Part shown: one piece after another, positions 1-28,449 of the stretch | How the letters are laid out: every line of letters begins with the position of its first letter | How positions within the stretch are numbered: the first letter of the stretch is position 1 | IMG/VR virus record: IMGVR_UViG_3300017782_000149 | Location: 1 to 28,449 of that record | Source: a virus | Direction: 5' to 3' (one strand) | Length of the DNA stretch: 28,449 bases | The notes under the pieces: model-generated | Database searches by the model: none | Told to the model about the DNA's origin: nothing | The model's input: the letters and a program-made list of their open reading frames with translations, nothing else | Translations under genes and position numbers: made by a program

Positions 1-123
1 CGGCATGATTATCACCGTCGTACGTCGCACATACCCAAGTTTGCGCGGATCGGTACTGCGTGACTTTATTGAGATACTGCAAAGCCAAGGACTGTACGAG
101 GAGAAATACCACAACAAAACGGA
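1..123. repeat. Terminal direct repeat, copy 1 (identical to 28327-28449)
   Basis: Read by eye: cggcatgattatcaccgtcg...caacaaaacgga is present at both window ends. Confidence 0.97.
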
Positions 124-1015
124 AAGCCTATACGAGCTGTTCGGTAATACATGGGAGTTTATAGCCGTTGAACAGGAAAGCCGAATTCGTGGACGTAAAC
201 GACATGTGGTGTATATAAACGAGGCGAACGAACTGTCAAGGGATATGTTTATGCAGCTTGCACTGCGCACCACATGGAAAATCATACTTGACTATAACCC
301 AAGTATGGAATACCATTGGATATATGATGATGTAATTCCGCGTAATGATTGCGCATTCTTTCAGACTACATACAAGAACAACCCGTATTTGAGTCAGGAT
401 ACGATCGCAGAGATTGAACGCCTGCAGCACACAGATGAAAACTATTGGAGGGTTTACGGGCTAGGTGAAAAGGGCATAAGCAAAGAAACCATATTTCAAA
501 CGCACACGTACAGCGCGTTGCCTGACAACGTAAACACGGTAGGCTATGGACTTGATTTTGGATACGCATCTGATCCAGCGGCATTAATAATTGTACATGC
601 AAGGGGCGACGAATTGTACATAGAACAAAAGCTGTACAGCGGAGGACTAACAAATCAAGACCTAGCACTTGAATTTAAGAAGTTAGGCATTACACGTCAT
701 GAAGAAATCATAGCGGACAGCGCAGAACCGAAAAGCATTACTGAACTGCACCGAATGAATTTCAATGTCAAGCCTGCAAAGAAAGGAGCAGACAGCATAC
801 GAAACGGAATTGACATAATGCGCAGGCACAAGCTATATGTAAAAGATGACAGCATAGACGTACAGAAAGAATTTAGAAACTACAAGTGGATGACTGATAA
901 AGACGGTCGTATCTTACCTACACCAAAGGACGAATGGAACCATGCTATTGATGCGATTCGATACGTCTGCCTAAACAAGCTTGCACACCGTAACCGTACA
1001 TATTACTTGAGATGA
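1..1015 (+). CDS. terL: Terminase large subunit, C-terminal part (wraps from 28190)
   Basis: The ORF is open at the window start. It has a Walker B-like HVVYINEANE and nuclease-type motifs GLDFGYASDPAAL and HAIDAIRYV, as in PBSX/XtmB-type large terminases (recognised by eye). Confidence 0.85.
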   Translation, partial: GMIITVVRRTYPSLRGSVLRDFIEILQSQGLYEEKYHNKTESLYELFGNTWEFIAVEQESRIRGRKRHVVYINEANELSRDMFMQLALRTTWKIILDYNPSMEYHWIYDDVIPRNDCAFFQTTYKNNPYLSQDTIAEIERLQHTDENYWRVYGLGEKGISKETIFQTHTYSALPDNVNTVGYGLDFGYASDPAALIIVHARGDELYIEQKLYSGGLTNQDLALEFKKLGITRHEEIIADSAEPKSITELHRMNFNVKPAKKGADSIRNGIDIMRRHKLYVKDDSIDVQKEFRNYKWMTDKDGRILPTPKDEWNHAIDAIRYVCLNKLAHRNRTYYLR

Positions 1016-1647
1016 GCAGAGTAAAGAAAATCATATTGCCTACCGATTGGAACGAAGTAACGATTGACCAATACCGCGAAGTGTGGAAAGTGTACGAGCG
1101 CGAAACAGAAGCGTACAACGCGGTGCGTAGAGCGATTGAAGTGTTTGCGGGTTTAGAGCAAGGAGAGCTGCAGCATGCGGAATGGACATCAATTGAAAAA
1201 AGCGCAAGCATAATTCATTGGTTTTTGCAAGAACCGGATGCTTCTACGATGAAGATGCCATTGCAACCAACTATAACGCATAAGGGTAAACGATATGGTT
1301 TTATTCCTGATTGGACAAAGTTAACCGTAGGTGAGTTTGCGGATTTAGAAAGCTATTGCCAAGGCGGTACGTTTGATAACCTGCATAAAATTATGGCAGT
1401 GCTGTACCGTGAGATATGCCTAGAAACAACAGCAGGTTATGAGATAGCCCTGTACGATGTAGACAAGAAGCGGCAAGAAGACATGCGACAATTAACAATG
1501 GATGTAGCGATGAGCGCACTGGTTTTTTTTTGCAACATCGAAAAGGAATTAGCTATCACTATGCGGCGCTCTTTGAAGCCAAAGGATCAGCAGAAGCAAA
1601 AAGCATTAGTTCAAAATGGGGATGGTACGCAATCATCCACGAATTAG
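1012..1647 (+). CDS. Tail assembly chaperone-like protein (G-type, 0-frame product)
   Basis: ATGA overlap with the terL stop. The segment LTVGEFADLESYCQGGTFDNLHKIMAVLYRE resembles tail assembly chaperone families. A T9 slippery run and an overlapping -1 ORF lie near the 3' end. Confidence 0.5.
   Translation: MSRVKKIILPTDWNEVTIDQYREVWKVYERETEAYNAVRRAIEVFAGLEQGELQHAEWTSIEKSASIIHWFLQEPDASTMKMPLQPTITHKGKRYGFIPDWTKLTVGEFADLESYCQGGTFDNLHKIMAVLYREICLETTAGYEIALYDVDKKRQEDMRQLTMDVAMSALVFFCNIEKELAITMRRSLKPKDQQKQKALVQNGDGTQSSTN
1523..1531 (+). promoter_or_regulatory. T9 homopolymer / T_TTT_TTT slippery heptamer (candidate -1 programmed frameshift site)
   Basis: The 0-frame reads G GTT TTT TTT TGC. A -1 slip at 1524-1530 enters the ORF that is open from 1530 to 1784. 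Confidence 0.45.
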
Positions 1648-1784
1648 CACAGGGAAACGTAATGAGTATAAAACCTGTAACAGAGTTATATATTGAAGAG
1701 GTACTGACCTTTATGTCGTATGAAAAAGATGTAGCTGTAAACGAAAACGTAAAAATTAATGCAAACAATAGTAGACATAAATAA
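1530..1784 (+). CDS. -1 frame extension of 1012-1647 (putative GT-type fusion 1012..1530 + 1530..1784, about 258 aa), not an independent gene
   Basis: The ORF is in the -1 frame relative to 1012-1647 and has no ATG (the track start is TTG inside the T-run). It begins exactly at the slippery run, and its stop (1782-1784) abuts ATG 1786 of the next gene. Confidence 0.45.
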   Translation: MQHRKGISYHYAALFEAKGSAEAKSISSKWGWYAIIHELAQGNVMSIKPVTELYIEEVLTFMSYEKDVAVNENVKINANNSRHK

Positions 1785-2223
1785 CATGCTGCAATCCATT
1801 GTAAACGATCATGACGTTTTGCGCAGCTTTCATACGTTTACGCTTGATACTCTTGACATAGACAAGCTAAACGCAAGCGATTACCCGCTGCTGTATGGTC
1901 AATGCACTGATTCAGTTATTATGGACGGCATGACTGAATTTACGTACGAGATAATTGTAGGTGATTTAGTGATTGAAGAGCAACAGGAACGTATTACAGA
2001 AATCTATTCTGAAACGTTTTTGCTTTTACAGGACGTAGCTGCACAGTTTGCGTTTAACGTCAACGTAAGCAGTTTAGTAGATGGCAACAATTGGTCATTT
2101 CAACTTCCGCTACAGTGTCAACCGTTTACTGCACGTTTTGACAATAGCCTCACGGGTTGGTCAACGACGTTTAGCATTCGCTTGCCAAACGCACTAAATC
2201 TATGTGACGCGCCTTATGGATAG
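1759..2223 (+). CDS. Hypothetical virion (head-tail/tail) protein
   Basis: 154-aa ORF in the structural block. An alternative in-frame ATG at 1786 lies directly after the stop of the -1 ORF. Confidence 0.65.
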   Translation: MQTIVDINNMLQSIVNDHDVLRSFHTFTLDTLDIDKLNASDYPLLYGQCTDSVIMDGMTEFTYEIIVGDLVIEEQQERITEIYSETFLLLQDVAAQFAFNVNVSSLVDGNNWSFQLPLQCQPFTARFDNSLTGWSTTFSIRLPNALNLCDAPYG

Positions 2224-2821
2224 CTTAAGTATTGCCATAACGATTGACGGCAAGTTAGTTGACCTAGAACTTGACAACTTTATTGAAGAGTGCAACAAGA
2301 TCGGCGGTGAGGTAATCGAACAGGCGCGTACGAATCTTGCAGAGGCAGATAAGATAGTTACAGGCACACTAGCTAAGAGCCTGTACTTTGAGTTAATAGA
2401 AGACGATGAAGGGCTTGTAATTAAGTTCATGGGCGCACCGTACTACGACTTCGTAGAACAGGGCGTACAGGGCGCAGCAAACAACGCTAAAGCACCTGAC
2501 AGCCCGTATCAGTTTGGCACAGGATCAGGAGAGAAAGGAGCATTGCGACCCGCAATCAAGAAATGGATTAGGGACAAGGGCATCAGCAATAGTTCATGGA
2601 GGGATAAACAAGGGCGCTTTCTTAGCATTGATGCAATGTCCAAGCGCATTTCGCGCAGCGTATATCTTACGGGTTTAAAGCCTACGCACTACTATCAAAT
2701 GGCAATCAACCAACAGATGAAACGAATGGCAAAACGTTTACAGATGGCATTAGGTGAAGACGTAGACATTTTTATGACGGACAATTATACTCGTACATTT
2801 TCAATCGAAATCACTATTTGA
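2216..2821 (+). CDS. HK97 gp10-like tail-completion / head-tail joining protein
   Basis: TGTLAKSL ... APYYDFVEQGV resembles the HK97 gp10 family signature (tG.L..S ... Y..~vE.G). ATG 2216 overlaps the upstream TAG (ATGGATAG). The track start at 2204 is GTG. Confidence 0.5.
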   Translation: MDSLSIAITIDGKLVDLELDNFIEECNKIGGEVIEQARTNLAEADKIVTGTLAKSLYFELIEDDEGLVIKFMGAPYYDFVEQGVQGAANNAKAPDSPYQFGTGSGEKGALRPAIKKWIRDKGISNSSWRDKQGRFLSIDAMSKRISRSVYLTGLKPTHYYQMAINQQMKRMAKRLQMALGEDVDIFMTDNYTRTFSIEITI

Positions 2822-4179
2822 TGGCATATACAGTAAATCAAACAAGCACGGGATTACGAGGGTCGTATGACGAACTTATATATGTTGTAAAAGACGACAC
2901 GCAAACAGGCGAGGCTAAGTATCGCTATGCGTGCGCGGTAACTATCGACAGCACACAGCAGGCAATACTGCAACAATTGCCTAATAACGCAGATAGCGCA
3001 GTATTTAACGTGCGCAATGTAACTGCACAGTTCGTGCATCAGGATGAAGGCGTAATTGAATTAGGGTTTGGCAATACAGATTTGCTTAGTACAAACAGCA
3101 CAGCGTTCAAAACCGCTACTATGCGATTTGGTCATGCTTTTGCAGTTAGCGCAGATGCAGAGCCTACGCTTACCTTGTTGCCTGCGACCGATCAAAGCGC
3201 ACAACTAGTAAACGGAAACTTTACGCTTGCGACTAGTGCATTGATTGACACAGACGACAGTAGCGCATACGTGCCTACAGCAAACACTAAATATTGGCTA
3301 AGTGATACGCCTGAAGTCAACGGTCTGCTTGTTAATTACGTTCTGTTTGACGGCACAAAACGCAGCTATTCAACACTTGCATTTATTAATACTACTGCAT
3401 CATCTGCTACGCATATTGGCGTACGCTATTACAACGGTCAAACAACACTGAGTACGACCGTATACGCAAACAGCGTAGCGAATGGAGGAAAGCCGCCAAG
3501 TACGGTTACATCAGATAGCCAAAGACTATTGTATTTTGGTGTAGGAACGGCAAATCTAGGAGGGCAACTTACAAGCGACATCAACCCTGATTCTAGCACG
3601 AACGACGGATGGACACATTACGACGTTGTACTAGGTAGCAGCGCTGACCCGTTTACAGATGCGGTAAGCAAGACATACCGATTCGTGAAGCTTGACTGCA
3701 CACGTTTTCAAACAGCAGATGATTATTACACCGTGCATTGGTGGAACAGCAAAGGCGGATACGACAGCTTAGTTTTCAGCGGTAAATCAGAGGTTACACA
3801 AACTATGCAACGTGAAGGCTACAGGCAGATAGGAGGCAACAGTTTTGATGCAGACGGCAATGGTACGGATTACGTAAAAAATGCGTACGAAGGCGGCATG
3901 ACACAGGCACACATCCGTACGAAAACAACGCTGAACCTTAACACAGCATTTGGTGATCCTGACCGCTTGTCTCCGCTTATTATGTCACTTGTAAATAGCG
4001 AACGTGTATACGTGTCGCCTGCACGCGATTTTGGACTGAATTCGAATCAAACAAATTCTTCAGGATACGTTCGTGCTTATGTACAGGATAACAGTTTTAC
4101 AAACCGCACAAGCGTAAAGGACGGGCTGACTTCGTTTGCCTTGCAACTTGAGGTGTCACGATACAGACCAACGCGCTAA
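2821..4179 (+). CDS. Tail/baseplate structural protein (about 452 aa), function unknown
   Basis: Long ORF with a TGATG overlap to the upstream gene. The track start at 2818 is TTG and ATG is at 2821. It is rich in S/T/N/A residues, consistent with a beta-rich fold. Confidence 0.7.
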   Translation: MAYTVNQTSTGLRGSYDELIYVVKDDTQTGEAKYRYACAVTIDSTQQAILQQLPNNADSAVFNVRNVTAQFVHQDEGVIELGFGNTDLLSTNSTAFKTATMRFGHAFAVSADAEPTLTLLPATDQSAQLVNGNFTLATSALIDTDDSSAYVPTANTKYWLSDTPEVNGLLVNYVLFDGTKRSYSTLAFINTTASSATHIGVRYYNGQTTLSTTVYANSVANGGKPPSTVTSDSQRLLYFGVGTANLGGQLTSDINPDSSTNDGWTHYDVVLGSSADPFTDAVSKTYRFVKLDCTRFQTADDYYTVHWWNSKGGYDSLVFSGKSEVTQTMQREGYRQIGGNSFDADGNGTDYVKNAYEGGMTQAHIRTKTTLNLNTAFGDPDRLSPLIMSLVNSERVYVSPARDFGLNSNQTNSSGYVRAYVQDNSFTNRTSVKDGLTSFALQLEVSRYRPTR

Positions 4180-7100
4180 TGGGACAACTTGTAGCTATAG
4201 TACAGGGTGGAACAACGCAGTATGAGCTAGACCTGCCTGATACGCCAATTGAATTAAACTTTCAGTTTCAAGACCTAGGCAATCCTCTAGCTTCTAAATC
4301 GCCGTATACGTTTAATTTCAATTTGCCGCCATCGCGGAACAACGTACAGTTCTTTTCTTACTACTACGATTACAACGTTACGTTAGGCACATTTAAGGCA
4401 CAGACAAAAACATCCGTGCAGTTGTATAGCGAGGGCATTTTGCTAATGCAAGGCATACTACAATTACACAAAGCTGATGCGCAAGGATTTCAGGTCAATG
4501 TATTACAGGAACTTGCTGAGTTGTTCCAAGGTGTGCGTAATCTTTCGTTTGAAGAATTGTTTATTACTGAAGCCGGAACAATTGATACAGACCTTGACCA
4601 TGCATTGACATGGACAAACATAACTAATTCTTGGAGTACAGGAAACGACATTACAACAGGTTCTGTAGGTGATGGGGTTATTGTATATCCGTTGTCAGAT
4701 TGGGGACAAAGTTCAGTGTTTAATCAAAATGAAGACACAGGAAACGGTTTTGTATTTGCCGTAACTAACGGTGTCCCAAGCGGGATAGGAACATCTACAG
4801 GATCGGGCGCACTAGAAGCAAGGAATTTTAAACCTGCTATACGCATACAGTATTTGATTGACTACATTTTTAAACGTGTAGGAATCAACTACGAAAGCAC
4901 ATTTTTTGACAGTGAAGAGTTCAAAAAAATTTACATGTTTCTTGCTTCAGAAACTGAGCGAGTTACAAGCCGTGCAACGTACGGTTTTCGTGTAGGCATA
5001 CCAAGTGCGCAAACAATCACTGCGGCAAACGCAGGTATTTATCAGCAGTTAAATTTTACGGTTGAAAGCACTAGCCCGTTTTATGACCCTGACGGCTTAA
5101 TGTCGGGCGGTACATTTACTGTGCCATTTGACGGCAGTTATTTATTTACTTTTCGACTTATTGTAGCTGTACAAACAGTTACAAGTTTTGCATCATACAA
5201 CACGTACTGCAGAATCTTAGTTGACGGTGAAGCCGTATACTTTACTAATTACGTGCCGTGTGACCCCTCGGAAACTATGGTCTGTGACTATCAAGTATTT
5301 GTAAATCTTACTGCAAGCAGTCAAGTTAAAGTTGAGTTTTCGCACACGAATACATTTGACAGCGTTACTGTTATTCCCACAAATTCTACAGGCACAACAT
5401 TTTGGCATTTATTAATGTACGATGCTACAGAGGGTTTTGTTGATGTGTCAGCAAATTTTCCTGACATAAGTGTAGATGAGTGGTTACGAGCAATATTTGA
5501 AAAGTTCAATATCGTACTAGTCACAAAGCCAACCGATCCGAGTATAGTTTACGCAGAACCGTGGGCTAATTGGTGGAGCGCAGGAACAACACGTAAAGAC
5601 TTTACAAATAAGGTTGATGCAGATAGCATTTTAATTGAGCCTACGACAAGGTTTCAGGTAAAAGAATACACGTTTGAAGATGGAGAAGGCGATGATTTTT
5701 TAAATAAATACTATCAACATCGTCATCAAAAAACATTCGGCAGATACGTTTATGACAATGACAAGGATTTTGTTACAGGCAAAGAAAAATCAAGCGACAT
5801 TTTTCAACCGCTGAGGTTACGCAAAGTTTTTCAAAATATGCAGGGTACAGGCGAAAGCCTAGTGCCTAACGTGTTATTGCCTGCGTTTTGGGATTGGCAC
5901 GACGGAAGCGATGCATCAATATATCACAAGGAAACCGTTAGCTGCAAGCCTGTAATAGCGTATTACCTAGGATTGCAAAACATTGGAAACGGTCACACAT
6001 TTAATTTTGGCGGGAGTAACTACGCAACATATCCATATTTTACAGAATACAATACGGTTGGGGTAACTACTAGTACAAAATCATTACAATGGGGTTACAG
6101 CTATCCTGACAATTTAGAAGCACCGTTTGTTGGTAACGGTGATACTCCGGGTATAACAAATAAATACTTATTCAATACGTATTGGCTGCGTATGTTTAAT
6201 GAGTTGTACAGCGAAGAAAGCCGGGTGATGTCATGTAAACTTGATGTATCTACGATTGACGTATACAATTTACAGTTTAATGATCTGCTGTATATAGAAG
6301 GCGCATACTGGCGAATAGTAAGTTTGTCAAACTTTACATTAGAAAATAGCACACTTGCAAACGCACAGTTAATAAAAGTCATTGATGCGCCTGCAGTCAC
6401 AATACAGCAGGACTGCAATCTTATTGTTGATTCATTTAACACAGACGGGACAGTTAATTTTATTGATAGTACAGGGGCGACTGCTACAGCTACAGAACAA
6501 TGCTGCACGGCAAACGGCTTTATATGGTCTGAGTCAAACACAGAGTGTTTTTACCGACCCGGTAGCAACTCTACAGGTAGTCATCCTAATGCTCCTGCAC
6601 CCGGAATAAATCAACCAACTCCGGGTAATACAAACGGAGTGTTACCGGGAGCGCCGGGTACGGAAACAATTACAAGCATATTCTCTTTTAAAAATTCAAA
6701 ACCAATTATTGGTGGTACGTATGAACTGAAATTGTACGCAACAACAACGGGTGCTTCATCAGTTAACGCGACAACTAATGATGGCATATCTGCATTTGAA
6801 GTGCCGATGGACACAATCATGTACATTACGTATGACGTAACAATGATTGAAATTGACGGTTCTGCTGCTAGTGTTGGCGAAGCAAGCAATTTCACAGCGC
6901 GTACTTCAATTGCAAACACGAGAGATTTAGCGAGCAATTCGCCGACCGTACGCAGGGTAGGTGGATCACCGACTGTAATAAATACCGAAAAAGACTCAGG
7001 AGTTACAGCAAGCATTGATACGTCAACAGCGCAGCGAATAGCAGGAGCAGATGCATCTTACAGTGTAGCATGCACGGGTCAGGCAAACGTAACGGCGCAA

Positions 7101-7244
7101 TGGCTTATTACAGCTAAGGTGCAAATACTGCAAATACAAGGCAAAGCTGCTCAAACAGAAACAGAAGCGTATTACAATTTGACTGGCAATGTCAAAATAC
7201 ACGTTAATGATAGCTCAAACACAGCATTAGATTTTAACGGATGA
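4179..7244 (+). CDS. Large tail/baseplate protein (1021 aa), putative host-specificity protein with a C-terminal module behind a Pro/Gly linker
   Basis: TAATG overlap with the upstream gene. It is the largest ORF. A Cys cluster EQCCTANGFIWSESNTECF is followed by the linker GSHPNAPAPGINQPTPGNTNGVLPGAPG and a terminal domain of about 190 aa. Confidence 0.7.
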   Translation: MGQLVAIVQGGTTQYELDLPDTPIELNFQFQDLGNPLASKSPYTFNFNLPPSRNNVQFFSYYYDYNVTLGTFKAQTKTSVQLYSEGILLMQGILQLHKADAQGFQVNVLQELAELFQGVRNLSFEELFITEAGTIDTDLDHALTWTNITNSWSTGNDITTGSVGDGVIVYPLSDWGQSSVFNQNEDTGNGFVFAVTNGVPSGIGTSTGSGALEARNFKPAIRIQYLIDYIFKRVGINYESTFFDSEEFKKIYMFLASETERVTSRATYGFRVGIPSAQTITAANAGIYQQLNFTVESTSPFYDPDGLMSGGTFTVPFDGSYLFTFRLIVAVQTVTSFASYNTYCRILVDGEAVYFTNYVPCDPSETMVCDYQVFVNLTASSQVKVEFSHTNTFDSVTVIPTNSTGTTFWHLLMYDATEGFVDVSANFPDISVDEWLRAIFEKFNIVLVTKPTDPSIVYAEPWANWWSAGTTRKDFTNKVDADSILIEPTTRFQVKEYTFEDGEGDDFLNKYYQHRHQKTFGRYVYDNDKDFVTGKEKSSDIFQPLRLRKVFQNMQGTGESLVPNVLLPAFWDWHDGSDASIYHKETVSCKPVIAYYLGLQNIGNGHTFNFGGSNYATYPYFTEYNTVGVTTSTKSLQWGYSYPDNLEAPFVGNGDTPGITNKYLFNTYWLRMFNELYSEESRVMSCKLDVSTIDVYNLQFNDLLYIEGAYWRIVSLSNFTLENSTLANAQLIKVIDAPAVTIQQDCNLIVDSFNTDGTVNFIDSTGATATATEQCCTANGFIWSESNTECFYRPGSNSTGSHPNAPAPGINQPTPGNTNGVLPGAPGTETITSIFSFKNSKPIIGGTYELKLYATTTGASSVNATTNDGISAFEVPMDTIMYITYDVTMIEIDGSAASVGEASNFTARTSIANTRDLASNSPTVRRVGGSPTVINTEKDSGVTASIDTSTAQRIAGADASYSVACTGQANVTAQWLITAKVQILQIQGKAAQTETEAYYNLTGNVKIHVNDSSNTALDFNG

Positions 7245-7368
7245 AGTATTGGATAAACAGCATAGGATATGGACTGCCTGTAGCAATCCGCTTGACAGTA
7301 GGAAAAAACATTAAGGGTACGGGTATATGGAGGTATTGGTACGGGATTAATGACTTGAATCAAAGCAG

Positions 7369-9204
7369 TTGGAAGAAGCTGAGATTAATATTAAACAACA
7401 GATGGCAGCAGAAGCGAAAGTAAAAATTAAGGGCGAAGAAACCGTAACATCAGCGGCGGAGAGTGCAGGCGATGCGGTAGAGCGTTTAGAGCGCCGTATG
7501 TCAAAGGCAGGCAAAGGCGCAAAAAAAGATTGGGGCGGAATTGGCGATTTATTTAGTCAGTTTTTGCCGCGCGGTTTTCAGCGCACTATTCGTTCGTTTA
7601 AATCTACACAACGTCAAATTGGACGTTTATCGCGTGGTTTCAAATCGCTACGCGGTGCTATTGCCGCTACAGGCATTGGTGCGTTTGTAGTGGCATTAGG
7701 CCTTATTGTAGATAATTGGGACAAAATTAGCGCATCTATTACAGGCGCAAGCGATGCAACAAAAGATGCCGTTACGGAAAGCGAGAAGCTAGTTAAGGCA
7801 AGCAAGGATCAGCTTGATAACATTTCTGCAACGGAAAACATTCTAAAGTTGCAGGGAAAAACGGAAGAGGACATACTGCTAATGCGTATGCAGGGTACAG
7901 ACGAAGCCATTATGCAGCAAAGGATTTTAATAGAAAACCTTAAAAAACAGAAAGACGAAGAAACTGAGGCGGCAGAGCGTGTAACTAATTACACAAAAGC
8001 AATTGTTGGCTTAGTAACATTCCCTCTTGTCGCTGCATTAGGCGCAATTGACACAATTAGTGCAGGTCTAGCGCAACTTGGTGTTTTAGAAGAAGGTACA
8101 AATCTTGCAACCGGATTTGTCGAAGGTATTGCAGGCATGCTCTTTACACCGCCTAAAGAAGTGCAAGAAAAGGCGGATGAATCAATTGAAGCAGCAGAGG
8201 CACAATTACAACGCTTAGAAAATACGCGTGCAGGCTACGCCTTACGTCAACAAGCTAACGAAGAAAAAGAAGCAGAGCAGGCACGCCGTAAAAGAGAACA
8301 GATTGACAAACAGCGATTAGCAGATGAGAAGTTTGTACAGGATCAGTTGCTGAAGCTGCAGCAGGACTACGAAATACGCAGCTTAGAAGATGCTGATGCA
8401 CAAGCTAAGAAGCGGCTTGAGTTACAGTTTAAAGCAGATATGCTTGAATTAATACAGCGCGGTGCTACGTATGATGCATTACTAGCCCTGCAACGTAAGT
8501 ATGAAATGGACGTAGCAGAGATTGACGAAGCCGCTGCACAGCGTAAATCAGATAGGGAGGCGCAACTTTCTGACCAATTATACGAAAGGTCTTTAACTGA
8601 TTTTGAGCGCCAAGAAATGGCTTTAATGGCACAGTATGACCGCATGGTAGAAATGGCGGGAGATAATGCCGAATTGATAGCGCGAATTAACGCTGCGTAC
8701 ATTGAGGACTACGAACAAATTGTACAAGATTCCGCAGACGAAGAAGAAAACATACAGTTGCGTAAAATTGATGCGTTAGTTAATGCAACAAGCGGACTAT
8801 TCCGCACCATGGGTCAATTAGCAGAAGACAATAGTGAGCAGCAAAAGAACCTTGCAATAGCCGATGTATTGCTTAATCAGGCAATGGCTATGGCAGGTGC
8901 TATTCGCGGCGCAACAGATTCAGCAAAAGACCCTATTAGCCTTGCAACGTATATTATAACTATGCTAGGAACGGTATTGGGCAGCTTTGTAGGCGTAAAA
9001 CAAATACTTGATAAAGCAGGTGGTTCGGGTGGTGGTGTTGGTGGTGGTGGTGGCGGTGTAACTAGATCGGGATTTGCAGATAACATGGTTACACCATTGC
9101 CTGCAAGACTCGATACGCCTGATATGCAAGCATACGTTGTACAGTCACAATTACAAGGGCAAAATGCAATGGCACAACAACTTAATAGTAAGATTACGCT
9201 TTGA
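7369..9204 (+). CDS. Tape-measure-like protein (coiled-coil, TM segments, Gly tract)
   Basis: About 600-611 aa (TTG 7369 or ATG 7402). Long charged heptad-like stretches (EAAEAQLQRLENTRAGYALRQQANEEKEAEQARRKREQ) sit beside hydrophobic segments (AIAATGIGAFVVALGLIV) and GGSGGGVGGGGGGV. This is a typical TMP composition. Confidence 0.55.
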   Translation: MEEAEINIKQQMAAEAKVKIKGEETVTSAAESAGDAVERLERRMSKAGKGAKKDWGGIGDLFSQFLPRGFQRTIRSFKSTQRQIGRLSRGFKSLRGAIAATGIGAFVVALGLIVDNWDKISASITGASDATKDAVTESEKLVKASKDQLDNISATENILKLQGKTEEDILLMRMQGTDEAIMQQRILIENLKKQKDEETEAAERVTNYTKAIVGLVTFPLVAALGAIDTISAGLAQLGVLEEGTNLATGFVEGIAGMLFTPPKEVQEKADESIEAAEAQLQRLENTRAGYALRQQANEEKEAEQARRKREQIDKQRLADEKFVQDQLLKLQQDYEIRSLEDADAQAKKRLELQFKADMLELIQRGATYDALLALQRKYEMDVAEIDEAAAQRKSDREAQLSDQLYERSLTDFERQEMALMAQYDRMVEMAGDNAELIARINAAYIEDYEQIVQDSADEEENIQLRKIDALVNATSGLFRTMGQLAEDNSEQQKNLAIADVLLNQAMAMAGAIRGATDSAKDPISLATYIITMLGTVLGSFVGVKQILDKAGGSGGGVGGGGGGVTRSGFADNMVTPLPARLDTPDMQAYVVQSQLQGQNAMAQQLNSKITL

Positions 9205-9215
9205 ATAAACGGCGG

Positions 9216-9223
9216 TATATTGT
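9216..9223 (+). promoter_or_regulatory. TATATTGT box (followed by AAATTGT), 26 nt upstream of ATG 9250; candidate -7/-10-like promoter element
   Basis: It lies in the 45-nt gap after the tape-measure gene. The same TATTG(T/C) core is seen 18-26 nt upstream of three other operon-initial ATGs (23079, 27404, 27846). Confidence 0.3.
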
Positions 9224-9249
9224 AAATTGTACGCAACACGTAAAAAAGT

Positions 9250-9540
9250 ATGGAAAAGAAAAAGTTTAGTTATAACGGTTGGGCAAGCTATGAAACTTGG
9301 CTTGTATCGGTTTGGGAGTTTATTCCCTTGTTTGTGGAATACTACTATGATCGGGAAGCAACACCTGAAGACGTAGACTCTCGAGAAATCGAAGATTTAT
9401 TTATGGAGTATGTCGAAATCCCACGAGGAGCAAGCATTGTGAATGACATGATGACAACCGCCATCAGCCGCATTGACTTTCGTGAAATCGCAGAGCACGT
9501 AGAAACTGACCTGCAAGACATGATTAACGACAACTACTGA
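9250..9540 (+). CDS. Small acidic protein (96 aa), first gene of the acidic micro-ORF array
   Basis: ORF with an A-rich leader. It has an N-terminal W-rich motif NGWASYETWLVSVW and an acidic C-terminal half. Confidence 0.7.
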   Translation: MEKKKFSYNGWASYETWLVSVWEFIPLFVEYYYDREATPEDVDSREIEDLFMEYVEIPRGASIVNDMMTTAISRIDFREIAEHVETDLQDMINDNY

Positions 9541-9782
9541 TGGGTAAGCTAGACCGCGCATTAGACAAAATTACTGTACGGCTACTTGACTCTTTGCGTG
9601 AAGGCGAAGATTATTTTCTGACTGACACGTTTACGCTGTACAAATACGGGGACGGCAGCGGGATTATTGTTGTTGCTTTAGATACGGACGATGACTACGT
9701 AGAAATTTTGCAAGTATTGTACGACGATCGCAGCATTGACTATGAAGTTCTTGACAACTATCTGTATAACAAATACTCTTAA
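9540..9782 (+). CDS. Small acidic protein (80 aa)
   Basis: TGATG overlap with the upstream ORF. 18 D/E versus 8 K/R residues. Confidence 0.7.
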   Translation: MGKLDRALDKITVRLLDSLREGEDYFLTDTFTLYKYGDGSGIIVVALDTDDDYVEILQVLYDDRSIDYEVLDNYLYNKYS

Positions 9783-9787
9783 AACTA

Positions 9788-9850
9788 ATGGGTTTAACTG
9801 ACCGTTCTATTTTGACGTTTAACCCGCTTGAACATATGCGTTACGACTAA
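9788..9850 (+). CDS. 20-codon mini-ORF (MGLTDRSILTFNPLEHMRYD) whose TAA is the TAA of the first junction motif
   Basis: ATG 9788 is in frame to TAA 9848-9850. It fills the only gap in the array, but it is very short, so coding status is uncertain. Confidence 0.25.
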   Translation: MGLTDRSILTFNPLEHMRYD

Positions 9851-9864
9851 ACAAAAGAGATATG
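9848..9864 (+). repeat. Junction motif copy 1: TAAACAAAAGAGATATG
   Basis: Stop-spacer-start motif. Its ATG is the start of 9862-10059. Confidence 0.9.
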
Positions 9865-10059
9865 ACATACGAAATTGAAACATCTGACCGTGATTCTGAT
9901 AAGGTTGCAGACATCATTGATACCTACACGTACCGAGGTGTAGAAAAAGAAGAGCAAACGCGCGATGGTGTTTTGTACACCGTAAACGCGGATGATGATG
10001 AAATTCGTGACTTAGAAAATGCCTTAGATGATGCGCGTGTAGATTGGCACTACTACTAA
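9862..10059 (+). CDS. Small hyper-acidic protein (65 aa)
   Basis: 20 D/E versus 7 K/R residues in 65 aa. The start lies in junction motif copy 1 and the stop in copy 2. Confidence 0.75.
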   Translation: MTYEIETSDRDSDKVADIIDTYTYRGVEKEEQTRDGVLYTVNADDDEIRDLENALDDARVDWHYY

Positions 10060-10073
10060 ACAACAGAGATATG
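10057..10073 (+). repeat. Junction motif copy 2: TAAACAACAGAGATATG (consensus)
   Basis: Its TAA is the stop of 9862-10059. Its ATG is the start of the 44-aa ORF. Confidence 0.9.
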
Positions 10074-10205
10074 AATAGTCAAGAAATAGACACTCTACAT
10101 GAGTTGCTGATGGATTTTCAGAATAATGTACTTGAAGGAGCAATGGGAAGTGCGGAAGATCGAGCTATTTCTCAGGCAATTTCTATTATAGAAGAATACC
10201 TTTAA
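10071..10205 (+). CDS. Small acidic protein (44 aa), absent from the supplied ORF track
   Basis: Hand translation gives MNSQEIDTLHELLMDFQNNVLEGAMGSAEDRAISQAISIIEEYL. It is bounded by junction motif copies 2 and 3. Confidence 0.6.
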   Translation: MNSQEIDTLHELLMDFQNNVLEGAMGSAEDRAISQAISIIEEYL

Positions 10206-10219
10206 ACAAAAAAGATATG
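10203..10219 (+). repeat. Junction motif copy 3: TAAACAAAAAAGATATG
   Basis: Its TAA is the stop of 10071-10205. Its ATG is the start of 10217-10432. Confidence 0.9.
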
Positions 10220-10432
10220 GAATTTGATGACATTATAGATGAGGTGTTAGGTGACATGAACACTAGTCAATCAGAAAACGCTGCGGTCGAGGCGGTTTTA
10301 AATGATATGTACGACCAAATTAAACGGGCATTAGAAAACCTTGCATACGATTATCCAGATGTTGATATGCCTGACGTTTATGATGTTCGTGACGAAATAC
10401 AATCTGACTACTTTGACTCATTGAACATTTAA
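10217..10432 (+). CDS. Small hyper-acidic protein (71 aa)
   Basis: 20 D/E versus 3 K/R residues in 71 aa. The start lies in junction motif copy 3. Confidence 0.75.
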   Translation: MEFDDIIDEVLGDMNTSQSENAAVEAVLNDMYDQIKRALENLAYDYPDVDMPDVYDVRDEIQSDYFDSLNI

Positions 10433-10440
10433 CTTTAGGC

Positions 10441-10457
10441 TAAACAACAGAGCTATG
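10441..10457 (+). repeat. Junction motif copy 4: TAAACAACAGAGCTATG
   Basis: Its ATG is the start of 10455-10718. Here the motif TAA lies 9 nt after the real stop at 10430-10432. Confidence 0.9.
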
Positions 10458-10718
10458 ACTGTATATGCAATAGGCGACGTTATCGAAGAATTCCTGTTGA
10501 GCGATGACTTCTACCACATACCGAATTTTGACACTTATGTAATGGATAAAGATTACATAGAATACCGTGTTGTAGATAATTCATACGATGACATTCGGCT
10601 TATGGAAGATTTTGAAAACGAGTTTAATCGAGAATTTCGAGGGGAGTGGGAGTTAAGCGTTACAGGTGATGAGCAACGTATGGTCATTGCTGCACAATCG
10701 CACATTGACCGCCGATAA
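10455..10718 (+). CDS. Small acidic protein (87 aa)
   Basis: 22 D/E versus 8 K/R residues. It is bounded by motif copies 4 and 5. Confidence 0.75.
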   Translation: MTVYAIGDVIEEFLLSDDFYHIPNFDTYVMDKDYIEYRVVDNSYDDIRLMEDFENEFNREFRGEWELSVTGDEQRMVIAAQSHIDRR

Positions 10719-10732
10719 ACAACAGAGATATG
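10716..10732 (+). repeat. Junction motif copy 5: TAAACAACAGAGATATG
   Basis: Its TAA is the stop of 10455-10718. Its ATG is the start of 10730-10936. Confidence 0.9.
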
Positions 10733-10936
10733 AGTAGAGATATTTTAGTTTATTGGTACAATGAGGATGACGTGAGGATAAGCGTTGACGAGTATGGCTA
10801 TAGCAACATTGACGTTTACACGCACAATAGCGGAACTATTGTAGTAGAAACAAGCGTCGGTATTGCAGACACTATGGATTTCTTTTTGTACTTGGAAGAC
10901 GAATTTGGCAAGGGCAACGTAGAGATTCTTTACTAA
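10730..10936 (+). CDS. Small acidic protein (68 aa)
   Basis: 14 D/E versus 3 K/R residues. It is bounded by motif copies 5 and 6. Confidence 0.75.
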   Translation: MSRDILVYWYNEDDVRISVDEYGYSNIDVYTHNSGTIVVETSVGIADTMDFFLYLEDEFGKGNVEILY

Positions 10937-10950
10937 ACAACAGAGATATG
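10934..10950 (+). repeat. Junction motif copy 6: TAAACAACAGAGATATG
   Basis: Its TAA is the stop of 10730-10936. Its ATG is the start of 10948-11190. Confidence 0.9.
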
Positions 10951-11190
10951 ACTAAAATCGAAAATTCACTGGCTGAGGCTGTAATTCAGGGTTTAGAATA
11001 TTTAATCACACATAAGGGAACGGCGTGGTTTGATGGTAGAGGCGCAGACCCTAAAAGTGTTGTTGCAGAAGTTATGGATGCAATGATGTATGGCGACATT
11101 GATTTGATTGCCGACGTAGCTAATGACAATCAATCGCTTTTTCCTGCCGACATCAGCAGGTATATAGATGAAGTATTTATGCGACTTTAA
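10948..11190 (+). CDS. Small acidic protein (80 aa)
   Basis: ORF bounded by motif copies 6 and 7. D/E-rich (for example MDAMMYGDIDLIADVANDNQ). Confidence 0.75.
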   Translation: MTKIENSLAEAVIQGLEYLITHKGTAWFDGRGADPKSVVAEVMDAMMYGDIDLIADVANDNQSLFPADISRYIDEVFMRL

Positions 11191-11204
11191 ACAACAGAGA
11201 TATG
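11188..11204 (+). repeat. Junction motif copy 7: TAAACAACAGAGATATG
   Basis: Its TAA is the stop of 10948-11190. Its ATG is the start of the 48-aa ORF. Confidence 0.9.
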
Positions 11205-11348
11205 CAGGAACTTAAACGACATTTAATGGAAGCAATTGCTCACTTGGATAGTGCAGCCCTTGAAGCAGAACGAAGCCGCGACACGTTGTTAAGTGACGCT
11301 TTACTTGAAATTATGAACGAGGTGTTTGATATTAAAGACCACTTGTAA
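11202..11348 (+). CDS. Small helical protein (48 aa), absent from the supplied ORF track
   Basis: Hand translation gives MQELKRHLMEAIAHLDSAALEAERSRDTLLSDALLEIMNEVFDIKDHL. It is bounded by motif copies 7 and 8. Confidence 0.6.
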   Translation: MQELKRHLMEAIAHLDSAALEAERSRDTLLSDALLEIMNEVFDIKDHL

Positions 11349-11360
11349 ACAACAGAGATG
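11346..11360 (+). repeat. Junction motif copy 8, 2 nt shorter: TAAACAACAGAGATG
   Basis: Its TAA is the stop of 11202-11348. Its ATG is the start of 11358-11564. Confidence 0.9.
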
Positions 11361-11564
11361 TTAGTAGAAATCGACTACAAGACGATCCAACAACTGCAAG
11401 ACCTTTTCGGTAGAGAGGGTTTGCGCGATGTGGTAGAATACATTGAGAAAACGAATGACCGCATGTTTAACATCGTTAAGATTGACGAATCGTCGCGTTA
11501 CCCTACAGTCGATGATTTCTTTGATGTGCTTGATGACTATAACATTGACTACCGTATTGTATGA
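11358..11564 (+). CDS. Small acidic protein (68 aa), last gene of the array
   Basis: 16 D/E versus 8 K/R residues. Its stop overlaps the protease start (ATGA). Confidence 0.75.
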   Translation: MLVEIDYKTIQQLQDLFGREGLRDVVEYIEKTNDRMFNIVKIDESSRYPTVDDFFDVLDDYNIDYRIV

Positions 11565-12586
11565 GTAAATTAATCGAATTACTTATTGACGAAAACGAAG
11601 ATGCATGGGGCGTAGAGGCAATTAGCCTTGTAAAGTTCCCTGCTATCGAAGAGAATTTTGTGTTCTTTAGCAAGCAAGGCAACACACGCGGAGTAAGCCT
11701 TGCAGCGGTAGATGAAGAGCAGCAGGTATTAGTAGGCGCTGCCCTAATCCCTGATAAAAACATTCCGCGTTACGACGAAGCAACGGACGAGGAATACGAG
11801 GTATTTTTTAGCAAGGAAACAGTGAAGCTTGCATCGGAACTGTACATTAAGCAAAACCGCACTAATGATCACACACGCGAACATCAAGAATCTATTGATG
11901 AGGTCAGCGTTGTAGAAAGTTGGATTGTGGAAGACCCTGATGTAGACAAAAGTAAATTGTACGGTTTAAATATGCCGCAGGGTACGTGGATGGTAAAGGT
12001 TCACGTAGCAAACAATGAGGTATGGCAAGAAGTAAAGGCGGGAAAGCTGCGCGGCTTTAGCATTGAGGGTTATTTTGCAGATAAGTTAGTCAGCAACAAA
12101 AAAGAAGCTGTAGAAACAGAAGAAACGGAAATGAAAGAACCGTGTTGGGCTGACTATGAGCAAATCGGCACAAAGATTAAGGACGGCAAAGAAGTACCGA
12201 ACTGCGTACCTATGAAACAAAGCAAGATGCAGAAGACCTTAAAAAAATTGTGGTTTGCCATTCGTCGTAAGTTTTACAACGAAGTAAGCCTACAAGACGG
12301 AACAGTCATTGCAACAGAAGACGATACGTTGACTGCAGGATCAGCCGTATTTAAGATTGACGAAGAAGGCATGCCTGCAGACATGGACAACGGTAAATAC
12401 ACTACAGAGGCGGGCGTAGAAATGGAAGTGTTTGAAGGCGTACTGACTGAGTACGACGGTGAAGTCAAAGCTGTAGAGGAGAAAGAAGAAGAAGTTGAGA
12501 TGCATAACGAAGTGCAGCATTTAAACGCTATGAAAGTTCGGTACTACAAAGCACTGTTAACTAAACGATACTACGACCGTTACTAA
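11561..12586 (+). CDS. Prohead protease, XkdF-like (Peptidase_S78_2-type) with a C-terminal extension
   Basis: The N-terminus GVEAISLVKFPAIEENFVFF is typical of XkdF-like phage proteases. A PCWADYEQIGTKIKDGKEVPNCVP motif is present. The gene lies upstream of scaffold and capsid genes. Confidence 0.65.
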   Translation: MSKLIELLIDENEDAWGVEAISLVKFPAIEENFVFFSKQGNTRGVSLAAVDEEQQVLVGAALIPDKNIPRYDEATDEEYEVFFSKETVKLASELYIKQNRTNDHTREHQESIDEVSVVESWIVEDPDVDKSKLYGLNMPQGTWMVKVHVANNEVWQEVKAGKLRGFSIEGYFADKLVSNKKEAVETEETEMKEPCWADYEQIGTKIKDGKEVPNCVPMKQSKMQKTLKKLWFAIRRKFYNEVSLQDGTVIATEDDTLTAGSAVFKIDEEGMPADMDNGKYTTEAGVEMEVFEGVLTEYDGEVKAVEEKEEEVEMHNEVQHLNAMKVRYYKALLTKRYYDRY

Positions 12587-12849
12587 TGAATCCACTAATT
12601 GACCGTATATGGAGTACATGGACGAACAGCGCGCAAGAGGAATTGCTTGCTATGATTGCAGAGTTTCGTATGGACTACATATTAGATGAAACCTTTAATC
12701 ACGCCTTGGATATTGTTGAGGAGGCTATTCTACAAGAAAATTACGACCGTGCAAAAGTAATCTTTACTGAAATGTCGCCTGCCGTATTTACGCGGTTAGA
12801 TTTTGAACTGTTTGTTGAATTACTTGACGAAGCGGTTTACGAATACTAG
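12586..12849 (+). CDS. Hypothetical protein (87 aa)
   Basis: TAATG overlap with the protease gene. Acidic and apparently helical. Confidence 0.65.
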   Translation: MNPLIDRIWSTWTNSAQEELLAMIAEFRMDYILDETFNHALDIVEEAILQENYDRAKVIFTEMSPAVFTRLDFELFVELLDEAVYEY

Positions 12850-12875
12850 GTAAAAGCACACATAAATAAATAAAT

Positions 12876-13421
12876 ATGGATATTAAAAAATTCATGGAAG
12901 AAGAAGAAAAAGAGGACTACATGGTAGAAGAGGAAGAAACCATGCAGCAAGAAGAAGAAGTGACTGAGAGTCCTGACAGTCACGAACAATTTGTAAACCT
13001 TTTGGTAGATATGGGACTGTCTGCCGAACAAGCCGAAGCTGTGCATGAGATGGCAATGGAGTTAGCTGATGCAGGCAACGGTGAAACACAAACACAAGAA
13101 GAAGTGAAAGAAGACAAAAAAGTCGAAACGTCACGACAACGCCGACCTCGACGAGCTATGCGCCGACGTGGTGATTTTAAGCGCAGCGAACGCAGCGAAC
13201 GTCGTGAAATGTCAAGCGAGCAAAAAATGGAACGTCGCTTGCAGCGTTTAGAACGTCAAAATCGTTCTCTACGTAATCAATTGCGTGAATTTGGGGCTGC
13301 ACCTGCTGCACGACCATTGCGAAACGCACCAACAGTAACACAAGAAAATGCTCCTGGGTTTAAGGCTTTGCCTAAATCAACACAGGCAGCTATGGACTTG
13401 ATTAATCAGTATCAGAAATAA
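12876..13421 (+). CDS. Scaffolding-like protein
   Basis: 181 aa, highly charged. The N-terminus is E-rich and the middle is R-rich (RQRRPRRAMRRRGDFKRSERSERRE), with a coiled-coil-like LQRLERQNRSLRNQLRE. It lies immediately upstream of the capsid gene. Confidence 0.6.
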   Translation: MDIKKFMEEEEKEDYMVEEEETMQQEEEVTESPDSHEQFVNLLVDMGLSAEQAEAVHEMAMELADAGNGETQTQEEVKEDKKVETSRQRRPRRAMRRRGDFKRSERSERREMSSEQKMERRLQRLERQNRSLRNQLREFGAAPAARPLRNAPTVTQENAPGFKALPKSTQAAMDLINQYQK

Positions 13422-14476
13422 TGAGTAAATATTTATCACGATCTCGACGTCGAGCGTTTGCAGCACCCCTTGTATCGCCCGATACTACCTATGCCGGAGA
13501 ACGTGCAGCACCTTATGTTGCACCTGCATTGAAATTAGCAAAAACGCTAACGGAAGGTTGGGTACGTCAGGTTGACGGCATACAAAACAAAGCAGTAATT
13601 TCTAGCTTGTCATCTACAGGCGTAGTTAAAAACGCTGCATGCGACTATACGTCAACTGATAGCTTGACACTTGGTGAGCGCGTACTTACACTGTCAGATT
13701 TGACGGTTATGGAATCGCTATGCCGTGGAACATTGTTGCCTACATGGGCAGGGATGACGGGCGCACGTCAAGATATGTCTGCAGGTAACCCTGAGTTTGT
13801 ACAATTTTCATTGGCTACAATTGCAGGATACGCTGCACAAGACGTAGAGAACGGAATTTGGAAAGGCATGGACTTGACAACTGACGTTACAGGCTTCCTG
13901 TCTGACGATGCTACGTTTGACAACACAGGATACCGTGCATCTATTTTGGCTGCAGGCGGTACAACTGGATCACCTGTGGCTGCTGAGAAGATTATCTCAT
14001 CAGGCGGTTTCAGCGCAACAAATAGCCAAATTTTGGGTACTACAGGTTGTTTTCACGAAGCATACAACCAAGCGTTGACATCATGTCCTGCAATCTTGAA
14101 TCGACCTGACATTGCGTTCTACGTGTCGCCAAAAACAGCAGGTAATTTCATGCAGGCGTTGGGTCAGTCAGGCAGCAATCAGGGTGTTAATACACAAGGT
14201 GTAAATCAAGCGTTTGCTTCAATTCAATACTTGGGTATTCCAATTCACGTATGCCCCGGTATGTTTAATGATGCAATCATTTTGACGTACGAAGATAACT
14301 TGGTAGTTGGTTCTAACTTGAACACTGATTACACAAATGCTGCGTACATTGATGCTTGGAAATACGACGGTTCAGACAACGTAAAAATTACTATGAAGTT
14401 TGGACTGGGCATGCAGGTAGGCATTCCCGGCGATTGCGTTGTAGGTGCATTGACTGGTGTAATTACTGACCAATAA
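13421..14476 (+). CDS. Major capsid protein (HK97-fold expected)
   Basis: 351 aa, following protease and scaffold with a TAATG overlap. Size and position are typical of a major capsid protein. No close motif was verified. Confidence 0.7.
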   Translation: MSKYLSRSRRRAFAAPLVSPDTTYAGERAAPYVAPALKLAKTLTEGWVRQVDGIQNKAVISSLSSTGVVKNAACDYTSTDSLTLGERVLTLSDLTVMESLCRGTLLPTWAGMTGARQDMSAGNPEFVQFSLATIAGYAAQDVENGIWKGMDLTTDVTGFLSDDATFDNTGYRASILAAGGTTGSPVAAEKIISSGGFSATNSQILGTTGCFHEAYNQALTSCPAILNRPDIAFYVSPKTAGNFMQALGQSGSNQGVNTQGVNQAFASIQYLGIPIHVCPGMFNDAIILTYEDNLVVGSNLNTDYTNAAYIDAWKYDGSDNVKITMKFGLGMQVGIPGDCVVGALTGVITDQ

Positions 14477-14485
14477 TAGTGTAAC

Positions 14486-15010
14486 ATGGCATGTGATCTT
14501 TCAAGCGGACGGGTAGTTGACTGTAAAGATTCAGTTGGCGGCATTAAAACGGTATACATTGGTAACTATGCAGACATGCCTTCCGGGGCAGATTGGGCTG
14601 CAGCTTCCAATGACACAGTAACGGCTATTACGGCTCAAACCTTTTACCAATTTGATGTGCGACCTGAAACTAGCAGTTTGACCGTAAGCTTTCAATCTGA
14701 TCCTGCCGCAGGCACTACGTTTTTTGAGCAATCACTTAGCGTTACATTTCAAAAGCTAGATGCTACTGATATTGAAGACATTCGCGTTCTGTGTCAAGGA
14801 CGACCCAATATTTGGGTACTTGACAACAACGATAATGTTTTTTTGTTGGGAGCAGTGCATGGATGTAATGTGCAAGGCGGCAGTTTGGTATCGGGTCAAG
14901 GGTTTGGCGATTTGTCGGGTTACACAATTGACTTTGTAGGGCGTGAGGCTAACCCTGTATTCTACGCGGCTGCGCCGTTGTCAGGGGTAACTAACATCAC
15001 AATCCCTTAA
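14486..15010 (+). CDS. Putative major tail (tube) protein
   Basis: 174 aa. The pattern CKDSVGGIKTVYIGNY ... FFEQSLSVTFQKLD ... IWVLDNNDNVFLLGAVHG ... GYTIDFVGRE recalls siphovirus tail tube families of Bacteroidota phages (from memory). It is followed by a strong terminator, as expected for an abundant late product. Confidence 0.45.
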   Translation: MACDLSSGRVVDCKDSVGGIKTVYIGNYADMPSGADWAAASNDTVTAITAQTFYQFDVRPETSSLTVSFQSDPAAGTTFFEQSLSVTFQKLDATDIEDIRVLCQGRPNIWVLDNNDNVFLLGAVHGCNVQGGSLVSGQGFGDLSGYTIDFVGREANPVFYAAAPLSGVTNITIP

Positions 15011-15030
15011 TAATATATGGTTAGAATAGA

Positions 15031-15061
15031 AAGGGGCAGGTCAAATGGCTTGCCCCTTTTT
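15031..15061 (+). terminator. Rho-independent terminator
   Basis: GGGGCAGG (15033-15040) pairs with CTTGCCCC (15049-15056) with one G-U pair. The loop is 8 nt and the tail is T5 (15057-15061). Confidence 0.75.
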
Positions 15062-15074
15062 ACTATAAAAGCAC

Positions 15075-15440
15075 ATGGTACAACTCTTTAAGCAAGGCAC
15101 ACCGCAATACGCGCGGATCAAGTTAGACGGTTACACAGGAACGGGTTACATCTTTGTTACGCTAGAAAATGTTTTGACGGGATACCAAAAAACTGTAACG
15201 CTTAACAATCAGACAACTAATGAGCGCTATACGCAGGTAACAATTCCTATGCAAACGTGGTACAATGATGCTGATTTACACGAAGGTTTTTATACCTTAA
15301 AGCTGACTGACGGAGCTACAAAAACATACGCGGATCGTTTAGCGTTTGTACGTGCTTCATCTAGTTCTAGCTTTACTGAGAGTACGTACACAGCGTACGA
15401 CGACACTGACAATCAAGTTTACGAAGTATACGAGAAGTGA
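15075..15440 (+). CDS. Hypothetical small beta-rich virion protein (121 aa)
   Basis: First ORF after the terminator. Its stop overlaps the portal GTG (GTGA). Confidence 0.65.
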   Translation: MVQLFKQGTPQYARIKLDGYTGTGYIFVTLENVLTGYQKTVTLNNQTTNERYTQVTIPMQTWYNDADLHEGFYTLKLTDGATKTYADRLAFVRASSSSSFTESTYTAYDDTDNQVYEVYEK

Positions 15441-17440
15441 ATAAGAATAATTTTTCCATCTTAGAGTATCAGTCTACAAACGCGCCTTTGTTTCGTGAGA
15501 ACAGCAACAAGCTGTGGATTGATTGCGGTGCTGACAACCTGTACCCTTTGTACCTAGAAGAACTGTATGCTAGTAGCAGCATGCACGGCGCAATAATTAA
15601 GGGTGTTGCTGAAATGATTTTTGGTGACGGTCTTAATGCTACAAACAAAGACGACCATATCGAGCAATGGCTCAAGGTTAAAGAAATTTTTGGTAACGAA
15701 GAATGCCTAAAAAAAGCTGCGTTTGATATTAAATTATACGGTCAGGCGTTTCTAAACATTATTTGGTCACAGGATCGCACAACAATAAGTAAAGTGCATC
15801 ATATTCCTGCATCTACCATTCGTTGTGGGCTTGCAGATGACGAAGACAACGTACCGCTGTTTTACCACAAAACCGATTGGACAGAATTAAACACGAAGCC
15901 GCATGTAATTCCGGCGTTTTCTAATACCGATCGTACAGCAGCTAGTCAAATTATACACGTAAAAAATTACACACCTTTATCTTTTTACTATGGTTTGCCG
16001 GATTACCTACCTTGCACAAACTATGCACAGGTAGAGGCAGACCTTAGCGCGTATCATTTAAGTTCAATTAATCAGGGTTTTTTCCCTAGCACGATTATGA
16101 ACTTTAACAGCGGCGTACCTACGGAGGACGAACGCGCAGAATTGGAAAGATTGGTATACCAAAAATTTGGAGGCGCAAACAATGCGGGCAAAATTCTGAT
16201 GACTTTTAACGATTCGCAGGACACAGCGCCGACTATTGAAAGCTTTAATTTGTCAGATGCGCATCAAGTGTTTGATTACCTCAGCGAACAATGCAGCAAG
16301 AAGGTATTAAGCGGACATCGTGTTACGTCGCCTTTGTTGTTCGGTGTGCGTGACACAGGCGGAGGATTTGGAAACAACGCAGACGAAATGAAGGATGCCT
16401 ATGACCTGTTTTATAACACGGTAATACTTCCCTTCCAACGTTTGTTTTTAGATGCCTTAAAACCCGTTTTTGCGGCTAGTAGCGTAACGCTAGATATGTA
16501 CTTTACACCGCTGAAGCCTGCATCATTTATTGATACGGACAATTTGTTTGACAGCAACGCGCCGGACAGCCGTAAACGAGATGCTAGTTACGATGGCGGT
16601 CAAATTGATAGCGCAATGGAAATTGTGCGACAAGTCAAAGAGGGCGTTTTGTCTATTGATCAGGCAAAGGTATTCTTAGTGCAGATGCTGCAGTTTACGC
16701 CGGAGGTAGCAGATGCCTTGTTTACTGAAGATAGCGCCATTGAACAAATCGAAGAAGAACAAGACGAGCAAGAAGCAACTGCACAAACGCAATTGTCATG
16801 TTGCGGCGGTGACGGTCACATAGAATTAAAAAAAAAAGGAACGAGCTTAAAGGCAAGGATGCGTGAATTTGATGCGCGACTAGGAAAGGATTATTATTAC
16901 GTGCGTTCTGAATGGGTAAGCGATGTGCAGGCAGATGCAAAACTGCATACGCAAAAACACTTGTTTTACGAACAGTACGCAAACCCCGAAATAGTAGAAC
17001 AAAACAGTTACGGCGACATTTTGAGCCGTGAAGGATTCGTATTTGCGGTGCGCTACATGTACGAGGAAACAGCAGAAACGCCAAGTCAAGGAGGTAACAG
17101 CCGCGATTTCTGTACTGATATGATGGAACTTTCTGATGAGGGCGTAGAGTATCGGTATGAGGATATTGTCGCTATGGAAGGCGAAAACGCGGAATTTGGT
17201 CACAACGGCAGGCCATACTCTATATGGCTCCACAAAGGCGGAATTTACTGTAGACATGGATTCAGCAGAAACATCTACATCTATGCACCCGACGGCGAGC
17301 CAAAAGAAATGGATATGGTAGAAATTGAGGGCGCGTGGGAAGACGTAATGCGAAAAGTAGGAAACAACCCAGACACAGTTCAAAAAGGTGAAGAATACGT
17401 CGCACCGATTGACACACCGTCAAGGGGAGCATATAGATAA
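15437..17440 (+). CDS. Portal protein fused to a MuF/SPP1 gp7-like head-morphogenesis C-terminal domain
   Basis: GTG start. The N-terminal 465 aa or so has portal-like features (WIDCGADNLYPLYLEELYASSSMHGAIIKGVAEMIFGDG). An acidic linker and an A10 run follow. The C-terminal 200 aa or so carries SRDFCTDMM ... YSIWLHKGGIYCRHGF, reminiscent of MuF-type C...C/CRH motifs. Confidence 0.6.
   Translation: MNKNNFSILEYQSTNAPLFRENSNKLWIDCGADNLYPLYLEELYASSSMHGAIIKGVAEMIFGDGLNATNKDDHIEQWLKVKEIFGNEECLKKAAFDIKLYGQAFLNIIWSQDRTTISKVHHIPASTIRCGLADDEDNVPLFYHKTDWTELNTKPHVIPAFSNTDRTAASQIIHVKNYTPLSFYYGLPDYLPCTNYAQVEADLSAYHLSSINQGFFPSTIMNFNSGVPTEDERAELERLVYQKFGGANNAGKILMTFNDSQDTAPTIESFNLSDAHQVFDYLSEQCSKKVLSGHRVTSPLLFGVRDTGGGFGNNADEMKDAYDLFYNTVILPFQRLFLDALKPVFAASSVTLDMYFTPLKPASFIDTDNLFDSNAPDSRKRDASYDGGQIDSAMEIVRQVKEGVLSIDQAKVFLVQMLQFTPEVADALFTEDSAIEQIEEEQDEQEATAQTQLSCCGGDGHIELKKKGTSLKARMREFDARLGKDYYYVRSEWVSDVQADAKLHTQKHLFYEQYANPEIVEQNSYGDILSREGFVFAVRYMYEETAETPSQGGNSRDFCTDMMELSDEGVEYRYEDIVAMEGENAEFGHNGRPYSIWLHKGGIYCRHGFSRNIYIYAPDGEPKEMDMVEIEGAWEDVMRKVGNNPDTVQKGEEYVAPIDTPSRGAYR
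16828..16837 (+). other. A10 homopolymer (codons TTA AAA AAA AAA) at the portal/MuF-like domain boundary
   Basis: Counted in the sequence. The -1 frame stops at 16864-16866 and the +1 frame stops at 16848-16850. Confidence 0.9.
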
Positions 17441-17443
17441 AAA

Positions 17444-18019
17444 ATGGCAACATTATACATAAGTTCAAGCAAATTAAAGCGCGATAGCGCACTAGGTTCT
17501 ACGGTTGACGACAATCTTGTACAGCCGTATATTCGTATTGCACAGGACAGGTGGATTTTACCCGCGTTAGGCACTAAACTGTCTGACAAAATCAATGCGT
17601 TAATAGATGCAGATCAAGTCGGTGATGCGGGTAATGAAAAATACAAAGAGCTGTTAGAGGACTACATTCAACCGTGTTTAGTGCAGCTTACATTTGTAGA
17701 GTTAGCGTATCCTCTACGACTAAAATTTGCAAACAATAGCGTAACCTTAAACAGCAGCGAACAGGGTCAAACAGCAAGCACAAGCGATATTAAAATTGTA
17801 GTTGAACAATCAACAGAAATTGGTATGTTTTATCGTCAGCGCATGATAGAATACCTGCAGTTTAATCATTTGCCTGAATACACTAATAACACGGGCGCAG
17901 ACCTATCCCCAAGCCAAAGAAATTATTTTGGAGGACTCAACGTATACCCAAGAATTCCCACAGACAATAAACTCAAGGCAATTGCAACAGCTCTTGGCAT
18001 TAGATACTACAACACGTAA
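17444..18019 (+). CDS. Head-tail connector/adaptor-like protein
   Basis: 191 aa directly after the portal gene. The N-terminus LKRDSALGSTVDDNLVQPYIRIAQDRWILPALG resembles gp6-type connector N-termini. Confidence 0.45.
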   Translation: MATLYISSSKLKRDSALGSTVDDNLVQPYIRIAQDRWILPALGTKLSDKINALIDADQVGDAGNEKYKELLEDYIQPCLVQLTFVELAYPLRLKFANNSVTLNSSEQGQTASTSDIKIVVEQSTEIGMFYRQRMIEYLQFNHLPEYTNNTGADLSPSQRNYFGGLNVYPRIPTDNKLKAIATALGIRYYNT

Positions 18020-18048
18020 TAGCATGAAGCTTGTAAAATATTTAAACG

Positions 18049-19896
18049 ATGTCAACGAAAGTAACTGACCTAACAGCCCTAACAACTACGCCTGAAGACG
18101 GCGATGAATTGCATATTGTCGATGTAAGCGATACTACCGGAACAGCGGCGGGAACTAGTAAACGTATCGATGTTAGTGTGCTTATGGGCAAAGCACCCGT
18201 ACAATCTGTAAATGGATCAGATGGAACGGTTGTACTTGACATTGAAGATTTAGATAACGTCACTACAGCAACGCCTAGCAACGGTAATGTTCTGAATTGG
18301 CAAACAAATCAATGGACACTTGATACACGCCTGACTACGCTGTATACTGAGTTTCGAGGAGGCACAACAACTGACGTTCAGAACGGTGCATTAACTAATT
18401 CAAAACTTGAGTTAACTGCTACAACCGCGAAGATCAAAACAGGCGTAACTGAAGTCGCGCTAACGGAAACATCACCGGGTGAAATTGACTTTATCGTAGC
18501 GGCAGGTACATCGGGTAATGAAACAGCATTTACGGCGGTAGAAATTAATGGTCAAGGCATAGCAAACAATGCTTTTTTTGATGTTAAGACAGGTACACGT
18601 TTGCGCATTGAAAGCAGCGGTAATGACTTTGCAACACTTCAAAATTCAGCAACTGCAGATACTGTTATTACTTTGCCGACATCTACAGGTACGCTTGCTT
18701 TAACAAGTGAGATACCTGCTGCTGCTCCGGTTGATTCAGTTAACACCCAAACAGGCGCGGTTGTGCTTGACACTGGAGATATTGCTGAAAGCGGAAACTT
18801 GTACTACACAGAAGCGCGGGTATCGGCCAATAGTAGCGTAGCAGCTAACACAGCGAAAATTAGTTATACCGATGCAAGCGCAGTAGCTGCAAACACTTTA
18901 AAAAACACGTATCCTTCAGGCGATGCAACAAAATTAGCGGGTATAGAAACGGGCGCAGACGTAACAGATGCAGCAAACGTAGCTTCTGCAGGTGCGTTAA
19001 TGGCTGCAAGCGCACAACTTACAGGCGATTTAGACACGCAAACCAACGAGATAAAAACTACAACAAGCAATGGAAACGTTATTATTGCTCCTGATGGCAC
19101 AGGAGTTTTAGAAGTTAAGGGTGATACTAACGATGCGGCTATACAGCTCAACTGCAATATCAATACGCACGGTGTAAAAATTCAAGCTCCCCCTCACAGT
19201 GCAGCCGCTAATTATACTTTGGTTCTACCTGATGACACAGGAACGAATGGTCAGGTTTTAACTACTGATGGCTCAGGCAACTTGTCTTTTACTACCGTCA
19301 GCGGAGGAGGAGGAGGAGGAGTTACAGTAAATAGTCAAGCTGCCAACAGGCTTGTTGCTTGCAGTAGTTCTACGGATGTTTTGGACGGAGAGGCAAACCT
19401 TACATTTAACGGTAGCACATTAAGTGTAACAGGGGCAATAACCACGACAGGACAATTAAGCGGTAACGGTTCTTCTGTCGCTGTAAGCAAACTTGAAACA
19501 TCAATAGGGGGCGCAAGTAGTGCAGGCGATTTAGGGCTAAATGCAGAGGTTGTAACGATTACAACAACGACAGGATTAAGCGCAGGCTACGTTTATTATT
19601 TGGGGGCAAGTGCATGGACAAGTGCAGTAGCGACTTCTGTTGCAGCAGCATCGGGAATGATGGCGGTTGCTACGGGTACGTCAAGTGCTGACGGAATGTG
19701 CATACGGGGTATTGTGTGTGTTGCCACGGCTTTAGGAGGTAGCATTGGTGATGTGGTTTATTTAAGCACAGCAACAGGGCGCATGACAACAACGGCTGTA
19801 AGTAGTACAGGTAATGTAAATCGTGTAATGGGCTATAAGGTAGCTTCTTATAAAATGTTCTTTAACCCATCTCAAGAGTGGATTGAAATTAGTTAA
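18049..19896 (+). CDS. Tail fibre protein
   Basis: 615 aa, S/T/A/G-rich. The N-terminus is MSTKVTDLTALTTTPEDGDELHIVD. A repeated motif appears as VNGSDGTVVLDIEDLDNV and VNTQTGAVVLDTGDIAESGNLYYTEAR, which is common in phage fibres. There is a G6 hinge, and the C-terminus is GDVVYLS...GRMT...VMGY. Confidence 0.7.
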   Translation: MSTKVTDLTALTTTPEDGDELHIVDVSDTTGTAAGTSKRIDVSVLMGKAPVQSVNGSDGTVVLDIEDLDNVTTATPSNGNVLNWQTNQWTLDTRLTTLYTEFRGGTTTDVQNGALTNSKLELTATTAKIKTGVTEVALTETSPGEIDFIVAAGTSGNETAFTAVEINGQGIANNAFFDVKTGTRLRIESSGNDFATLQNSATADTVITLPTSTGTLALTSEIPAAAPVDSVNTQTGAVVLDTGDIAESGNLYYTEARVSANSSVAANTAKISYTDASAVAANTLKNTYPSGDATKLAGIETGADVTDAANVASAGALMAASAQLTGDLDTQTNEIKTTTSNGNVIIAPDGTGVLEVKGDTNDAAIQLNCNINTHGVKIQAPPHSAAANYTLVLPDDTGTNGQVLTTDGSGNLSFTTVSGGGGGGVTVNSQAANRLVACSSSTDVLDGEANLTFNGSTLSVTGAITTTGQLSGNGSSVAVSKLETSIGGASSAGDLGLNAEVVTITTTTGLSAGYVYYLGASAWTSAVATSVAAASGMMAVATGTSSADGMCIRGIVCVATALGGSIGDVVYLSTATGRMTTTAVSSTGNVNRVMGYKVASYKMFFNPSQEWIEIS

Positions 19897-19899
19897 GAC

Positions 19900-21093
19900 A
19901 TGGCAAGTATATCAGGACAAAATACGAGCAATATAGATAACGTAGACGGGTTTTACACTTCTCAAGGTGGAGGGGTTTCAATCAACCCAATAGCTGTAGG
20001 TGCGCAATTATATGGCAATACAACTTTTTGGATGCGTTCAGACCTTCCCTCTACTTACGCAAGAAGTTTAGCGTACACACCTGCAAACGACTTTGTGAAA
20101 ATAGCGTGTAATAGGGCATATACGCAGGTCATGGCAATTACGGATAACGGTGAATTGTGGTATAATTGTAAACAAGGCACTTATTTGACGGGATTTACTG
20201 CCGACAGAACATGGAGGAGATACGGGTCAGATAATGACTGGACAGATATAAGCGGAGGTGATGCAGTGTGGGGGGCTATTAAAGGCGGCGATTATATGTT
20301 TATGGGCAATGGCAGTTACAGGCAGCGCGGTGATGGGTCTACATCCAGCGTAAACGGATTTGCTACAATGAACAATTCACAAACGTGGGTTCGTGTTGTA
20401 ATGGGCTATAGGCACACATGGCTTATAAACGATCAAGGCCACGCTTATTCGTCAGGTTATGGATATTCCTACATGACGGGACAAGGTATTACTAGTACAG
20501 TTAGCACATTCACAAGAGAAAAAAACAGCCTTACAGGTTTAGTGGATGTATCACGTGGTTACCGCTGCGCATGGCTGCGAGACAGTAGCGGAAATACGTA
20601 CTTTACAGGCGTTAATGGACAAGGTTTAGCAGGACCTCAACTTGCAACTGCTAATTCTAACACGGATGGACCTGTATTAGCGAGTAGCGCAACAACAGAT
20701 TATGTGTGTGCTGAATTAGGTGAGTTTTCTTATCACGGAGGTTGTCATATTGATAGTGATGGTTACTTGCGATTTTCAGGAGAGGCTAGTTCGTATATGC
20801 GACCTGACAATTCAACGACCGACAAGAAAACCACAAGCGGTGGGTATCAATTAACTTCAATGGGTACGGGGTGGAGTCAGTACAACGCGTTTGATGCGAA
20901 AAGTTCAACAAGTTTACATTTAGGAGTAGCTATGAAGAACGGTGCGTTATGGTGCGGCGGTGAAGATTCTGCATCATTGAAGCCTAACCTAGATCCCAAC
21001 GGAACAGCATCTGATGATCAACATTGGACAGAGGTTATTTCTACAGGTACAACTTGCGTTTCACAAAGGTCAGGCGTAGTAGTAAAAGGATAA
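19900..21093 (+). CDS. Beta-propeller (RCC1-like repeat) protein, putative receptor-binding or tail accessory protein
   Basis: Five to six repeats at about 45-55 aa spacing: DNGELWYNCKQG, GGDYMFMGNGSYRQRGDG, NDQGHAYSSGYGYSYMTGQG, DSSGNTYFTGVNGQGLAG, DSDGYLRFSGEAS, KNGALWCGGED. Confidence 0.45.
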   Translation: MASISGQNTSNIDNVDGFYTSQGGGVSINPIAVGAQLYGNTTFWMRSDLPSTYARSLAYTPANDFVKIACNRAYTQVMAITDNGELWYNCKQGTYLTGFTADRTWRRYGSDNDWTDISGGDAVWGAIKGGDYMFMGNGSYRQRGDGSTSSVNGFATMNNSQTWVRVVMGYRHTWLINDQGHAYSSGYGYSYMTGQGITSTVSTFTREKNSLTGLVDVSRGYRCAWLRDSSGNTYFTGVNGQGLAGPQLATANSNTDGPVLASSATTDYVCAELGEFSYHGGCHIDSDGYLRFSGEASSYMRPDNSTTDKKTTSGGYQLTSMGTGWSQYNAFDAKSSTSLHLGVAMKNGALWCGGEDSASLKPNLDPNGTASDDQHWTEVISTGTTCVSQRSGVVVKG

Positions 21094-21347
21094 TGATAAG
21101 AGGCAATACATACAGGGTATCTGTACCAAAGGATACTGATTTTTTAGAGGGATGGAAAGATTCAGCAACTCCTCACGTCGACTATATGTACGACCAAGAA
21201 TCAATCGAAGAATGCGAATTTATTGACGGTGTTTATTACGCTACATATCAGACATGGATTGTTGATGCTGACATTGTGGTAGAAATTGCCATGCCCAACG
21301 GAATAGAGTTCCTTAACATACCTGCGGGTGAATACGGTAAAAGGTAA
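21093..21347 (+). CDS. Hypothetical protein (84 aa)
   Basis: ATG 21093 overlaps the upstream TAA (TAATG). The longer track ORF from 21024 would overlap the propeller gene by 70 nt. Confidence 0.6.
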   Translation: MIRGNTYRVSVPKDTDFLEGWKDSATPHVDYMYDQESIEECEFIDGVYYATYQTWIVDADIVVEIAMPNGIEFLNIPAGEYGKR

Positions 21348-21562
21348 TGGATAGTACACTTATAGCAATGGCGGTAGAGGGCTTGACCTTGTTAGGCGGT
21401 GGTGTAGCTGCTTGGGTTAAACTGAACAATGAGGTGACAGTTTTAAAAAGCAGAATTATAAACCTAGAAAAGCGCGAAGACGACGTGCAAAAAACGCTTG
21501 ACGTTTTGGTAGAAGGCATTAATGAGATTAAATTGCTGCTAGCACGTAAAGGAATCGAATGA
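21347..21562 (+). CDS. Small membrane protein with a coiled-coil tail (holin/lysis-accessory candidate)
   Basis: 71 aa. One hydrophobic segment LIAMAVEGLTLLGGGVAAWV is followed by a charged helix. It lies at the head of the lysis cassette. Confidence 0.45.
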   Translation: MDSTLIAMAVEGLTLLGGGVAAWVKLNNEVTVLKSRIINLEKREDDVQKTLDVLVEGINEIKLLLARKGIE

Positions 21563-22401
21563 GTTTAATAACGCGAGACAGGGACATACATATTCTTGAT
21601 TGGCAATTTTTAGATAATGCCGATGAAAAGCACGTTTACCTTTTAAGCGATATACACTTTGATTCAAGCAAATGCGATCGCAAGTTGCTGAAAAAACATC
21701 TTGACCAAGCAAAGGCAGAAAACGCACAGGTATTCATTTTTGGCGACCTATACGACATGATGCACATGCCCACAGACCCAAGGGGTACTTACAGCACTAT
21801 GCGACCTGAGCTGCTTGCAACCGCGTACATCGACGAATGCATACAAGATTGCGTAAAGCACCTTGAACCATACAAGGATAACATTGCACTTATAAGTCAA
21901 GGCAACCACGAAACAAACATTATTAAGCGGCACGGAGTTGATCCTGTACAGCGAACGATAGGCGCGTTAAATGCTACAGGGGCAAATATTGTTGCAGGTT
22001 TTTATGCAGGATGGATAATAATTAAATGCAACAAACAAGGTAAAGGAACGCGGCGATCGTATCCTTTGCACTATCATCATGGATACGGAGGCGGTAAGCG
22101 TAGCAAAGGCGCGTTAAATGTAGACATTGATATGAAAGATTACCCGCAAGCAAAAATTTTAGCACGGGGTCATACGCATCACAAATGGTATTTTCCTATT
22201 ACGCGAGACGTCTTAACTAGCACTTTTAAACACGCACAAGAAATTGTGCATGTGCTTCAAACGGGATCGTACAAGAAAAAAGATAGAAGCATGGGATGGG
22301 AAGTAGAAAAGGCGTTTGCTACACCAACGCTTGGTGGTTGGAAAATGACTTTTAAACCGCACAATGATGCGTACAAAATAACTGTGACTGAATTAAATTA
22401 A
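21559..22401 (+). CDS. Calcineurin-like metallophosphoesterase
   Basis: The canonical motif set is visible: LSDIHFD (DxH), FGDLYD (GDxxD), QGNHE (GNHE), RGHTHH (GHxH). Confidence 0.8.
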   Translation: MSLITRDRDIHILDWQFLDNADEKHVYLLSDIHFDSSKCDRKLLKKHLDQAKAENAQVFIFGDLYDMMHMPTDPRGTYSTMRPELLATAYIDECIQDCVKHLEPYKDNIALISQGNHETNIIKRHGVDPVQRTIGALNATGANIVAGFYAGWIIIKCNKQGKGTRRSYPLHYHHGYGGGKRSKGALNVDIDMKDYPQAKILARGHTHHKWYFPITRDVLTSTFKHAQEIVHVLQTGSYKKKDRSMGWEVEKAFATPTLGGWKMTFKPHNDAYKITVTELN

Positions 22402-22817
22402 TGCGGCACATCGACAAGATAATACTGCACTGCACAGCAACTTTTCCTGACTCCTATGTTACGGTTGGCGTAATTGACAAGCTGCACCGTAAGCGAGGTT
22501 GGAACAACGGAATAGGCTATCACTACCTGATTTACACTAACGGAGAGATACATAAGGGAAGAGACATTGATGTTATAGGTGCGCACGTAAAAGGACACAA
22601 TAAAACAAGCATTGGCGTAGCTTACGTTGGTGGCCTTAACGACAAAGGAGTGCCGACCGATACAATGACAATGAAACAAGAAACATCATGGCTACAGTTA
22701 GTTACAAGTTTGAGAACCGTATTTGGGTATTGCACGGTTCATGGACACAATGAGTTTAGTAGCAAAGCATGCCCTAGTTTTAACGTACAGGATAAGTACA
22801 AATTCTTAAATATTTAA
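22401..22817 (+). CDS. N-acetylmuramoyl-L-alanine amidase endolysin (Amidase_2/PGRP, T7-lysozyme-like)
   Basis: IILHCTAT ... GWNNGIGYHYLI ... GAHVKGHNKTSIGVAYVGG ... HGHNEFSSKACPSF. The Zn-ligand His/His/Cys pattern is present. Confidence 0.85.
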   Translation: MRHIDKIILHCTATFPDSYVTVGVIDKLHRKRGWNNGIGYHYLIYTNGEIHKGRDIDVIGAHVKGHNKTSIGVAYVGGLNDKGVPTDTMTMKQETSWLQLVTSLRTVFGYCTVHGHNEFSSKACPSFNVQDKYKFLNI

Positions 22818-22819
22818 AC

Positions 22820-22996
22820 ATGGAGTTTCTAGTAAGTAATTGGAGTGAGATTGCCTTAGCCGCAATAAGTTTTTTTGGAACGTGGACAGGCATAACATCT
22901 TCAGAAAAAGACGACAAGGTGTACGATGTATTAAGTCGTATTTTAAATGCAATTGTATTTGGTCGAGCTAACAAAAGGCGTAAATTGCGCAAATAG
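22820..22996 (+). CDS. Holin-like small membrane protein (58 aa), absent from the ORF track
   Basis: Hand translation gives MEFLVSNWSEIALAAISFFGTWTGITSSEKDDKVYDVLSRILNAIVFGRANKRRKLRK. It has a hydrophobic N-terminus and a basic C-terminus. It lies directly after the endolysin and before a terminator. Confidence 0.5.
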   Translation: MEFLVSNWSEIALAAISFFGTWTGITSSEKDDKVYDVLSRILNAIVFGRANKRRKLRK

Positions 22997-23026
22997 TTAT
23001 GGTATGATTATGGGTTTTCAGCGAAG

Positions 23027-23056
23027 CCCCGGTGCATAAGTTGCATCGGGGTTTTT
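23027..23056 (+). terminator. Rho-independent terminator ending the late/lysis operon
   Basis: CCCCGGTGCA (23027-23036) pairs with TGCATCGGGG (23042-23051) with one G-U pair. The loop is 5 nt and the tail is T5 (23052-23056). Confidence 0.8.
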
Positions 23057-23078
23057 CTGTTTTATGGGTACTTTGTCC

Positions 23079-23086
23079 TATATTGC
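23079..23086 (+). promoter_or_regulatory. TATATTGC box 22 nt upstream of ATG 23109; candidate early promoter element
   Basis: It lies in the 112-nt gap after the terminator. It shares the TATTG(T/C) core with 9216, 27404 and 27846. Confidence 0.3.
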
Positions 23087-23108
23087 GGTGTAATTACAAC
23101 CATAATAC

Positions 23109-23303
23109 ATGCTGAAAAAACGTAACGGCGCAAACAAGGCTATGTACAAACGATACATGAAACGCGCAAAGATGCTGTTTAGCTTACAGCAAGACCTTGT
23201 TGAAACGAAAGATAATTCTACACTGCTTGATATTGCAAAGCTAGGTTTGCGCGAGTGCGAGGAAATGATTTACAAAATCAAAAAAATTGATCCTTCACTA
23301 TGA
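23109..23303 (+). CDS. Hypothetical early protein (64 aa, basic)
   Basis: First ORF after the terminator and promoter-like gap. Confidence 0.6.
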   Translation: MLKKRNGANKAMYKRYMKRAKMLFSLQQDLVETKDNSTLLDIAKLGLRECEEMIYKIKKIDPSL

Positions 23304-23545
23304 CTAGACAAATGCACATTGAAATACATGACAAGGTGTATCTAGAAATAGACTACAAATTTTATCCTCGTCAGTCATCATACGATTACGACGTGCCGCC
23401 TGATTCTGAAGAAATAGAAATAAGTAAAGCTAAACTATGCACAGATACATGCAGTGTTGATATAACGTATCTAATGGATGATTTGCAACCGCTTATGTCT
23501 TTCGAAGCAATAATTCAAAATATTTCTAACCATATACACGAATGA
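23300..23545 (+). CDS. Hypothetical early protein (81 aa)
   Basis: ATGA overlaps on both sides. Confidence 0.65.
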   Translation: MTRQMHIEIHDKVYLEIDYKFYPRQSSYDYDVPPDSEEIEISKAKLCTDTCSVDITYLMDDLQPLMSFEAIIQNISNHIHE

Positions 23546-23976
23546 AAATTTTACAAGCACAATCTGATCATCAGTATCAGACCCCACAAAACGAAACTAT
23601 GTACGTACAAGAAGTTTTGTTTGACGACAACGTGAGCGCCTTAGTAAGCGCTAAGAGCATAAACAAATGGCAGCCGGGACAGCAGGTCATGGTGAAGAAC
23701 GAATGGACGGACAAGAAAGGCAAGCTGCGAAGAAGCATTGCTGACGAACAAGCACAGCAGAAATACGAACAGAAACAAGCCGTACAAGGCGAAAGAGATG
23801 TTCGAGTAGGAAGGCAATGGGCAATTAATACTGCGATTAATTATTTACAGCTAGTGACTACTGCACAGGGGCAAATGAACTACAATGAAATTGCACACGT
23901 CGCACGGATGTTCGATAAGATGCGCGATGAATTCGATACGTTTAAACTTGCCGATGGCGAAGATTTACCGTTCTGA
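23542..23976 (+). CDS. SSB-like protein carrying a canonical SSB C-terminal acidic tip (…ADGEDLPF)
   Basis: 144 aa ending in DGEDLPF, which matches the D-D-(D/E)-(I/L)-P-F tip of bacterial and phage SSBs. The N-terminal part was not recognisably canonical OB-fold by eye. Confidence 0.45.
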   Translation: MKILQAQSDHQYQTPQNETMYVQEVLFDDNVSALVSAKSINKWQPGQQVMVKNEWTDKKGKLRRSIADEQAQQKYEQKQAVQGERDVRVGRQWAINTAINYLQLVTTAQGQMNYNEIAHVARMFDKMRDEFDTFKLADGEDLPF

Positions 23977-24065
23977 TGGATTGCATAAAAGAAGTAATTC
24001 CTAGAACACAGATTACACTTGAGGAATTCTTAAAGATTATTGAAACTAGGAACACAAATGGGTAA
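23976..24065 (+). CDS. 29-codon sORF (MDCIKEVIPRTQITLEEFLKIIETRNTNG)
   Basis: ATG overlaps the upstream TGA (TGATG). Its stop overlaps ATG 24058 of the next ORF, so it fills an otherwise non-coding 81-nt gap. Confidence 0.3.
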   Translation: MDCIKEVIPRTQITLEEFLKIIETRNTNG

Positions 24066-24249
24066 GCTTAAAGCAAAGCACGGCGGCATTGACATCAGTT
24101 ACATACCTGAGCCTTTGCCGGAAGATTTAAAATGGGCAGTCGGTCATGCATCTGCTCATGCATCCTCACGCGATGAGGTGAAAGAAATGGCAATAGATTT
24201 ATTAAACATTTTAAATGAATTACGTAATGACTTTGGCAACCTTCATTAA
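24058..24249 (+). CDS. Hypothetical early protein (63 aa)
   Basis: ATG at 24058. The track start at 24040 is TTG. Confidence 0.6.
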   Translation: MGKLKAKHGGIDISYIPEPLPEDLKWAVGHASAHASSRDEVKEMAIDLLNILNELRNDFGNLH

Positions 24250-24451
24250 GGTCAAATTTGGCACACAGGAGCGATTAAGTAAATCGTTACAACTACACGC
24301 CAAGACGGTAAATAAATGGTACAATAATGACCCTAAAAAGCTGTTTATGTTTGCTAGAGAAATAGCAAAATATTCAGATACATCAACTGAAGAAGTAGTG
24401 CAAATGATTGAAGATCGATGTGACGATGTTAGATATCTCAAATCAGAGTAG
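24215..24451 (+). CDS. Small helix-turn-helix DNA-binding protein (Cro/XRE-like)
   Basis: FGTQERLSKSLQLHAKTVNKWYNNDP fits an HTH pattern of helix, turn, then recognition helix. An alternative ATG is at 24227. Confidence 0.5.
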   Translation: MNYVMTLATFIKVKFGTQERLSKSLQLHAKTVNKWYNNDPKKLFMFAREIAKYSDTSTEEVVQMIEDRCDDVRYLKSE

Positions 24452-24602
24452 TGACAATTTAAAATTGCTGCGGAAGCAGATGATGTGGTTGTTTCAAAAA
24501 TCAGAAACACAAACCCGCAGAAATGAAATAAACAGATTATTGCGGAAAATTGGTCACGAATTAAACGAGAGGTTTAACACGAATAAATACCGTTGGGAAT
24601 GA
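24408..24602 (+). CDS. Hypothetical small basic protein; start uncertain (ATG 24408, 24426 or 24480)
   Basis: The ORF overlaps the HTH gene at its 5' end. Its stop overlaps ATG 24599 (ATGA). Confidence 0.4.
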   Translation: MKIDVTMLDISNQSSDNLKLLRKQMMWLFQKSETQTRRNEINRLLRKIGHELNERFNTNKYRWE

Positions 24603-25237
24603 GTAACAGGCTAGTAAAATTCATTGCTATACCGATTGAACTATATGAAGACAGAGAGTTGAATTGGACTCAAAAGCTTATGATAGTAGAAATTGATAGT
24701 TTTAGTAGAAATGGTAAATTCTGCTATGTAAGCAACAAGCATTTGTCACAGCATTTAATGGTTTCAGCAAGTGCCGTAGATAAAAATTTAAAGGCAATAA
24801 AAGATAAAGGATATATTGATTGTGAGCTGCGCGTAATTGAAGGCAAAAGTCGTAGAATTTTACGTGTCAAGCACGTATATAACTACGGGTTCAACACGGA
24901 AAAAACTACGCATAAGGCACGTAAAAAAGACGAACAACTAATAGAAGATACTAAAGAAAAGACTAAATCAATGACTAAGGCGAAGCCTGCAGATTATGAT
25001 GAGTGTTTAGATTATTTCATTGAACTAGGCATACCGGATCAAGCGCATCCTTTCATTGATTGGTACGATCAAACAGGATGGAAACTAAAAGGCGGAAATA
25101 AAATTAAGGATTGGAAAGCAACTGCTCGTACATGGAAACGTAGACAACAAAATCATCAAAATGCACAACAACAGCGCGGTTTCAAAAAAGAAAACTTTGA
25201 CCCTAACAAACTTGAGCGTTTCATTACTCAAGGATAA
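24599..25237 (+). CDS. Replication-initiator/organiser-like protein with an N-terminal winged-helix domain
   Basis: IAIPIELYEDRELNWTQKLMIVEIDSFSRNGKFCYVSNKHLSQHLMVSASAVDKNLKAIKDKGYI is typical of phage wHTH replication or DnaD-like proteins. The C-terminus is basic. ATG 24599 forms an ATGA overlap. Confidence 0.45.
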   Translation: MSNRLVKFIAIPIELYEDRELNWTQKLMIVEIDSFSRNGKFCYVSNKHLSQHLMVSASAVDKNLKAIKDKGYIDCELRVIEGKSRRILRVKHVYNYGFNTEKTTHKARKKDEQLIEDTKEKTKSMTKAKPADYDECLDYFIELGIPDQAHPFIDWYDQTGWKLKGGNKIKDWKATARTWKRRQQNHQNAQQQRGFKKENFDPNKLERFITQG

Positions 25238-25313
25238 TAGCGTTAGTGTTAGCCCTCAACAAGCCTTTGAGCAAGGAACAAACATAAAAACTGCATTGAC
25301 AATTGCTCCGGAT

Positions 25314-25766
25314 ATGGTGCGCGGTTGGATTGTGTCGGAGGTAGGGCGGCTAATAAAAGACATGAACATGAAGACGACAATTAGCAGTGACGAAGAACTT
25401 ATGTTTTGCTGCAGGTCAATAATTGAAGAACGTCCTGCTTTGACATTGGAAGAAATCAGGGTAGTGTTTGACATGGTTCGTAAAGGCAAGTTTGGTAAAT
25501 TGTACGAACGATTAAAAACAGCCGAGATTCTAGGGTTTTTTGAGAAGTACGCAGGAACTACACGCGCAGATATGTTAGAGGAACGCAACCGTAACAGGCA
25601 GCACGAACACGAATTAGAGTCAAGGGAAGCCTTGCAGCGTATAGATGCCGGGTCACTTGTAGAAAGCGTACGGGATCACACACCAACACCGGAGGGTTTA
25701 GGTACGCGACTTAGAAAACAATGGGATGCCAAAACTGAGCAAAGCAAAGGAGAAAAAGAAACTTGA
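25314..25766 (+). CDS. Hypothetical replication-module protein
   Basis: The track ORF starts at 25161 but overlaps the upstream gene by 77 nt. The first ATG after that gene's stop is 25314 (TTG at 25296 is also possible). Confidence 0.5.
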   Translation: MVRGWIVSEVGRLIKDMNMKTTISSDEELMFCCRSIIEERPALTLEEIRVVFDMVRKGKFGKLYERLKTAEILGFFEKYAGTTRADMLEERNRNRQHEHELESREALQRIDAGSLVESVRDHTPTPEGLGTRLRKQWDAKTEQSKGEKET

Positions 25767-26139
25767 TGCAGCACTGAGCCGATACGTACGTGCAAGTAAT
25801 GCAGACGATGCAGGTTACGTGTCGTGTTTTACGTGTGGTGTAAAAAAATTATGGAAGGAGCTTGATTGCGGTCATTTTATTACACGCGCCAAGTTAGCAA
25901 CGCGATTTCTTTACAAGCCGTTAGACGGTCTAACCAATGTTCAGCCGCAATGCAAGCGATGTAACGGATTTTTAGGCGGTCAACAATTTGTGTTTGCGCA
26001 AAAATTAAACGAAATTTATGGAGAAGGCACAGCAGAAAACATACTGTTTCTTAGCAATATGCACGTAGATTTTACTGCAGAAGAATATCAAGAGATGCGC
26101 ACGCATTACGATGACTTGTTTCGAAAACTTCATAAATGA
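25726..26139 (+). CDS. ninG: NinG/Rap-like recombination endonuclease
   Basis: LSRYVRASNADDAGYVSCFTCGVKK...LDCGHFITRA...RF...NVQPQCKRCNGFLGGQ parallels the lambda NinG pattern FIRERD..CISCG..DAGHY..LRF..N..QC..CN..SGN. Confidence 0.7.
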   Translation: MPKLSKAKEKKKLDAALSRYVRASNADDAGYVSCFTCGVKKLWKELDCGHFITRAKLATRFLYKPLDGLTNVQPQCKRCNGFLGGQQFVFAQKLNEIYGEGTAENILFLSNMHVDFTAEEYQEMRTHYDDLFRKLHK

Positions 26140-26626
26140 GAATTACAACGTACTCTTAGAACAGAGTAATCGATACATCGGAAAAAAGTACGGTTCAGAT
26201 GTATTACATGATATGCTGTATACGTTTCTGCAAAAACAGGAAAAGTTAGAGGCGATGTGTGAGCGCGGTGAAATGATGCCTTATATCTGCAGAGCTATTT
26301 ACGTAGTTAGCTACAGTAACAAATCCTTTTACAATCGAGAGTACAAAAAACATGACAGGCTACGTGCAGAATACAATGAACGCTGCGATCCTCTAGAAGA
26401 AGTAATATTTAGTCAGCACGAAAAACAATTGAAAACGGTATTTGCTATATTGCAAGACATACAATGGTTTGATAGAGAGGTTTTTAAAGCTTACTACCTT
26501 CACAATCACACACTAGATACATTTACAAATGCAACAGGAATCCCAAGGGCAACGCTCTACAAAAGCATCCGCAAAGCAAAAAGGCAAATCAAAAAAAGAA
26601 TTGAAGAAGTCGAAAGGACTCGGTGA
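26111..26626 (+). CDS. ECF-type sigma-70 family factor (phage-encoded)
   Basis: Region-2-like DVLHDMLYTFL...PYICRAIYVVSYSNKSFYNREYKK and region-4-like LQDIQWFDREVFKAYYLHNHTLDTFTNATGIPRATLYKSIRKAKRQIKKRI (an HTH). Confidence 0.55.
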   Translation: MTCFENFINENYNVLLEQSNRYIGKKYGSDVLHDMLYTFLQKQEKLEAMCERGEMMPYICRAIYVVSYSNKSFYNREYKKHDRLRAEYNERCDPLEEVIFSQHEKQLKTVFAILQDIQWFDREVFKAYYLHNHTLDTFTNATGIPRATLYKSIRKAKRQIKKRIEEVERTR

Positions 26627-26969
26627 CGACATCGAAAAAATTACAAAGGCGACAGGTATTAAAAAGGTAGTTGATGCGATTGCAGAAGCTACAGGCACGG
26701 ATTGCGGGTGCGGAAAGCGGAAAGAATACCTAAACAACCGATTCCCAAATTATAGCGGAATGGACAAGCCTGATCAATTAATTTACGCTACGTATCTAAG
26801 GCCAAAATTAAAGCCGGGTGTAAATGTTGACCTATCGTTTCAAGAATTGTTCATTGACGTATATCAACGCACATTCGGAATACGTCTAAAGAAACAAAGA
26901 TGTGGTGACTGTTTTTTGAATGAAGGTGAAAAGTTGGAAAAAGCCTACATAGCTTCATGCGATTCTTAA
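26529..26969 (+). CDS. Hypothetical protein with a GLGDDIEKITKATGIKKVVD...CGCGKRKEYLN motif; start uncertain (ATG 26529 or TTG 26601)
   Basis: The ORF overlaps the sigma gene by 98 nt from ATG 26529 or by 26 nt from TTG 26601. Confidence 0.5.
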   Translation: MQQESQGQRSTKASAKQKGKSKKELKKSKGLGDDIEKITKATGIKKVVDAIAEATGTDCGCGKRKEYLNNRFPNYSGMDKPDQLIYATYLRPKLKPGVNVDLSFQELFIDVYQRTFGIRLKKQRCGDCFLNEGEKLEKAYIASCDS

Positions 26970-27322
26970 CCGCTGCAATGTTGGATGGCTACCAACGCAG
27001 AAAGGATAGAACTGTAAGCGTACGGTTTGTGACTCAAGAACAGGGTAGCGAAAAAATCATGGAGATAGATTCTATGCTTGACGGATACGGATTTCTCTAT
27101 TTTAGACCGGAAGAGCAACTGCGAGAAGATGAGATAGAGGAGTTAGATAACCTTGACATAGACATTTACGATAATCGCAAAACACAGAGCCAACGTTTAC
27201 GCGGCGTGTTGTACAAAGTATGGGAGCAAGGGACAAAAGACCTTGATTTTAAGACATACTACAAACAGGAAACAGAGAAGATAATTCAACACTATAAAAA
27301 CAAATTAACCGATGTGCTTTAA
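26957..27322 (+). CDS. Hypothetical protein (121 aa)
   Basis: The ORF overlaps the upstream gene by 13 nt. It is the last gene before the hairpin at 27337. Confidence 0.65.
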   Translation: MRFLTAAMLDGYQRRKDRTVSVRFVTQEQGSEKIMEIDSMLDGYGFLYFRPEEQLREDEIEELDNLDIDIYDNRKTQSQRLRGVLYKVWEQGTKDLDFKTYYKQETEKIIQHYKNKLTDVL

Positions 27323-27336
27323 TTAGCTGACGGTTT

Positions 27337-27395
27337 TCTCCCGTCTATTATGCCATGCATGCAAACGCAAAGCCAATGTTAGATGGGAGATTTTT
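27337..27395 (+). terminator. Long-loop hairpin plus T5: candidate terminator or structured RNA
   Basis: TCTCCCGTCTA (27337-27347) pairs with TAGATGGGAGA (27380-27390), giving 11 bp with one G-U pair. The loop is 32 nt and contains ATGCAT/GCATGC palindromes. The tail is TTTTT (27391-27395). Confidence 0.45.
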
Positions 27396-27403
27396 GTTTA
27401 GTT

Positions 27404-27430
27404 TATTGTAACTTACAATAAAATACAATG
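27404..27430 (+). promoter_or_regulatory. TATTGT box, TTGTAAcTTACAA palindrome and AAAATACAATG leader upstream of 27428
   Basis: TATTGT lies at 27404-27409, the 6-1-6 palindrome at 27406-27418 and AAAATACAATG at 27420-27430. The box and leader recur at 27846-27875. Confidence 0.3.
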
Positions 27431-27730
27431 GCATACCGACAAGGACTAGACAAAAACCTATGGTTTGATGGCACAGGCATGGAGTCTTACATGGACAATG
27501 AGTACGAACTTCAATCTATGTTAGAGCAAGCTGAAAAGATCAACAACAACAAACTGCAAGGTGAATTTCAAAAATTACTAGCTAAGACTAATAGACTAGC
27601 AGACAATGCACAAAGGCAGTTTGACAATACTGACATGGAAGCACAGTCATTTCGCATAAACCTTTACAACATAGCTGAAGATTTTATGGAAGATTTAGAT
27701 GCAATATTGTACTACGCAGATACATTTTAA
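27428..27730 (+). CDS. Hypothetical helical protein (100 aa)
   Basis: ORF following the hairpin and promoter-like gap. Confidence 0.65.
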   Translation: MAYRQGLDKNLWFDGTGMESYMDNEYELQSMLEQAEKINNNKLQGEFQKLLAKTNRLADNAQRQFDNTDMEAQSFRINLYNIAEDFMEDLDAILYYADTF

Positions 27731-27845
27731 TTCACGGAATTCAGATAGTCAACGATAGAATTTTTATATCACGCACTAGGTTTATGTGGTGAGCATTGGC
27801 ATCCAAACGTACTAAATGTAACGTGCCTTGTTCTATCAATCGTGT

Positions 27846-27875
27846 TATTGTACAGAGCATACAAAAAATACAATG
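27846..27875 (+). promoter_or_regulatory. TATTGT box and AAAATACAATG leader upstream of the small-terminase-like gene
   Basis: TATTGT lies at 27846-27851 and AAAATACAATG at 27865-27875. Both are identical to the elements at 27404-27430. ACAGAGC between them resembles the core of the array junction motif. Confidence 0.3.
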
Positions 27876-28193
27876 CCATTTAAGAAAGGAGAAAGCGGAA
27901 ACCCTAAAGGGAAACCCAAAGGAGCTAAGGGTAAGGTGTCTAATGCAGCCCGTGAAATATTTGTGCAGGTGATGGAGGGCGAGATGGACAACATAAAGAA
28001 TTCGCTACAGATTCTGCGAGAGAATAGCGACGAGAAATATTTGAAGGCTTTAAGCAGTTTGATGCCCTACTTCATGGCAAAGCAGATAGAGCAGGAAATT
28101 ACAATGAACGAACCTACGGGTACGCCTACATGGTTTGATGAGGTATTGCAAAACGAAGAAGTGCAGGACGACAACCTGCTTACGGAAGAGTGA
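27873..28193 (+). CDS. terS: Terminase small subunit-like protein (DUF5681-type N-terminal motif)
   Basis: MPFKKGESGNPKGKPKGAKGK matches the F.kG.SGNP.G+PKG motif common in small-terminase-like proteins. It lies directly upstream of terL and overlaps it. ATG 27873 is preferred over the TTG at 27828 because of the shared leader. Confidence 0.55.
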   Translation: MPFKKGESGNPKGKPKGAKGKVSNAAREIFVQVMEGEMDNIKNSLQILRENSDEKYLKALSSLMPYFMAKQIEQEITMNEPTGTPTWFDEVLQNEEVQDDNLLTEE

Positions 28194-28449
28194 AGCAACC
28201 CAAGACGTATTACGATTTTAAGGCCTGTAGGAAGCGTGTACAGGTTCATCAAGGGGGTACACGTAGCGGGAAGACATATAGCATCTTACAGGGGCTGTGT
28301 GAGCTTTGTTGGAACAACGTAAACAGCGGCATGATTATCACCGTCGTACGTCGCACATACCCAAGTTTGCGCGGATCGGTACTGCGTGACTTTATTGAGA
28401 TACTGCAAAGCCAAGGACTGTACGAGGAGAAATACCACAACAAAACGGA
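28190..28449 (+). CDS. terL: Terminase large subunit, N-terminal part (gene continues across the junction into 1-1015)
   Basis: GTG at 28190 overlaps the TGA of the upstream gene (GTGA). The frame is open to the window end and in phase with ATG 28331 (= ATG 5). Translation VKQPKTYYDFKACRKRVQVHQGGTRSGKTYSIL carries a Walker A motif (GGTRSGKT). The whole gene is 1152 nt (383 aa) once the duplicate is removed. Confidence 0.85.
   Translation, partial: MKQPKTYYDFKACRKRVQVHQGGTRSGKTYSILQGLCELCWNNVNSGMIITVVRRTYPSLRGSVLRDFIEILQSQGLYEEKYHNKT
28327..28449. repeat. Terminal direct repeat, copy 2 (identical to 1-123)
   Basis: Same 123-nt string as the window start. It indicates circular closure overlap or terminal redundancy. 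Confidence 0.97.

What the first reader, a model, noticed from the sequence alone, without database searches (positions are those of the whole stretch)
9250..11564. Battery of about 11 hyper-acidic 44-96 aa proteins wedged between tail and head genes: candidate anti-defence / DNA-mimic or ejected-protein set
Ten clear ORFs plus one mini-ORF fill 2.3 kb. Counted compositions:
- 9862-10059: 20 D/E versus 7 K/R in 65 aa
- 10217-10432: 20 versus 3 in 71 aa
- 10455-10718: 22 versus 8 in 87 aa
- 10730-10936: 14 versus 3 in 68 aa
- 9540-9782: 18 versus 8 in 80 aa

Many are also Tyr- and Asp-rich. Small, strongly acidic phage proteins include DNA mimics and defence inhibitors such as Ocr, ArdA-like proteins and several anti-CRISPRs (established knowledge). 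Such genes usually sit in early regions. Here the array lies after the tape-measure gene and, with no terminator visible before 15031, appears co-transcribed with the protease, scaffold, capsid and tube genes. That placement is unusual. It raises the alternative that the products are made late, and might be packaged and ejected with the DNA. No function is demonstrated.
Basis: partly seen in the sequence, partly recalled or inferred. Interest (0 to 1): 0.75.

Follow-up and report, generated by a model that had tools for sequence, protein, structure and literature searches.

The report
Shuffled acidic mini-gene cassette array
A marine-type phage carries, right next to its head-maturation protease gene, a row of ten tiny very acidic genes joined by one near-identical 17-base stop-to-start linker; about 40 related phages have the same linker but swap the genes like cassettes, and some also carry a known anti-restriction DNA mimic (ArdA) there, so this is probably a swappable counter-defence toolkit.

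Summary
Ten + strand ORFs of 44-96 aa fill 9250-11564.

Eight consecutive gene junctions are copies of TAAACAACAGAGATATG (stop TAA, 11 nt, ATG). The motif occurs nowhere else in the window.

The exact 17-mer marks arrays in 43 IMG/VR loci from a diverged phage clade (tape-measure about 41% and protease about 55% aa identity). Every array abuts the XkdF prohead protease. In these loci:
- 255 junction-started ORFs fall into 86 sequence families.
- All 237 small ones have pI <5.
- Median dN/dS is 0.14.
- Cassette order is shuffled, and homology breakpoints fall on junctions (91% against 12% at random).

At least 17 relatives encode an ArdA anti-restriction protein in the same island. In one virus ArdA is fused to the protease.

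No window ORF matches a known anti-defence family. One (9250-9540) is DUF7249.

Best reading: a hypervariable, probably counter-defence or host-interaction cassette array, co-transcribed with head genes. The junction would serve as a Shine-Dalgarno-free restart signal and as a recombination joint. Function and virion packaging remain inferred.

I rate it a new variant of a known kind, interest about 0.78.

The parts
9250..9540 (+). Island ORF 1, 96 aa, pI 4.14. DUF7249 family, predicted five-helix bundle. It has its own A-rich start region, not the junction.
   Evidence: PF23907 scores 32.8 bits against a cutoff of 27. Homologues occur in 14 related loci and 709 in the large protein database. 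AF2 pLDDT is 84.8. There is no fold neighbour.
9540..9782 (+). Island ORF 2, 80 aa, pI 4.06, 17.5% Asp and 11% Tyr. Its start overlaps the stop of ORF 1 (TGATG). In other phages its homologues are junction-started cassettes.
   Evidence: It belongs to cluster 13 and occurs in 6 loci. The AF2 model reached only pLDDT 53.
9789..9850 (+). Possible 20-aa mini-ORF or cassette remnant in the only long non-coding gap (9783-9861). Its TAA is the TAA of the first junction.
   Evidence: Read from the sequence. The gap has no significant RNA structure (z 0.18).
9848..9864 (+). Junction copy 1 (TAAACAAAAGAGATATG, 1 mismatch).
9862..10059 (+). Cassette ORF 3, 65 aa, 20 D/E versus 7 K/R.
   Evidence: It is exchanged as a single unit: in L022 the 94% nucleotide match covers only 9845-10076.
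10057..10073 (+). Junction copy 2 (exact).
10071..10205 (+). Cassette ORF 4, 44 aa, helical, acidic.
   Evidence: It is a single-cassette match in L036, L038 and L041, covering 10057-10222.
10203..10219 (+). Junction copy 3 (2 mismatches).
10217..10432 (+). Cassette ORF 5, 71 aa, 20 D/E versus 3 K/R. Near-orphan.
   Evidence: It has no homologue in the 43 related loci and one representative among 1.84 billion proteins.
10441..10457 (+). Junction copy 4 (1 mismatch).
10455..10718 (+). Cassette ORF 6, 87 aa, 22 D/E versus 8 K/R.
   Evidence: It has one distant homologue, in L037.
10716..10732 (+). Junction copy 5 (exact).
   Evidence: It is unstructured as RNA.
10730..10936 (+). Cassette ORF 7, 68 aa, 14 D/E versus 3 K/R. 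Singleton family.
10934..10950 (+). Junction copy 6 (exact).
10948..11190 (+). Cassette ORF 8, 80 aa. Singleton family.
11188..11204 (+). Junction copy 7 (exact). Homology with the closest relative, L050, resumes here.
11202..11348 (+). Cassette ORF 9, 48 aa, helical hairpin. Its family occurs in 8 loci.
   Evidence: Its family (cl5) is the only one with a profile-level relative (cl27, 90.5% probability).
11346..11360 (+). Junction copy 8, shortened (TAAACAACAGAGATG).
11358..11564 (+). Cassette ORF 10, 68 aa. Its stop overlaps the protease start (ATGA).
   Evidence: It is 97% identical to the L050 copy.
11561..12586 (+). XkdF-type prohead protease with a long acidic, scaffold-like C-terminal part and a basic tail. 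It is the conserved anchor gene of the array.
   Evidence: PF14550, E 3.4e-16. The array lies immediately before or after this gene in every locus that holds both.
7369..9204 (+). Tape-measure-like protein. It is the upstream border of the island.
   Evidence: phrog_24676, E 1.2e-6. It is conserved in 32 loci.
15017..15060 (+). Strong intrinsic terminator. It probably ends the transcription unit that contains the array and the head genes.
   Evidence: dG -26.4 kcal/mol, z -4.55.

Best explanation
Region 9250-11564 is one instance of a clade-wide, hypervariable gene-cassette array. The array is embedded in the head-morphogenesis operon of uncultured tailed phages, distantly related to Nonlabens phage P12024 and with a probable Bacteroidota host.

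Shown:
- Each cassette is one small (about 45-110 aa), strongly acidic protein gene.
- Each is bounded by the near-invariant 17-nt junction TAA-ACAACAGAGAT-ATG.
- The cassettes are real genes under purifying selection.
- They belong to at least 86 families with no detectable mutual homology.
- They are gained, lost and reordered as whole units, with breakpoints on the junctions.
- The array always sits against the XkdF prohead protease gene.

Inferred, mechanism of the junction. It does two jobs.
1. It is a compact, unstructured, Shine-Dalgarno-free termination-reinitiation signal. It has A at -6 and at -11 to -13, as Bacteroidia ribosomes prefer. This would make any incoming ORF expression-ready on the polycistronic late mRNA.
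2. Because it is identical at every boundary, it serves as a short-homology joint. Recombination between co-infecting relatives then swaps, deletes or inserts whole genes in register.

Inferred, function of the products. They are accessory host-interaction proteins, most probably inhibitors of DNA-targeting host defences of the DNA-mimic type. The reasons are that the island is hypervariable, uniformly acidic and, in many relatives, carries ArdA.

Inferred more weakly. The proteins are made late with the head proteins. At least some may be loaded into the procapsid and delivered with the DNA.
For: Junction:
- Eight copies lie in the window against 0.22 expected, and none elsewhere.
- The exact 17-mer gives arrays of 3-11 copies in 43 IMG/VR loci.
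- In 596 Gb of cellular genomes it gives only chance-level singletons plus one short, probably mis-binned contig.
- Conservation starts exactly at TAA and ends at ATG. The flanks are unconserved.
- It stays invariant although cassette dS is 0.1-2.7 and core proteins are only 41-61% identical.
- 199 of 255 ORFs stop on the TAA of the next junction.
- It is unstructured as RNA.
- It has A at -6 and -11 to -13, which are positive determinants in Flavobacterium johnsoniae (PMC6847099).
- The phage lacks Shine-Dalgarno sequences: 2 of 33 non-array genes have one.

Cassette behaviour:
- There are 86 families, 30 of them singletons.
- Only 1 of 561 profile-profile pairs is related.
- The order is shuffled among loci.
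- The closest relative, L050, matches 7000-9782 and 11182-12085, but ORFs 3-8 are replaced. Single cassettes match alone in other loci.
- 91% of homology endpoints lie within 5 nt of a junction, against 12% at random.
- L013 and L060 differ by a one-cassette indel bounded by junctions. Their identity switches from 88% to 99.9% at a junction.

Function:
- All 237 small cassette proteins have pI <5. The mean is 21.8% D/E and 7.1% K/R, with controls.
- ArdA (PF07275) is above threshold in island proteins and is present in at least 17 loci.

Timing and packaging:
- The array is always adjacent to the protease, on either side of it.
- In many loci the junction directly precedes the protease gene.
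- There is no terminator until 15017.
- A protease-ArdA fusion occurs in the same virus assembled from two samples. A protease-cassette fusion occurs in L044.
Against: - No window ORF matches any known anti-defence or DNA-mimic family.
- The window itself has no ArdA.
- The structure test was largely uninformative: ORF 2 reached pLDDT 53, and the DUF7249 model has no neighbours.
- Function therefore rests on guilt by association and on composition.
- The junction has G at -3 and -5, where this phage's other genes are G-poor and where A is optimal. It is therefore not simply the best start region, and something else, such as a binding factor, may constrain it.
- Seventeen nucleotides is short for classical homologous recombination, and no recombinase was identified in this partial genome.
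- Breakpoints at gene borders are also what selection for intact genes would leave behind.
- Late expression is inferred from operon layout only. Bacteroidota-type promoters could not be mapped.
- There is no shared N-terminal targeting peptide.
Confidence: 0.55

Rival explanations
1. Capsid-loaded, injected 'internal proteins', as in the T-even Ip proteins or the P1 Dar proteins. The acidic proteins are made with the head proteins, enter the procapsid through association with the protease/scaffold, and are ejected with the DNA to act before any phage gene is expressed. This refines the best explanation rather than excluding it.
For: - The array lies inside the head module, directly before or after the prohead protease.
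- It is translationally coupled to the protease.
- ArdA is fused to the protease in L017/L019. An 80-aa cassette is fused to the protease in L044 by loss of the junction stop.
- The last residue is biased: Y, F, L, I or V in 72% of cassettes, with Tyr at 26-30% against 7.5% in the background. The protease and ORF 12586-12849 also end in Tyr.
- Precedent: the T4 proteins Ip1-3 are packaged, injected and each block a different GmrSD variant (PMC12373910).
Against: - There is no conserved N-terminal capsid-targeting peptide or recognisable cleavage motif.
- The fusions are seen in one virus each and could be assembly or sequence artefacts.
- The L017 fusion has lost the basic C-terminal tail of the protease.
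- The C-terminal bias may be a nucleotide preference next to the junction (positions -1 and 0).
- Acidic cargo next to packed DNA is electrostatically unfavourable, whereas T4 internal proteins are basic (my own knowledge).
Confidence: 0.25
2. Host-takeover or nucleoid/transcription modulators rather than anti-defence proteins. On this reading the acidic mimics titrate host DNA-binding proteins such as HU-like proteins, RNA polymerase factors or nucleases like RecBCD, in order to favour replication and packaging late in infection.
For: - The acidity and small size are the same as for the best explanation.
- The late-operon position suits a role during DNA packaging.
- DUF7249 also occurs among small accessory genes of a 164-kb T4-like phage contig.
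Against: - A conserved host target would not demand 86 unrelated families with this much presence/absence turnover.
- The one annotated member of the island, ArdA, is an anti-restriction protein.
Confidence: 0.12
3. Ordinary head- or tail-assembly helpers (chaperones, scaffold-like acidic fillers) that merely look exotic because they are small.
For: - They lie between the tape-measure and protease genes.
- Scaffold proteins are often acidic, and a conserved acidic 87-aa ORF (12586-12849) sits next to the scaffold gene.
Against: - Assembly factors are conserved with their partners. Here ORFs 5, 7 and 8 have no homologue in 43 related phages that share the same capsid, protease and tape-measure genes.
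- Arrays range from 3 to 11 cassettes in any order.
Confidence: 0.05
4. The junction is chiefly a regulatory operator. It would be the binding site of a phage or host RNA-binding protein or small RNA that switches translation of the whole battery on or off (compare T4 RegA). Cassette shuffling would be a side effect.
For: - The conservation is near-perfect over 17 nt and includes positions (C-10, C-7, G-5, G-3, T-1) that are not known start-site determinants and are atypical for this phage's other genes.
- For cluster K mycobacteriophage start-associated sequences, the authors likewise left open a host- or phage-encoded binding factor (PMC3203893).
Against: - No candidate binding protein was identified.
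- This reading does not by itself explain why breakpoints and single-cassette indels coincide with junctions.
Confidence: 0.2

Closest known systems
T-even phage internal protein (ip) loci (T4 Ip1, Ip2, Ip3 and the variable ip genes of relatives)
   Same: - Both are variable sets of small non-essential proteins encoded with late or head functions.
- Each T4 Ip blocks one variant of a restriction system and is injected with the DNA (PMC12373910).
- Here too there is a hypervariable locus next to the prohead protease, and it holds an anti-restriction gene in relatives.
   Different: - Ip proteins share an N-terminal capsid-targeting signal. No shared N-terminal motif exists here.
- Ip proteins are basic (my own knowledge). 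These proteins are all acidic.
- The ip loci are not known to have an invariant stop-start junction.
- Virion presence is not shown here.
ArdA / Ocr-type DNA-mimic anti-restriction proteins
   Same: - They are small and strongly acidic.
- True ArdA homologues (PF07275) occupy the same island in at least 17 related phages.
   Different: - None of the ten window ORFs matches ArdA, Ocr or any other named mimic.
- ArdA and Ocr are classically expressed first after DNA entry (my own knowledge). Here ArdA sits between the prohead protease and scaffold genes, and in one virus it is fused to the protease.
Start-associated sequences (SAS) of cluster K mycobacteriophages
   Same: Both are short, asymmetric, highly conserved sequences lying immediately upstream of the start codons of many small genes from different families. 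Both are specific to one phage group, sometimes include the upstream stop codon, and have been suggested to act in translation or as a binding site (PMC3203893).
   Different: - SAS contains a Shine-Dalgarno core and is scattered through the non-structural half of the genome.
- This junction has no Shine-Dalgarno core (the host type ignores such sequences), always includes the stop codon, and tiles one contiguous array inside the head operon.
- It coincides with recombination breakpoints.
Integron gene-cassette arrays
   Same: Both are one-directional arrays of promoterless single-gene cassettes, delimited by a repeated site, with free gain, loss and reordering.
   Different: - There is no attC-like inverted repeat. 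The junction is 17 nt and unstructured.
- No integrase was seen in the window.
- Exchange would have to use short homology rather than site-specific recombination.
Phage anti-defence / accessory-gene islands (anti-CRISPR loci, hyperplastic regions, the small-gene block gp50-59 at the same slot in Nonlabens phage P12024S)
   Same: - Each is a fixed genomic slot filled with variable small genes of unknown function.
- P12024S has ten small genes and a DNA methyltransferase between its tape-measure-like gene and its protease.
   Different: - The P12024S block is on the opposite strand and has no junction motif.
- Its proteins have mixed charge, pI 4.05-9.2.
- Anti-CRISPR loci are marked by aca regulators, which are not seen here.

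Membership tests
ArdA (PF07275) | Sequence match to the ArdA profile above Pfam's gathering score, for the ten ORFs of the window. | tested here: not met
   There is no ArdA hit for any window ORF at E <= 1. tblastn with two ArdA-like island proteins finds nothing in the window.
ArdA (PF07275) | Sequence match to the ArdA profile above the gathering score, for island proteins of related phages. | tested here: met
   The scores are 51.7 bits (L061, 244 aa), 40.3 bits (L034, 248 aa) and 35.8 bits (L017, 544-aa protease fusion), against a cutoff of 27. Homologues occur in at least 17 loci. The only PDB hit is ArdA 2w82, and it is weak (E 0.49), on the YxDYxxxGRDLxxSG motif.
ArdA (PF07275) | Inhibits type I restriction-modification enzymes by mimicking DNA. 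| not testable with these tools
   This needs restriction-alleviation assays.
DNA-mimic proteins in general (Ocr, AcrIF2, AcrIIA4, Gam and others) | A small protein with a large net negative charge. | tested here: met
   The window ORFs have pI 4.05-4.7. All 237 small cassette proteins of the clade have pI <5.
DNA-mimic proteins in general (Ocr, AcrIF2, AcrIIA4, Gam and others) | Surface carboxylates arranged like the phosphates of B-DNA, or a fold match to a known mimic. | tested here: inconclusive
   The ORF 2 model reached pLDDT 53 and is unusable. The DUF7249 model (pLDDT 84.8) has no significant match in PDB or BFVD; the Gam hits have E > 7.
T4-type internal (injected) proteins | A shared N-terminal capsid-targeting sequence that is cleaved by the prohead protease. 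| tested here: not met
   N-terminal positions 2-12 of the 87 small (<=130 aa) family representatives analysed show no conserved residue. There is no nucleotide conservation after the ATG.
T4-type internal (injected) proteins | Presence in the mature virion and ejection into the host. | not testable with these tools
   Only indirect hints exist: the position next to the protease and two protease fusions.
Start-associated sequences (cluster K mycobacteriophages) | A short, asymmetric sequence specific to a phage group, lying directly upstream of the start codons of many unrelated small genes. | tested here: met
   The definition is taken from PMC3203893.
Start-associated sequences (cluster K mycobacteriophages) | Contains the Shine-Dalgarno core AGGAG and matches the consensus GGGATAGGAGCCC. 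| tested here: not met
   The junction is ACAACAGAGAT with no GGAG. The phage as a whole lacks Shine-Dalgarno sequences.
Integron cassette array | attC recombination sites (structured imperfect inverted repeats) between cassettes. | tested here: not met
   The junction is 17 nt with no inverted repeat. The fold energy is -1.5 to -3.4 kcal/mol with z near 0.
Integron cassette array | An adjacent tyrosine-recombinase integrase. | tested here: inconclusive
   No integrase was found among the window proteins scanned. The window is only part of the genome, and not every ORF was scanned.
DUF7249 (PF23907) | Profile match above the gathering score (ORF 9250-9540 only). | tested here: met
   The score is 32.8 bits against a cutoff of 27. 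The N-terminal YNGW.NYETW motif is conserved in 120 aligned homologues.

The most novel reading that the evidence does not exclude
These phages run an integrase-free, integron-like cassette system. A single invariant 17-nt stop-restart junction makes any small ORF both expression-ready on a Shine-Dalgarno-blind ribosome and exchangeable in register by short-homology recombination. The phages use the system to stockpile a rapidly reshuffled arsenal of DNA-mimic defence inhibitors, ArdA included. These are produced with the head proteins, ride into the procapsid with the prohead protease, and are injected ahead of gene expression.
Probability: 0.15. Interest if true: 0.9.

Novelty: new variant of a known kind. 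Interest (0 to 1): 0.78.

Why it matters
If the reading is right, it matters in three ways.

1. It gives a sequence-defined handle, one 17-mer, for harvesting hundreds of candidate anti-defence proteins from uncultured marine or estuarine phages of Bacteroidota. That host group's phage-defence biology is almost unexplored. Already 86 families are in hand, nearly all without any annotation.

2. It shows a way in which phages may organise accessory genes as true cassettes without an integrase. This bears on the old question of whether conserved 'boundary sequences' guide phage mosaicism.

3. It places ArdA, classically a first-expressed protein, between the prohead protease and scaffold genes, and once fuses it to the protease. 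That makes the idea of pre-loaded, injected DNA mimics directly testable.

The junction is also a natural, compact translation-restart element for organisms that ignore Shine-Dalgarno sequences, which could be useful for Bacteroidia genetics.

Tried and rejected
- Nucleotide search of 9000-12000 against 50,697 GenBank phages found no match.
- PHROGs, Pfam and NCBIfam on the ten ORFs gave only DUF7249/phrog_871 for ORF 1. Everything else was at noise level.
- Pfam and PHROGs on 88 family representatives gave only DUF7249, one DUF3846 and five unknown-function phrogs.
- PDB sequence searches for six window ORFs gave nothing below E 0.2.
- Word-indexed homologue searches for ORFs 1 and 2 gave 3 close hits each.
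- An exhaustive HMMER search for ORF 5 found 1 representative.
- The AF2 model of ORF 2 with a 4-sequence alignment reached pLDDT 53 and was unusable.
- Foldseek of the good DUF7249 model against PDB and BFVD gave no significant match.
- I tested the idea that all cassettes are diverged paralogues of one fold, suggested by recurrent C-terminal 'G[YF]xV' endings. hhalign all-against-all on 34 family alignments found only one related pair, so common ancestry is not demonstrable. The alignments are shallow.
- Searches for a Bacteroidota-type promoter (TTTG-N17-23-TAnnTTTG, or TAnnTTTG alone) found nothing enriched or well placed. The sigma-70 scan was at or below shuffle level.
- Host or prophage identification with the 17-mer in 185,579 genomes gave chance-level singletons. 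There were 64, against about 70 that I estimate from 596 Gb, two strands and 4^17. The only other hit was one 5-kb contig binned with a Pseudomonadales MAG, which is most likely mis-binned.
- The junction is not an anti-Shine-Dalgarno pairing site: it contains no GGAG-like core (read from the sequence).
- I rejected a general proteome acidity effect.
- I rejected non-coding or spurious ORFs (dN/dS 0.14).

Full report
**1. What is in the window**

All genes of the 28.4-kb window are on the + strand. Recognisable genes are:
- a terminase large subunit at 5-1015 (PF17288/PF04466);
- a tape-measure-like protein at 7369-9204 (phrog_24676, E 1e-6);
- an XkdF-type prohead protease at 11561-12586 (PF14550);
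- a capsid protein at 13421-14476;
- a weak portal match at 15437-17440, an amidase at 22401-22817 and NinG at 25726-26139.

The closest cultured relatives are Nonlabens (Persicivirga) phages P12024S and P12024L. The protease is 44% identical and the capsid protein 23%. They share the unusual gene order.

Only 2 of 33 non-array genes have a Shine-Dalgarno-like motif. Their upstream regions are A-rich and G-poor. This is the pattern of Bacteroidia (PMC6847099). A Bacteroidota host is therefore inferred, not shown.

**2. The observation**

Ten ORFs of 44-96 aa tile 9250-11564. All ten have pI 4.05-4.70. Small proteins in the early region of the same window are basic, with pI 8.7-10.1. The acidity is therefore local to the array.

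No credible terminator lies inside or after the array until a strong hairpin with a T-run at 15017-15060 (dG -26.4 kcal/mol, z -4.55). The last array ORF overlaps the protease start (ATGA).

**3.

Eight successive gene boundaries are copies of TAAACAACAGAGATATG. This is the stop codon of one gene, an 11-nt spacer and the start codon of the next. Four copies are exact and four have 1-2 mismatches; in the last, the spacer is 2 nt shorter. Chance would give 0.22 copies. The motif occurs nowhere else in the window.

**4. The motif defines a clade-wide array**

- An exact-match scan of IMG/VR returned 67 loci. Of these, 43 carry 3-11 copies (allowing up to 3 mismatches) spaced about 150-300 bp apart.
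- These loci are related to the window but well diverged. Median aa identity is 41% for the tape-measure protein, 55% for the protease and 61% for the capsid protein.
- In 596 Gb of bacterial and archaeal genomes the 17-mer gives 64 singletons. My estimate of the chance level is about 70. The only array is on one 5-kb contig binned with a Pseudomonadales MAG, probably mis-binned. The arrays are therefore a phage feature and are not found in prophages of sequenced species.
- Across 195 unique junction contexts, conservation begins exactly at the T of TAA and ends at the G of ATG. There is no conservation on either side.
- 199 of 255 junction-started ORFs stop on the TAA of the next junction, and 250 of 255 use TAA.
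- Conserved neighbours (protease, scaffold, ArdA) use ordinary A/T-rich start regions instead.

**5. Cassette behaviour**

- The 255 junction-started ORFs fall into 86 BLAST clusters, 30 of them singletons. No family is present in more than 13 of the 44 arrays.
- Profile-profile comparison of 34 families finds one related pair among 561.
- Family order differs freely between loci.
- The closest relative, L050, aligns with the window over 7000-9782 and again from 11182, which is junction 7. ORFs 3-8 are replaced there by other cassettes.
- ORF 3 alone recurs in L022 (match 9845-10076). ORF 4 alone recurs in L036, L038 and L041 (match 10057-10222). Each match is bounded by junctions.
- Over all array pairs, 91% of homology endpoints lie within 5 nt of a junction, against 12% for random points.
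- L013 and L060 differ by one cassette, inserted or deleted between two junctions. Their identity jumps from 88% to 99.9% at a junction. That is a recombination breakpoint on the motif.
- The cassettes are real genes. Median dN/dS is 0.14 in 27 families, with dS of 0.1-2.7. The junction stays unchanged over the same divergence, so it is itself under strong constraint or is constantly homogenised.

**6. Uniform acidity**

All 237 cassette proteins of 130 aa or fewer have pI <5. The median pI is 4.05, with 21.8% D/E and 7.1% K/R.

After removing duplicates, 164 of 164 have pI <5. Among 81 other small ORFs of the same loci, 35% have pI <5 and 48% have pI >8.

Because the families are unrelated at profile level, the acidity looks like a shared functional requirement rather than shared ancestry.

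The last residue is Y, F, L, I or V in 72% of cassettes. Tyr accounts for 26-30% against 7.5% in the background. This could be a protein signal, or a nucleotide preference next to the junction.

**7. Position**

In 21 loci the order is tape measure, array, protease. In 9 others it is tape measure, protease, array, small acidic ORF, scaffold, capsid.

The array therefore always touches the prohead protease and lies within the head-morphogenesis operon. In many loci the junction itself is the start region of the protease gene.

**8. A known anti-restriction protein in the island**

Acidic proteins of about 240 aa next to the protease in related loci match ArdA (PF07275), at 51.7 and 40.3 bits against a cutoff of 27. 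Homologues are present in at least 17 loci, usually directly after the protease.

The only PDB sequence hit of the L061 protein is ArdA 2w82. It is weak (E 0.49) and falls on the YxDYxxxGRDLxxSG motif.

In L017 and L019, which are the same virus at 99.96% identity assembled from two samples, the protease and ArdA form a single 544-aa ORF. This ORF lacks the usual basic C-terminal tail of the protease and ends on another junction.

In L044 the junction after the protease is shortened to CAAGAA and the stop codon is lost. This fuses the protease to an 80-aa cassette protein.

The window itself has no ArdA.

**9. The window proteins themselves**

ORF 1 (9250-9540) is DUF7249. The family has 709 homologues. 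It also occurs among the small accessory genes of a 164-kb T4-like contig.

Its AF2 model is confident (pLDDT 84.8) and shows a small helical bundle. It has no significant neighbour in PDB or BFVD.

ORF 2 could only be modelled at pLDDT 53.

ORF 5 is a near-orphan, with one representative among 1.84 billion proteins. ORFs 5, 7 and 8 have no homologue in any related locus.

Pfam, PHROGs, NCBIfam and PDB sequence searches gave nothing else.

**10. Mechanism**

*Shown:* the region is an array of single-gene cassettes with an invariant stop-spacer-start junction. Gene content is shuffled with breakpoints at the junctions. The genes are under purifying selection, the proteins are uniformly acidic, the array is anchored to the prohead protease gene, and ArdA lies in the island in relatives.

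*Inferred, junction as start signal:* the junction is a termination-reinitiation element for Shine-Dalgarno-blind ribosomes. It is unstructured. Counting the A of ATG as 0, it carries A at -6 and at -11 to -13, and the stop codon itself supplies part of that A-run. These positions enhance initiation in Flavobacterium johnsoniae.

However, it has G at -3 and -5. Those positions are suboptimal or atypical. Its near-perfect conservation also exceeds what start sites normally show. A second constraint is therefore likely.

*Inferred, second constraint:* one option is use of the junction as a short-homology recombination joint, supported. Another is a binding site for a regulator, as was left open for mycobacteriophage start-associated sequences.

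*Inferred, product function:* the products are host-interaction proteins, most probably inhibitors of DNA-targeting defences of the mimic type.

*Weaker inference:* they are made late, and at least some are loaded into capsids.

**11. Comparison with known systems**

- **T-even internal-protein loci** are the nearest functional analogue. They are variable, small, packaged proteins, and each blocks one GmrSD variant. They are defined by a shared N-terminal targeting signal, which is absent here.
- **Start-associated sequences of cluster K mycobacteriophages** are the nearest sequence-feature analogue. They contain a Shine-Dalgarno core and are dispersed rather than tiled.
- **Integrons** share the cassette logic but not the attC sites or the integrase.
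- **Nonlabens phage P12024S** has a block of small genes in the same slot. It is on the other strand, has no junction, and its proteins have mixed charge.

I found no paper describing this array.

**12. Verdict**

The anti-defence reading is plausible and now has one concrete support, ArdA in the homologous island. It remains unproven for the window's own proteins. The packaging idea is open.

I rate the finding a new variant of a known kind, namely hypervariable phage accessory or anti-defence islands and start-associated repeats. Its distinctive features are the invariant stop-restart junction, the uniformly acidic cargo, and the placement against the prohead protease.

Noticed in passing
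window 15017-15060: There is a strong intrinsic terminator (GGGGCAAGCC/GGCTTGCCCC stem followed by TTTTT; dG -26.4 kcal/mol, z -4.55) after ORF 14486-15010. The consensus scan missed it.
   Followed up: yes
window 12586-12849: An 87-aa very acidic ORF (pI 4.05, ends in ...VYEY) lies between the protease and scaffold genes. Unlike the cassettes it is conserved, in 21 related loci. It occupies the slot where other relatives carry ArdA. It could be a head-assembly factor or a fixed member of the island.
   Followed up: partly
window 7241-7423: A 60-aa highly basic ORF (pI 10.9) overlaps the end of the 1021-aa gene and the start of the tape-measure-like gene. Similar basic ORFs of 57-78 aa sit at the same place in relatives (L022, L034, L053, L061, L064). 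Its function is unknown.
   Followed up: no
window 1-21100 (whole layout): The gene order is unusual: terminase, then large tail-like genes and the tape measure, then protease, scaffold and capsid, then portal. The portal therefore lies about 14 kb from the terminase. Nonlabens phage P12024S (L001) shares this order.
   Followed up: partly
related loci L006, L031, L034, L038, L041, L042, L056, L062 (e.g. L062 oriented 12016-12834): A 268-273-aa protein rich in T, G and V, and beta-like, is carried as a junction-bounded cassette inside eight arrays. It has only sub-threshold Pfam hits (Lip_A_acyltrans 20.8 bits, Gp18_dom_I 15 bits). It looks structural rather than mimic-like and is not explained.
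   Followed up: partly
all arrays; window C-termini at 9538, 10057, 10934 and others: The last residue of cassette proteins is strongly biased to Tyr, Phe, Leu, Ile or Val (72%; Tyr 26-30% against 7.5% in the background), often preceded by Arg. The protease and ORF 12586-12849 also end in Tyr. It may be a protein signal or a nucleotide preference (T/A then C/T) just before the junction.
   Followed up: partly
L134 8001-8267 (NCBI GCA_046463975.1, 164-kb contig): DUF7249, the family of window ORF 9250-9540, also occurs in a T4-like large phage contig. It lies in a run of small genes next to homing endonucleases and nucleotide-metabolism genes.
   Followed up: no
L100 (JAFMIA010000163.1, 4977 bp): This is the only array found in 'cellular' genomes. 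It lies on a short, low-coverage contig binned into a Delaware Bay Pseudomonadales MAG, and one DUF7249 homologue is labelled Pseudoalteromonas. Both are probably binning artefacts, but they are the only host hints that point away from Bacteroidota.
   Followed up: no
L057 (one cassette, 84 aa): One cassette family matches DUF3846 (E 2.3e-13), another uncharacterised domain. Apart from DUF7249 it was the only clear Pfam domain hit among the 88 family representatives (the 272-aa cluster-4 cassette gave only a sub-threshold Lip_A_acyltrans match).
   Followed up: no

Follow-up and report, generated by a model that had tools for sequence, protein, structure and literature searches.

Why should the same 17 nucleotides stand between one small phage gene and the next when the genes on either side bear no significant resemblance to each other? 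The question is raised by a virus sequence, IMG/VR record IMGVR_UViG_3300017782_000149 (positions 1-28,449; this whole stretch of 28,449 nucleotides is referred to here as the window), in which a series of small open reading frames (ORFs) at approximately 9,788-11,360 is punctuated by a repeated junction.

Architecture of the linker array

A scan of the window with the 17-nt consensus linker, TAAACAACAGAGATATG, allowing up to three mismatches, yielded eight matches, all on the + strand, whereas shuffled sequences gave 0.22 on average and never more than 2. These are the same eight copies, with the same variants, that an initial annotation of the sequence had listed. Half of them are exact (copies 2, 5, 6, and 7, at 10057..10073, 10716..10732, 10934..10950, and 11188..11204). 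Copy 1 (9848..9864) reads TAAACAAAAGAGATATG and has one mismatch, copy 3 (10203..10219) reads TAAACAAAAAAGATATG and has two, copy 4 (10441..10457) reads TAAACAACAGAGCTATG, and copy 8 (11346..11360) is the shortened form TAAACAACAGAGATG. The 17-nt element is laid out as a TAA stop, an 11-nt A/C-rich spacer, and an ATG start. ORF coordinates agree with the annotation's description of a stop-to-start junction: the ATG supplies the start of an ORF in all eight copies and the TAA ends the preceding ORF in seven, counting a 20-codon ORF at 9788-9850. The exception is copy 4, whose TAA is unused, the previous ORF stopping at 10430-10432. The junctions are the sole DNA repeats within the array, and the remaining genes of the window have ATGA/TAATG overlaps or A-rich leaders, as had also been claimed.

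All genes of the array and its flanks are on the + strand. The conserved upstream flank is a gene for a tape-measure-like protein (7369..9204), followed by a small acidic DUF7249 ORF (9250..9540) at the upstream edge of the variable region and by an 80-aa acidic ORF (9540..9782), homologues of which are linker-flanked cassettes in the related loci L014, L035, L038, L039, and L062. The 20-codon mini-ORF (9788..9850), conserved in L008, ends on the first linker TAA, and the ATG of the same linker starts cassette 1 (9862..10059; 65 aa, pI 4.05). The next cassette (10071..10205; 44 aa) has 93% amino acid identity to cassettes of L035, L037, and L040, and an acidic 71-aa cassette (10217..10432) has no homologue among the fetched loci. 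Then come cassettes of 87 aa (10455..10718), 68 aa (acidic; 10730..10936), 80 aa (acidic; 10948..11190), and 48 aa (11202..11348), the last belonging to family cluster 5, which is common to L019, L043, L049, L050, and others. The final small ORF (11358..11564; 68 aa) is joined by an ATGA overlap, not by a linker, to the prohead protease gene (Peptidase_S78_2; 11561..12586), the conserved downstream flank.

The cargo ORFs lack significant mutual similarity (best BLASTP E value 0.003 with composition correction off), which bears out the earlier impression of a conserved junction with diverse cargo. Pfam and PHROG scans of the window cassettes found no families, except for DUF7249 on the upstream ORF. 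The 87-aa cassette has only five homologue clusters in 5.8 billion proteins; its AlphaFold2 model is confident (pLDDT 86) and is predicted to consist of a helix, two strands, a helix, and two strands, but a Foldseek search of the model against the PDB returned only generic two-layer alpha/beta matches (best E value 0.046).

Cassette exchange in a family of related phages

The exact 17-mer occurs in 67 IMG/VR loci, 45 of which hold arrays of 3 to 11 copies, always on a single strand, and these 45 array-bearing contigs belong to related tailed phages of approximately 28 kb. Most cassette ORFs (199 of 225) span the distance from a linker ATG to the next linker TAA. The 255 cargo proteins fall into 87 BLAST clusters, made up of 85 small-cassette families, the protease, and one 272-aa protein, and the order of the cassette families varies between genomes. 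A count of the motif in 596 Gb of cellular genomes, a check that the annotation had proposed, showed no enrichment (65 loci versus approximately 70 by chance), indicating that it is neither a host repeat nor a prophage marker. When the array region was compared at the nucleotide level with the 50,697 phage records that INPHARED draws from GenBank, no match emerged, nothing comparable to the array stands at the corresponding position in Nonlabens phage P12024S, the nearest isolated relative, and a search of the published literature by motif string and keywords found no relevant description. For the TerL, portal, and capsid proteins, the closest counterparts come from Bacteroides, Flavobacterium, and Nonlabens phages, and the host is probably a member of the Bacteroidota, as inferred from these closest core proteins. 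Only one of the 65 cellular loci holds an array, on a 5-kb phage-like contig binned in a 'Pseudomonadales' metagenome-assembled genome (MAG), an assignment that speaks against a Bacteroidota host.

Conservation is confined to the 17 nucleotides; in a sequence logo of 195 distinct contexts, the flanks show codon periodicity only. The linker remains 91% to 95% identical beside homologous cassettes of 50% as well as of 96% identity, and it is invariant across phages whose core proteins are only 25% to 80% identical to those of the window. Sister lineages have linkers of their own (TAAACCACAACGATATG, TAAAACAACTTAAAGATG, TAATAAAAAGAATATG, or TAACCAACAGAGATATG), and L142 and L151 each have two arrays with two different linkers. 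The exact linker is lineage-specific and not universal, a correction to the initial annotation. In some lineages, the junctions have decayed and become heterogeneous while the array of small genes is retained. Among cassette pairs with at least 85% identity, 62 lie within linker group A and none across groups. Phylogeny, and possibly also the host, confounds this lack of near-identical cassettes shared between groups.

Comparisons between relatives place the boundaries of variation on the linkers. Of the ends of pairwise homology blocks, 190 of 902 on the left and 156 of 892 on the right coincide exactly with a linker edge. The arrays of L012 and L059 are distinguished by just one cassette, which lies between two linkers, and identity steps from 87.9% to 99.9% at a linker. 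L005 and L061 are 97.2% identical over 9,954 bp up to the end of the first linker, after which their arrays diverge. L014 and L043, with flanks 97.9% identical, have common cassettes (98% to 100% identical) interleaved with unrelated ones. The window and its closest relative, L049, are 79% to 86% identical in the flanks; homology stops at 9782, where that to L008 also ends, and resumes at 11182, by linker copy 7. The region of cassette 1 (9845-10076) has 94.4% nucleotide identity to a linker-bounded cassette of the distantly related L021, with which the window otherwise aligns only over 379 bp of the protease gene, at 66%. Cassette 1 is also 87.5% identical to a cassette at a different array position in the TARA contig L216, the flanks of which are 93% to 94% identical to those of the window, and two cassettes common to both occur in opposite relative order. 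The ORF at 11358..11564, which is joined to the protease gene by ATGA, stays on that gene in all four genomes that carry it (the window, L049, L216, and L217).

The suggestion that the junctions act as boundary sequences for recombination is thus upheld by breakpoints, one-cassette insertions or deletions, and identity steps that fall exactly on the linker, and related phages do carry different cargo between the same junctions. At the level of genome comparison, exchange of cassettes at the linkers is shown, while the recombination mechanism behind it is inferred. In 28 of 141 comparisons, a variant in the 3' half of the linker accompanies the cassette downstream of it, as against 10 of 180 for variants in the 5' half, a pattern that suggests crossovers inside the linker, although the comparisons are not independent.

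A proposed linker for expression and exchange, weighed against alternatives

The reading that we consider best supported, without regarding it as settled, is that the element is both a standard intercistronic linker for expression and a crossover patch for cassette exchange. In this reading, the small acidic accessory genes form a hypervariable array within the head-morphogenesis region of approximately 28-kb marine tailed phages, probably infecting Bacteroidota, and are joined by a standardised linker. On a polycistronic mRNA, the linker is inferred to terminate one cistron and then to offer an unstructured, A-rich, Shine-Dalgarno (SD)-independent initiation region for the next cistron, 11 nt downstream. 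Since stop and initiation region are supplied by the linker, any ORF placed between two linkers would be translated. Since the same 17 bp stand at every junction in every member of a lineage and are the sole homology between unrelated cassettes, they could serve as a crossover patch. Recombination between copies within one genome may delete or duplicate whole ORFs, and recombination between co-infecting relatives may swap, insert, or reorder them; reading frames would never be broken, because the stop and the start lie inside the patch. Frequent exchange may keep the linker uniform within a gene pool (concerted evolution), and this would account for the distinct, exact linker of every lineage and even of separate arrays in one genome. 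Experimental evidence is lacking for both translation and recombination, and a sequence-specific binding factor would explain the strict conservation across all 17 positions just as well. At 17 bp, the linker is short for RecA-type homologous recombination, which counts against that mechanism. The only recombination-type proteins found in the window are a NinG/Rap junction endonuclease and a metallophosphatase-type exonuclease; Pfam and PHROG searches of the window proteins recognised no single-strand annealing protein or recombinase, with several small ORFs still lacking annotation.

A role in translation initiation or reinitiation is consistent with the evidence but is inferred and not demonstrated by experimental data. 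In favour of such a role, the distance of the element to the ATG never varies, and in 10 loci it also provides the start of the prohead protease gene, an essential gene. The consensus contains no SD sequence, as the annotation had stated, and an SD-like 4-mer lies upstream of only 2 of 33 other window genes (background 10.5%), the leaders of which are A-rich and G-poor. In Flavobacterium johnsoniae, A at -3, -6, -12, and -13 together with low secondary structure promotes initiation (PMC6847099). The linker has A at -6, -11, -12, and -13 and G at -3. It partly resembles the initiation regions of Bacteroidia in being A-rich and unstructured, in having an ATG and no SD, and in having A at the positive determinants -6, -12, and -13; these regions are a loose bias in cellular Bacteroidia, whereas the linker is an exact 17-mer with G at -3 (Baez et al. 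2019, PMC6847099). Its most invariant positions are -12 and -6, with one mismatch each in 195 contexts, and A at -12 is retained in all four linker types. The 5' half (-13 to -8) has a predicted unpaired probability of 0.75 to 0.81 compared with a background of 0.43. The G at -3 departs from the A favoured in F. johnsoniae (PMC6847099), and the two G residues of the linker fall in a region where the other leaders of the phage are G-poor.

It is possible, though we think it unlikely, that the linker is purely an expression signal, specialised for translation initiation or for termination and reinitiation and kept exact by translational selection, the mosaicism arising from illegitimate recombination followed by selection for intact genes. 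Such a signal would fit the fixed position of the linker relative to the ATG and TAA, the match of its A positions to known Bacteroidia determinants together with its predicted accessibility, and the fact that the protease gene is headed by the same linker, which directly supplies the start codon of the prohead protease in 10 related loci. Yet other genes of the genome, including the capsid gene, have quite different leaders, and sister lineages with the same genome plan differ in the exact linker while two linkers coexist in one genome, so that the ribosome does not appear to demand a single sequence. Pairing with small-subunit rRNA, as in a TURBS-like termination-reinitiation signal, was assessed only with the E. 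coli 16S molecule as a stand-in; on this measure the best duplex of the linker, at -10.1 kcal/mol, does not surpass those of shuffled motifs (-10.3 +/- 1.8). Moreover, random illegitimate events would not place breakpoints at the linker edge to the nucleotide across hundreds of comparisons.

The linker might instead be an operator for a phage-encoded factor, either an RNA-binding translational regulator or an endoribonuclease that cuts the junction, co-regulating all cassettes, with exchange a secondary effect. T4 RegA is a point of comparison for an RNA-binding translational repressor/activator. All 17 positions are conserved, beyond the need of a generic A-rich leader, the lineage-specific variants resemble co-evolution with a partner, and the site overlaps the start codon. 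However, no RNA-binding regulator or ribonuclease was recognised among the window proteins, two linkers in one genome would require two factors, some lineages keep the small-gene array despite decayed and heterogeneous junctions, and no Rfam family matched, Rfam and tRNA scans having returned nothing associated with the junctions. We regard such an operator as improbable; more generally, the RNA-processing or protein-binding role raised by the annotation is neither supported nor excluded. A bolder proposal, also doubtful, is that the linker, more than a passive patch of homology, is the dedicated recognition site of a phage-specific machinery for cassette exchange or expression, by integron-like capture without a known recombinase or by a factor binding the 17-mer, and that pairs of site and factor in each lineage define closed anti-defence pools.

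Still less likely is a site-specific recombination site at which an unidentified recombinase captures and excises cassettes in the manner of an integron. Promoterless ORFs in one orientation are indeed separated by a repeated site, and whole cassettes are gained, lost, and permuted, but the searches of the window turned up no tyrosine or serine recombinase, transposase, or HNH enzyme, the site shows no sign of an inverted repeat or hairpin and is unpaired in structure prediction, and its location exactly over stop and start codons is more simply explained by a role in expression. An integron-type attC reading was rejected, as the 17-nt site is asymmetric and unpaired and no recombinase was detected in the window.

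We give very little credence to the linker as a promoter for a phage sigma-like protein, making each cassette its own transcription unit, possibly with a leaderless mRNA. The phage does encode a sigma-factor-like protein (26111-26626; phrog_1740, E value 1.3e-7), and phage-specific promoters are typically short exact repeats before many genes. However, the 17-nt block ends in ATG and is too short to accommodate -35 and -10 elements together with a leader, and nothing upstream of it is conserved. Sigma-70-like promoter matches in 7000-14000 are not above chance (13 versus 14.4 +/- 4.0 in shuffled sequence), with none at the junctions, and Bacteroidetes -33/-7 promoter patterns are likewise absent from the junctions. 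A terminator scan found no terminator-like site at any window junction, leaving none between cassettes. The promoter reading was rejected on the shortness of the block, the unconserved upstream sequence, and the chance-level promoter scans. An origin of the arrays in tandem copies of a single small gene and its junction, with the coding sequences diverging fast while the junction stayed unchanged, is just as hard to credit and was also rejected: the cassettes are alike in size and all very acidic, and a few clusters link at the HMM level, but HMM-versus-sequence searches collapse the 85 small-cassette families only to 77 groups, a cluster number is repeated only in L017, as an 80-aa cassette plus the protease gene and not as a repeated cassette, and cassettes are shuffled between genomes, the same one occurring at different positions and beside different neighbours with up to 100% identity.

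Relation to known systems and significance

The linker is closest to the promoter early stem-loops (PeSLs) of T4-type phages, the start-associated sequences (SAS) of cluster K mycobacteriophages, and the boundary sequences of lambdoid phages. PeSLs consist of a sigma-70-like promoter and a terminator stem-loop (Arbiol et al. 2010, PMC2839356; Comeau et al. 2014, PMC4122927). They share with the linker a setting in hyperplastic regions, where a short conserved expression signal recurs between small, mostly ORFan genes that are not essential. For either system, recombination between repeats has been proposed to drive modular shuffling, and insertion, deletion, or replacement boundaries of close relatives lie at the repeats, as the comparisons above bear out for the linker. 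The linker differs in having no promoter, no stem-loop, and no untranslated gap longer than 11 nt; it resides in a phage of approximately 28 kb that carries a tape-measure-like gene, not in a T4-like myovirus, and is much more regular, with as many as 11 junctions in a row.

The SAS are 13 bp long, with consensus GGGATAGGAGCCC containing the SD core AGGAG, and a role in translation initiation has been proposed for them but is untested (Pope et al. 2011, PMC3203893). SAS and linker are both short, asymmetric, one-orientation repeats just upstream of the starts of unrelated genes, the stop codon of the upstream gene sometimes lies inside the repeat, and both are absent from the host genome. The SAS, however, stand 3 to 7 bp from the start codon and are spread through the non-structural half of the genome, extended inverted repeats accompany one half of the copies, and no role in cassette exchange has been proposed for them. 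The linker is unrelated in sequence, has no SD, includes both ATG and TAA, occurs in tight tandem arrays, and coincides with recombination breakpoints.

For lambdoid phages, the idea of modular evolution reportedly goes back to Susskind and Botstein, and the analysis of HK620 by Clark et al. in 2001 is said to have described boundary or linker sequences between modules. These boundaries and the linker are alike as short conserved sites at gene boundaries proposed for homologous exchange of unrelated modules. Lambdoid boundaries are small in number, heterogeneous, and only weakly supported by statistics, whereas a single exact 17-mer occupies every array junction in dozens of genomes. Integron cassettes carry attC sites, imperfect palindromes that fold as single-stranded DNA, and are mobilised by the IntI integrase, a tyrosine recombinase whose gene adjoins the array. 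Integrons and linker arrays have in common promoterless ORFs in one orientation, a repeated site, a large pool of varied cargo whose function is mostly unknown, and differences between close relatives in which cassettes are present and in what order. In linker arrays, unlike integrons, no integrase was found in the window, the site is not palindromic, and the site itself is the stop-start junction.

The cargo consists of acidic proteins, mostly of 44 to 110 aa and almost all without known domains. A Pfam scan of 88 cassette-family representatives matched only DUF3846 (on one cassette), POTRA (a weak match on another, E value 0.0018), and ArdA (on an extension of the protease). With an ArdA antirestriction domain in the same locus of some relatives, the cargo, a pool of at least 85 small, very acidic ORFan families, is a candidate anti-defence reservoir of marine Bacteroidota phages.

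Modular evolution of phages via exchange at short conserved linkers has long been proposed. The linker described here is exact, minimal (17 nt), and present in up to 11 copies per genome across dozens of environmental genomes, with nucleotide-precise breakpoints; an exact repeat of this kind makes the hypothesis of modular exchange directly testable and offers an unusually clean natural example of it. The linker could also be used as a search handle for harvesting cassettes from metagenomes. With the stop and start codons inside the exchange site, it would illustrate how a phage of an SD-independent host makes an incoming ORF expressible.

Linker array of the phage genome

The window is a phage genome with every gene on the same strand, and it is nearly complete, as a 28,356-bp contig of run SRR10522318 has an identical array. 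It encodes a large terminase (5-1015), a tape-measure-like protein (7369-9204), a prohead protease (Peptidase_S78_2, 11561-12586), a capsid-like protein (13421-14476), and a portal (15437-17440), together with a metallophosphatase-type exonuclease, an amidase, and a replication initiator. A gene for a sigma-factor-like protein (26111-26626; phrog_1740, E 1.3e-7) adjoins that of a NinG/Rap junction-specific endonuclease (25726-26139), and a sigma-70 region 2 protein is present too in the distantly related Nonlabens phage P12024S. Among the window genes no recombinase was recognised, whether integrase, transposase, or other; the window also contains no tRNA gene and no Rfam match. A 1,021-aa ORF between structural genes (4179-7244), with 22-72% identity across the family, has no Pfam or PHROG match.

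An array of small ORFs ("cassettes", 9862-11564) joined by a 17-nt TAA-spacer-ATG linker lies between the tape-measure-like and protease genes. With up to 3 mismatches, TAAACAACAGAGATATG matches the window eight times, always on the + strand (starts at 9848, 10057, 10203, 10441, 10716, 10934, 11188, and 11346); dinucleotide-preserving shuffles yielded 0.22 matches on average and never more than 2. According to the sequence and the ORF table, all eight linker ATGs open an ORF of 44-87 codons. The TAA is the stop of the previous ORF in seven of eight copies, including a 20-codon ORF (9788-9850); the sole unused TAA is that of the copy at 10441, where the upstream ORF terminates 8 nt before. No significant similarity was found among the window cargo ORFs, and DNA repeats inside the array are confined to the junctions. 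Outside the array, gene starts are preceded by ATGA or TAATG overlaps or by A-rich leaders. The initial annotation had described eight such junctions between dissimilar coding sequences, each ATG opening an ORF and all but one TAA closing one, with other kinds of junction elsewhere; since copy number, positions, and ORF starts and stops all check out, it was right in every detail. The linker array is real, strongly non-random, and common to the whole phage family.

The exact 17-mer is present in 67 IMG/VR loci, 51 of which encode homologues of window core proteins; the remaining 16 have a single copy each without such homology and were therefore taken as chance matches. Three to 11 copies occur in 45 loci, at a median spacing of 251 nt and on the coding strand without exception, and 199 of 225 ORFs started by a linker ATG end at the TAA of the next linker. 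A logo from 195 distinct contexts has 1.4-1.95 bits per position at 17/17 positions; on either side the information drops straight to background, apart from codon periodicity. The core proteins are 25-100% identical to those of the window, indicating that the phage family is old; the exact 17-mer is nonetheless kept in 118 of the 195 contexts. In homologous cassette pairs, identity of the upstream linker is 91-95% both for cassettes at 50% identity and for those at 96%. A comparable density in host genomes, unlinked to gene junctions, would have counted against the initial annotation, but 596 Gb of cellular genomes yielded 65 loci where ~70 were expected, the chance rate. That collection held one array only, on a 5-kb contig binned in a 'Pseudomonadales' MAG.

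Non-array window genes have A-rich, G-poor leaders, and an SD-like 4-mer lies upstream of 2 of 33, compared with 10.5% of random windows. For three core proteins, the closest isolates are without exception Bacteroidota phages: Nonlabens phages for the portal (31% identity) and the capsid-like protein (23%), and Bacteroides and Flavobacterium phages for TerL (36-37%). Given these SD-poor leaders and core-protein affinities, the host is probably a marine member of the Bacteroidota, though without proof, and marine Flavobacteriia are candidates. The MAG contig mentioned above (JAFMIA010000163.1, 4,977 bp, from a 'Pseudomonadales bacterium' MAG of Delaware Bay) has a five-copy array alongside tape-measure and protease genes of the window's phage family; either it was binned wrongly or it hints at a host at odds with the Bacteroidota inference.

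Cassette exchange and lineage-specific linkers

The order of cassette families varies from genome to genome. Among 965 pairwise homology blocks in and around arrays, 190 have a left end and 156 a right end exactly at a linker edge; 41% of left and 36% of right ends come within 12 nt of such an edge, whereas ~10% would be expected if ends were spread uniformly over the 251-nt spacing. Loci L012 and L059 differ by exactly one cassette, bounded by two linkers, with identity changing from 87.9% to 99.9% at a linker. L005 and L061 are 97.2% identical over 9,954 bp, up to the last base of the first linker, and then share one cassette only. Between flanks that are 97.9% identical, L014 and L043 have three 98-100% identical cassettes alternating with unrelated ones. 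Homology between the window and L049, its closest relative (flanks 79-86% identical), halts at 9782 and restarts at 11182, so that six cassettes have been replaced. The window shares a 94.4% identical cassette (9845-10076) with L021, against which nothing else aligns except 379 bp of the protease gene, at 66%; in a TARA locus (L216) with flanks 93-94% identical to the window's, the relative order of two common cassettes is reversed. The expectation that relatives carry different cargo between the same junctions was thus borne out, for example by L014/L043, L005/L061, and window/L049, and sequence comparison makes it nearly certain that cassettes are exchanged at linkers. The last small window ORF (11358-11564) has an ATGA overlap with the protease gene and no linker, and remains attached to that gene in every genome having it. 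Linker variants move with the downstream cassette in 28 of 141 comparisons for the 3' half and 10 of 180 for the 5' half. Crossovers inside the linker would give such co-travel of the 3' half, which is suggestive only because the comparisons are not independent.

A protease-profile scan found 390 relatives, of which the best 80 loci were retained. Sister lineages have the same architecture with their own exact junctions: TAAACCACAACGATATG in L185, L187, L189, and L190, TAAAACAACTTAAAGATG in L142, L144, L151, and others, and TAACCAACAGAGATATG in L158. The L142 and L151 genomes have a second array with TAATAAAAAGAATATG, so that each array (L142, 5483-5978 and 8882-9168; L151, 5193-5715 and 7933-9206) has its own exact linker, one array lying upstream and the other downstream of the protease gene. 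The array is upstream of this gene in the window's type and downstream in other lineages, with position variants in L033/L203 (L203 array, 6955-9457), L158, L176, L182, and L185-L190; downstream-type arrays are bounded by the protease gene on one side and, on the other, by homologues of the window genes at 12586-12849 and 12876-13421. All linker types have TAA, a 10-12-nt A/C-rich spacer, and ATG, with A at -12 and a purine at -3. Cassette families common to loci with different exact linkers have low identity only, and pairs of at least 85% identity number 62 within one linker group (group A) and 0 across groups, a comparison confounded with phylogeny. One lineage has decayed junctions. Higher-GC relatives (L152, L155, L157, L175, L184, and L195; GC 50-57%) have 3-5 small ORFs in the interval from the tape-measure to the protease gene, without a uniform linker; L184 and L175 have a different, partly repeated leader, CAAACTGATTT[A/G]AG ATG.

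Cassette cargo

The 255 linker-headed ORFs form 87 BLAST clusters, two of which are larger proteins, the prohead protease (linker-headed in 10 loci) and a 272-aa protein. HMM searches still leave the 85 small cassette families in 77 groups. All families are acidic (median pI 4.06, 21% D+E, 7% K+R). Pfam searches of the cargo gave nothing beyond DUF3846, a weak POTRA match in one family (E 0.0018), and ArdA in a protease extension; the family with DUF3846 (alignment A2, E 2.3e-13) is the sole small one with a strong Pfam match. One window cassette has just five homologue clusters in 5.8 billion proteins; AlphaFold2 modelled it with confidence, but the PDB offers no informative neighbour. That the cargo consists of anti-defence proteins is a reasonable guess, not a demonstrated function, based on the small acidic proteins, the hypervariable locus, and the ArdA nearby.

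The prohead protease reaches 527-544 aa in some relatives. In IMGVR_UViG_3300022200_000018 and 3300025646_000981 it has 544 aa, and its C-terminal extension (~300-544) is an ArdA antirestriction domain (PF07275, E 2.5e-11, 44.9 bits vs a cutoff of 27); another long protease (L219, 1496-3079) has a faint precomputed ArdA match only. A DNA-mimic antirestriction domain on a capsid-internal protease suggests delivery with the virion. In IMGVR_UViG_3300040815_000636 (L043), residues 323-399 of the 400-aa protease are 77% identical to a free-standing 80-aa cassette, which is linker-flanked in L019, L051, and L063; judged from this identity alone, a cassette is joined in frame onto the protease. Tyr is the last residue in 25 of 85 cassette families (overall Tyr frequency 7.7%; p 3e-9), and the three bases preceding TAA are biased to T-A/T-C/T across all families, so either the linker has a weak extension into the final codon or an aromatic C-terminus is important for the proteins.

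Inferred linker function and relation to known systems

A role of the linker in expression is inferred. It always contains a start codon and nearly always the preceding stop, and the 10 proteases it heads are products of an essential core gene. SD-independent initiation in F. johnsoniae is favoured by weak secondary structure and by A at -3, -6, -12, and -13 (PMC6847099); the linker has A at -6, -11, -12, and -13, with G instead of A at -3, and is most invariant at -12 and -6. For its 5' half, the predicted unpaired probability is 0.75-0.81, compared with 0.43 elsewhere. No special complementarity to 16S rRNA was found with the E. coli sequence as a proxy. Neither promoters nor terminators were found at the junctions, and the array is therefore most simply read as one polycistronic unit. 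A translation role is moderately likely.

We consider it probable that the linker serves both as a stop-start element for expression and as a recombination patch for cassette exchange. It would act as a universal adaptor: with the stop, the initiation region, and the start all contained in the common 17 bp, a crossover anywhere in the linker would unite two intact cassettes and leave every ORF translatable. Within a genome, crossovers from one copy to another would remove or duplicate cassettes, possibly releasing cassette circles, and those between co-infecting relatives would swap, insert, or permute them. Frequent exchange would hold the linker uniform, and cassettes with mutated linkers would fall out of circulation. 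Homologous recombination as the mechanism is moderately likely; 17 bp is short for RecA. The phage encodes NinG/Rap and an exonuclease, but no annealing protein was recognised among its genes.

The start-region features are also those of a linker that is an expression signal only, which we regard as unlikely. Sister lineages use different exact linkers, which means that the ribosome does not prescribe the exact sequence; homogenisation takes place per gene pool and even per array, the expected signature of concerted evolution by recombination. The 17-mer might instead be an operator recognised by a factor that binds RNA or DNA sequence-specifically, or by a ribonuclease, an improbable reading, as the homogenised linkers argue against a single genome-wide trans-acting factor. 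Integron arrays resemble the phage array in organisation, but the latter has no recognised integrase and no attC structure, and an integron-like site-specific recombination site is very unlikely. A promoter for the phage's own sigma-like protein, with none found at the junctions, is scarcely credible, as is tandem duplication followed by divergence, given the 77 groups that remain among the small families at HMM level.

Lambdoid boundary sequences are the conceptual precedent. T4-type PeSLs are the functionally closest analogue, being repeated expression signals between ORFan genes and crossover points (PMC2839356, PMC4122927); however, PeSLs are promoter-terminator composites, and tests of the linker for each of these features were negative. 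In position and form the closest match is the start-associated sequences of cluster K, but these include an SD core and are scattered instead of forming arrays, and no connection with exchange has been made for them (PMC3203893). Within the limited literature searchable, no publication with the motif or describing such an array was found. Short repeated signals that act as crossover points between phage genes have a precedent in PeSLs; what would be new is a minimal stop-start linker that doubles as a recombination patch, in a hypervariable cassette array and a probably SD-independent host.
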